A DNA stretch of 47,736 bases, taken from positions 40,068,265 through 40,116,000 of the forward strand of contig CM068745.1 in assembly GCA_035084275.1 (NCBI GenBank), written 5' to 3'. The notes beneath the pieces are model-generated. The model saw nothing but the letters and a program-made list of their open reading frames with translations, had not been told where the DNA came from and did not search any database. Positions 1 to 47,736 of this stretch are shown one piece after another. Origin of the DNA: Hydrolagus colliei. Its lineage: Eukaryota. Position 1 is the stretch's first letter, and the number at the start of each line of letters is the position of its first letter. The translations under genes were made by a program, and so were the position numbers.

Positions 1-79
1 GAGGAGAGAGACACCGAGACACAGACAGGAAAACACAGAGATGGAGAGAGTGAGTGTGAGAGACACAGAGAGAGAGAGA
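1..79. repeat. Degenerate (GA)n/(GACA)n microsatellite
   Basis: Visible GA/CA dinucleotide periodicity. Confidence 0.8.
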
Positions 80-256
80 TATTTACCTCCTGAGGAGATA
101 GGCCTCGAATGCGCTCGCACCTCTGAATGCGCTCGCAACTCGCGACACGCACCCATGCGCAGTACGAAAACCCCGAAAATATAGATATATCAGTATATCT
201 TGATATGAGCCCATCGATATATCTAAATTGGAAAATTTCCATATCGACGGACCCTA
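1..256. mobile_element. Right end of a non-autonomous hAT-like DNA transposon, truncated by the window edge
   Basis: Ends in ATATCGACGGACCCTA (241-256). Shares the GAATGCGCNCGCAC repeats, GATATGAGCCCA and GGAAAATTTCCATATCGAC with the element at 41803-42214. Confidence 0.7.
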
Positions 257-1245
257 CTGTACAGTATAAATTGTTTTCAGTATTATTTTGACTGACTAAA
301 AAATCTGAGATTTATTATAATTCATAAGTTTCCTTTGATTGAATTTCTTCAATTTGATATTTGTCATTCCACCCTCAAGAGAATATGCTTTTTTTTAAAG
401 TAATGTTCAGCACTTGATCTTTCAGTCACTGAAATTTGAAAGAGAAATTTCAAATGCCACGTTGTTTCAATGTATTTTGTTGTTTCACTGTGAGTAATTT
501 TGCCATATAAAATCATTGTATTGGGTTCTTCTATACCTTGTCTCTGAACGTATTCTTTAACAACAGTGAAACCTTGAAAGTAAATGTTTACGTTCTAGGC
601 AATGCTGTGTAGACATTGCATTATGTGATGTAATGAAGTAGAGAGAAACATGATATAAATATTTAAAAATTATTGCTGCATTTTCAATTTGTTCAACTTG
701 TTCACTGCATTATCAAATGCACGGATTATTAGTATTTAATGGCGCCTACAAAAATGTAATGAATGAGTTAACAGTTTAAACTGTAATCTGTTCATAATCT
801 TACTGAACTATTGACTATGCAGATAGCTGGGATCCCCATGTGCTTGGCATTAGATTTGTATGTAGGTGCTTTTTGGATGGAATAATGAAAGTTAATTGAA
901 AGTTAACATCTATCACTGAAATAAGTCAATGTACACAGTACTTAATCTAGTTTGTGCTATACAGTATCACTACACCAAGTTGCTCAAATTGAAGTGTGAG
1001 CTATAAATGCTGAGATTTGACAAGAAACTAAATTTCAATAACTTTTTTTATTATCAACAACTTAATTCTTATTCTTAAAATACAGCAAAACTGTTCCACA
1101 CAATTCGTCAGTAATTTTTAGCTAGTTTTGTTGTGTCTTGAGGTTGGATTCTCACTACTTTGTACATATCCAAGGACTATATTATATTTTAGTCACATTC
1201 AATGTCAATAAAATAGTGGGATGAGTCAAAATCACAATAGATGTT

Positions 1246-1426
1246 AAATAAAAACAGAATCGCTGAGAACACCCAGCAGGTCAGGCTGTTCTGATGAAGA
1301 GTCGTGGACCCGAAACGTTGACTCACTTTTCCTTTCTCCATAGATATTGCCTGACCTGCTGAGTATTCCCAGTGATTTCTGTTTTTGTTTCAGATTTCCA
1401 GCATCTGCAGTATTTTGCGTTTTTGC
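1246..1426 (+). mobile_element. Short Penelope-like (PLE)-derived retroelement with an inverted 5' segment
   Basis: Perfect 13-bp TSD CACAATAGATGTT (1233-1245 and 1427-1439). 1250-1286 is an inverted copy of about 1348-1386. Contains CTGATGA...GAAACGTT and the pseudo-LTR-type tail TTTCCAGCATCTGCAGTATTTTGC. Confidence 0.75.
1286..1325 (+). ncRNA. Minimal type I hammerhead-ribozyme-like motif (degenerate)
   Basis: gtt-CTGATGA-A-GAGTC-gtg-GACCC-GAAAC-GTT-gac. Catalytic boxes are intact. Stem II has 4/5 pairs, stem III is loop-less (AC/GT), stem I is about 3 bp. Confidence 0.6.
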
Positions 1427-1594
1427 CACAATAGATGTTCCCTGGTTACATACTGCCCCGCATAGTTTGTGAATTTATTGTAGTGCACATCTAACAATAA
1501 CGACACTACTGATCAATGGGGACTTAAAATAAGCTCAAAGATGGGAAAACAGGCACATTATCAATATCAAAGCTGTATTTTGAAAGCTAACTGA

Positions 1595-1772
1595 GCCCCC
1601 TCTCTATGTGCCTTTAAAACCCATCTAATAATCTTTACTACTACACCTATGGCAGCCACTTTTCCCCACTCATCTTCTCCCCCTTCCTTGCTCAACATCT
1701 GACCTGGTAATTATGAAGCACTCTGAGAATACTATGTTAAGCACACTGTATAAATCCATGTTGTTGCTGCTG
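1595..1772 (+). mobile_element. Old L2 LINE 3' end
   Basis: Pyrimidine-rich 3' UTR, then GAAGCACTCTGAGA...TATAAAT and a (TTG)n-like tail. Confidence 0.5.
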
Positions 1773-3434
1773 CATAGTATTATATTTATTTCATTGTTCC
1801 TCACTGCTGCACCAGGCAACCCGCTGCTTAACAATAAAAATGAAATCCAAACCAGTTAGCCAAGCTAAAATTGCCTTCAAATATATTTTAGCAAGTATTT
1901 TAAGCTGAATAACTTGATGTACAGTAGTATAATAACTGTACAAATTATGCAGAATTTTTGTATACTCGCAAATGACTCAATCTCTGGCTTTGTCATTTCT
2001 TTAACACAAAGGAGTCATTTATTTCCTCAAAGTCAGCATTCTGGTGTATATTCAGACTTGCTAACTCTCATTCACAGAGCACAGTCACTCATCTTGATGG
2101 AAATATACGACCATATTTGATATATGTGACTCCTAAAGTTAAACACCACTCCATATGTTAAGTGACTTGAATCTCTGTCATTCTTGATGTTTGTGACAAC
2201 CCCAATATATTATGGAGAATCAGGCAGACATAAACTCAGATATATCTTCTTTTATTATCCGCAGACTAAATCATATTGAACATGATAATGAAACAACTAT
2301 CACCTCAGTCTTTACAGAAATTTGAATGCTGAATTAAAATCACCACTATGTTATAGTCTATGGGTCGGTCATAGTGCAAATCCAAATACAGGAGGTGTTA
2401 GCAGCAATGTTATATGTATATTAACTATTATTGTTTTATTTTTTGACACAATAGTTGAGAAATATAGTGGCAAAAGTATATTGAAAATACAATACAAAGC
2501 ATAACATACTGTATCTTCAAGACATCAATTAGTCTGTAATTACTTTGGCTTGTATGTTTGATTGCTTGTATTCAGTTCTCTCTCCAGTTTTGAGATTTAA
2601 TTAGCTTTTCAATTTTCGCGGAGACAGTAATTAATGAGACACTTAGTTTGGGTTCCCTCCAAAGATGCAGTTGTCTGGAGACTGTGAGTTTAAACCACCT
2701 GGGACTAACTGATTTAAAGTCAATGGGGATTGTTTTCTGGATTAACTGATGTAGTTTTTCTTGATGCAGCCTTTGTTCAAGAATATCTATTTATCTAAGC
2801 AGGACAGTTCTGATTGGAGATAAACTATTTTTTGTTTAAAGTGCACTCATATATTAAGAGGACAAAGTATTGAAAATGAGGGGAGGAGGGAGAGCAAGAA
2901 TGGGTGCAAGAGGAGAACCTTTCCTCTTACAGCTGCTCAGCACAATAATGCTCGTAATTTTTTATCAGACGTATTGCAGTACAATCCAGGCAAAGCAAGC
3001 TCCTGCTTCACTAACATTGCTCTGACAATGCAAGTAATTTGTTATGCCAGTCACAACACTGGGTAATCTTTCCATTTAACCCGCTCAGTGCTGATACTAC
3101 TGAAACCCATTTCATATCCAAAGCTACAGAGATAAAATGGAGAGAATTCTATTTTTAAATTGCCCATCTTTTGGGCTAAGGTTAGATTCTTTCAGCTGAA
3201 AGATATCCTGCATTTTTTTCCACATTGGCTCTGGGTGCACAATTTGGTCTATTACTGTCCCTGAACTCGTCCATTTCAAATATTTTTACCCCCCAAAAAA
3301 AAACTTATTCAAATGCCTTATGTTTGGAATGAAATTGCGCACCCCCCTTGCTTTCAAGTATTATATAATAAGTTTAAACAAATAGTCTGTTTGTGGTAAG
3401 TGGATTACATCCATGGTATAGTCCATGGCTTCAT

Positions 3435-3625
3435 AGCTATTTGTGGGCCATGGCTGTGTGCAATTGTCTGCCACATTCACCCGCAAAAACTCAATTATTC
3501 CAAATTACAGTATATTTTGTGATTATCTCACGAAATCCTCCTGATGTGAAAGAGGGCTTTGATAAATTGCGCCAAATGGCAGCCAAATTACACACAGCAG
3601 TGTCGCACAAACAATCGTGGAAATG
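3435..3625. mobile_element. Two Deu-type SINE core fragments in opposite orientation
   Basis: TTTGTGGGCCATGGCTGTGTGCAATTGTCTGCC (+, about 3440) faces GGCAGCCAAATTACACACAGCAGTGTCGCACAAAC (-, about 3580). Confidence 0.65.
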
Positions 3626-3862
3626 GGGTCAGGTGAGAAAGGGGGCAAAGAGGATAAGGGGGAGAGGGAGGTGAAGGTGGGGAACAATCAGACAGGAAAA
3701 GTGGGGAGAAAGGGAGGGCAAGGGAGAGAGGGAGGGAAAGGTGGGTGGGGGGCAAAATCAGGGAGAAAGTGGCGCAAGAGGGAAGAGGGAGAGAAGGGGA
3801 AAAGGGGAGAGAGAAAGTGGGGAAAGGGGGGCAGGGGGGAAAGGCCAGGGGGCATGGGGGGA
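3625..3862. repeat. Purine (G/A)-rich low-complexity tract
   Basis: About 240 nt, mostly G/A, with many GGG or longer runs. Confidence 0.85.
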
Positions 3863-3865
3863 AAT

Positions 3866-3945
3866 GAAACAACAACAATAAACAACAAAATCAACAATAA
3901 TAAACAACAAAAGCAATAATATTAACAACCAAAACAATCAAAAAT
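3866..3945. repeat. Degenerate (AAC)n/(AAT)n tract
   Basis: AACAACAACAATAAACAACAAAATCAACAATAATAAACAAC. Confidence 0.8.
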
Positions 3946-4049
3946 AGTCCAGCAACTGCTCCTTGTCCTCACCGCCCGCCCGGACGAGCTTCAAAATGGT
4001 GGGAAAACAGGGTCCAGTGTGGCGACAGGCCCGAAAACCGACTGGCTCC

Positions 4050-4312
4050 TCAGCTGGTGTACCCGGCCACGTGGTGATGGCCCTAGAGCCTCGGACACGA
4101 CGTCTCTGGCCAGTTCGTCCAGCAGCAGCAGTCCGATCGCCGTCTGGATCTCCCGCGACGAGATGATCTGCCACTTGCAGCACCAGACTAGGTGAAAGGC
4201 CTCACAGGCGAACAGCTTGAAGATGTTGCTGTCGGGCGAGTTCACCTCGCCCATGGCCAACGACAACGACAAATGCAGCTGTACGTGTATTTTCAAGGGT
4301 ATATAAATCTCA
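4050..4312 (-). pseudogene. H2B: Histone H2B-like pseudogene (histone fold and C-terminal helix, frameshifted, no N-terminal tail)
   Basis: AMGEVNSPDSNIFKLFACEAFHLVWCCKWQIISSREIQTAIGLLLLDELARDVVSE aligns without gaps to canonical [56 protein letters not shown] (29/56 identical by hand). After frameshifts come GSRAIT (~GTKAVT) and YTS-stop (TACACCAGCTGA). Confidence 0.85.
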
Positions 4313-4527
4313 CGGTTTACTTTGCCCCAAATAAGGAAATTTCAAGGACTTCAGATTCACAATGTATGGAACTTCCGTTGGTCTAAAAATATGTTTTCTA
4401 TTTAATTATTTGGAACTTTGCGATATATGAAAGATGTGTTGAGCCCAGAAGCATGAGTCCAAAATTGTTACTTCGCAAAACATATCATGTAACAGCTTTA
4501 AATCAATGCATCTGTCCAAAAAAAAAG

Positions 4528-4596
4528 TTTCAGCGCCTTGGGACGTACTCCTGACGTGAAAGGAGTTACAAATGTAATTTTTCTGTTGTTGTTGTT
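4528..4596 (+). mobile_element. L2 3' terminal fragment
   Basis: TTCAGCGCCTTGGGACGT...GACGTGAAAGG...AAATGTAATTTT(TTG)n. Confidence 0.75.
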
Positions 4597-5014
4597 CATT
4601 CTGTAGCTCCCTATTTGTCTTTTCTGCCTGATGTTTGCTTGATTTCTGATAAGATTCAGTAAAGGCTTTGTATGCTTAGATTTTGGAGTCCTTGACTACC
4701 TGTCAGAAAGAAACATTGTATGGTTTTAATGAGTTAACACCTCTTTGAGGCACTGTTACTCCACTCATCTATGAATTCTATATACAGTAGTAGAATGTGA
4801 CACTGAGTTCCTGAGTGTAACAACTAAAATATTATAATATACCATGTGAATTCAGAGTGTAAATAGTGCATTATGCCAGAAACTAGATCACCAAATGAAA
4901 TACAGTATAGAAATTTGCAGCAGGTCATTCTGCAGCTGAAGAAGAAAAGCATGTTATTGCTTTGGGATGAACCTTTATTCTGCCAACAATGAGTTTGTGA
5001 GAAGGCTGTACGAA

Positions 5015-5606
5015 CACGTCCCACACTGGGGACTTGAACTCACATAGTCTAAGCTGACACTCCAATGCAGTGCTGGTGAGATGTTGCATTGTCAGAGATT
5101 TTGGATGAGACATTAAACAAAGATCCGGTCTTCCTGTTCAAGTGGCCATTACAGATCCTATGGCTCTATTCATGAAGTGAAGGGAGTTCTTCTGGTGACC
5201 TCCACCAAATAAAATTAGACACTCACTCCATGGCTGTTTGTGGGACATTGCTGTGTGCAATTGGCGGCCATGGTTGCCTGCAATTATGCAATCACTCCAT
5301 TTCACAGTACAGTAAAAGCCTGTTTATCCGGCACCCTCAGGACCTGGTCAATGCCGGTTAAAGTACGTGCTGGATATTCGGCCGAAAACACAAAAAATAA
5401 AGTTTTAATTTTTAAAAATGCATTGTGCCGGATAAATTCCGGTTAATCGAATGTGGACCGTTTTTTTGGGAGGTACCGGTTATACGGAAGTTACGGTTGA
5501 TCGGGTTATGGATAAACAGGCTTTTACTGTAATACCTGTGACGTGCTTTGAGATGTCATTCCAATGTGATGAGGTACAATACCAAATGAAAGGATTATTA
5601 TTATTA
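5015..5606 (+). mobile_element. Deu-domain SINE (SacSINE1-like) interrupted by a MITE
   Basis: GGATGAGACATTAAAC, AGATCCTATGGC, GCTGTTTGTGGGACATTGCTGTGTGCAATTGGC and a GGATTATTATT tail. The sequence resumes after 5531. Confidence 0.7.
5310..5529. mobile_element. Tc1/mariner (Tigger/pogo-like) MITE, 220 bp
   Basis: Perfect 20-bp TIRs CAGTAAAAGCCTGTTTATCC / GGATAAACAGGCTTTTACTG with a TA TSD (5308-5309, 5530-5531). Internal CCGG(A/T)TA subterminal repeats. Confidence 0.9.
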
Positions 5607-5894
5607 CTCTTATTTCTCCCGTGACATGCTTAATATCAGGATCCATCTGAATTGGTATCATCAGCACTTTTTAATTTATTGGAAATAGATTTGAATTAAC
5701 TTAAAAAACTGGAAGACTTTAACTATCTCCAAATCATCAGTAGACCATAGTTATAGCAATTTGAAGCAACCCTTTTGGTAAATTCAGTTTTCTTAGAGAT
5801 ACGAGATTTTCTTATAGGACTGTCTATAAAATTTGTTTGTTAATCCTCAACTTGAAATTTTGTAGGCATGGCACATGTCATTTATTGCTGTCAA

Positions 5895-5975
5895 TCAACA
5901 ACAACAACTTCTATTTATATTGTGCCCTCCACGCCGGTCAGCGTCTCAGAGCACTTCACAATGACGGATCAGAGA
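5895..5975 (-). mobile_element. L2 3' terminal fragment (second tail type)
   Basis: (AAC)n followed by the reverse complement of GTGAAGTGCTCTGAGACGCTGACCGGCGTGGAGGGCAC. Same type as 36490-36637. Confidence 0.7.
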
Positions 5976-6094
5976 ACATTGGCAAAGAAACTGTACGAGT
6001 ATCACGCCTCGCTAATAATAGAATTTTACTCTATTTATTAGAATTCTGAATCTGGAAATTATGTTTACTATTTGCTATGTAAAAGGCACCAATT

Positions 6095-6300
6095 TGGATG
6101 GAATGTTAAATCAAGGTCCCAACAGCTTGCTCAGGTGGATGTTAAAGATCCCATGTCACAATTAAAGATCAAAAGTGGGGTTCTCCAAGTGTGTTGGTCA
6201 ACAATCCCGCAAACAAAATGGGTCAGTCATTTCACTGCTGTTTGTGGGATTTTGCTGTGTGTAATTCTGCTGCTACATTTGCTGACCAACACACGGTCAC
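6095..6300 (+). mobile_element. Deu-domain SINE fragment
   Basis: GGATGGAATGTTAAATC, AGGTGGATGTTAAAGATCCCATG, CTGCTGTTTGTGGGATTTTGCTGTGTG. Confidence 0.7.
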
Positions 6301-6557
6301 AATAATTTCTGTGAAGCTCGCATGCGGGGATTCTAAGCAGCAACAGTTAGTGTGTTTTTTCAAAAATAGTTTTTATATTTCACCTTCTCTATTATCACTC
6401 CCCCGACAGAAACCATTTAATAAAATGTATATTTTCATGTTAAAAAATTAAAAAAACAAAATGCAGTGAAATAAGGCAGGCAGTATCTGTGAGAAAGATA
6501 GTGTGGACATTTTGTGGACAAGGTTTCATTACAGTGGGTTAGAGAATCCTTTTAATA

Positions 6558-7015
6558 ACTACAACAACATTACATTTCTAAAGCACCTTTCATATTGGGA
6601 AGACGTTCCAAGGCGCTGAACTGTCAGATTGGGACCCGAGCAAAGGAGAGGGGCAGAATAGGGGGAGGGGCAGGGTAGTGGGGAGGGGCAGGAGAGAGTT
6701 AAGAGAGGAAGGAGAGAGTTGGAGGGCAGCAGAAGGCGCGATCGAAAAGGAGGGTCTTGAGACCGGCCTTGAAGGATGCAAGGGATGAAACAAAGCAAAC
6801 GGACTGCAGGATGAAGTTCCAGAGTGTGGAGAGAGGCTAAAAGCCTAAAAGCCCATCCACCGATGCTTGGAAGGGTCGGGCGGGGGACGTGGAGCAGACG
6901 GAGCCCACTTAATGGAGGGGGCGAGCAGGTTCATAAGGGGACAGCAGGTTAGGGTGAATGGTATTGAAAGTGAGGAATGTGTGACTTATGTTGAAAGTGA
7001 AGGTAAAGGAGAAGT
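6558..7015 (-). mobile_element. L2 LINE 3' region
   Basis: (AAC)n tail, AGCACCTTTCA...CCAAGGCGCTGAA, a purine-rich UTR, GAGGGTCTTGAG and GAGTTCCA-type ORF2 C-terminal remnants. Confidence 0.8.
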
Positions 7016-8899
7016 TCAAGACTAAATCACTGAACTCACACATGGCTATTGGCCATATATATATAGTATTCTGAAATGTTAAAATACTTAGAGAAGTGCT
7101 GCATTGTTGACACAAGTGTGAAATTTGAGTACTATTCTGTGAAAAAAAATTGCATTCAATAAATTTTTAATTCACTTCTATTTTTATCACTTTTATCGTA
7201 CCCTCTCAGACACCCAGGTTATGGTATGTTCACTATGGCTTCCTTTGGATGAATTGAATCCAAAACTCTACAGTGTGGGACAACTGAAAGAACTTTTGAA
7301 GGTCATTGCTGACATATTATTCCATTTACTGATTTGATATGCAACTGTATTAATTTTTCTCCTCTTAAGATCATTCCTGCATTTGTCAGCGCTTGTCAGG
7401 GGTAGGACTGCCTTTCCAAAATACTCTATAATTGAAAGCCTTCTTTCAATTAGAAGGATGTGAATCTATTTTCACTCTAGATTTACCACTCTGCATCTAA
7501 CAGAACTTGAGAGCAGCATCTTGGCTGCTTTCTCATAGTTATCTGACTTCTAAGATTGCGGTGGAATGATCTTGGAATAACTGATGCTCTTCTTTTTGAG
7601 CTCCTATCATACCTATGGTTGTAAATGCAGTATTGAAATCCTTGTGTGGATTTGTCTGAATTCAAATAATCTCCACTGGACCTATTCTGTTGTTGAGTTC
7701 TGATTTACCACAAAGAGCTAAGAGAACACCCCAAATTCCAACATGTACAAATGCGTCTGCTCATTTAGAATCCAAGTTTAATTCTTCATAACTATTGATG
7801 TGCCAATAGAGCATTCCGAGTGATGAATAAGCTAATATCAAATATCCATTGCAAATTTTGATTCAATATATGGCTAGGTTATCTTGTGCTATCTGCAGCC
7901 AATGGTACTCCTTTATACAAATAAACCTATCGCAGTTTGTTTTTTGAGGTGAAAAGTATTGAACAGATTTATTTATTTGCAATAATGGCAATGATGACAA
8001 CAGTATTCTTCCATTTTAAACTGAAATTCTATTATGAAATATTCTATTTATATTAAATTACAGTACACCGATATTAACAGGTATAGAACAAAGGTACTAT
8101 TTATGTGAACAATACTGAAAATATGCACATTTAAAAATTATTATAGCTTATACTTTAACTCTTTAAATTCAGTATTACACTTTTAAAATGTACGGGGTGA
8201 TGGGAACTGTTCATGGGCAGGTGTTGAAAAGAGGATGTCATTGCCACTCATTAAACAGTCACAGGCCGAACAAATCCATTGTGGGCCTCAATGGAGATCC
8301 TCAGACCCCAAGATCATATTTATTCACTATGTGGGTTAAGTTTCTATTTGTATCTTAAATTTGAACCAGTTCTACCTTCTAAGTCCCACTTCACATTTTT
8401 TCACAACTATCAACAGTTGTATTTTAACTGAAGCCAGTACAATACTGGTGAAGTAAAATATAGTGCGGCTACTTTATTTAAGGTGGATTAACTGATAGGA
8501 TAGATACTGATGTTCTGAGCAAATAATTAGTGGCCCACATGTAGAATTTTAGAGAGGCTGAGTGCAATTCACTGGTTGCCAATACAGTGAATACCTTTTA
8601 TAATGCAGTCATCTGGGTTCAATATCTCACAGGCTACTTTACAACAAAGAACAAAAAGTCAAACTTCTGAGTTATCAGGTTGCTAATGACATAGATTCCT
8701 GTGTTTTGCATGAATACACCCTCTACACTGTAAACACTGACTTCATGAAGTTCAACCTCAGTCACCGTCTCTCAGTAATAAGTATCTCCCTAGGTTTGCT
8801 TGGAACTTTGCTTCTTTTCAATTGTAAATCAGTCTCAGAGAGTATCTTCATCTGAAGGCTTTGACTTGATCTTTTATACTTGGATCCTTAGATCAACTT

Positions 8900-9165
8900 G
8901 GTTAGCTCCAATCTCCTACTTCTCCCCCATCCTCTCCTCTATAAGCAGCTGTGCTTTCAGCTTTCAATCCCTGAAATGTTTGGAACTTTCTCCCTCAATC
9001 CCTCCAAACCTCTCCTTCCACAGTTTCAAATCGCCTCTGAAGACCTTCCTATTTGATTGTGCCTATGGTCATCTCCCCGTCAGGTTCTGTGATTGCGAGG
9101 TGCTCTGAGATATGACATTGAGTTAAGGGTGTTGTATGAGTGCAAGTTGTTGTTGTTATTGTTGC
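8900..9165 (+). mobile_element. L2 LINE 3' region
   Basis: GCTTTCAGC...TGGAACT...CTGAAGACCTTCCTATTTGA (LKTFLF) and a (TTG)n tail. Confidence 0.75.
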
Positions 9166-9876
9166 ATCCTTCCTGATGAGGATCAAATATGAGGAAATGA
9201 TTCTGAGAAGAACAAAAAAAACCTTGCAACTTGTAGTGAGCAGCAGCACTCAAACCAAAGTAAACCAAATAAATCCATACTCCCGGCTTTGTGGATGACA
9301 TCAAACTAGCTGCAGTCTAGTCTGTGGTTGGTACCTGATAACCGTTTGTGAATATAATGTTTTGATTAAATACTGAGTGTTACTGCTTTTAAGATGAAAT
9401 CTGCACAAATGTTTCTGACTATTAGGCTTGCAAGAACATATAGATTTTAAGGTTAACCTTTTTAGCATCCAATTTTTTTGGGGGGTGAAGGTGGAGTGGA
9501 ATTCAATCTGATTAAAGTTGCACGTTCATTGAAATATAACAGACTATATGTACCATATTTACATGCACAGAATGCATTGATTTTCTTTTGACATTGATAT
9601 ATCTTCGGTGCATACAAAACCTATTAACAATCGGACAGCAATTTCCTACTGCAAAGGTCTTCTCCACATTTATAGCTGACTATTGCCAGTACCAAGGGTT
9701 CTTGCCCACAATCATATCACATTAAAAACCAAGGCCACTATTCCAGTATGGGTCTCCTAATAATTTATAAAAAATCAACTCGCTTGAGTTCGCTTGAGGG
9801 AGAAAATGTTTGCTCAGTCTTAATCAGACAGAAGCATTGGAAGTTTTTCTTAATGGTTATATTCAGGAATGCTTAT

Positions 9877-9948
9877 CATAATAATAATCGTTACATTTAT
9901 ATCGCGCTTTCCACGTCTTATCGACGTCTCAAAGCGCTTCACAGAATA
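9877..9948 (-). mobile_element. SINE 3' tail (L2-related), followed by a purine-rich tract
   Basis: Reverse complement reads GTGAAGCGCTTTGAGACGTCGATAAGACGTGGAAAGCGCGATATAAATG...(ATT)n. Confidence 0.75.
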
Positions 9949-10848
9949 CAACAACATCCCAAGGTTGGGACCAGAGCAGCGGTGGGGAGGGAGAAGACAA
10001 GAGGGAAGAAAGGGGGGAAAAGTGGGGGAGGGGTCATGGTTGGGGGAAGGAAAGTAGGAAAATTGATTGTATATTTGTGGGAGAAAAAATGTTTTATGTT
10101 CATCTGACACGAGCATGGGAAACCAGGGAGGATAATTTTTTTTTCTTACCCTTTCAGAGTGTGCAAATTTTGCACTATACTTGATTTCAGTCTCAATATT
10201 GAAGCTGGATTTCCTCAGGAGAACAAGAAACTGGGCTTCAAAATTAATATTTGATTTCAGATCTGTTCAATTTGCATGCCTTAAAATGTAGAGAAGACAA
10301 ACGTTTAGACTCAGTGGAATTTCTGCCACCAGAGTTCTTCGTACAATATTTTGATGATACTCCATCTTATGGTTAGACAATACTGATACTGTCTGAACTC
10401 AATATCCATTTGCACTCCAACTCAAACAATAAAATGCCAGACAAGTAACCACCAACAAAAACAGCCATTCAACATATTCACGATGTACATCAAGGTTGAC
10501 TGTCTTTCAAAGTCTTATAAAAATCACGTGCCATTGTAACTGAAGATGTAATTATTGAATGATAAAATACCTTATTCACAATTCCTATTGAATGACTAAT
10601 TTAGATTTGTCTTAGTTAACTCACAGATGTAGATTAACAATCACAAGGTTAAAATTGGTTGCATAATATGAAACTGTATTTTCAACCACTGTATTATACT
10701 CATTCAATAATAATGCACTTTGAATGGGAGCCAAACTAATATTTCGCAGTTGCTTGCTCCACTGTAATACAGGTTGTTTAGGAAAATTGAAGTGAGAAAT
10801 TAGTTTTATGTCCTTTGTTGATGCTGTATATAAAGGGTATTGTTTTTG

Positions 10849-11180
10849 AACAACAACAAAATTACATTTGTATAGCATCTTTCATGTCAGGAAGATGACC
10901 CAAGTTGTTGGACAGTCAGGTTTCAGATCCGAGCTGGGGTTGGGATCAGGGATGGTGGAGGAAAGTGGAGGAGGGCAGGTGACCAATGGCAAGGTCAAAG
11001 AGGAGCATCTTGAGGCGATACTTGAAGGAGGCTAGATAGATTGTAAGGTGGATGGATTACGGGATGGAATTTCAAAGGTTGCGGGGCAGAGTGGCTGAAG
11101 GCTTTCCCCCCAATGATGGGGTGTGTGGGTCAGGGTATGTGGAACAGACCGGAGCCCACTGAGCAGAGGGAATGGACAGT
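10849..11180 (-). mobile_element. L2 LINE 3' region
   Basis: AACAACAACAAAATTACATTTGTATAGC tail, colinear with 6558-7015. Confidence 0.75.
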
Positions 11181-11597
11181 TTGCTCTGAGTAAAACTACC
11201 AACTATCTGAGCTTCTTTGATTTCCTTTCAGTCAAGCCCTAAACAGTGACAAAGTAGTGTGTAGAGTGAAGCAGTGTTTACAGTGATAAATTGTTCAAGA
11301 AAGCAATTTTTTGTATGCATAATTAAAAAATGAAACTGGGGTATACAGATTTATTGGTGTTCAGATATGATCTTTTAATAACTTCGAAATAAGCTCTTCT
11401 AGGCTTAAAATCCTCTCTTTGACAGAATATAATTAAGTATTGAGAAAGTGCTTTGTAGTCAGAGGATCCCATTCCTTTATGCATTTCTACCTAGAAATAA
11501 CAATTTGTATCATTTCATCACCAATGTATTTGTAGTCACATTATTTGCATTGCACATATTAGAGATACAGTCTGATATGAAAAGGACATACAAGGTA

Positions 11598-11850
11598 CCC
11601 CAATGGCTCAGTGAGTTTATCCAGCGTATCGCTGAGCCTTATTAGATCTGAATGGTCTCAGGTTAATCTCTCAGTATGGGGTCTCTATGATGCCCTCAGC
11701 TGCATTGACGAAAATGTCCATTCCTGGTTTCTGGCCAGCAGCCCCTGCTTGAGGTGTGGAAGTCAAGTGAAGTGTAACATCCAACATAGTCTGCCAACAA
11801 ATGGACAAACCTGCACATAAATAATGGCCACTGCAGTTGAGTATAAAAGA
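11598..11850 (+). mobile_element. Old tRNA-derived SINE remnant (different family)
   Basis: TGGCTCAGTG A-box-like start and GGTCTCAGGTTAATC B-box-like motif. Highly decayed. A possibly related piece lies at about 45260-45375. Confidence 0.35.
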
Positions 11851-12539
11851 ACACAGTCAGCAATTGTCAGCAAATTTCTAATTTGCTGCACTTAAGTGTT
11901 GACTGGTCTAACACCTCATTGTTTAATGTCAGTTATTGTTGCAAAATGGCTACAGATTTCCAATGCTTCCAGCTAATCAGTCCCAACCCAGATTAAACTA
12001 TGGAATCAACCCGGTGGCAATCATTGGCCTCAATTTGATGATTACGTGTATAACCACACTTTACATGCATCTCTTCCACAAGGTTCATTGAGGGAATTAC
12101 TAACATCTTGTAATACTGGGGGATTTTTTTTCACACATTTCTTCTTCGGTGCTAAAATTTTCAAACAATATGATTTATATTTGATAAATCTGTCTATTGT
12201 CTGCAATTAACCATGCAGCATACTATATGATCACAAAAACAATCTTTTAATTCCATCTTTATAATGCAGAGATTAGCATTCAAGTTAAGAAAGAACATGC
12301 TTTGACAATTGATTGCAGTGGCGTTTTTAATGAACAACTTACAAATATCTCTGGATACATGCAGGCAAGTTATCATAAACTTTACATGAAAATATCAGCT
12401 TGGTTTGGATACTAATAAGTATGGTGATGGGTTTCTGCATGCGCCACACTTCTGGCTGCAAATATATATATAAAATGATATACTGTATGTATATATTTTA
12501 CCTTATGTGTATTTGTTGGCAAAAGTGGCATGCAGTTTG

Positions 12540-12885
12540 TGAACAATGGCATTCCACCATTAGCCATGAAATGAATGAGCAATTTTATTTTGGAGATTGT
12601 TAGCGAGAACTCTGAGAGAAACCCTCTGCTCTGTTCAAATCATGAAATGTACAACAACAACAACTTTGATTTATATAGTTGTACCCTGGCAATGTACCTT
12701 TAACATGTAGCTGAACAGACAAGAGCCTGGTTTAATGTCTCATTTAAATGATAGTATTTAGAACAATCCAGAGCTCCCTCAGCATGACATTGGATAATCA
12801 ACCTGGACTGTGAGTTTAAGGATCCGATGTGGGCTTGAACCCATAAGCTTCTGACTCAGAGGCAAGATTGCAGTACTATGAGATT
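12540..12885 (-). mobile_element. Deu-domain SINE with tRNA head, interrupted by a short L2 tail (about 12650-12685)
   Basis: GGTTTAATGTCTCAT (reverse complement of the Deu motif) and GGGCTTGAACCCA...TTCTGACTCAGAGGC (reverse complement of the B box/head). Confidence 0.65.
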
Positions 12886-12999
12886 GACACCGGCTTGCTC
12901 TGAGCACCTACTGGCATTCTCTATACAAATGAATCAAATACTGTACTAGGGAACCACAGATTAAAAAAATAACTAGCAAGTGGGGAGGGAAAAGCAAAA

Positions 13000-13245
13000 G
13001 GAAATTTTTGCATAAAGGATAATAGAATTATACAGTGTTGCCAAGGAAAGCCCATTGATTTCCTCGAATATTGATTTCCAGTACAATTGGGTTAACTAAA
13101 CAGCTGAATACATTTGTGGAAAAGTTATAGATTGAGAGATACAGCAATAAGGGGATTAGGTGGGATTGAGAAAACAAAAAAAAATGGGTGGGCAGTTTGA
13201 AATTAATGTCCTTACTCTGTTCCTAAAAATATGTTGTGTTCTGAA
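13000..13245 (+). mobile_element. Old CR1 3' end remnant
   Basis: TTGCCAAGGAAAG...GGTGGGATTGA...CCTTACTCTGTTCCTA...ATGTTGTGTTCT resembles the CR1 ORF2 end and 3' UTR. Confidence 0.4.
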
Positions 13246-14179
13246 TATCTTTAAAAATGTAGGGAACATTAGCTACAAAAGCATAATTATACCCAAACAG
13301 AGTTATAAAATGAGAAGACCATAATCAACTTTCCATCATCGTCATTGGGGTCTCATACTGGATCCCCAGTTGAGGAGATTGTAATAATTTCTGTTGACTG
13401 TATCGTCAAAAGTTGTGGAGGTCCAATTATTATTTGTTCACTTTGTTGGTATATACATTAATGGCACATAAATACAAATGTCTAAATTTCTGAAAGTTCA
13501 TATTCCATGCTGCAATGTTTCACCTCTGCAAATGTAATTCAGTGCTCAGATGCTTAGTTTTTTTTATTCTTCCCCTGTGAAACCTAACTACACTATATCA
13601 CATCATTCCATTACTTGCATGTAATGTATTTAGACTGGAGGAGCTTTTATTATTATTATTATTATATTTCAGGGACTGGCCAAATGCTAACCTTTTAGCA
13701 AATGGTAGGAAAAGCGAGGGAAAGTGAGTTCCCAGTAGGGCTATTCAGTGCATTAAGCCAGCATTAGAGCAAAATTCTTAATGTAGTTTAGGTAATAAAG
13801 ATAAATCTTATTTTATGTGGTGTAAGTTTTTTAATGTAGGGTTCATTTTCTGTTAGCCTTCCTATCCTATTGCATTTCTTAAAATTGGCATAATATTTTA
13901 GTTTATTATACTTATAAGCATTTACTTTATGGAAGCCGTGTATAAACCTTATTTGAATGTTATGTAAAAAATCAGGTATCAGTGTTGTTTGAAGGAAAAT
14001 TGTAGCTTTGTTAGTTGAATATAAGAGAGTGTGGAACAATAATAAGGCCACCTGGACTTTTAATCTGCCTTTGCCAAAGACAAAAAATATAATTCACCGT
14101 CTTCACCTATACCCCAAAGCCAATATATATATATATTTATAAAGGTTTGAAGCCAGGAATCTGTATTTGTTTAAGTACG

Positions 14180-14390
14180 GAGTCAAGATCCTTGTCCTCA
14201 CTTTCAGTGCCCTCCACGCACTAGCCCCTTCCGCCCTACCATCGGCTGCCGAGCTTTCAGCCTCTCTGCTCCTATGCTTTGGAACTCCAATCCACAGTCC
14301 CTTCGTCTTGGTTCCCACCTCTGCCTTCTTGCAGTCCAGTCTCAAGATTCTCTTCTTCGACCGTGCCTTGAATCGCCATCCCCATAGCGT
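14180..14390 (+). mobile_element. L2 ORF2 C-terminal fragment
   Basis: KILVLTFSALHALAP; CCCTACCATCGG...GCTTTCAGC...TGGAACTCC; LKILFFDRA. Confidence 0.75.
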
Positions 14391-14784
14391 AACATGAAGT
14401 CCCGATTTTTCCTCTCCCCCAGCATCACAAAACATATTGTGAATCATTAGAATTTGTTTGTCTCTGTTTGCATTCAACCCTGTATCCAATACTGTGCTCA
14501 TCAAAGTAATCAAGGAGATAATAGACTTGTTATGAGTGGGTTCTTAGTTTTTTTTGGACTGATTTATAAATCAAGGACATATTGAATCAAGAAAATAAAG
14601 GTTGGCTACCAATGTTGTATATGGACATGCCTGATTTTACACATCCATTCTTTATTTTTCTAAGCCCTTTATATGGCACAGCTGATCATAAGATGGTGGT
14701 TGTAGAAAATGTTATCAAGCATCCTTTGTACAACTGCACTTGCTGACTGTGCAAAGGTACTTTAGGCATGCTTCCTTCCTTTCT

Positions 14785-15030
14785 TTAGATGAGATGTTAA
14801 ACCACAAGCCTCTTTTATAGCAAGTGGAGAATTCTCTTGATGTATTGATAGATAGCCTTTCATCTTACAAAGTTGCATAGCTGAATTGGTCATTCTTGTC
14901 ATTACTGCTTGCGAGCTCCTGCTAGAGCAATCACCTGCTTTTTCTTACACAACACTTGAAATTAATTGATGTTATGTGAAATGTTTTAAGATGATTAGAT
15001 GTGATATGGGGCTATATCAAATGGATTTTT
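14785..15030 (+). mobile_element. Decayed Deu-domain SINE
   Basis: GATGAGATGTTAAACC ... GGTCATT ... GCTATATCAAATG. Confidence 0.45.
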
Positions 15031-15266
15031 TTTAGACATAATTCACTTAGGGAATGTAAGAATACTGCGATTGTATTGATCACTACTTAGACAGTAATAG
15101 CAGCTGTAATCACTGAATCGAAGAATAATATCTCTGGCTTATTTTGATGACATTAACTGATATCAAGAGATGGAGAAATCAGATGATTTTACAATTATGT
15201 GTCTGGCTTCATCTGACTAAATACTCTTGGCAATTGTTCAGAAGACCTGGGTTTGATTCCCAGGTA

Positions 15267-15537
15267 GTAATAATATTAATAATAATCCTTACATTTGATA
15301 TAGCACTTTTAATGTCTTCTATACGTCTCAAAGAGCTTTGCAGAATTTACTGTAAAGTCAGTTGACTGTATTTATGTGAACGAAACGCAGCCGCCAATTG
15401 CACAGAGCAGTGGTCCGCAAACAGTAGTGGATTGAAATAACTAATTATTATTTGTTTTTTTTAGGGATTATTATTAGTGGTGTGAAATAAGGAAACTTGC
15501 CCAAGATTTCACCCTCCCTGGAATTTAACCTAGGTCT
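15267..15537 (-). mobile_element. tRNA-derived SINE (most of body and tail)
   Basis: AATAATCCTTACATTTGATATAGCAC ... AAGGAAACTTGCCCAAG ... AACCTAGGTCT. A plus-strand head fragment abuts it at about 15243-15263. Confidence 0.8.
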
Positions 15538-15680
15538 AACCACAGAAGGCACGGCGAAATATTACGCAAGTTTCCTTTCTTCACACACTGCTGTTTACGT
15601 AGCAGGGAAATGGTTTTTAGGCGATTGGCAGATTGCATTTCCGGAAGTAATAATCCCTTCAAAAAATAACTGCATCATTT

Positions 15681-16678
15681 ATTCATAGATTCATAGAATT
15701 TTACGGCACAAAAGGAGGCCATTCGGCCCATCTAGTCTGTGCCGGCTCTTTGAAAAGAGCGATTCAATCCCACTGCCCTGCCCGCTCCCCATAGCCTAAT
15801 AGACCTGTTCTCCCTAAATAAAGATCTAATTCCCTTTTAAAAGTTGTTATCGAATCAGCCTCCACCACCTTTTCAGGCAATGCATTCCATATTCGAACAA
15901 CTCGCTGAGTGAAAAAAATTCTCCTCAGCTCCCCTCTACTTCACCTTGAAACTATTTTAAATCTGTGACCACGAGTCACAGATTCGCCCACAAGTGGAAA
16001 TAGTTTTTTTCTATTTGCCCTGTCGAAACCCCTCATGATCTTATAAACCTCTATTAGGTCTCCCCTCAATCTTCTCTGCTCCAGAGAGAATAACCCTAGC
16101 CCATCTAGCATCTCCTCATAGCTGAAGTCCCTCAATCCTGGCACCATCCTAGTAAATCTTCTTTGTACCCTTTCCAAAGTCTTCACATCCTTTCTGTAGT
16201 GTGGTGACCAGAATTGAACACAGTATTCCAGCTGTGGCCTCACCAAAGTCTTATAGAGGTTAGTCAGCACTTCCTGACTTTTGTACTCTATACCCCTATT
16301 TATAAAGCCTAGTATCTCATATGCCTTCTTAACAGCCTTGTCTACCTGTCCTGCCACCTTCAACGAGTCACTAACACAAATCCCCAGGTCTCTCTGTTCC
16401 TTCACACCATTTAAAATTTTACTATCTAGCCTATATTGCCTCCCTTCATTTCTTCTCCCAAAATGCATCACCTCACACTTCTCTGCATTAAACTTCATCT
16501 GCCATGTGTCTGCCCACTTTACCAATTTGTCTATATCCTCTTGCAGATGGCTACTATCCTCCTCACTGTTTACTATTCTCCCTAACTTAGTGTCATCTGC
16601 AAACTTGGAAACTGTACTCCGTACACCCAAGTCCAGATCATTGATGTAGATTACAAACAGCAATGGTCCCAATGGTCC
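15681..16678 (-). mobile_element. 5'-truncated CR1 LINE with intact 3' UTR and (CTATGAAT)n tail
   Basis: RT ORF, 3' UTR GCTCTTTTCAAAGAGCCGGCAC...GGGCCGAATGGCCTCC, and an octamer tail. Confidence 0.95.
15764..16670 (-). pseudogene. CR1 ORF2 C-terminal part (reverse transcriptase domains 4-7 and C-terminus) with one premature stop
   Basis: LGPLLFVIYINDL, KFADDTKL, WQMKFNAEKC, LYKTLVRPQLEYCVQFWSP. A TGA at 15941-15943 is followed in frame by SRGELRRIFFTQRVVRIWNALP...GQWD*. Confidence 0.92.
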
Positions 16679-18574
16679 CATTTGGGTCACTTAATCCATG
16701 ACTGTAACAATGGGACACATTAATACATTGCTACAGAGAAATTAATACAATGCTGTGCAGTGTAGGTGGAATGAAGTGAAAAATAATAAAATAATCTGTC
16801 GCTTAAATTTTACCCAACTCAGATATGAGGCTTGCACAGTGGTATATTTCAAATTTGTAAACATGAATTACACACAAACAGATTTTGTAATAGTAATCTG
16901 AGGTTGTATTTTTTGTACCAATCAATTTGACATCAATGCATACCTTACTACTATCGGATAAAAACAACAAAATAATAAGAAGAAGAAGAACAAAATTATG
17001 CTTGTATGGGAGGAAGACGGTCCACTTCAGGAAAGAAACAAACAACTGAAGATGCAATTGTGAATCAAAACCTATAAGAGCCGACATCAGCAAGGACCAT
17101 GATTCTTACCTTTTAATACATTGTATTGCGTTGTTCTGTGTCACAAGCACCTATATTGATCTGTGTTACATGAAAACGCTATCCTTGCAATGCTTTAGTC
17201 TCTTTGGGCATGGTGAATTTGTGTTTGCCAGTGAGAGAATTTTGGATTGGGAATAAGAAGGTTTCCCATAGTTTGTACTGTACGTACCTACTTTGAGCAA
17301 TCCCAATTCAGGTAGGAATGATCCAGGATAAAACCCCTCTATCTGTCCAAGTAAAGTATTATAACTACAAAGAAGTCTGTTACATCAGTGGACTTTCCAT
17401 TCCAGCACCAGTTATTCCTGTGACCTCTCAGAGATAATCTGTCTAATAGTATGCATTCCTTATAAAGCCAGTTCCCGGAGATGAAAGAACAGTCTTCTAA
17501 TTGAGAGCACCACCCTGTACCCAAATCTGCATTATTCTGTGTCAGCATGTACAGATTGTTTCATGTAATTTTGTACCTCCAGGGTTAGATATCCAATTAT
17601 GTTATTAACCTCTGATGTTTCATTCCCATTGTTCTTCATTGTAAAGCCGCTTGAGCTCAAAACAGCAGCAGACATTTTTCAAAGATACTAACGCAAAGGA
17701 GAAAAAAAGTACAAAATATCCAGTGGGGATAAATCAATTAGAACTATACTTGTGGCTTATTTGAGGCTGTGCTTTTCATGTTTGTGGAAGCTCCAAACCA
17801 CATAATGCATGCAGTCTATATTTTTTCTTTTTCACCTTTGAATTTCATATATTTCCACTTTTTTCTACACTTTACATACTATTCACTTGCTGATTCTCTA
17901 ATTTCTTTTTCCACGTTTGCTTTTAACATTTGGTTCTTTTCTTCTGTAAGCCCTTTCTAAATTGCATTTTTCTGAATTGTCCTTTCCTGTGAGCTGCAAA
18001 TGATAATGTTCTGAGTGCTGCTCATCACAGTAAAAAAAAATTGCTTCAGGTTAACAGCAGTAGATCCTGGATTAGAAAATTGATGGAAGTAGAGAAATGA
18101 ATCACTTTGACAACTGGATGGGACAGACGAGCAGATACTCCAAATGCAAGAAAAAAACATTTAGCCCATTCAGCATACACTTAAGGGTAATCTAATTGCA
18201 TTGGAATAGAACTGATTTTTTTTAAAAATCTTAAAACGAATGCTAACTGGTGTATGAAAAATGTTAGACTGACTTGTAAGAATGCATGTTTTGTGAATGA
18301 TTTGACTTGTGTAAATGCCAATATTTATGCTAACTCAAATACATTCGCAAAACATGGGCAGATTTTACATAAAACATAGGAAAAAGCAGATCGGCATAGA
18401 CACTGGTACAATGTGTGCAGACCATCTGGGAGCAGAACTGTGATTAGTTAAGGACATGGAATTAATATTGTGTGAAGGTGCGATACTCTGCATTTGCAAA
18501 AATCAGGCTTATTTAAGCTATCATCATTTTTAGAAACAAACAATATCAGCTAATTATTTTCACCTCATTCACCT

Positions 18575-18643
18575 CTGTTTCACCTTAGGACATCCTCCTG
18601 ACATAAACAGCGATATTCAAGTGTAATTTTTGTTGTTGTTGTT
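18575..18643 (+). mobile_element. L2 3' terminal fragment
   Basis: CACCTTAGGACATCCTCCTGACAT...AAGTGTAATTTT(TTG)n. Confidence 0.65.
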
Positions 18644-18752
18644 TTATTAACTTGCAAACTTACTGTTTAGATCTGGCCAATAGTTTTCCTCTCATTTTTC
18701 ACTGGCTTAATGTCCAACCCATCTATTTTAAGTATATGTGAAGGTCACTGTT

Positions 18753-19268
18753 GAATCCTGCAGCTCAGTTTTAGAGCACTCGCCTTACAAGCGAGAGATC
18801 TGGGTTCAATTCCTGGCAGGTTGAGATAATCCCTCAAAAAACACAATAATAAAATTGGTCATTTCAACCCACGTCTGTTTGTGGGATACTGCTGTGTGCA
18901 ATTGACTGCCACATTTCTCCCACGAATAGACAGTCAATTCACTTTACAGTATATTCTGTGAAGCGCTTTGAGACGTCGATAAGACATGAAAAATGCTATA
19001 TCAAATGCAAGGATTATTATTATATTATTATATATATTGGGTAAGTTTCCTTACCCCACATGCCTAAGACTAATCCCTCCCCCCAAAATTAAATAAATAA
19101 ATAATAATTTGGTCACATAATTCACGATTGTGTGCAAAATGGCTGTCGTGTTTCGCCTACAAATATACAGTCAATTCATTTTACAGTATATTCTGTGATG
19201 TGCTTTGAGACATCTAGAAGACTTGAAAAACACAATATCAAATGTCAGGATTATTATTATTATTATTA
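18753..19268 (+). mobile_element. Two tandem or nested copies of the tRNA-derived SINE
   Basis: One head (GCTCAG, CTCGC-CTTACAA-GCGAG, GGTTCAATTCC) followed by two Deu-like bodies, each ending in GGATTATTATT. Confidence 0.85.
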
Positions 19269-20899
19269 GATTGTTGTAAGTTGTTACGGTGGCGATGTAG
19301 TTTCCAATCTTCATATACCAGTCTCTTAGTTCCTGTCCTCATCTCTTCTGGTGGCTATGAGTGTAGATGTCAGTTCCTCCTGCCACTTGCTTTACCAGAG
19401 CAGTGACAGAGATCCAAGTTGATTCAACTCTTGTATCAAGTGGCAATTTAATTCCATAAAACAAAATACAGTGTCTTCACTTTATATTGTATGACTTCTT
19501 TATAACATTGTAATCCAATTCCCAAAAGCTTGTTCAAGAAAATAATTCACTGCTACAGAAATGTGGGATTTATAATGATAATTATGTCTTTTTACTCGTG
19601 CCAATATTTCAAATTTAATTAATGAAGCAGGAATGAAAGAAGACTTATTTTCCCCTAAAGCTCAAAAATTTATTATTCATCCATAATCAACATCCTTCGA
19701 TTCATACTTCATATTTGTCTGAATGATATACCTTACAAGGTTTTCAAATTGTCATATCAAGGGTAAACAGTAAAAATGTAACACAGCTGCTTTTCTTTGC
19801 ACTGTTTCCTATCTGTATTTGTCATCTTAAGTAGTTGTCTTGAAACAAAGCATGTTTTCTCTTTTCATAGGATAATATCACCACATATTGCATTCCATGG
19901 AATGAGATTTTTGGAATGAGGTTACAATATTTGCCATTGGATCAAGACCTCTGTATCAGCGTTATTGTAAGACCTGTTATAGAGTGAGGCAGAATACTTG
20001 AAGAGTCTTTACCTTCAGATGAATTTCCATCTATTGAAGCAGCCCATTGTCCAATAGAATCACTCAATCTATCCATTGTTCCCAAATGCTTCGTTTATTT
20101 TGTTCTTTTTTTTATTAACACATGCATGTAACTCACATTAATGGCTTTGCAGGGCATGGCCAATACTTTCTGGTAGCTCATTGTCAATGGAAAGATATTG
20201 ACTCCGTCAATGCATGATGTTTCCAACATGTTTAGAATTCTGTTGGCCTTGTATTTTGATTGCCATGTACCATAACTCCTCCCCAAAAATGCAACTGAAG
20301 GCCTGCGGCCATCCTGCCCGCCTGCTTCCTCTCTCTGATGAACCAATTCTAAAAGGCATTTCACATTCTGAAAGGCAAATGGATATCCTGACAACTGTGT
20401 CTCCCAATCTCTGGCTCCCACAGTCAGATAGTGAGCCACATGACTGATGAGAGAGAAAGGGGAATGAGAAAGAACAGCGTTTCAGGTTTCACTATCAGGA
20501 CAGACAATCAGAGCTTTGCTCGGCCACCACCAGGGTGACCGAGGAAAGATATTGTTCTCGATGCTGTGCAGTTTCCTCACAGCAACCTCCCTCTTTACCC
20601 AGTGAGAAACTTCTCTACAGCTACTCTCGCACGCACAAACACACACCACTGCAATTGCATAGCAAACACTGGTTTGCTTCATGTCTCCTCACACCATTTG
20701 CCTCAACCATTGCCATTCTGCCCCCATTCTATGAAGCTCCATTCCCGAAGTCCCTCGAACTTCCTCCTTCCTCTCTTTCAAGGCATGTCATCATTTCTCC
20801 ATTGCGGAACCCTCAACTCCCATCCCCTCTCTGAGTGCCCAGGTGGCAGTGACAAGCATTTGAGATTTCCTCCTGATAATAATAAAAATAATGAGAATA

Positions 20900-21018
20900 T
20901 CATTATATTCTTTTGGAGGGATTTATTATCAGGCATGTGGAGGAAGGAAACTTGCCCCTGATCTGCCTGGAATTAAACCCAGGTCTCTAGCCTGTGAGGC
21001 GAATGCTGTAATTACTGG
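20900..21018 (-). mobile_element. tRNA-derived SINE, 5' half
   Basis: GGCATGTGGAGGAAGGAAACTTGCCC...AAACCCAGGTCTC. Confidence 0.7.
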
Positions 21019-21148
21019 TTTTGTTTATAATAATGATGATGATGTGAAAAGGGAGCTGTATGAATATGCTATTTTTTCTGGAAGGAATCACAAAAATATT
21101 GCTTGTGCCATCCACAGATGTTTCTCCTGGCACCCAGCCCTCAGCATT

Positions 21149-21450
21149 TACAACAACAAAATTACATTTTTAGAGCGCCTTTCATCTTGGGAGGATGTCC
21201 CAAGGTACTTAGCAGTCAAGTTGGGACCCAAGCAAGGGGGAGGGGCAAGGTAGCAGGGAGGGGCGGGAGAGACTTCAATGGGGATGGAGTGTTGGGAGGG
21301 CAGCAGAAGGCACGATCGAAGAGGAGATTCTTGAGACCAGCCTTGAAGGAGGCAAGGGATGAAGCGAGGTGAAGGGACTGTGGGATTGAGTTCCAGAGTG
21401 CGGGGGAAGAGAGGCTGAAAGCCCGTGCATTGATGGTAGGACGGGTAAGA
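21149..21450 (-). mobile_element. L2 LINE 3' region
   Basis: Nearly colinear with 6558-6870 (tail, GGAGGGCAGCAGAAGGC, CTTGAGACC, GAGTTCCAGAG). Confidence 0.85.
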
Positions 21451-22867
21451 CGGCTAATAATTTAGGAAGTACAGTATTTAACAAGTATTTTGTTATTTCA
21501 ATTCAATGATGATTACTGATGTAATCTTTTTTAAAACCCTGCTTACATATTTCCTAGGTGTACAGGTAGTTAAATTTGTTTTATTACTTTCATTTTAATG
21601 CCTTAGTGATATTTTACACCACTTACCAAACAATGTATGGATTTTTGTAAATTCAGCACTGTTTGACTTAAAAGCCTTTGGCTTCACTGACCTCCTTGCT
21701 GTGTCCATTGAGTGCGGACATTACTGTTAATGGATTATATTGACTCAGTGAAAGGATAACCAGCAAGATAGAGGATGGTCAATACCTTTCCATTTAATCT
21801 TAATTAGATTAACACCAGTTCAAGTCTTGATTGATCCTATTAAAGGCATTCAGAATGTGTAGGTCATTGCTGTGCTTCTGAATGGCCAGAAATGTGTTGA
21901 GGTCTGGAAGAGGTTCTTTCTGTGTTGTTTGTAAATGAATGAGAGAATAGATCTGTCAAATCACATTTTATGCCATAAATAAAAGGAAGAAACTTGTAAA
22001 TCAGTTTAATAATTTGAATATTTATTGTAATCTTCAGCTAGCATCAGCAATGATGTGTGAGGAGGACATTAAAGTATTAGTGGCATTTTATTTTCATGAA
22101 ATCTACACTGTTTGAATCTTAAACTCAACCTATATCAAATAATAATGAATTCTCATTCAGATTCTCTGCCTTTTTTTCATTTTGCAGTAAGAAATCCCAA
22201 ATTTCACTCTCCATCATAGTTTATCCTCTTTCTCTATTGAACAGGTCCAACACCTTTTTCTACGATTATGGTCTCGTTCCCTGGACATCAATCTGACACC
22301 TTCCCCATTTGGCCATTATTGCCCTTAACTAATCCGGATTCTATCTGACATACCTATCTGCTTCAGGTCTAAGAATCCCAGTTGGTTTTCCTCTTTCTTG
22401 ATCAGCAACACAATGGCAACATTACTGCTATTACTGCATTACTCGAATTACTTACTCACCACAGTCTTGTATTTGAAGCTGCAATGTGCTGTCTGTGGTT
22501 CTAAAAGGTTTCTGGGCTATATGTGGAGTTTATTGTCCTTTGATTATTTTGGCTTGTTAATGTAGTTCTTCAAAATATAGGATTTTTTCCCCCATTCTTT
22601 CAGAAACCTTTTAGAACCATAGAAGAAACACTATGAAAAACTGAGTGTTTTTGCAATTTAGTCCAGAGAGAGAGGAGATTGTGACCATTAAGAGTTATCC
22701 CTCAGAAAAGGTGTTTTATCTCAGTTAGATATTCAAGCAATATTTAGACAATTGCTTGATGTTTAGACCAAGATTCATCATTACTTTCTTGGTTAAAATT
22801 CAAGACCCTATTAGATGTATATAACATATCTGATCGTGTATATTGTTCTGTAAAGGTCTTTCAAATG

Positions 22868-22909
22868 GACTAATTGCTTCCCCTTTTTTTTCTCCAATTC
22901 TAGGTAAGT
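22868..22909 (+). promoter_or_regulatory. Composite 3'ss/5'ss (candidate recursive splice site)
   Basis: Branch-point-like CTAAT (22870-22874), an AG-free pyrimidine-rich tract, TAG (22901-22903), then consensus GTAAGT (22904-22909) directly after. Confidence 0.55.
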
Positions 22910-23491
22910 GGTGAAGTACATGGCTTCCTTGTTTCCTGCAGAAAAGAAGCCAGTCAGATGCAGTGGAATGCATTGTTATTCAGGAGGTATTCACAGTAAG
23001 GGATGTTTTTTCTGCTTTCTGTTGCAAGAGAACCATGCAAGGTACTTACTCGAATATTGATTCTGTGATGCAAATGGGTTGTCAGCTGCTCTGCTACCCA
23101 TGAGATGTAGTGTGAGATATTGTATTGCATTAAGTGTTATCGGTGTCAAGATAAGGTAATAAGGAACATGTTTACTAATTTCCTGATTCCCCCTCCCTCC
23201 CACGCCCACACACATGTTCCCAAGAAGTGGAAGAATATATACATATACGAAGGATCAAAAATGTTACATTTATGATGGTCTCAGATTTAATATAGATAGA
23301 CAAAACTTTGGAGCTGCGCTGGTTTGGGGTTTTCCGCTTTGAAGAATTTTCTGGTTTGATAGCTCGAGTTGGACCACAATCATGCAAAACAAGTCTTGCA
23401 TCTGAAAGCAATTCATTGTCCACGTTGAAATATCCATATGGTTTCAAAATGGAATAAATGCATTTTCACTTGGAAACCATTCTGGTCCTCT

Positions 23492-23753
23492 CTGTTAATA
23501 ATCTGGCAAAGAATTGTGGCTTTTTTAAAAAAAAAGTCAAATGATGAAAAGAAAATCTATCTCATGGATTTCCCCCTAGCCCCCCTTCCACCCAAATCAC
23601 CTCTAATTATTGAAGAATTAATAAAAAAGGAACAGGTAGTGTACTCTCTTTCCAATGACTCTTCTCTGTCCGTGTATCACAAATGTATCACATTTCTTTT
23701 CATCATTTGACTTTTTTTTAAAAAGCCACAATTCTTTGCCAGATTATCAACAG
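23492..23753. mobile_element. MITE-like/foldback element with about 63-bp terminal inverted repeats
   Basis: CTGTTAATAATCTGGCAAAGAATTGTGGCTTTTTTAAAAAAAAAGTCAAATGATGAAAAGAAA (23492-23554) versus its near-perfect reverse complement (about 23693-23753). Confidence 0.75.
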
Positions 23754-25529
23754 TTCTCAGTAGTTATTCTCATCTTTATTCTCAGTAGTTACTGCAACAT
23801 CAGTTAAAGAGAAAGGGAATTGCTGAAGGCTTTTTATGTCAACCATGTGTTCCGTGCTTTGCTGCTAAACTGGATCTCCTTCCTTTAGCATTGTGATAGT
23901 CAAGCATTTAAATGCCCCAATAGAGAATATAATCTGTAAATAATGTACTTACTTAAATATCCGCCAGCAGTGTGAATGCCTGTGGCTGTAATTATTTTTG
24001 CTTCAGCAATGTCGTTACTAGTGCACCTAGTAGAAGATCCCAGCTATTGAATTATTCCCCCTCCTTAAACTGAGAGTTCAATAAGTGATTGAGAGAATAT
24101 GTTTAATTGTAATCATGTCCTCAAATTATAGCACACAATAATTATAAATGCTGCTGATCACCATTTCTTCATAATTGGGATTGGTTGATGTGACAGAAAG
24201 ATCACAATAGAAATAATGTTTCCCAGTGCTGTAAATCTAATAGAAGGTTCAGATGGGAGTTTAGATAAGAAGTATGAAATTGTAGCTCACAAGCTCATGA
24301 TGCAAGCGTTGAAGTTCAGTTCCTTAAAGAAAAGTGAATTATTGTAATCAGTGTTGCTTTGGTTCAAAAAAAGCACCAACTGTAAGGTACATTCCATTTG
24401 TATAGGAAGATCTTAAAGGAGCACTAATCAGCAAGAATACCTATTCCACAGCTAACACAAATAAATGAATGCAATGAAGTAACTCTATTCAGAAACAACA
24501 TCAGATAAACCTAATTGGCTCATATAGTTTGTAAGTAAATAGCTGAAAGGCTGCTAAAAATTGCTTCTCTATCTCTGTAAAATATTTATAATTGCTTGAT
24601 TCGTGAGTTATATTTTCAAGATGAAAGGATACAGCTTTGACAGTTCTATTTTATTCCCTCCCAAACCAACTAAAGGAAACACGACAAGGAATATAAAATG
24701 TTTGTGCCTCAGTGCAAGATTAATTGTGTACTTTGAATGTAGCAAAATTCTCTAAAAGCACTGGGAGGACTATACCAGAAACACAAAAACTTCTCAGGCC
24801 ATGCCAGAAGTAACTAGATTATTGGAGTTTCCGTGGGCGTTCATTTAAGATTCAATTTCCCAGGGTCATTGAAGTGAACAAGATTTTTAGGGCATTTATA
24901 TTGCACAGTTGGCATTGATTTGATATGCGTTTCCCATGGAATCAGCAGAAACTGTATAACTCAATTCAGAAGAGTGGTAGGAGGTGGCTTGCTGAGCTTT
25001 GTAAAGCCTGTAGTATAACAATACCAATGTTTTCAGCAATACCAATGTTTTGAATTTAAACATGACTACCATCAGGAGGCTCCCAGGTGGTGGATGATTC
25101 TCCAGTTTATTTTCTATTGCACAAGGAGCTTTCTGGCTTCCGCTCACTGCTTTCTATAATTATTGTAATTGGATCTATGAACGTATTGGTGTGGATTGGG
25201 GCTTGAATGTGCAAATCAACACTCTAGCACAACGATTGGTGTGGATGAGCATGTTGATATCAACTTAAAAAGAGAACTAAAAGTAAAATCGTTAAACATT
25301 TTATCCATGACATGGTGTGTGATGATGTGGTGAATTATAAACTGAGAATTTGTTAAAGTGTTTAACAGGGATCCCCACAGCTTGTCCAGCTTGGACCACC
25401 CTACCAGTTAGAGCTTTGGCTTGCAGGGTTAACAGTAGCTGAGTGGAATTCTCCCAGCCTCTAGTGTCTGGTCTACCATTACAGATCATGCCTATGAGTC
25501 AGGCTGTGCATTTGGGGCCTATGGGGCCT

Positions 25530-25588
25530 TGAACTCAGGTCTCTTGTTTGCAAGGTGAGTGCTCTAACCACTGAGCTACAGGACTCCA
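25530..25588 (-). mobile_element. SINE tRNA-like head only
   Basis: Reverse complement reads GGAGTCCTGTAGCTCAGTGGTTAGAGCACTCACCTTGCAAACAAGAGACCTGAGTTCAA. Confidence 0.8.
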
Positions 25589-25892
25589 TAATACTCGATC
25601 AGCCTGCTCGGTTACATCCAAGCATCCTGATTGAATAATCATTCAAGCATGCCAGTTAACAGGTCCATCTGCAAATCCTTGGATTATATACTGTAACGGC
25701 TATCTGTGTGAGACATAAGGTACGATGATGCTCACCCTAATTAATATTATTCATCTCTTCAAAATGTCATGGACTTCAAACCTACTGCAGATCAGACCTC
25801 CATGTCCAACATTTTGATTAAATACAAAACATTTGTTACTGTTAAAATTGTAATCGTTATTTAAGGATGTTGTTCGCAACATTGTTTGTTCT

Positions 25893-27090
25893 AAAACAAC
25901 AACAACCAAATTACATTTGTATAGTCCCTTTCGCATCAAGAGTACATCCCAGGGCACTGGACTGCCAAAGATTTGGACGCGAGCTGGGGTTGGGAAAAGA
26001 AGAGTTGTACTGCAGGTGTAGGAGTAGGCCAAAGATGAGGGTCTTAAGATGGGCTTGAAGAAGGCAAGAGAGAGGATGAGGAGAAGGGACTGTGGGCTAG
26101 AGTTCCAATGGGCAGGGTAAGAAAGACTGAAAACCTGATCACCGATAGTGGGTTGAGCAGGACACAGGACTTGAAGCAGGCCCGAGCCTGTTGAGCGGAG
26201 GGAGTGGTCGGTTTGGATTTAGCAGGTCACAGAGGTAGAGGGAATAAGCCCATTAATTGCTTTGAATGCATGGGCAACAACACAGATAGGGAGCCAGTGA
26301 AGCTGGGTGAGGATGGGGTGCTAGGTTCACAAAGCCTGGTGGGGAAATGACATGAGATGCTAAGTTTTGGAGTTGGGGAAAGACAGAACGGGTTGGTACC
26401 AAGAGGGAGCAAAAAGACATTGAAGAGAGGACCAAGGATAGAGCCCTGAGGAGACAGCCATTCATGGACACACAGCGGATATGATGGGAAAATTAAGATT
26501 TGAACCAAGGAAGGACTGAGAGGAGAGGCGGTGGAGGAGGATAGAGTAGTCGATAGTGTCTAAGATGACAGATAGGACAAGAAGACAGAGGGAGCCCCCG
26601 TCACATTGAGTGAACCGCTCCAATCGGAATTCCGTGCTGCCCGCAATACAGAAACAACAACAAAATTACATTTCTAGATTGACTTTCACATCGGGAGGAT
26701 GTACCATGGAGTTGAAACAGGTCAAACCCACAAAGGACATTTTATCCACCTGTGAAGGGAGTTCCCTCTGTCTCCTTGTCTTCTCTGCCTCCTTAGACAT
26801 TGTTGAACCCCTCCAATTGCAAGGGGGAGGGTTGGGCTTCAGAGAGTGAGTGGTGGGAGAGGAAGGAGTGAAGCTGATGAGCAATGATTCGAACAGTACT
26901 TTACAAAGAAAGGGGAGATGGTGCTGTAATTGGAGAGCAGAGATGGGTCCAGGGAAGATTTTTTTGAGGATGGAGGCTGTTTTTAAGGGGGTAGGAATGT
27001 TGCCATCGGACAAGGAGAAGTTGATGATGTCTGTTAATATAGGGACATGTTGATGGAGTTGGCAGGTAAGGAGATGGGTCAAGTGCAGTG
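25893..27090 (-). mobile_element. Rearranged L2 LINE (RT remnants through the 3' tail) with an internal inversion
   Basis: Minus strand: PILTDIINFSLSDGNIPTPLKTA..LPFLCKVL, CDGGSLCLLV..DTIDYSILLHRLS, PQGSILGPL, then the 3' tail. Plus strand (26612-26810): EPLQSEFR..NTET and KDIL..CEGSSLCLLV. Confidence 0.8.
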
Positions 27091-27867
27091 ATTGCAGTTT
27101 GACTTAACACTGAGCAAGCACAAAGGAATTTTTTTGGCTGGGGTTTCATCCATCTGAATAAATTGAAATAAAAACAACGGTATTCATTTTTGCTGGTTTA
27201 TTAAATATCTATCTCAAATATCCTCCACAGCAATATCGCAATCTTTTACAGGTTCCATTTACAGGAGGAAATCTTCACCTTTCAGCTTTATGCTTGTTCT
27301 TTCTTAACTGTGAAGAATAATATTGTTACCGGCAGTGATTACTGCTGTTGTCATGTTATTCATCATATGTGTCAATGTTGGCCACACAAAGCTTTTACAG
27401 TAGCTGCACCACTGAGTTCAAAGGTCAAACGGATTTGAACTGGGTGTGTCTGATTGTGCCAGTTTGAGATTGAGGCTGCTTTCATGATAAATGGAAAAAC
27501 TTTGTTTTTTGAGCAAATCAGTTCTGAACGGATTAGCCTGTTTTTGATCCAGAGCTACATTTTCATCCGTGCTGTTGACTTTTGCTTTTGTGTTAGGTCT
27601 GAGGTTTTACTGTGACATACTTCAGTTACCTGAGATAAAATCAACTCTAATACCTGAACCAATGTTTCTTTATTTATCTCACCATATGAACAATTTACCG
27701 CAGCATTTTGTGATGTTTTTGTAGTTGATTTTGAACTTAAAATTCATAATGTACATAGAATAGAATTGGAAAGAGCTTGTAAAAATCTTGTGAATAAAGA
27801 ATGGTTTGTCCTCTTTGGATTTTATTTCATGTTTGTGATTATCTTGACAGATTCCACATCTAACAAC

Positions 27868-27913
27868 CATGTACCTTTCTCCATCGGCACTAGCTGATGG
27901 AGAAAGGTATATG
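27868..27913 (+). other. Isolated 21-bp hairpin with a 4-nt loop
   Basis: CATGTACCTTTCTCCATCGGC-ACTA-GCTGATGGAGAAAGGTATATG: 19 Watson-Crick plus 2 G-U pairs. Confidence 0.85.
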
Positions 27914-28106
27914 TAATTGTTTATATTGAAGTTCTGTTCTTTACATTAAAATGCAAATTTCCATCGGTTCTAATTTGCAGGTTCAGTTCTTATATGTGGG
28001 TTCAGTTAACAATCCATCTGCTAAAATCAAATATTGGATTAACAGAGGGATTTATAAGGGCACCCTTCATTGTTTGTTCAATCAGTAAAATGATTTAATA
28101 ATACAG

Positions 28107-28395
28107 TAATAATAATCCTTGCATTTGATATAGCACTTTATCACATCTTTTAGACATCTCAAACCACTTCACAGCATATACTACAAAGTGAATTTACTGT
28201 GTATTTGTGGGCGAAATGCGGCAGCCATTTGCGCATATTAGTGTCCCATAAACAGTCATGGATTGAAATGACCTTTATTTGTGGGATTATTATCATATAT
28301 GTGAAGTAAGGAAACAAGCTTTCACCCTGCCTGGAAGTGAATCTAGGTCTCTCGTTTATAAGGTGAGTGCTCTAATCACTGAGCTACAGATCTCC
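28107..28395 (-). mobile_element. Full-length tRNA-derived SINE
   Basis: Head (reverse complement of GTAGCTCAGTGATTAGAGCACTC), Deu-like body and (ATT)n tail. Confidence 0.85.
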
Positions 28396-29209
28396 ACCAG
28401 TAATTCTGTAATTCTTTGCATTTATTGTTATTTATATATGATGCAGGACCTCAGTTTTGTAGTTGCACATGGTCAACCCAACGTTTCAAATTTGATGTGG
28501 GTTTTTAGCCCAATCTTGAAATTTAATATCAATGTTTATATTTTGGACATAAGAAATCAGAATTATTCAAAGCTCCACTTCCTCTTCTTACCCAATTAAT
28601 ATAACATTAATTTCAGTAGGTGAACTGGAATTGATATAATCGCTCTTTTTAGTATGTTCATATTAAGATGGTATAGAGAGGTTGAGTTCCATCACAATCC
28701 ATTGTCTTTTGAATGCACCATGCACATTGTGCAAAGAATGTCCTCATAAATGCATCAAATATGAATCTTAATCAATAAATAAGAAGACAAATATTTTACA
28801 TTATACTTTTTAAAATCATAGCAAGTGAAATGCATCTTAAAATAACTGACAATGAACACTCATATGTACTCAGCGTGTTATTCTTTGCCCTATAGATTAT
28901 TACACACATAAGGATTTGAGTGTGAAAAGCTTTGCAGATAAAGAAACAGTTTGATAAATGTCTTGGGGCTTATTGCAGTGCAAGCAATCACAATGCAGGT
29001 GAAGCGCTTGGGCAAAATGCATGGCACAGTTAACATTAAAGTTTATCTTAAATTACATGGTCAATGTATTAGTATTGTAGTTTATTCAACCTATTAGTCT
29101 TTCAGTTCGGTCTACTTGGTGTATAAGCTCTCTTTTATTTAAAAGTTATTGTATCCTGTCACAAATGGAGTTCCTCTTCAGTTTCATCAAATTTGAAATA
29201 AATGAATAG

Positions 29210-29350
29210 TTTTCTAACGAAAAGTCATTGACCTGAAACATTAACTAATTTTCCTCTGTCTCCATGGATGTTGCCTTATCTGCTGCATGTTCCGAGTGAC
29301 TTCTGTGTTTATACCAGCATTTCCAGCATCTGTAGTGTTTTGCCCTTTGT
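29210..29350 (+). mobile_element. Older copy of the Penelope-derived unit
   Basis: CTAACGA-AAAGTC-ATT-GACCT-GAAACATT ... TCTCCATGGATGTTGCC ... TTTCCAGCATCTGTAGTGTTTTGC is colinear with 1291-1425. Confidence 0.65.
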
Positions 29351-31339
29351 TTAATCGGTTTCTGACAGACTCAATTTTACAAATTCAACTGCATTATAAT
29401 GAGGTCTTGAAGTGGTAGAATTTAAAGGTAAGGTATCCTCACTGAAACTGGAAGCTGCATCTTTAAAAGGTTAACCTTTACAAAATCAGCACATTTAATG
29501 GTTTCAAAGAAAAGAGAAAAGGTGGTCATTCATGCTGTAAGCATGCTTTGCTTATTACAGTGCAACTGCTTATTGCCACATAAGTCCCTTAAGTAAAAAG
29601 CAAACAAACTTGCATTGACCTTTTATAAGATATTAATTGAGGGGCTCTAGCATAATCTCAATTGCCTTGTCATCCACTAAAACCCAGGTTATTTCAACAC
29701 AAGATCCCATTTGCAGGAGCTGGTGGGGATGAGTTTACACGATCTCACATACCTGAGTGAAGAGGATCCCAGGTCATGGTTCTCCCATTTAGAGCATACC
29801 CGGACTGTGTGACTGTGCTCACAATCTAATCTAGCTGTTGGTTGTTACAAAGGAAAACATAATCTGCACCAAGTCATCTGACTTGGCTCAAACTTCTCAG
29901 AAACATGGTCAGTGGCCATCTTTGGCCGATTGGAACGCATAGTTGCCCTAAAGAAGCTGTGATGTCAGATAGCTTAACTGCCACATCTTTTTCCCTCAGG
30001 CACAGATGTGGAATGCTGCAGTATGTAAATTTTGATTAAGTTGTTGAGTTAGCCTTGGATTTATAGAACTAGTATTCATATTTGCCACAATCCATTACTT
30101 TGATGCTTTCAAAGGAACATGATTTATTTTAGTCACAATAAATGTCAGAAAGAAGTAAGTAAAATATTTTTCAACCTTTATTGAATTCCATACTCTGGGA
30201 CAATGCATTTTTATTTTACATTTAAAGCAGAACTTGATTTATATTCTATGCAAAGGAAAATCTAGTCCTTTATATTCTAACAATTGTCAGGATATATGAA
30301 TTTCAGTTTAGGTGCTAAAAGATGAAAAGTTCCAAGTATGGTGTTAAACGCGCAGGGAGAGTCTTCAAATATCTGCAAGTTGATGCTAATTAATTTACTG
30401 ATTCCAGCAACAACTTGCAACTTTACACAGCAACCTCACATAGGATAGTGCCTGTGAAACATTTTATATCATATTCCCAGTACAAACTTTTTATATTATT
30501 GAACAGAATATAATTTTCACAAACAAACCTGCTACTTTGTGTTACTTTGTGTGTTAATTCTCCATAAAGAGTACTTAAATCACAGACCCTCTTCCCCGAA
30601 CAAAGCATCTTTCAGAAATTGATATATCTGCACAAATTTTTGACAAGAGATTAATCCTTTCCTCATTAAGGACTAATCAACATCATAACAAAATGTAGCC
30701 CAATTGTGAACTAAGTTGTTTTATAAAATAAAAGTAATTAAAAGACTTGTCTATGTGGTTACAAAGGAGGAAACATTGTACACAGTTGATCAAGAGATGT
30801 ACTGTATAGGTATAGAGTTACATAATTCAAATAAATAATTATCTTCTGGATTCAACAACAATCAATTTCATTTACTTTACACCTTTCTCATGTTCACCAT
30901 CTTGAAGTGCTGTACTTAGATCATGAAAGCAGCACCAAAGTAATATAACATAAAACAATAGGGCCAAATGGCCACTCATTTGCGCCGCTTATTTCTATCC
31001 ATCATTCCGCTATATTTTTGTTAAATTTTGATTGCTTTTTTAGAAGTAATGCTCTCAATTTTCTAATTTGGTTGCCGCCATAGCCCAATCACTGATGATT
31101 TCTTTTAGACCAAGTGTTCACGTTATCCAGGTCAATTGCTTCTTTTCTTCTGGTCGATAATCTTCTGTCTAATTTCTGCAAAGAAGATTGTGATATTTTA
31201 ACTGGCTATTTCCTGCAACTGATGTCTCAGGTGAATCTCAATGCTAGTCTGAATACCTACATTTTTGTGCTAGTTTTGCTCAGGAGGCAGCACTCTTACC
31301 CCAGGATCGGAACTTGGACCACAGGCTGCAAACTCAGAA

Positions 31340-31510
31340 GCAACAACAACAACAACTTTATTTATAGAGGGCCCTCCATGTCGGGCGGCATGCCTGCGCT
31401 TCACAATGGCAGAGCCCGAGGCCAAGTCAGGGGAAGGGGGAAGGTGACCGTAGGTATGGTCGAAGAGAAAGATCTTCAGGCATGACCTGAAGATGGGGAA
31501 GGAGGTGGTG
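31340..31510 (-). mobile_element. L2 LINE 3' end
   Basis: (AAC)n tail; the minus ORF contains LKIFLFDHTY. Confidence 0.75.
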
Positions 31511-31564
31511 TACTCCAATCAGCATCAACCATTGTAATATTGTTGGTGTTAGTCTTCATATGAA

Positions 31565-31790
31565 CCATTAACCAGATGCCCCATCTGCCTGGCAACAGTT
31601 AAAGCTAAAGATCCCATGACACTCTTTGACAGGGAAGGGTGTTCCCTGGCCAACAATCCTATGGATTAATTGGTCATTAATTTCATGGGTGTTTGTGCGA
31701 CCTTGTTGAAGCAAATAAATGGCACGTTCTCTTACAAGAAACATTAGATGTGACAGTAATTGCATTGGAAGGTCTTTAAAACATTTCAAT
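31565..31790 (+). mobile_element. Deu-domain SINE fragment
   Basis: TAAAGATCCCATGACACT, GTTCCCTGGCCAAC, TGGTCATT...GTTTGTGCGACCTTG. Confidence 0.6.
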
Positions 31791-31799
31791 GTCTTTTTT

Positions 31800-32070
31800 G
31801 TTATGCAGCCATGTGCCCTGCCTCGGCCGCACTATCATTGATGGGTGGGCCTTCAGTCACTCTACCCACACCCGCTGAGACTCCATCCTTATTCATCCGC
31901 CTCAAGGCCTCGTCTTTCACCTTGCTTTCGATTAACCTTCTACCCCCACCCCCAACCCTCTTGATTCCTACTCCTAGCTCAGGTGTGGAATACTGTCTGC
32001 CCAGCACCTTGGGACATCCTCCGGAAATGAAAGGTGCGACACAGATGTAATTGGGTTGTTGTTGTTGTTA
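31800..32070 (+). mobile_element. L2 LINE 3' region
   Basis: GCCTTCAG, CGCCTCAAG, CAGCACCTTGGGACATCCTCC...GAAAGGTGC...(TTG)n. Confidence 0.75.
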
Positions 32071-34309
32071 TAGTCAACAGCTATAGAATTGGTGCATTTA
32101 TTATGGAGCAACTATGCTTTAATGATGATCTAATGATCTCACTCTCTTTATTTTCATACAATGCCATTTTGTTCATTAGTTTCAAATATTTTCATAATTT
32201 CTTGTCCTTGGGAAATTATAGGCATCAATAACACTGGATTAATTGTAACATAACAAATCTATTTTAAAAACAAATCAAAACCTATAAAGCAATAAAAAAA
32301 AGATCACATTTGTCATTTATTAGTCATCCTTGGTATGTATATTAGTAAAGTGATTTTTTTTAACACCCAGAACAAATTTATCAATAGAAAAGCCAATGAT
32401 AATATTTCATTTAACATTAATAGTCACTTATACAATAATAGTGATGAGGATCAATATAGAATGTATCTCATTCGTGACAAACATTGAATAAACCAAAGTA
32501 TTACAGGCATGCCTAGTTATAGCTCACAAAACATTCAATCCTCAGTAGCTAAATTAAAAATATAATACATGCAACAAGAATGAAACTTGCACAACCATGC
32601 TGTGGGGGAATCCACCTATATTTGAGGGGGATGAGACATATGCGGAAACCCATCACCATGCTTCCGAGTATCCAAACTGAACTAAAAATTCTGTGCATCC
32701 CAGCTACACAGGAAATTCCAGCAAAACATTATTGGAATGGAATGCAACTCCACTTATTCAATGTACAGTACATGAGAAAGTCTGTATAGATATTCCCTGA
32801 TATCAAACAATTATTTTCAAACTAAAAGGATACTCTTTATTCCCCACTTCTGCCAACTATCATAGATTTATATTCCAAATGATCTGTATGCATATTGATC
32901 TAAATTGAATGTGCTTTAGTATTTTGAAGTGCTAGTTCACGTACTCCTCTTTCCTCCAAAGAAGCACATGTTACAATTCTACAATGTTTCCAGTGCATCA
33001 ATGCTGTTTTGATGCTACCAAATTAAATAATATTGCAGTCTCAAAAAGTTACAAAAACATCTTTTGACTTGTGATCAAAGGTTATCAAACTGCAACCTTA
33101 AGTTTAGTCAAATTTGATAATACCTTTATAATAACCTGAATGAAGCCTTCAATTACTCATGAGTAGTTACGACAATTTCTATTTCATGTCATTTTATAGA
33201 TAAATTTAGGATTACTCGTCCCTTGACCTTGTTTTATTTGAAGTAAAACTCATCTGCCTCTGATCACCAGATCTGCCTAATTGGTTCATAACTTCTTGAA
33301 ACCTATTTATGCACTCTATATTAGTCTCCTACCCACATAGCTTGTTATTATCAGCACATTTTTAAATATTCCAAAATGTACTCTGCTCTGAGTTATTTAA
33401 GAATAACACAATCATCAGGAGACCAGAAAAGACTTGTTTCACTTTAGTCACTGTCCCAATTCCAGATAGTTTTATTTACATTTAACATTTGTTTTCATTG
33501 TGCATTAATTTCTGTTTGTTGCTGAAGAATTTTCAATCCAGAAAACATTTGATATCTCTCAAAAAGATTGTTCTGCCATCAGAAATACTGATTTCATAGC
33601 ACATATATATGTTTGTACAGTTCAAATTTATATTTCTAACAAATCAGAGTCAGAAGTTTAGATCTGATACGTGATTAAAGTACTCTCATTCCAATCTAAC
33701 TGACACATTTGTTTTTGACTGAATGGAGTTGGAAGCTACTGCAAGCCTCAATAACAGAATAGATGATGTTAATGCACCATTTACAGTGAAAAGATAGGAT
33801 AAGGTGTACCTTTTGTGGATTTTTCAATTTTTTTTCAGATTTAATGTAATTTCTTTCTTATTCATGACTTTTGGTAGATTTCCTAATGTTAAATTATTAC
33901 CTTCAACCTGCAAACAGAATTTTTTAGTAAATTGTAGTCTGTGCAAACATGAATAGATAAAACCACTGTGTTGAATTAAAATTAGCCATATTGGTCTGAA
34001 AGTCCTCATTTTATTCTCCAGTTGGCTGTGGTCTTGCTTTTCACAACCAAGGCAGCAATAGGTTAACATTGCATCTTCAGACTAGCTTCTGACTGATCCT
34101 AATGTGATAACTAGTGTCAAGTGTAGTTACTATATTTATAGAAACACATGGCACCATTTGTGATCTTTAATGCCCATTGGAAAAGGGGGACCTTAGCTTA
34201 ATGTTTGATTCAAACATGCGTCATCACCAGTAAAATAGCCTCCCTCTTTTCTGCAATAGTGTGGGTAAGTCTATAAATAAATCCAAACTATCTGTTCAGT
34301 GTCCCTCTT

Positions 34310-34430
34310 CAACAACGATAACAACAACATTACATTTGTATAGCACCTTTCACATTGGGAGAACGTCTCAAGGAGCTGGACAGACAATGTTCCACACCTG
34401 AGCTGTGGGTAGGGATTGGGGATGGTACCT
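34310..34430 (-). mobile_element. L2 3' terminal fragment
   Basis: AACAACAACATTACATTTGTATAGCACCTTTCAC. Confidence 0.75.
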
Positions 34431-34557
34431 TCACAACTTGAGTCTTTTCACGACTTGAGTCTCCATGCCCAAGTGGAACAACAAACATGTTTAACTTTTG
34501 CCTAGACATTCATTTCTCTGTGAAACACTTCATGAGATGTATTTCTACATTAAGGTT

Positions 34558-34866
34558 CAGTCCTGTAGCTCAGTGGTTAGAACACTTGCCTCGCAAGTTA
34601 GAGACCTGGGTTTGATTCCCAGCAGGGTGAAAACTTGGGCAAGTTTCCTTACTCCACATACCTGATAATAATCCTTCAAGAAGTAAATAAAATAATAATT
34701 TGGTCAATCAATCCATTCCTGTTTATGGATACTGCTGTATGAAATTGTTTGTAATGCTTTGCCCACAGATATAGTCAATTCACTTTACAGTATATTCTGC
34801 AAAGCACTTTGAGACATCTAGAAACGTGAAAAGCGCTATCTCAAATGAAAGGATTATTCTTATTAC
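34558..34866 (+). mobile_element. Full-length tRNA-derived SINE
   Basis: A box TAGCTCAGTGG, B box GGTTTGATTCC, Deu-like body, L2-like tail. Confidence 0.9.
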
Positions 34867-36489
34867 TTATAAGGTACTAATGTAATTGCAAGTTGATGAT
34901 TATGTATTTTTCTCCTAATTATATATTCTTGTGCAATGGAGTAACTATAATTACACATTCAAATTTAAATCTCTGCTGCAATATCCTATTGAGCTCCATA
35001 ACAACATTGTTTATGCATGTCTCTGAAAATTTTTGTTGCAAATCCCTTTGCTGAAATGAAAAAAATGTTCCACTTATGGAACTAAATAGAAACGAAAAAG
35101 TAGACTGAATTATGCTCATGTAATTCACAGAACATGAATGTTTTAAATTACTTTACAACTTCATGACATAATAGAAATGTAGGCTATTGTTAAAGAAGGC
35201 ACAAATTAGATGCAGTTATACACTTTATCATTGTAGGTTAGTAAGGATTCTTAGTGCTATCTCCAATTAATAGAAATCATCTGAGTTATGTACGCAATTA
35301 TGGAAATTCATTATCTTAAAAGCTGATAAAACAATTTAAAAATTGTTGCACTTTATTATATACTGTATGTGAAGAACATTTCAATGCATTGACTGGTGCT
35401 GTTGGTAAGTAAAACAGTACAGGATAGCTTCATTCTGTTGCAGTTTTTTTTGAAGGTAAGAATCAACATTGCCACCTGTAATATCCAAGGGTTTAATTCA
35501 AAATAATGTACCCCAAGTCATGCATCCCAAAATAAAGCTTTGATACGTATGCCTCCTGTAACCTTCAGCAAAGGAACTGTGAATAACAGGCTCAGTGTTA
35601 CACTGGAGAATTTGGCAATCAAAAAGTTATTTTCATGATTGGATTAGAAACTATTTTGCAAAGGGATTACGGAACATTTTGACAATTGCTCTCTTTTCAG
35701 AAGGATTTTAAATTACACAAATGTATTAGCCCATTACTACTATTCGCTTGAATTTGAGGTAGATTAATTCACAGCTGTTCCATTTATTGTTACAAACATA
35801 CTGTGTGCTTAGGAATCTATGCACACAGTATGGCTGTAGCAATAAATGGGCTCTTTATGCCCAAGAACAAAGTGTTTACTGTTATACTGTGATGTTTTTT
35901 CGGTTAGTGGCACAGTGCTGTAAGGTCACCACTATTAGCTATCCTGTTGGGCCATCAATACTGGATTCACGCTTCGTGAACATTTACAGTAGTAACTTCT
36001 ATGAGAGAGTAAACCAAATACTGTAAGGCACGTTTCCCACCAATATAATATATGATTCAGAGTAAGCTTTCTGTGAGTCCTCTCATGTTACATTTGCAGG
36101 GGTCATAGGTTTTGTTAGCAGAGATATTATTAATGTGTTAAAGATAACGATGCCTGTAGTAGAATGGTTGGATTAGCCTTCAAAGTTTTAGTATTAGCAT
36201 AATATTTTAGAGAAGAAAATTTGACAACTCCAAAATCCCAACACGTTGCTGTCCAAGTCTGTCATCACATGTTCAATGGTACAGTACTTGAAATTCCTTT
36301 GTTGTGCTTCAATATATGTTAGCGGCATTCTATACACATCCAGTGACTTCCCCAGTCATATTGTCAATAACTGTGAAATGGTTAAAGGACTCTTGATTAT
36401 GTCTCATGGTAGCCTGGTTGGAATTTTAAGAAGTTAAACTGATGCCTCCTATTTTTGTGTGAGGTACAAGATATCACTAATGCCAAGTA

Positions 36490-36637
36490 AACTCGGGTCA
36501 TAAACTCGACCGCGCCTTTGGTCACCTTTCTACCCCTGCCCCTGGCTCGGTCCTGGGATCCACTACTGTGAAGCGCTCTTAGACGCTGTCCAGTGTGGAG
36601 GACGCTATACAATCAAAGTTGTTATTGTTGTTGTTGT
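36490..36637 (+). mobile_element. L2 3' end (second tail type)
   Basis: GTGAAGCGCTCTTAGACGCTGTCCAGTGTGGAGGACGCTATAC...(TTG)n. Confidence 0.75.
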
Positions 36638-37769
36638 CATGTTGTTGCCTTTAAGAGAAGACAGGAGAAACAGAGGGGAAGTTAAAATCAAAACAAATGT
36701 GCAGTTGCAAAATGTTATCTGTTGATTTTTAAATGATTAAACCACAGAGAATAAATCATTCTTAATTATTTGTACACCATTTCCAAGTAAAACACAACAG
36801 TGACTCATCAAATCAATTCAGAAATTATTTGGAAGGGAAGGTATCACCTGGGTCAAATAAGCAATGTTAAATTGTATTTTATTTTCCTCTTTGGAGGATT
36901 TTGATAGCATCTCTGGAACTTCAATAAAAGTTTCAACCTTGCTCATTTATTTGGAAAGTAACTGTAGTAGAACAACAAGTAGAAATGTCATATTATGCCA
37001 AGGGTGAAGACCAGTTGGGATCTCACTGTTAACCATTGATTACATTCCTTAGTACTTGATCAGTATTGTTAAAACAAACTAAAGTTAGTACAATACACGT
37101 GGTTCTCAACTTGGTTAACGTGCTGCTGCATTATCATAGCAGCTTTTAAAGGGGTATATTTTTCATGATCGGTGCTATAGTTGTGAATTGCCTCCCCCCC
37201 TAGTGGAATGGTAAGGAATTGATTGCATTTAGCACACTGGTTGGTTTAATCCTGTTCTTTCAGGATTTAAGATTCTGAAATACATTATTGTCCTGCTATA
37301 TTGTTGACCAGTCTAAGTGGAAGCTTTTAGCAAAGGTTGATGTCAAATTTGGAATTCAATAATGAATGTGGTTATTCAGAAATGGAGAGAATATGATACA
37401 AAATGGACAAAACAAAGATTGTTTCTCATCTGAATTGAATCATTAAAACTATGCTTCCTTCACTATGACCTGGATATGAGTTAAAAACTCCCTTGATAGG
37501 ATTATACCCATATGATTACATCCAGGTATAATTATCTGGATACAAAATAGGTGATGCACCACTTTTACTTCTGTGGAAAATCACTCGTAAACTATGGCAT
37601 AAAACACACATTTTCCAATGGTGTCTTAATCACAATCTCATAAATGCCACAGATAGAAGTAAAATAGGAATGACTGTGAGGTGACTTTATTTATAGGTGA
37701 ACATGCACCTGCAGTAATATGCACACATACTCATTCTACAAATAGCTACTTGAATGTGCAGTTTTGTCT

Positions 37770-37980
37770 CGACAATTGCTGAGCAGGACACAGGAAGAAC
37801 ATTTGCAACATCACAATTGTTTTGATATTAATTGCATGCTCTGTTTGATTAGTGCTATGAATCTTTTATGTTCATTTCAATTGCGGATGCAACCTCAGTT
37901 TAATGTTTCATTTAAAAGACATTACCTTCAACAATGCAGTGCTTCCCTATACTGTACTACTCTTAACCGTCAATGTTGAA
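37770..37980 (-). mobile_element. Decayed Deu-domain SINE
   Basis: CCTCAGTTTAATGTTTCATTTAAAAGAC...ACAATGCAGTGCTTCCCT. Confidence 0.45.
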
Positions 37981-38224
37981 TGATCAGATTCCCTATCAGA
38001 GAATAAAGCATTAAACCAAGGCTAAATTAAACTAAGATCCCAGAAATGAAAAGGACATTCACTGAGTGAACTTCTATTTTTAAGATTAGTTTAAGCAAAG
38101 ATAATGAAAAGCTGAAGGATATTTTTATCTCTTTGAAAGTTATTCAGCTAAAATATAAACAAACACAGGGAAATGTCTGTAGTTTGGATTAACAATACCT
38201 TGATACAGTACCTTGATATCTTGT

Positions 38225-38445
38225 GGAGTCATGTAGCTCAATGGTTAGAGCACTTTCCTTGAAACGAGAGACCTAGGTTTGATTCCCGACAGGGCAAAAC
38301 CTTAGGCAAGTTTCCATACTCCACATGCCTAAGAATCCCTCAAAAACAAATTGGCCACTCAATCCACGACTGTTTGTGGGACACTATGTGCAATTGGCTG
38401 CTGTATTTCACCCTAAAATATATAGAGCTGTAAATTATACACTAT
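38225..38445 (+). mobile_element. tRNA-derived SINE, 3'-degenerate
   Basis: GGAGTCATGTAGCTCAATGGTTAGAGCAC...GGTTTGATTCCC...GACTGTTTGTGGGACAC. Confidence 0.85.
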
Positions 38446-38568
38446 TTATTGTAAAATAATAGAGCTATACTGTAAGAATGAGAAAGGTACTCAATAGCCA
38501 CTATCATGTTTTCTGTATCTGTCAATTTCACACGTTGATTGAAATTCTTACATTTTGATATTTTGAAA

Positions 38569-38890
38569 GGAGTCTTGTAGCTCAGCAGCTCTAACACTCG
38601 CCTTAAAAGCGTGAGACCTGTGTTACGAATCCAGGCAGGTCAGGGCAAAACTTTGGGCAAGTTTCCATACTCCACATGCTTAATAATAATCCATCCAAAA
38701 AAACCTATAATAAATTAATCGTTTAAATCCACAACTGTTTGTGGGACACTGCTATACGCAATTGGCTGCCATGTTTTGCCCACAAATATAGTTAATTCAT
38801 TTTACAGTGTATTCTGTAAAGCACCTTTGAGATGTCTAGAAGATGTGAAAAGTGCTATATCAAATGCAAGCCTTATTATTATTATTATTA
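38569..38890 (+). mobile_element. Full-length tRNA-derived SINE
   Basis: GGAGTCTTGTAGCTCAG head through an (ATT)n tail. Confidence 0.88.
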
Positions 38891-39092
38891 GTATATCTCC
38901 TTGAAGTGTTGAAAACAGCTGCCAGATTTGGAACAAACCTTTGGAGAGGGAAGAAGTTTTCCTTGCAAACTTAGGCTGGGCAGCTTTGGTTCAAGATACA
39001 ATATGTTTGTGTGAATTCAACATTGCATGCTATAATTGTACATGAGATTAGTCATGTTACTTTAGTCAAAGAACAATATGCACATGTTTAAT

Positions 39093-39245
39093 TTAATTAT
39101 AATCCTTGCATTTGATATAGTACTTTATCATGTTATTGAAAATCTCAAAGTATTTGTAGGTGGATACAGCAACCAGTTTATGCACAGAAAAAATCCACAA
39201 GCAGCATTGAAATGAATTGCCAATTTTATTTGGATTGAATTTTGG
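39093..39245 (-). mobile_element. SINE 3' fragment
   Basis: ATAATCCTTGCATTTGATATAGTAC. Confidence 0.65.
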
Positions 39246-39339
39246 AGATAATGTGTTCTTTTCTTAATCTCAAATAAACAATAGGATTCAAAGGGGTTCA
39301 ATGGTTTTGGTTTCTGAAGAATATTTTTTCAGCAATCAT

Positions 39340-40040
39340 GTCACTGAACTGTCCTTTCTCCTCCACATCCATGACATGACCAGCACTGCCTTCCACCAGC
39401 TCCACAACATTGCCCAACTCAGCCACTGCCTTACCCCTCAGTCAGCTGTTACCCTCACCCATGCATTCATCACATCAAGACTTGACTATGGAAACTCCCT
39501 CTTCATTGGACTTCCCAGCTGTTCCCTGCAGATCATCCAAAACTCTGCAGCTCGTATCCTCTCCTGCACCAGGCTCCGCGACCCCATCACTCCCATCCTC
39601 GACTGGCTCTATCTGCCAGAGGATAGAATTCATGATCCTTGCCCTCGCTTTCAAGGCCATCCATGTTCTTGCCACCTCCTACCTACCTCTCTGACTTGTT
39701 GACTCCCTACTCACCTACCCGCTCCCTCCGTTCAGCAGGCTTCAGTCTGTTCCATGTCTCCCTCCCTGCTCGCCCTACCATCGGTGGCCAGGCTTTCAGC
39801 TTCTCTGCCCCTTCACTCTGGCACTTGATCCCACAACCTTGCTTTCTTCCTTGCCTCTATCAAAGCCAGTCTCAAGACCCTCCTTTTCAACCATGCCTTC
39901 AGCTACCCTTCCGCCTCTCTGCCTCCCCTCCCACCTACCCCGCCCCTCACCCATGCCTGACCCCTGACTGTTCAACGCCTTAGGACGTCCTTGTGACGTG
40001 AAAGGTGCTCTATAAATGCAATTTTGTTGTTGTTGTTGTT
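39340..40040 (+). mobile_element. L2 LINE 3' region with frameshifted ORF2 C-terminus
   Basis: AFHQLHNIAQL, LTHAFITSRLDYGNSLFIGLP, QIIQNSAARIL, DPITPIL, YSPTRSLRSA, GQAFSFSAPSLW; tail GACGTGAAAGGTGCTCTATAAATGCAATTTT(GTT)n. Confidence 0.92.
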
Positions 40041-40604
40041 TATACAGTACCATTGACTGATCTGGTAGTGTTTTGTAAGTAAGTACTTTAACCCCTCTTC
40101 CTTCACCCAAAGTCGTTTTCCAATACACTGTCATTGATGAACTGTTCTGGGTTTTCTCAGTACTAGTTGAGGTTATAATTATATACTTTACTGACTTGTC
40201 ATAGCACTAAATTACACAGTGTATCCTGACATATGTGACTTAATAAGAGAGTGCTGTTGCAGTTTTACAAAAGTTTATGATAAATGAAAAGTCCAATTTC
40301 TTGGATGAAATTAATGCATATATCTAAATGTTGCAACCAGAGTATTTTATTTTATTTATTTAGATGATGAAATATATACTGAAATGAATTGGAACTTTAT
40401 TCGAATGCATCATGGCCAATATGGCTGACTAAGAGAATGGAAAGCTATCTTGGCATGGCTGCTGGCTTTTATATGTGCAAGGGCAGGATTTTTTATCTCT
40501 TTATTTTTTTGTCTCTGCAGATACAATATGCTTCTCTGTTTGCAAAAAAAAACTGGTTACTTGCTGCAAACCAAGAGGTTTATTGCATGTCCTATTGTCC
40601 ATTG

Positions 40605-40672
40605 TTCCAGCACCTTGGAATGTCTTTCTGACGTGAAAGGCGCTATACAAGTGTAATTTTGTTGTTGTTGTC
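40605..40672 (+). mobile_element. L2 3' terminal fragment
   Basis: CAGCACCTTGGAATGTC...GACGTGAAAGGCGCTATACAAGTGTAATTTT(GTT)n. Confidence 0.8.
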
Positions 40673-41802
40673 CTACCATATTTACAAAACGTTTGGCTGG
40701 AAATTTCCAACTGGAAATGATTGGATATAAGGTGGTTAGAACTTTCAACAACAATTGTTTACATTTGTATATAACATCAATACTTGTGTAGCGCATTTGT
40801 AAGGACAACGTCTCAAGACAATAACTTTCATTTTTATTGATTCTTTCAGACAAAAGAACATCTGAACGGATCTCACAGCCTGAGATTAATTAGAAAAGGA
40901 GTAAATGTTATGAAGACAAATGCAATAGCTAATTGGTACATTCTACAAACAATGATTTGAATTATTTCATCCAACGCTTACCATATCTGAACCGTATGAG
41001 GCAGCAATTCAGCATGCTGAATTACATTGTCAGATTAGTTGAGATCCTCAGCGCAGTATAATGCTCTGGTTGCTCTGGTTAGACCATTTTAAGAGTAATG
41101 TGTACAGTTGTGTTTGCCATGAAATAAAGAGGCTCCCTATGCCCTAGAGACTGTGAAGAGATGACAATGAGGGCCATTTCTAGTGTTACAGAAATGTACT
41201 ATGAGGAATGGCCAAATAGATGTCCCCAGATAATGAAAAGCTCATGTGGTATATTGCTGTGTGCAAATTGCTGTTGCATTCACCTACAAGCAGTTACTAG
41301 ACTTGGCTTGAAACTCTGAAGCTTTGTGATGTTTTGACATCAGGAGCTGTATAAGGATTGTTATAAATTAGGAATCTCCAGCCATGAAAATAAATATCTC
41401 ACAGGGGACTTTCTACAGGTAATACTCTGAGGCACACCAAGTTTAAAGAATACAGCTACACCAAGAAATTTATTTTCTACACCGTTTTAATCCATTGCAA
41501 GAATGGATTACCAGCATGGGTTTGATAGGAAGGAACCTGGATTCAATGAAGAAAAAGCTTTCTGCTGAAGAGGGAGGACAGTAGGGTGGGTAGTCCTCAT
41601 GGTGCGATCAAATACGCTTCATTAATCTTTTCATCTTCTCTCTGCTGAAATGATTGGGGAATGTCTTTGTTGCAAGCTTTCAACCAACTGCTATGGTTCA
41701 CAGCAATTATGCTTTTTTATATCAGTATAAAAGTTTCACTTTTCCCATCTCTTTAACAAATATATAATGAATCATTTGAAGGAATTGAACAGACATTGGA
41801 TC

Positions 41803-42214
41803 AAGTGTCTGGCGATATATCAATAAATCAGTTATATCAGTATAATTTTTCATATCGATATGCCGATATTGGAAATTTGAATATATCGGTATATCAAAAA
41901 ATTTGGTATAAAAAGAATCAGTATATCGCAAAATATCGGTATATCGTGCCCGACGATATATCGATATATCGGTACAATATAAAACTTTTTCAACTTACCT
42001 TGTCTCCGGCATTGCAAACCTCCTGGGCCTAGAGCACGCATATCGGAATGCGCGCGCACATCAGAATGCGCGCGCACACTGGAATGTGTGTGCACCTCCG
42101 AATGCATGCGCATACTCAGGATAAAAAAACCCGGTGATATCAATATATCGGTATATATCGATATGAGCCCACCGATGTATCGGTATCGGAAAATTTCCAT
42201 ATCGACAGACCCTA
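41803..42214. mobile_element. Non-autonomous hAT-like DNA transposon (about 410 bp)
   Basis: Imperfect 16-bp TIR (AAGTGTCTGGCGATAT versus TAGGGTCTGTCGATAT on the minus strand, 13/16). Many (C)GATATATCG subterminal motifs and a central 18-bp tandem GAATGCGCGCGCACATC. No clear TSD. Confidence 0.75.
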
Positions 42215-42834
42215 GTTGCAAGGTAAAGGGGTGCAGCCTAGATGAGCCGAAAGTCATTCGCAAATCACCATACAGCAGTATATTATATTAACAGAATGGC
42301 AGTGATGCACATAGTCTCATCTCAGCTCTTGGTGATATGGTAATGTCTGTAATTTATTCTTCAGCTTTTTGTGTGTTAGCTTTACTTAAGGACAAAGTGT
42401 GATCCAAGGCAATGTGCAAAAGAAAAGCTATTGATTAGCCTGAAAAGAGTGGTTGTCATGTTGCCATTAGTTCCTTTTATGTTTTATTCCCTTTGAAGTG
42501 CTTCAACTGGTGGCATCGGTAAGACAAGATCATTAGTTATTTAGCTCCATCGTCCTAACCAGGTATTATTTTATTTAAGAATCACGTAAGATCACATTAT
42601 TTAAGATCACAAAATGATTTTATGTTCTAAAACTTTTGATCACCATGCAGTGAAGCATCTACGCTTGTGTGTGTCATTTCCATGTACTCAAGCTCTAATT
42701 CTGTCTATGCCATCAAAGGAAATTACAGAGTAGAGGCCAGCCATTTCTCTCCCTCCCACTTTAAGAAATTTAAACAAAAACTGCCTATGTATTCTAAAGG
42801 CTCAAAATTCAATAGAAATTTAGAATTGTTGAAT

Positions 42835-43330
42835 TCTCTCCTCACTGGTCTCCTTAATTCCACATGACACAAACTCCAACTCATCCAGTATCCTGTCCTT
42901 TGCTGTGCTCCTCATATCCATTACCCCTATTAGCACCGGTCTTCAATGGCTCCTGGTATCCTAATGATGTTAAGATGTTCATCATATTTCAAATCCTTTC
43001 ACAGTCTCACCCCTCCCTACTTCTGTTATCTCCTTTAGGCTCTCCTGCCATTACTGTCATCTCTTCCAACTCTGATCGATTGTTTAATCCTCGCTCATTG
43101 TCACATCGTTGGTGGCCAAACTTTCAAATACTTTGACCCTGCTTTCTAGAACAAACTCTCAAAATCTTTCAGTTTGGCTCCTTGCCCTGCTTTCAAATTT
43201 CTTTTTTAAATCCATCTCTTTGACTGGTGTCTTTGGTCAACATGCTCCTTTCTCTGCACTCCACATTGTCCATATGAATTGCTTGAAGACATTCATCCCA
43301 TATATAAGGAGCTATGTAAGTGTAGTATTA
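42835..43330 (+). mobile_element. Old L2 LINE 3' region
   Basis: CTCCTCACTGGTCTCC, AAACTCCAACTCATCCA, GGTGGCCAAACTTTCA, GAGCTATGTAAGTGTA. Confidence 0.6.
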
Positions 43331-44499
43331 CTATTTTTGAATAGCTTTATACAAAGCTATATTTGACAGGGTTGAAAAGATACCACATTATAAGAAGCTG
43401 TGACTGTCAGTGTACAGGGTGATCTTGATTAGTACTGAAGATATGATTTGTACAGCATGCCTATCACTGGCTCATAATAAAAGCCCAAACTAGAATTTTT
43501 AAAAGACCCTCATTCAGTGATTTGAAGGCAAATGACAGATAACTTCACAGATTCCAAAAGTGATACCGTAGGGAAGCTGTGCATACAAGGAGAGGGAAGA
43601 TAACAGATAATGCTGCAGCTGATATTTATTTTGTTGAACTATGCATACTCTTTCAACTCACAGACTATTCCAGTTAGCAGTTTGTTAAAACAGAAGATGC
43701 TGGAAATTCGGGAATTCATTAACTGGCAAATTTGCGTTTCCAAAAATATGGCCAAATTAAATATTTCAAAATTAATAACAAGTCATTTTCCTGTTCTGTG
43801 CAAGCAAATCGGGGAGAAAAATTATTGGTTTGCCTTAACTAAGGCAAAAATTATTGGTTTGCATTAACTAGGGCAAATAAACAAAAATGTCCAAAAGGAA
43901 GTTGAACTATAGTAATGTGACACATAGCATATCTAAATGTGTTCAGCTGTTCTGCACTTGTGTTTAGCAGTATCTCACAAGGCTTTTCATTAAAGTATTT
44001 GATTGTTTTTTTTAGATGTTCCTGTGCCAAGAAATTTCACCTGTGCCAAACTTTCGCTCCTCTGCCAATGTCTCTTTATAACTGATCATAAAGATGGGCA
44101 CAAAATTGATCAAAGCTGACCTAGTATCCCATTTTCCTTTCCTTGCCAAAAGAAAGTACCCAGATGCTATCAATCCTTCCCCCGACAGCATAGCTGAGAT
44201 TAATAATTTATTAAGTGGACATTTATAGGTATCAATATGACTCATTAAATTAAAGAAAGACATTGCACTTTCATGTTGAAATGTCTTAAAGACTCATGAT
44301 CACATAAAAATATCTCAAATTGTTTCACAGAAAATTAGCGTTGAGTATAGGAACTATTTTGTAACACAACCAAGCTGAATTGACCAAAATGACAGGCAAA
44401 CAATGTGTTTTGCATTCCAATAGTGAGTCTACATTACTAGTTTAGTTTCTAGTGGTGCAAGTAGTACTTTAAATCAGTGGTTAAATGATAATCATAGAA

Positions 44500-44630
44500 A
44501 TAATAATATAATAATAATCCTAGCATTTGATATATAGTGCCTTATCACATCTTTGATGTACCTCAAAGTGCTTCACAGAATATATAAAATGCAGTGTCTC
44601 ACAAACAGTAATGGATTGAGTGACCAATAT
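44500..44630 (-). mobile_element. SINE 3' fragment
   Basis: ATAATAATCCTAGCATTTGATAT...CTCAAAGTGCTTCACAGAATA. Confidence 0.7.
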
Positions 44631-45169
44631 ATTTTTTAAAGTAAATAAAAAATAGCATAAATTCTTTGCCATGAATCAAGAAAAAATCAATCAAGAAACA
44701 TTGATGTTGTTGGCCAACCAGTTAATTAGCTAAGGTGCAATAACTGAGGCAGTTGGTTTACAAGTTGCAAGTACGTATTATATTGTATTATCATATTATA
44801 ATATATATTACTTCATATGTCATGAGGTTCAGCACCAGATCTGAAATCACCAAATCTGTGTGTCTTTTTTCTGAATTTATTTTTATCCATTGCTCCTACG
44901 AGTCAGGAAAATAAATTATATTTTACTATTTTTTGAAAATAATTCTGTCAGCAAAACTGCATTGCTTATGCAGCACTTTGAAATTATCCAGTACTTGCTT
45001 GTGGCATGAAAATGTAATTTATATATCAGTCTGTGAGTGTTACGTAAGGATTATTAAATACATTCATTGCATTTGTAGGAACTGAATATGCATTTTTTTA
45101 ATTCACAAGAAATAGAATAGAAACAACACTGCTGCTTGAACACTCCCCACTTAATGTTGTATCAAAGGT

Positions 45170-45238
45170 AATAACATAATAATCCTTGGATTTGATACAG
45201 TGCTTTTCACATCTCCTAGATGTCACAAAGCGCTTCGC
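45170..45238 (-). mobile_element. SINE 3' tail
   Basis: AATAATCCTTGGATTTGATACAGTGCTTTTCACATCTCCTAGATGTCACAAAGCGCTTC. Confidence 0.7.
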
Positions 45239-45596
45239 TATCTATTAATCCCTTTACGCATCCCTGGGTCACAAAGGGGAATAAAATCAGCCAAGATTTC
45301 TGTTCAGATTGCTTTTGAGTGGCATATAGATGGATATTCAGTGAAGTCAGGATTGGAATTGGCTTTGATATTCTTGTTCACTATACTGTCAATATTCACT
45401 TTGAAAAATTAAACCTCGAAAATGGTTCCTTTGGTGAGATACCAGAGAACATTTGGCATCCTTGAACAGTGCATTCAATTGGAGGAGGGAAGAAGGGAAG
45501 AACATCCCAGTGTCTCTAAGAGGAGGGGAGAAACAAAATGATTTAAAATAACTAGGAATAAAGGAAAACTGATTACTTGGTGCTGCTTTATACACT

Positions 45597-45770
45597 TAAG
45601 AACATAAGAACATAAGAATAAGGAGCAGGAGTAGGCCATTCGGCCACTTGAGCCTGCCCTGCCATTCATTAAGATCATGGCTGATCTCCTAATCTAAATC
45701 CACCTACCCGCCTTATCCCCATTTCCCTTAATCCTTTCACCCATAAGCAATTTGACAATTTCAGTTTTAG
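45597..45770 (-). mobile_element. CR1 3' end, second subfamily ((TTCTTATG)n tail)
   Basis: TAAGAACATAAGAACATAAGAATAAGGAGCAGGAGTAGGCCATTCGGCC...AAGATCATGGCTGATCT. Confidence 0.88.
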
Positions 45771-46109
45771 GAAAGGTCACTGGGTCTTTTGAAACATAAA
45801 ATGTTAAGCATATTACAACAAAAATTAATTAAACAAATTACAGAAATGTTTATGTTAGTGGAAGTATTTATTTGCTGCTTTAATATGCAAGTGACATTCT
45901 CAGCACTTTAGATAACAATAAATAAGTCAAAATGCAACATGTATTATGAAAAGGAATAAGGAGCAGCTGTTGCATAACCCACATTGCAACGGAGTTATCA
46001 TTCATATTATAAGAGAGTAAAAGCCCAGTGGTTATATACAATTCTTCAAAGTATACTGCAAAGGAAAGTGACCACAACTTTTGTGTTGATTGATCTCACA
46101 AGAGATTAG

Positions 46110-46312
46110 GATTCCTGCATGTTTGCCCCCATTCTCAGTAACTGCAACCTGGAGTCCATTTGATTTCACTCCTTCCCTCGCCTCCTTCAAGTTCGGCCTC
46201 AAGATTTTCCTCAATGTCCGTACTTTTGACCATGTTTCCCTCCACCCCTGGATGACCTTAGAATATCCTCCTGATATGAAAGGCATTATATAAATGTAAA
46301 TTATTGTTGTAT
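46110..46312 (+). mobile_element. L2 LINE 3' end
   Basis: CCTCCTTCAAGTTCGGCCTCAAGA (FKFGLK), GAAAGGCATTATATAAATGTAA...TTGTTG. Confidence 0.7.
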
Positions 46313-46619
46313 TCTATTGATTCAATTGATTCAATGTGAGAAGGTGTATTTTTAAAAGGGGTATGAATGACGAGATTTCGTTTTTAAACTTGACTTTGGA
46401 ATTAATTTAGCTGCTATGAGCTAAAATCCTTGGAGTTGATTGGATCACTGTGAAGAGGTAGATTAGTTATTAGTTTATTTACATCAACCAATTTGAATAA
46501 GCTCTTCTGGATCATGAGCATGTGCTTACCGGATTACTTAGTGCATTTGAGGATAGTGGCATAATAAGGAATTCTAATGTTAATGTTGGAAGCTCAATTT
46601 CTGTTTCCATGTATGAGTT

Positions 46620-47015
46620 TCATCTGCAAAATACACAGTCAATCCAATTTACAGTATATCATGTGAAGCGATTTAAGAGGTCTCAACAATGTTACAAGGT
46701 TCTATCAAATATAAGGATTATTATTGTTGTGTCGTATTTGGCAACAGAACGGGTGCTGCAGTGACAGATCTGCCATTCTTTAGATCAAATGTTAATTTGA
46801 TATTCTTTCTCTCTGTTCAGGTGCAAATTAAAGATTCAAAAGAGAAGAGGGTTTCTCTTGGTGTCCTGACCAACAAATACCCCAAATAAAATCCCATTCA
46901 TTCATAGGACATTGATGTGCAAAATGATTACTTAGTTCCCCTACAAAAACAGTCAATATTTACTCTGAAGCATTTTGAGACATTTCGTTAAGATCAGTTG
47001 CTATAAAATGCAAGT
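46620..47015 (+). mobile_element. Two decayed SINE fragments (a tail, then a Deu core)
   Basis: GTGAAGCGATTTAAGA...GGATTATTATT; CTGTTCAGGTG...GGTGTCCTGACCAAC...GCTATAAAATGCAAG. Confidence 0.55.
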
Positions 47016-47079
47016 TATTTGATTTCCCTCCATGATCTGTAATATTAAATTTCATACTGAACATAATATACTGTGAAGA

Positions 47080-47188
47080 TTTGTATTTTAACAAATCTTT
47101 GTATTTTAACAAATCTTTGTATTTTAACAAATCTTTGTATTTTAACAAATCTTTGTATTTTAACAAATCTTTGTATTTTAACAAATCT
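47080..47188. repeat. Perfect minisatellite, 6 x 18 bp (TTTGTATTTTAACAAATC)
   Basis: Six identical units. Explains the spurious (LKYKDL)n ORF. Confidence 0.97.
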
Positions 47189-47736
47189 GACTGATTATAA
47201 CTGTTAAGTGTCTATGGGGATGCTTACAGTACTCTGCACAATAAATTGTGAAAATCTCCTGTAAAGTAATGAAAACACTTACCTTTTCTTTCATTTTCAA
47301 ACCACAAATTTCAGGCCTCGATGTATACTGCAGAGATCTAGAGGCATACATTTGTAGCATACATCTTGAGAATATTGCCTAAAACAGTGCAAACTTCACC
47401 TCTAGAAGTGAGCGGGCATCCACTAGATTTAATTTTCCTCTTAAATTGCTCAAAAGATGTGCTATGCTTCATTTTTAAAAATGGGTTTGAAATATTTCAC
47501 TGTTGCCCTCACAATTGATTTTGAATCCATTTTGTTGCTCCTTTCCTACTTTTCATAAAGCTTTATTTTTGGTCTTTCACCCTTGGCTCTTTGATTTTGT
47601 TCAGCTTCTGTAGTTTCATTTTATTCTTGATTTTGAGTACCTAGAAGTTGCAGTGGAAGGATTCTCTATGTGTGTGTCTTGTGGAGTAGCTTTGAGCTAT
47701 GGACTCATTAAGAAACAGTTTAATACTGTAGAATAA

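What the first reader, a model, noticed from the sequence alone, without database searches (positions are those of the whole stretch)
1233..1439. TSD-flanked 181-bp Penelope-derived unit carrying a minimal hammerhead ribozyme core
Seen: a perfect 13-bp TSD, an inverted 5' arm (1250-1286) complementary to about 1348-1386, and between them CTGATGA-stem II-GAAACGTT. Known: pseudo-LTRs of Penelope-like elements carry minimal type I hammerheads whose loop-less or palindromic stem III is thought to work through dimers, and PLE insertions often show a 5' inversion. Inference: this is a complete non-coding insertion of a ribozyme-bearing non-autonomous family (retrozyme-like). In RNA the inverted arms would form a stem of about 37 bp with the hammerhead in its loop. 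This copy has an A-C mismatch in stem II and a short stem I, so it may be inactive.
Basis: partly seen in the sequence, partly recalled or inferred. Interest (0 to 1): 0.7.

Follow-up and report, generated by a model that had tools for sequence, protein, structure and literature searches.

The report
Run-off Penelope end with misfolded hammerhead
This 181-base insert is two head-to-head pieces of the end repeat of a very common Penelope-type jumping gene in what is likely a cartilaginous fish; its hammerhead ribozyme motif is real but predicted to misfold in this copy, and such short copies likely arise when the copying enzyme runs off the front of the element's uncut RNA.

Summary
Observation confirmed: 13-bp TSD, inverted arm (1246-1286, not 1250) and a minimal type I hammerhead with predicted cut after 1319. 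The unit is not a retrozyme-like family but the pseudo-LTR of an autonomous Neptune-type Penelope element: copies run on upstream into GIY-YIG and RT, and downstream into the 5' UTR. The 181-bp composite is a one-off (37 different junctions in 38 inverted pairs), and 0 of 95 loci are tandem. Inversion, tail and solo hammerheads are in print. The family's stems covary between subfamilies; this copy's G>A at 1300 breaks stem II (predicted pairing 0.001 against 0.96 in a clean copy). Beyond print as far as I searched: 5' ends pile up at the hammerhead's first base (32 of 95, 4.9 expected), not at the cut site (3 of 95), and 13 of 20 internally joined units start there too, which points to run-off from the RNA 5' end followed by template jumps. 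The scan noted the run-off idea before in three notes on other genomes. No transcript start or cleavage was measured.

The parts
1233..1245 (.). left target-site duplication, 13 bp
   Evidence: (family D4)
1246..1286 (-). inverted, tail-less pLTR arm: reverse complement of unit positions 62-103 (window 1349-1390); ends at the short 3' end class of the family
   Evidence: end classes
1287..1288 (+). head-to-head junction; the family has A at 1287; five other loci join the same two arms over a 2-nt AG overlap, so T1287 may be a later change (inferred)
1288..1426 (+). direct pLTR arm (139-nt unit) of a Neptune-type Penelope-like element, beginning at the family's 5' hot spot; 97% identical to the majority sequence of its subfamily
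1288..1323 (+). minimal type I hammerhead motif: stem I 3 bp here (4 in the native context), CUGAUGA 1291-1297, extra A 1298, stem II 1299-1311 with A1300-C1310 mismatch, GAAA 1312-1315, palindromic ACGU 1315-1318, predicted cut 1319/1320
1391..1426 (+). about 33-36 nt 'tail', present on the direct arm and absent from the inverted arm
   Evidence: PMC11167929, PMC8557442
1427..1439 (.). right target-site duplication, 13 bp

Best explanation
The insert is two head-to-head pieces of the pseudo-LTR of a high-copy, endonuclease-bearing (Neptune-type) Penelope-like retrotransposon between a 13-bp target duplication, likely made in one insertion event by the element's own reverse transcriptase, and its hammerhead is predicted to misfold and so likely does not cut. 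Shown: the unit lies behind GIY-YIG and before the 5' UTR in longer copies; copies end at two 3' points about 33 nt apart; 5' ends pile up at the first base of the hammerhead and not at its cut site; inverted pairs carry exactly one tail in 34 of 38 cases. Inferred: the enzyme starts inside the RNA at either of the two points (as shown in vitro for the anole element), copies an uncut RNA and runs off its 5' end, which likely is the transcription start at the hammerhead's first base. The short cDNA then integrates alone, joins a second cDNA primed from the other target strand (this locus), or jumps to an internal point of element RNA and continues. The family hammerhead likely works as a dimer or with protein help; since insertion this copy has decayed neutrally.
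For: Link to ORF: copies extended upstream translate to CX4CX2C linker, GIY-YIG (48% to P0007, E 4e-28; P0007 has Pfam GIY-YIG) and RT (best hit 59%, E 1e-63); L136 holds a near-complete ORF followed by the unit, L129/L134/L135 hold unit then ORF. First-look candidates fall from 3385 (unit) to 1833, 572 and 41 going upstream. In 95 loci picked only by an exact 25-mer at unit positions 61-85: 5' ends at -4..+6 in 32 (4.9 expected, p 2e-19), at the cut site in 3 (5.2 expected). Same hot spot in 19 of 30 copies picked by core pattern, mostly a sister subfamily, and only 2 of 23 copies of a third subfamily extend upstream. 20 units joined directly behind internal element sequence: 13 start at -4..+6; 0 of 11 such junctions shown have a GT donor in the reference and the AG comes with the unit; 8 of 14 composites have a TSD of 8+ bp round the whole. 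Initiator-like CCAGTT at the hot spot. Covariation between subfamilies: G-C 21 / A-U 20 at the base of stem II, U-G 22 / U-A 17 / C-G 7 next to the cut. Folding: stem II probability 0.001-0.002 in this copy, 0.95-0.97 in clean copy L256 as isolated motif.
Against: No transcript 5' end was measured; the RNA reads laid show no pile-up of starts or ends, and come from poly(A) single-cell libraries of a differently coded organism. The hot spot also looks like a 3' splice site (pyrimidine tract, CAG), and the D. virilis intron ends at the same place of its hammerhead (PMC4209133), so a bound factor or splice-related stop is not excluded. The cap signature is weak: G at -1 in 14 of 29 non-C cases, 0.30 expected, p 0.027, looked for after the fact. 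5' ends come from BLAST end points (a few nt of error) in copies about 10% diverged. The 95 loci are the first 100 of 2358 matches, all from 40 Mb of one contig. Composites came mostly from sets chosen for internal sequence (2 of 95 in the unselected set). The covariation rests on about three subfamilies, so on few events, in sets chosen by pattern. Even the clean copy forms stem II at only 0.18 in its 140-nt context. The ORF pieces of this genome gave no Pfam hit of their own.
Confidence: 0.7

Rival explanations
1. Same element and same dead copy, but the 5' hot spot is a roadblock, not the RNA end: the enzyme copies a longer RNA and stalls at the hammerhead's 5' edge because of a bound splicing factor at the CAG, the element's own protein, or structure.
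For: Pyrimidine tract and CAG directly before the hot spot in two subfamilies; D. virilis intron ends at helix I (PMC4209133); about half of the arms that reach +6 go on upstream (31 of 63) and the stop rate is similar on both sides of the hot spot.
Against: Copies that contain the 5' UTR mostly begin at the same base or inside the unit (7 at -3..+9, 1 upstream among 30); no shared upstream exon in 96 arms; junctions lack GT donors.
Confidence: 0.17
2. The unit is an independent non-autonomous, SINE- or retrozyme-like family, transcribed from short master copies or circles and mobilised in trans.
For: Short units far outnumber body sequence; many have sharp ends and TSDs (22 of 90 with 8+ bp against 14 of 1000 in shuffled flanks); a 2026 preprint proposes that pLTRs give rise to retrozymes (10.64898/2026.07.22.740005).
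Against: 0 of 95 loci with a second same-strand hammerhead within 500 nt; short and long copies share subfamily marks; solo units lack the upstream promoter-like stretch; no ends at the cut site, as cleavage-defined monomers would give; composite not repeated.
Confidence: 0.07
3. The inverted arm arose by fold-back self-priming (of the cDNA or of an antisense RNA) rather than by two cDNAs primed from both target strands, the tail being removed by the endonuclease.
For: Proposed for rotifer Penelope in PMC3846280 (Discussion); short palindromes at some junctions (L139, L143, L302).
Against: Self-copying should run to the same 3' end, yet 0 of 38 pairs have two tails and 34 have exactly one; the anole enzyme extends both target strands and starts at both tail ends (PMC11167929).
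Confidence: 0.2
4. This copy has been co-opted as a host RNA element (hairpin or ribozyme).
For: Stable hairpin; core boxes intact, as in only 23 of 76 whole motifs.
Against: The six arm differences are mismatches or wobbles, none compensatory; stem II broken; intact boxes are expected at 3-4% divergence; no exon-like frame near it.
Confidence: 0.03

Closest known systems
EN+ Penelope-like elements, Neptune/Nematis type (PMC8557442, passages; PMC3846280, passages and Discussion)
   Same: RT, CX2-5CXXC linker, C-terminal GIY-YIG; strong 5' truncation; partial tandems; inverted 5'-truncated copy at the 5' end; 30-40 bp tail on one end only; TSD of 8-15 bp; solo pLTRs
   Different: The passages I read do not describe a fixed 5' boundary at the hammerhead or units joined to internal points; PMC3846280 ascribes solo pLTRs to recombination or deletion. 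Neptune versus Nematis was not separated by a tree here.
Minimal hammerheads of metazoan PLEs (PMC4209133, parts 1-2 of 4: results and discussion)
   Same: Type I, no loop 3, palindromic 15.2-16.2, unpaired base between 9 and 10.1, G10.1-C11.1, short helix I, thousands of single motifs per genome
   Different: Stem II is 5 bp; U at position 17; this copy has a broken stem II and 3-bp stem I
Poseidon element of Anolis, PAc (PMC11167929, main text and part of methods)
   Same: Two internal start sites that bound the tail; both target strands extended; uncut RNA is the main template; hammerhead needs protein
   Different: Other clade; there the ORF starts in stem II; run-off products and jumps in genomes were not analysed in the text I read
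Non-LTR retrozymes (PMC7229834, passages; bioRxiv 10.64898/2026.07.22.740005, parts 1-3 of 5)
   Same: Short non-coding unit with type I hammerhead, related to pLTRs
   Different: Defined as tandem repeats with a hammerhead in each unit, mostly canonical motifs and circular RNA; here single or head-to-head, minimal motif
Minus-strand strong-stop DNA of LTR elements and R2 template jumping (recalled, not tested)
   Same: Short cDNA to the RNA 5' end, then transfer to another template position
   Different: No tRNA primer or integrase; target-primed; jumps land at many internal points

Membership tests
EN+ Penelope-like element (Neptune/Nematis type) | unit physically linked to a PLE RT ORF | tested here: met
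   (L092, L093, L136 ORF then unit; L129, L134, L135 unit then ORF); not at this locus itself
EN+ Penelope-like element (Neptune/Nematis type) | C-terminal GIY-YIG endonuclease | tested here: met
   by pairwise match to P0007, the genome's own pieces gave no Pfam hit
EN+ Penelope-like element (Neptune/Nematis type) | CX2-5CXXC zinc-finger linker between RT and EN | tested here: met
   C-X4-C-X2-C in L046 and others; feature from PMC8557442
EN+ Penelope-like element (Neptune/Nematis type) | pLTR in direct or inverted form, 30-40 bp tail on one end, TSD | tested here: met
EN+ Penelope-like element (Neptune/Nematis type) | RT phylogeny placing it in Neptune rather than Nematis | not tested
   no named reference PLE proteins were on hand; the label Neptune rests on the linker and on the vertebrate host
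Minimal PLE hammerhead (family level) | CUGANGA and GAAA-NUH boxes, extra base before stem II, G10.1-C11.1, palindromic 15.2-16.2 | tested here: met
Minimal PLE hammerhead (family level) | stems I and II supported by covariation | tested here: met
   few independent events (three subfamilies)
Minimal PLE hammerhead (this copy) | able to form stems I and II | tested here: not met
   predicted pairing 0.000-0.002; the changed base favours a rival helix with the 3' strand of stem I (0.97 in the isolated motif)
Minimal PLE hammerhead | self-cleavage as dimer or with protein | not testable with these tools
   needs in vitro assay
Rfam hammerhead families | match to a covariance model | tested here: not met
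   (also no match for a clean copy)
Non-LTR retrozyme | tandem repeats with a hammerhead in each unit | tested here: not met
   0 of 95 loci; single unit at this locus
Non-LTR retrozyme | a repeated unit independent of the autonomous body | tested here: not met
Non-LTR retrozyme | circular RNA | not testable with these tools
   no suitable RNA data

The most novel reading that the evidence does not exclude
Penelope-like elements make a retrovirus-like 'strong-stop' cDNA: the hammerhead is the first 36 nt of the capped RNA and is copied uncut, the enzyme starts about 105 or 139 nt inside, runs off the 5' end and must jump templates to copy the body. The thousands of solo and head-to-head units are failed jumps, and units fused to internal points are mis-aimed jumps, which would explain pseudo-LTRs and partial tandems without RNA circles.
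Probability: 0.5. Interest if true: 0.62.

Novelty: new member of a known kind. Interest (0 to 1): 0.33.

Why it matters
The locus itself is one of thousands of dead Penelope ends and matters little. The family's breakpoints bear on an open question, how these elements replicate and what their hammerhead is for: the genome record argues against cut or circular RNA as the usual template and for run-off at a fixed 5' end followed by template jumps, and it names exact positions to test. It also warns that such units can be misfiled as SINEs or retrozymes.

Tried and rejected
Rfam scans of the window, the locus and a clean copy: no hammerhead. Pfam on this genome's ORF pieces: nothing. Sequencing runs: no RNA holder listed; reads laid at 85% cover only the repeat, both strands, none on the flanks, no start or end pile-ups, 79 of 5806 and 59 of 5238 at 99+%: family-level signal only, no evidence on this copy. 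A DNA run holds both flanks joined to the insert; no empty site among the joints shown (43 not shown). Splicing as the source of internally joined units: rejected, no GT donors. Shared short first exon: none seen. The 181-bp composite as a family: rejected. Cap-derived G: weak only. The tandem count printed was a script error (each arm compared with itself) and was redone. Scripts stopped on errors (redone in 48; 14 of 16 loci printed in 78, the other two in 83). The paper on dimer cleavage of PLE hammerheads (PMC5785218) is not held; I saw only its title in a reference list. No supplements were read; those of PMC4209133 and PMC11167929 (alignments, read coverage) and of the preprint may hold cartilaginous-fish motifs or 5' boundary data.

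Full report
Numbering. Unit position p equals window position 1287+p; position 1 is G1288, the predicted cut lies between 32 and 33.

1. Observation. The 13-bp direct repeat (1233-1245, 1427-1439) is exact and occurs only twice in the window. The insert folds into a long hairpin (-68.3 kcal/mol, z -7.8) because 1246-1286 is the reverse complement of 1349-1390 (36 of 42 columns). Rfam has no match here or in a clean copy.

2. What it is. The insert has 3385 first-look candidates in the 1.0-Gb genome (40 scored); one exact 25-mer of the family occurs 2358 times, control 0; the intact core pattern 3684 times, control 70. Walking upstream through copies gave a 3' UTR, then a GIY-YIG end and a C-X4-C-X2-C linker, then RT (best named hits are shark and ray proteins, hence a cartilaginous fish is likely). 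Candidate numbers fall 3385, 1833, 572, 41 along this walk, the usual 5' truncation. L136 holds a near-complete broken ORF followed by the unit; L129, L134 and L135 hold the unit in front of ORF sequence, and the tail runs on into a 5' UTR (158 candidates). The unit is therefore the pseudo-LTR. PMC8557442 (passages) and PMC3846280 (passages) describe this anatomy: inverted 5'-truncated copy, 30-40 bp tail on one end, TSD.

3. Unselected sample. I took the first 100 of the 2358 exact matches (all in the first 40 Mb of contig C1), which merge into 95 loci. 57 are single, 38 head-to-head pairs. 3' ends of the 133 arms fall mainly at 90-114 (66) or 129-139 (58). Pairs have exactly one tail in 34 of 38 and two tails in none (p 2e-7 against independence). 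The pairs have 37 different junctions. 16 genome matches resemble this locus's junction; 15 are family copies, one is not (L333), and they differ in subfamily and in which arm has the tail, so the composite recurs by a 2-nt overlap and is not a family. No locus has a second same-strand hammerhead within 500 nt (0 of 95), which fails the retrozyme definition of PMC7229834 (passages) and of the 2026 preprint (parts 1-3).

4. The hammerhead. Among 76 of 133 arms that span the motif, 23 keep all core bases; losses are mostly at CpG sites, and non-CpG core identity (0.89) is close to that of flanks (0.84), so copies decay about neutrally. Between three subfamilies the stems covary: base of stem II G-C 21, A-U 20, G-U 5, unpaired 5; pair next to the cut U-G 22, U-A 17, C-G 7, unpaired 5, in 51 distinct rows. 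In the oldest-looking subfamily the search pattern fixed the U but not its partner, which is A in 21 of 23. These are few events and the rows were chosen by pattern. All four marks of the minimal PLE hammerhead in PMC4209133 (parts 1-2) are present. In this copy the G>A at 1300 drops predicted stem II pairing to 0.001-0.002 and creates a rival helix; clean copy L256 forms stem II at 0.95-0.97 and stem I at 0.52-0.76 as an isolated motif, but only 0.18 and 0.1 in 140 nt of context.

5. How it likely arose. 5' ends of the 95 pattern-bearing arms: 32 at -4..+6, 3 at 29..37, 29 elsewhere in 7..61, 31 upstream of -4. From the stop rate in 7..61, 4.9 are expected at the hot spot (p 2e-19) and 5.2 at the cut site. 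So the template was uncut, in line with PMC11167929 (main text), and had a discontinuity at the hammerhead's 5' edge. The hot spot recurs in 19 of 30 copies chosen by core pattern (one shared with the first sample). Of 30 loci chosen for the 5' UTR, 7 have a unit in front that starts at -3..+9, one extends upstream. Across all fetched loci 20 units sit directly behind internal element sequence, 19 of them within 1.3 kb of the tail; 13 start at -4..+6 and 2 at 29..37, one of which really starts at 0 and has an inner deletion. Junctions show short overlaps or a few extra bases and no GT donor (0 of 11 shown), and 8 of 14 composites tested have one TSD round the whole. Position 0 is A in 57 of 96 arms that start here, inside an initiator-like CCAGTT with an AT-rich stretch near -30 (motif labels recalled; PMC3846280 reports TATA and Inr-like motifs in a rotifer pLTR). 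The simplest reading: internal start at about +105 or +139, run-off at the RNA 5' end, then integration, head-to-head joining with a second cDNA (this locus: +139 to +1 and +103 to +62), or a template jump. The RNA start is inferred; a roadblock at a splice-site-like CAG is the main rival. RNA reads did not decide.

6. Novelty. The element type, hammerhead, inversion and tail are in print. Searches for a fixed 5' boundary or jumps in PLEs listed no paper whose title or abstract start says so; the library lacks most subscription papers, and PMC3846280 does mention template jumps for inserts of another kind. The scan's own notes reached the run-off reading on three stretches of other genomes and a 'silenced hammerhead' reading elsewhere in this genome; I had formed the reading before looking (note) and tested it here.

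7. Verdict. Real, ordinary as a locus, mis-filed as a retrozyme-like family; moderately useful as part of a fossil record of Penelope replication. Interest 0.33.

Noticed in passing
window 29212-29343 (+): A second, older copy of the same pLTR unit (78% to the majority sequence, positions 2-131), also starting at the hammerhead's 5' edge, core boxes damaged.
   Followed up: partly
window 18754-18824 and 34559-34630 (+): tRNA-like heads (Rfam tRNA 51 and 46 bits) at the start of very frequent repeats (18747-19277, 34548-34876); likely tRNA-derived SINEs.
   Followed up: no
window 15941-16690 (-): 249-aa open frame that reads like the RT end of a CR1-type LINE (label recalled).
   Followed up: no
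window 3-265 and 41804-42216: Repeated stretches with similar GATATATC-rich ends, possibly ends of a DNA transposon.
   Followed up: no
window 1185-1215: A 15-bp near-perfect palindrome with 1-nt spacer 17 nt left of the TSD (I5).
   Followed up: no
L138:4770-4790 (oriented as fetched, +): A run of nine A and a G between internal ORF sequence and a unit starting at position 0, as if the jump landed on a polyadenylated end.
   Followed up: partly
L125, L126, L127 (contig C30, about 185 kb apart): Three near-identical long Penelope copies with the same flanks, likely a segmental duplication.
   Followed up: no
P0002, P0003: Ray proteins named as chitinase-domain or kinase-domain isoforms match the PLE RT at 59%: probably gene models that took in Penelope sequence.
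   Followed up: no
unit positions 86-106 (window 1373-1393): The short 3' end sits at a T-rich tract ending in CAG that also resembles a splice acceptor; not tested.
   Followed up: no

What the first reader, a model, noticed from the sequence alone, without database searches (positions are those of the whole stretch)
22868..23000. Candidate recursive splice site (ratchet point) with RS-exon
Seen: branch-point-like CTAAT about 30 nt upstream, a long AG-free pyrimidine tract, and TAG joined directly to a perfect GTAAGT. Possible downstream donors lie at 22987, 22996 (ACA|GTAAGG) and 23156. A 92-nt exon (22904-22995) would frameshift and has immediate stops in two frames. The surrounding 21.5-25.5 kb is unusually poor in recognisable SINEs and LINEs. 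Known: vertebrate recursive splicing uses AG|GTAAG sites followed by a cryptic RS-exon in very long introns of neuronal genes (for example CADM1/2, OPCML, NTM, ANK3, HS6ST3). Inference: the window lies in a giant plus-strand intron processed stepwise. The host gene cannot be named from this sequence.
Basis: partly seen in the sequence, partly recalled or inferred. Interest (0 to 1): 0.7.

Follow-up and report, generated by a model that had tools for sequence, protein, structure and literature searches.

The report
Recursive splice site in chimaera LSAMP
A back-to-back "intron end / intron start" signal sits on the coding strand inside the 824-kb first intron of the brain adhesion gene LSAMP in a probable chimaera (ghost shark), apparently the same intron that mice cut out in steps, so it is likely an old stepping-stone splice site of a known kind, although no RNA was available to show that it is used.

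Summary
The motif is real: CTAAT 22870-74, pyrimidine tract, TAG|GTAAGT at 22903/22904. The window lies on the sense strand of LSAMP, 200 kb into the 823,891-nt intron between exons 1a and 1b. Mouse Lsamp has four recursive splice (RS) sites in what I infer is the same intron (PMC8797253). This intron holds four outstanding sense-strand motifs and none antisense, but the fourth lies in a SINE and the statistics are modest. Splicing to exon 1a would rebuild AAG|GTAAGT; retention gives a stop at the fourth codon. No RNA could be examined, relatives were too close to show constraint, and no site-to-site match to mouse was found. Sites 1 and 2 share 8 of 9 bases after GTAAGT (best of 5,786 background sites; noticed post hoc). 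The scan earlier noted an RS site in ANK3 of this genome and one in camel LSAMP. Verdict: likely RS site (0.85), new member of a known kind; interest 0.38.

The parts
1..47736 (+). Whole window lies inside LSAMP intron 1a-1b (G000:C6:39,890,907-40,714,797; 823,891 nt)
   Evidence: Window = C6:40,068,265-40,116,000; exon 1a at L054:2579-2644 matches the N-terminus of P0007, 15 of 22 identical; exon 1b at 40,714,722-883 and later exons by P0001; intron ends
22870..22874 (+). Branch-point consensus CTAAT, predicted branch A at 22873
   Evidence: Sequence; only YTRAY match in the 60 nt before the site; use inferred
22874..22901 (+). Polypyrimidine tract within a 46-nt AG-free zone
   Evidence: 18 of 20 pyrimidines; mouse Lsamp RS sites have 0.90-1.0
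22901..22903 (+). 3' splice site TAG (RS acceptor)
   Evidence: Sequence
22904..22909 (+). Partial 5' splice site GTAAGT; would become AAG|GTAAGT after splicing to exon 1a
   Evidence: Exon 1a ends in AAG; the same 9-mer scores MaxEnt 11 for mouse Lsamp RS1
22910..22918 (+). 9-nt stretch shared (8 of 9) with the second RS motif 244 kb downstream; holds the TGA (22912-14) that is in frame with exon 1a
22904..22995 (+). Candidate cryptic RS-exon (92 nt with donor 22996; alternatives 83, 138, 208, 252 nt)
   Evidence: Donor list; which donor is used is untested
22987..22992 (+). Downstream donor GAG|GTATTC (the -1 G is A in run X7)
22996..23001 (+). Downstream donor ACA|GTAAGG; site 2 has ACA|GTAAG after 83 nt
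23156..23161 (+). Downstream donor AAG|GTAATA (252-nt option)
21447..25379 (.). SINE/LINE-free interval around the site
   Evidence: single-copy depth over 21,900-25,131 in run X7

Best explanation
The motif lies on the sense strand 200 kb into the 824-kb intron between exons 1a and 1b of LSAMP and is likely the first of three or four recursive splice sites through which transcripts from the 1a promoter lose that intron in pieces. Shown: host gene, strand, intron ends, the motif, the other motifs, and the stop in frame with exon 1a. Inferred from vertebrate RS (PMC6224609, PMC8797253): (1) a cryptic exon is defined between TAG 22903 and a downstream donor (22996 is my first guess); (2) exon 1a is spliced to 22904, releasing a 200-kb lariat branched at A22873; (3) the junction rebuilds AAG|GTAAGT, closer to consensus than any downstream donor and than exon 1a's own AAG|GTAGGA; (4) this donor is spliced onward to the next site (C6:40,335,396, then 40,475,465, perhaps 40,660,251) and finally to the internal acceptor of exon 1b (40,714,798), leaving no trace. 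If the cryptic exon is kept, translation stops at its fourth codon, so such RNA would be non-productive.
For: Host and strand; GAP43 on the minus strand and a BTB exon beyond it fit the recalled LSAMP-GAP43-ZBTB20 order. Mouse Lsamp has 4 of the 20 RS sites found in cortex, three checked by RT-PCR. They lie 278-1,222 kb after an upstream exon ending in AAG, inside the 1.6-Mb 1a-1b distance. Whole intron held (823,815 of 823,815 nt scanned): YAG|GTRAG with 15 or more of 20 pyrimidines and an AG-free zone of 25 or more occurs at 4 of 45 sense and 0 of 44 antisense sites. By a crude matrix the four score 11.1-15.2, the next sense site 8.0, the best antisense site 7.8. None reaches 11 in 2.14 Mb of other strand-sequence held. 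A paralogous IgLON gene on C37 has one such sense motif (4,546,294) and none antisense in its presumed 1a-1b intron, as mouse Ntm and Opcml have one RS site each. The site is in unique sequence (0 hits) and unchanged over 22839-22918 in 3 of 3 runs that span it.
Against: No junction, lariat or saw-tooth evidence. Strand asymmetry alone is weak: 4 of 45 against 0 of 44 gives about p = 0.06 (hand calculation); the score cut of 11 was set after seeing the scores, and at a cut of 9 it is 5 sites in 1.16 Mb against 3 in 2.14 Mb (p about 0.11, hand calculation). The fourth motif lies inside a SINE (76 repeat hits span it), which undermines the tidy four-to-four match and the p = 0.008 position test. 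Mouse RS-exon primers match no site better than the negative-control primer (11-13 of 21-22 against 11-12 of 22), and mouse RS-exon lengths (202, 48, 132, 57) match none of the five options. No excess conservation: X7 2 of 232 against 88 of 3,941; X9 13 of 555 against 44 of 2,393 (only the longest pieces were listed). Exon 1a was found by a 22-residue match.
Confidence: 0.85

Rival explanations
1. Chance or dead motif: an AT-rich 824-kb intron throws up one good acceptor next to a good donor, and it is never used.
For: Loose pattern not enriched in the window; acceptor ranks 22 of 2,831; a SINE copy produced a motif of equal score at site 4; no excess conservation seen; site 1 is the weakest of the three unique-sequence sites.
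Against: Sense orientation in the intron where mouse has RS sites; 0 comparable motifs antisense; exact branch consensus at -31; long repeat-free interval.
Confidence: 0.07
2. A real but ordinary cryptic or poison exon: the acceptor is used, a downstream donor wins, and the exon stays in some 1a transcripts to damp LSAMP 1a output.
For: Stop at codon 4 in the exon-1a frame; five downstream donors; mouse has 22 RS-like cryptic exons and low-level inclusion of all four Lsamp RS-exons; a ray LSAMP isoform (P0005) has another 5' exon.
Against: RS-like cryptic exons in mouse have weak rebuilt donors and strong downstream donors; here the rebuilt donor is the consensus AAG|GTAAGT and no downstream donor is.
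Confidence: 0.06
3. Exon of a separate sense transcript nested in the intron (non-coding RNA or an extra LSAMP promoter), with the GTAAGT start incidental.
For: None direct; very long introns often hold such transcripts (general knowledge).
Against: No Pfam match above cut-off in 300 of the 373 filtered ORFs within 100 kb of the window; no Rfam match in 21,400-25,400; two more unique-sequence motifs of the same build in the same intron.
Confidence: 0.02

Closest known systems
Mouse Lsamp RS1-RS4 (mm10 chr16:40,262,266; 40,655,810; 40,979,498; 41,206,970), Moon and Zhao 2022, PMC8797253 (text parts 1-3 of 5 and supplements 1, 3, 4, 5 read; figures not seen)
   Same: Same gene; same intron by inference (upstream exon ends in AAG, 1a' exon between, 1.6-Mb 1a-1b distance); AG|GTAAGT motif; 0.90 pyrimidine fraction within the mouse range; several sites in one intron; rebuilt donor AAG|GTAAGT as for RS1.
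   Different: Intron about half as long. Sites at 0.24, 0.54, 0.71 (0.93 in a SINE) of the intron against about 0.17, 0.42, 0.62, 0.76 in mouse (hand calculation with 1.6 Mb). No primer or exon-length match, so which mouse site corresponds is unknown; RS1 is likeliest by order. No RNA evidence here.
Vertebrate RS with cryptic RS-exons (Sibley et al. 2015: not held; known through passages of PMC6224609, PMC5126111, PMC6110456 and bioRxiv 10.1101/2025.08.14.666599)
   Same: Long first intron of a brain gene, strong acceptor followed by partial donor, downstream donors, early stop codon.
   Different: Reported for human, mouse, rat and zebrafish in what I read; this is a probable holocephalan, and sites 1 and 2 share an extra 9-nt stretch that I saw described nowhere in those passages.
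RS sites of mouse Ntm and Opcml (PMC8797253 S4)
   Same: IgLON paralogues with the same 1a/1b two-promoter layout (PMC5288359, passages) and an RS site 238-288 kb after the upstream exon; the C37 paralogue here has one such motif.
   Different: One site each instead of several; no exon similarity between site 1 and the C37 motif.

Membership tests
Vertebrate intronic recursive splice site | AG|GT junction, typically AGGTAAGT, with pyrimidine tract and branch point | tested here: met
   compare. MaxEntScan itself was not run.
Vertebrate intronic recursive splice site | Sense strand of a very long first or second intron of a long brain gene | tested here: met
   LSAMP intron 1a-1b, 823,891 nt, plus strand
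Vertebrate intronic recursive splice site | Upstream exon rebuilds a donor that outcompetes the downstream donor | tested here: met
   AAG|GTAAGT (MaxEnt 11) against five non-consensus donors; judged by sequence only
Vertebrate intronic recursive splice site | Cryptic RS-exon bounded by a downstream donor, usually with a premature stop | tested here: inconclusive
   Five candidate donors within 252 nt and a stop at codon 4; the donor used is unknown
Vertebrate intronic recursive splice site | Evolutionary conservation above the intronic background | tested here: inconclusive
   Unchanged in 3 of 3 spanning runs, but relatives differ by only about 2% and no excess is seen; mouse primers do not match
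Vertebrate intronic recursive splice site | Junction reads from the upstream exon, saw-tooth coverage, lariats | not testable with these tools
   Only DNA contigs could be laid
Orthologue of a named mouse Lsamp RS site (RS1-RS4) | Alignable RS-exon or flank | tested here: inconclusive
   Only 20-22-nt pieces of the mouse sites were available; no match above control
RS-like cryptic exon (Moon and Zhao class) | Weak rebuilt donor with strong downstream donor | tested here: not met
   The reverse holds here

The most novel reading that the evidence does not exclude
Stepwise removal of the IgLON 1a-1b intron is as old as jawed vertebrates or older, and its stepping stones are born and multiplied inside the intron: sites 1 and 2, 244 kb apart, descend from one duplicated RS module or share an unrecognised 9-nt enhancer after GTAAGT, and site 4 is a newer site made from a SINE copy (1 of 34 copies has the AG|GT).
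Probability: 0.25. Interest if true: 0.62.

Novelty: new member of a known kind. Interest (0 to 1): 0.38.

Why it matters
If used, it places recursive splicing of LSAMP intron 1a-1b in the common ancestor of cartilaginous and bony fishes, and shows that several sites were kept, or re-made, in an intron half the mouse length. That bears on the open question of whether RS is needed for long-intron removal (called unsubstantiated in bioRxiv 10.1101/2025.08.14.666599, abstract). The exact junctions given here make a one-afternoon RT-PCR test possible. The shared 9-mer and the SINE-borne motif give testable leads on how RS sites arise. The mechanism itself is known.

Tried and rejected
No RNA holder listed for 22760-23160 (11 runs, none on record as RNA); this says nothing on expression. 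I-set, C2-set_2 and sulfotransferase family searches did not hit the host; the HS6ST-type exon on C6 is 4.5 Mb away on the minus strand, so that gene was rejected. A splice-matrix exon hunt and Pfam scans of 300 of 373 filtered ORFs (789 before the GC filter) within 100 kb found no coding exon. The four-to-four position match with mouse (p = 0.008) was dropped because site 4 is in a SINE. Mouse primers gave no orthology. Duplication of a whole module is not shown: beyond +15 the similarity of sites 1 and 2 is not significant (600 and 295 of 5,786 background windows score as well; upstream about 1,500 of 5,786), the local alignment is only 7 nt, and blastn finds no hit; the wide collinearity check failed to include sites 2 and 3. 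The strict genome-wide pattern (18 matches, 42 for the control) does not match site 1 and gives no background for it. The 31 human LSAMP rows of PMC6110456 S1 cover only introns after exon 1b (file cut when stored, files 13-15 not searched). No look-alike DNA among the scan's other windows. No Rfam match. Sibley 2015 and its supplements were not held and may contain cross-species alignments or low-confidence LSAMP sites. Literature searches: recursive splicing + elephant shark 0 papers; + shark 1 general review, listing only; recursive splice + teleost + long introns 0; one search was too loose (2,160 papers, none of the 15 listed held the term).

Full report
Observation. Downstream donors would give exons of 83, 92, 138, 208 or 252 nt. 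A loose pattern is no commoner in the window than in shuffles (4 against 3.4) and the acceptor ranks 22 of 2,831 AGs, so the motif needs context to mean anything.

Host gene. The window is G000:C6:40,068,265-40,116,000 and the 400 nt around the site gave one match in the genome. No coding exon was found within 100 kb. GAP43 lies at 41.24 Mb on the minus strand and a BTB exon at 41.65 Mb on the plus strand; the recalled order LSAMP-GAP43-ZBTB20 predicted LSAMP upstream on the plus strand. Ig exons were then found at 41.066-41.075 Mb; one is 94% identical to Callorhinchus milii LSAMP and 81-85% to shark and ray LSAMP (9 hits of 14 candidates), so the genome is probably a holocephalan (inference). 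That protein places exon 1b at 40,714,722-883 and the later exons out to 41.128 Mb. The N-terminus of a sawfish isoform places exon 1a at 39,890,843-906 (15 of 22 residues), next to a GC-rich stretch. Exon 1a ends AAG|GTAGGA in phase 1 and exon 1b has an internal acceptor at 40,714,798 that restores the frame, the 1a + 1b'' layout described for mouse (PMC5288359, passages). The intron is 823,891 nt and the site lies 200.3 kb into it, on the sense strand.

The whole intron. All of it was fetched and scanned. Of 45 sense and 44 antisense YAG|GTRAG sites, four sense and no antisense sites have 15 or more pyrimidines in 20 and an AG-free zone of 25 nt or more: S1 40,091,168 (this finding), S2 40,335,396, S3 40,475,465, S4 40,660,251. 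A crude matrix ranks these four first among 2,926 sense AGGT sites (11.1-15.2; next 8.0), while the best of 3,043 antisense sites scores 7.8. They would cut the intron into 200, 244, 140, 185 and 55 kb. The statistics are modest: about p = 0.06 for 4 of 45 against 0 of 44, and 0.005 or 0.11 for the matrix depending on a cut of 11 or 9 (hand calculations; the cut of 11 was chosen after seeing the scores). S1-S3 are unique sequence; S4 lies in a SINE whose other copies mostly lack the AG (1 of 34 copies has it), so S4 is either chance or a recent gain.

What is known. Moon and Zhao 2022 (PMC8797253; text parts 1-3 of 5, supplements 1, 3, 4, 5) found only 20 RS sites in mouse cortex, four of them in Lsamp, three confirmed by RT-PCR. 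That they lie in the 1a-1b intron is my inference: the upstream exon ends in AAG as exon 1a does here, a 60-nt alternative exon lies between RS2 and RS3 as expected for rodent exon 1a', the last site is 1.22 Mb from the upstream exon and 1a-1b is 1.6 Mb (PMC4409639, passages), and the paper's downstream primer resembles the end of exon 1b here (by eye). A motif picked blind from raw sequence thus falls, in the right orientation, in one of the few vertebrate introns known to be spliced recursively. This is the main support. Site-to-site orthology is not shown: primers match no better than the control, exon lengths differ, and the position test was dropped because it relied on S4.

Mechanism. 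By the model in PMC6224609 (passages), an RS-exon is defined, spliced to the preceding exon, and rebuilds a donor that competes with its own downstream donor. Here exon 1a supplies AAG, giving AAG|GTAAGT (MaxEnt 11 for the same 9-mer), while none of the five downstream donors is consensus. The exon would therefore be removed with the next segment. If it stayed, the exon-1a frame reads three codons and stops at 22912-14; S2 and S4 stop at codon 3, and S3 runs 36 codons and would shift the frame. All splicing steps are inferred.

Conservation and RNA. Eleven runs hold the stretch, all DNA or unlabelled. In four runs laid from three studies, two labelled as other organisms, 22839-22918 is unchanged in the three whose contigs span it; the fourth has a gap at 22904-12. 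These relatives differ by only about 2% in unique intron sequence and the site shows no clear excess (X7 2 of 232 against 88 of 3,941; X9 13 of 555 against 44 of 2,393, longest pieces only). The site sits in a 3.9-kb SINE/LINE-free gap, 11th of 768: weak indirect support.

Extras. S1 and S2 both read TCTAG|GTAAGT and then share 8 of the next 9 bases; among 5,786 background GTRAG sites none matches S1 this well and one matches S2, and a pattern built on it has 3 matches in the genome, two of them S1 and S2 (control 1). Both also have ACA|GTAAG after 92 and 83 nt. The IgLON paralogue on C37 has one strong sense motif at 4,546,294, between exon 1b and a candidate exon 1a at 4,692,361 that was picked only as a signal-peptide-like exon.

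Novelty and verdict. Searches found no paper on RS in cartilaginous fishes (uninformative; Sibley 2015 and its supplements not seen). The scan had already noted an RS site in ANK3 of this genome and one in camel LSAMP (unchecked AI notes, not support). The feature works like, and on sequence criteria belongs to, the vertebrate RS sites; the defining RNA evidence is missing. Likely RS site, 0.85; new member of a known kind; interest 0.38.

Noticed in passing
G000:C6:40,335,396 (L073, L124), 40,475,465 (L087): Two further unique-sequence RS motifs in the same LSAMP intron, both scoring higher than this one; S3 has a GTG|GTAAGT donor after 106 nt and an open 36-codon frame after exon 1a.
   Followed up: partly
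G000:C6:40,660,251 (L106): RS-like motif inside a SINE copy; 1 of 34 copies has YAG before GTAAG, the commonest reading differs at three adjacent bases. Possible exaptation or chance. The family looks like a V-SINE/HE1 element (name recalled, not tested).
   Followed up: partly
G000:C37:4,546,294 minus (L144); candidate exon 1a at 4,692,361 (L159); exon 1b near 4,355,900 (L125): IgLON paralogue (OPCML- or NTM-like, not determined) with one strong sense RS motif and a strong donor about 70 nt on; its acceptor ends in the same AATTCTAG as site 1.
   Followed up: partly
G000, 18 places listed: Strict Y12-N-YAG|GTAAGT occurs only 18 times in 1.0 Gb against 42 for the reversed control: depleted, and a short list of further RS candidates.
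   Followed up: no
window 23492-23753 and 22492-22623: Two small inverted-repeat elements (arms 42 and 23 nt, 95-96% complementary) flank the site; the first has repeated ends in related genomes and looks like a MITE.
   Followed up: no
window 15944-16690 minus: LINE reverse-transcriptase fragment, RVT_1 E 1.6e-9; CR1 type by recall.
   Followed up: partly
L025:190-573 (C6:41,070,190-573, inside an LSAMP intron): BED zinc-finger fragment (E 1.1e-4), probably from a hAT transposon.
   Followed up: partly
window 47080-47188: Perfect tandem array, 18-nt unit, 6.1 copies.
   Followed up: no
G000:C1:37,938,778-793 minus (L122): Third genome match to the shared pattern; it has no pyrimidine tract and looks like a chance match.
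   Followed up: yes
P0005 (ray LSAMP isoform X3): Has an N-terminus unlike both 1a and 1b, suggesting another 5' exon in rays; no convincing match in the part of the intron held.
   Followed up: partly
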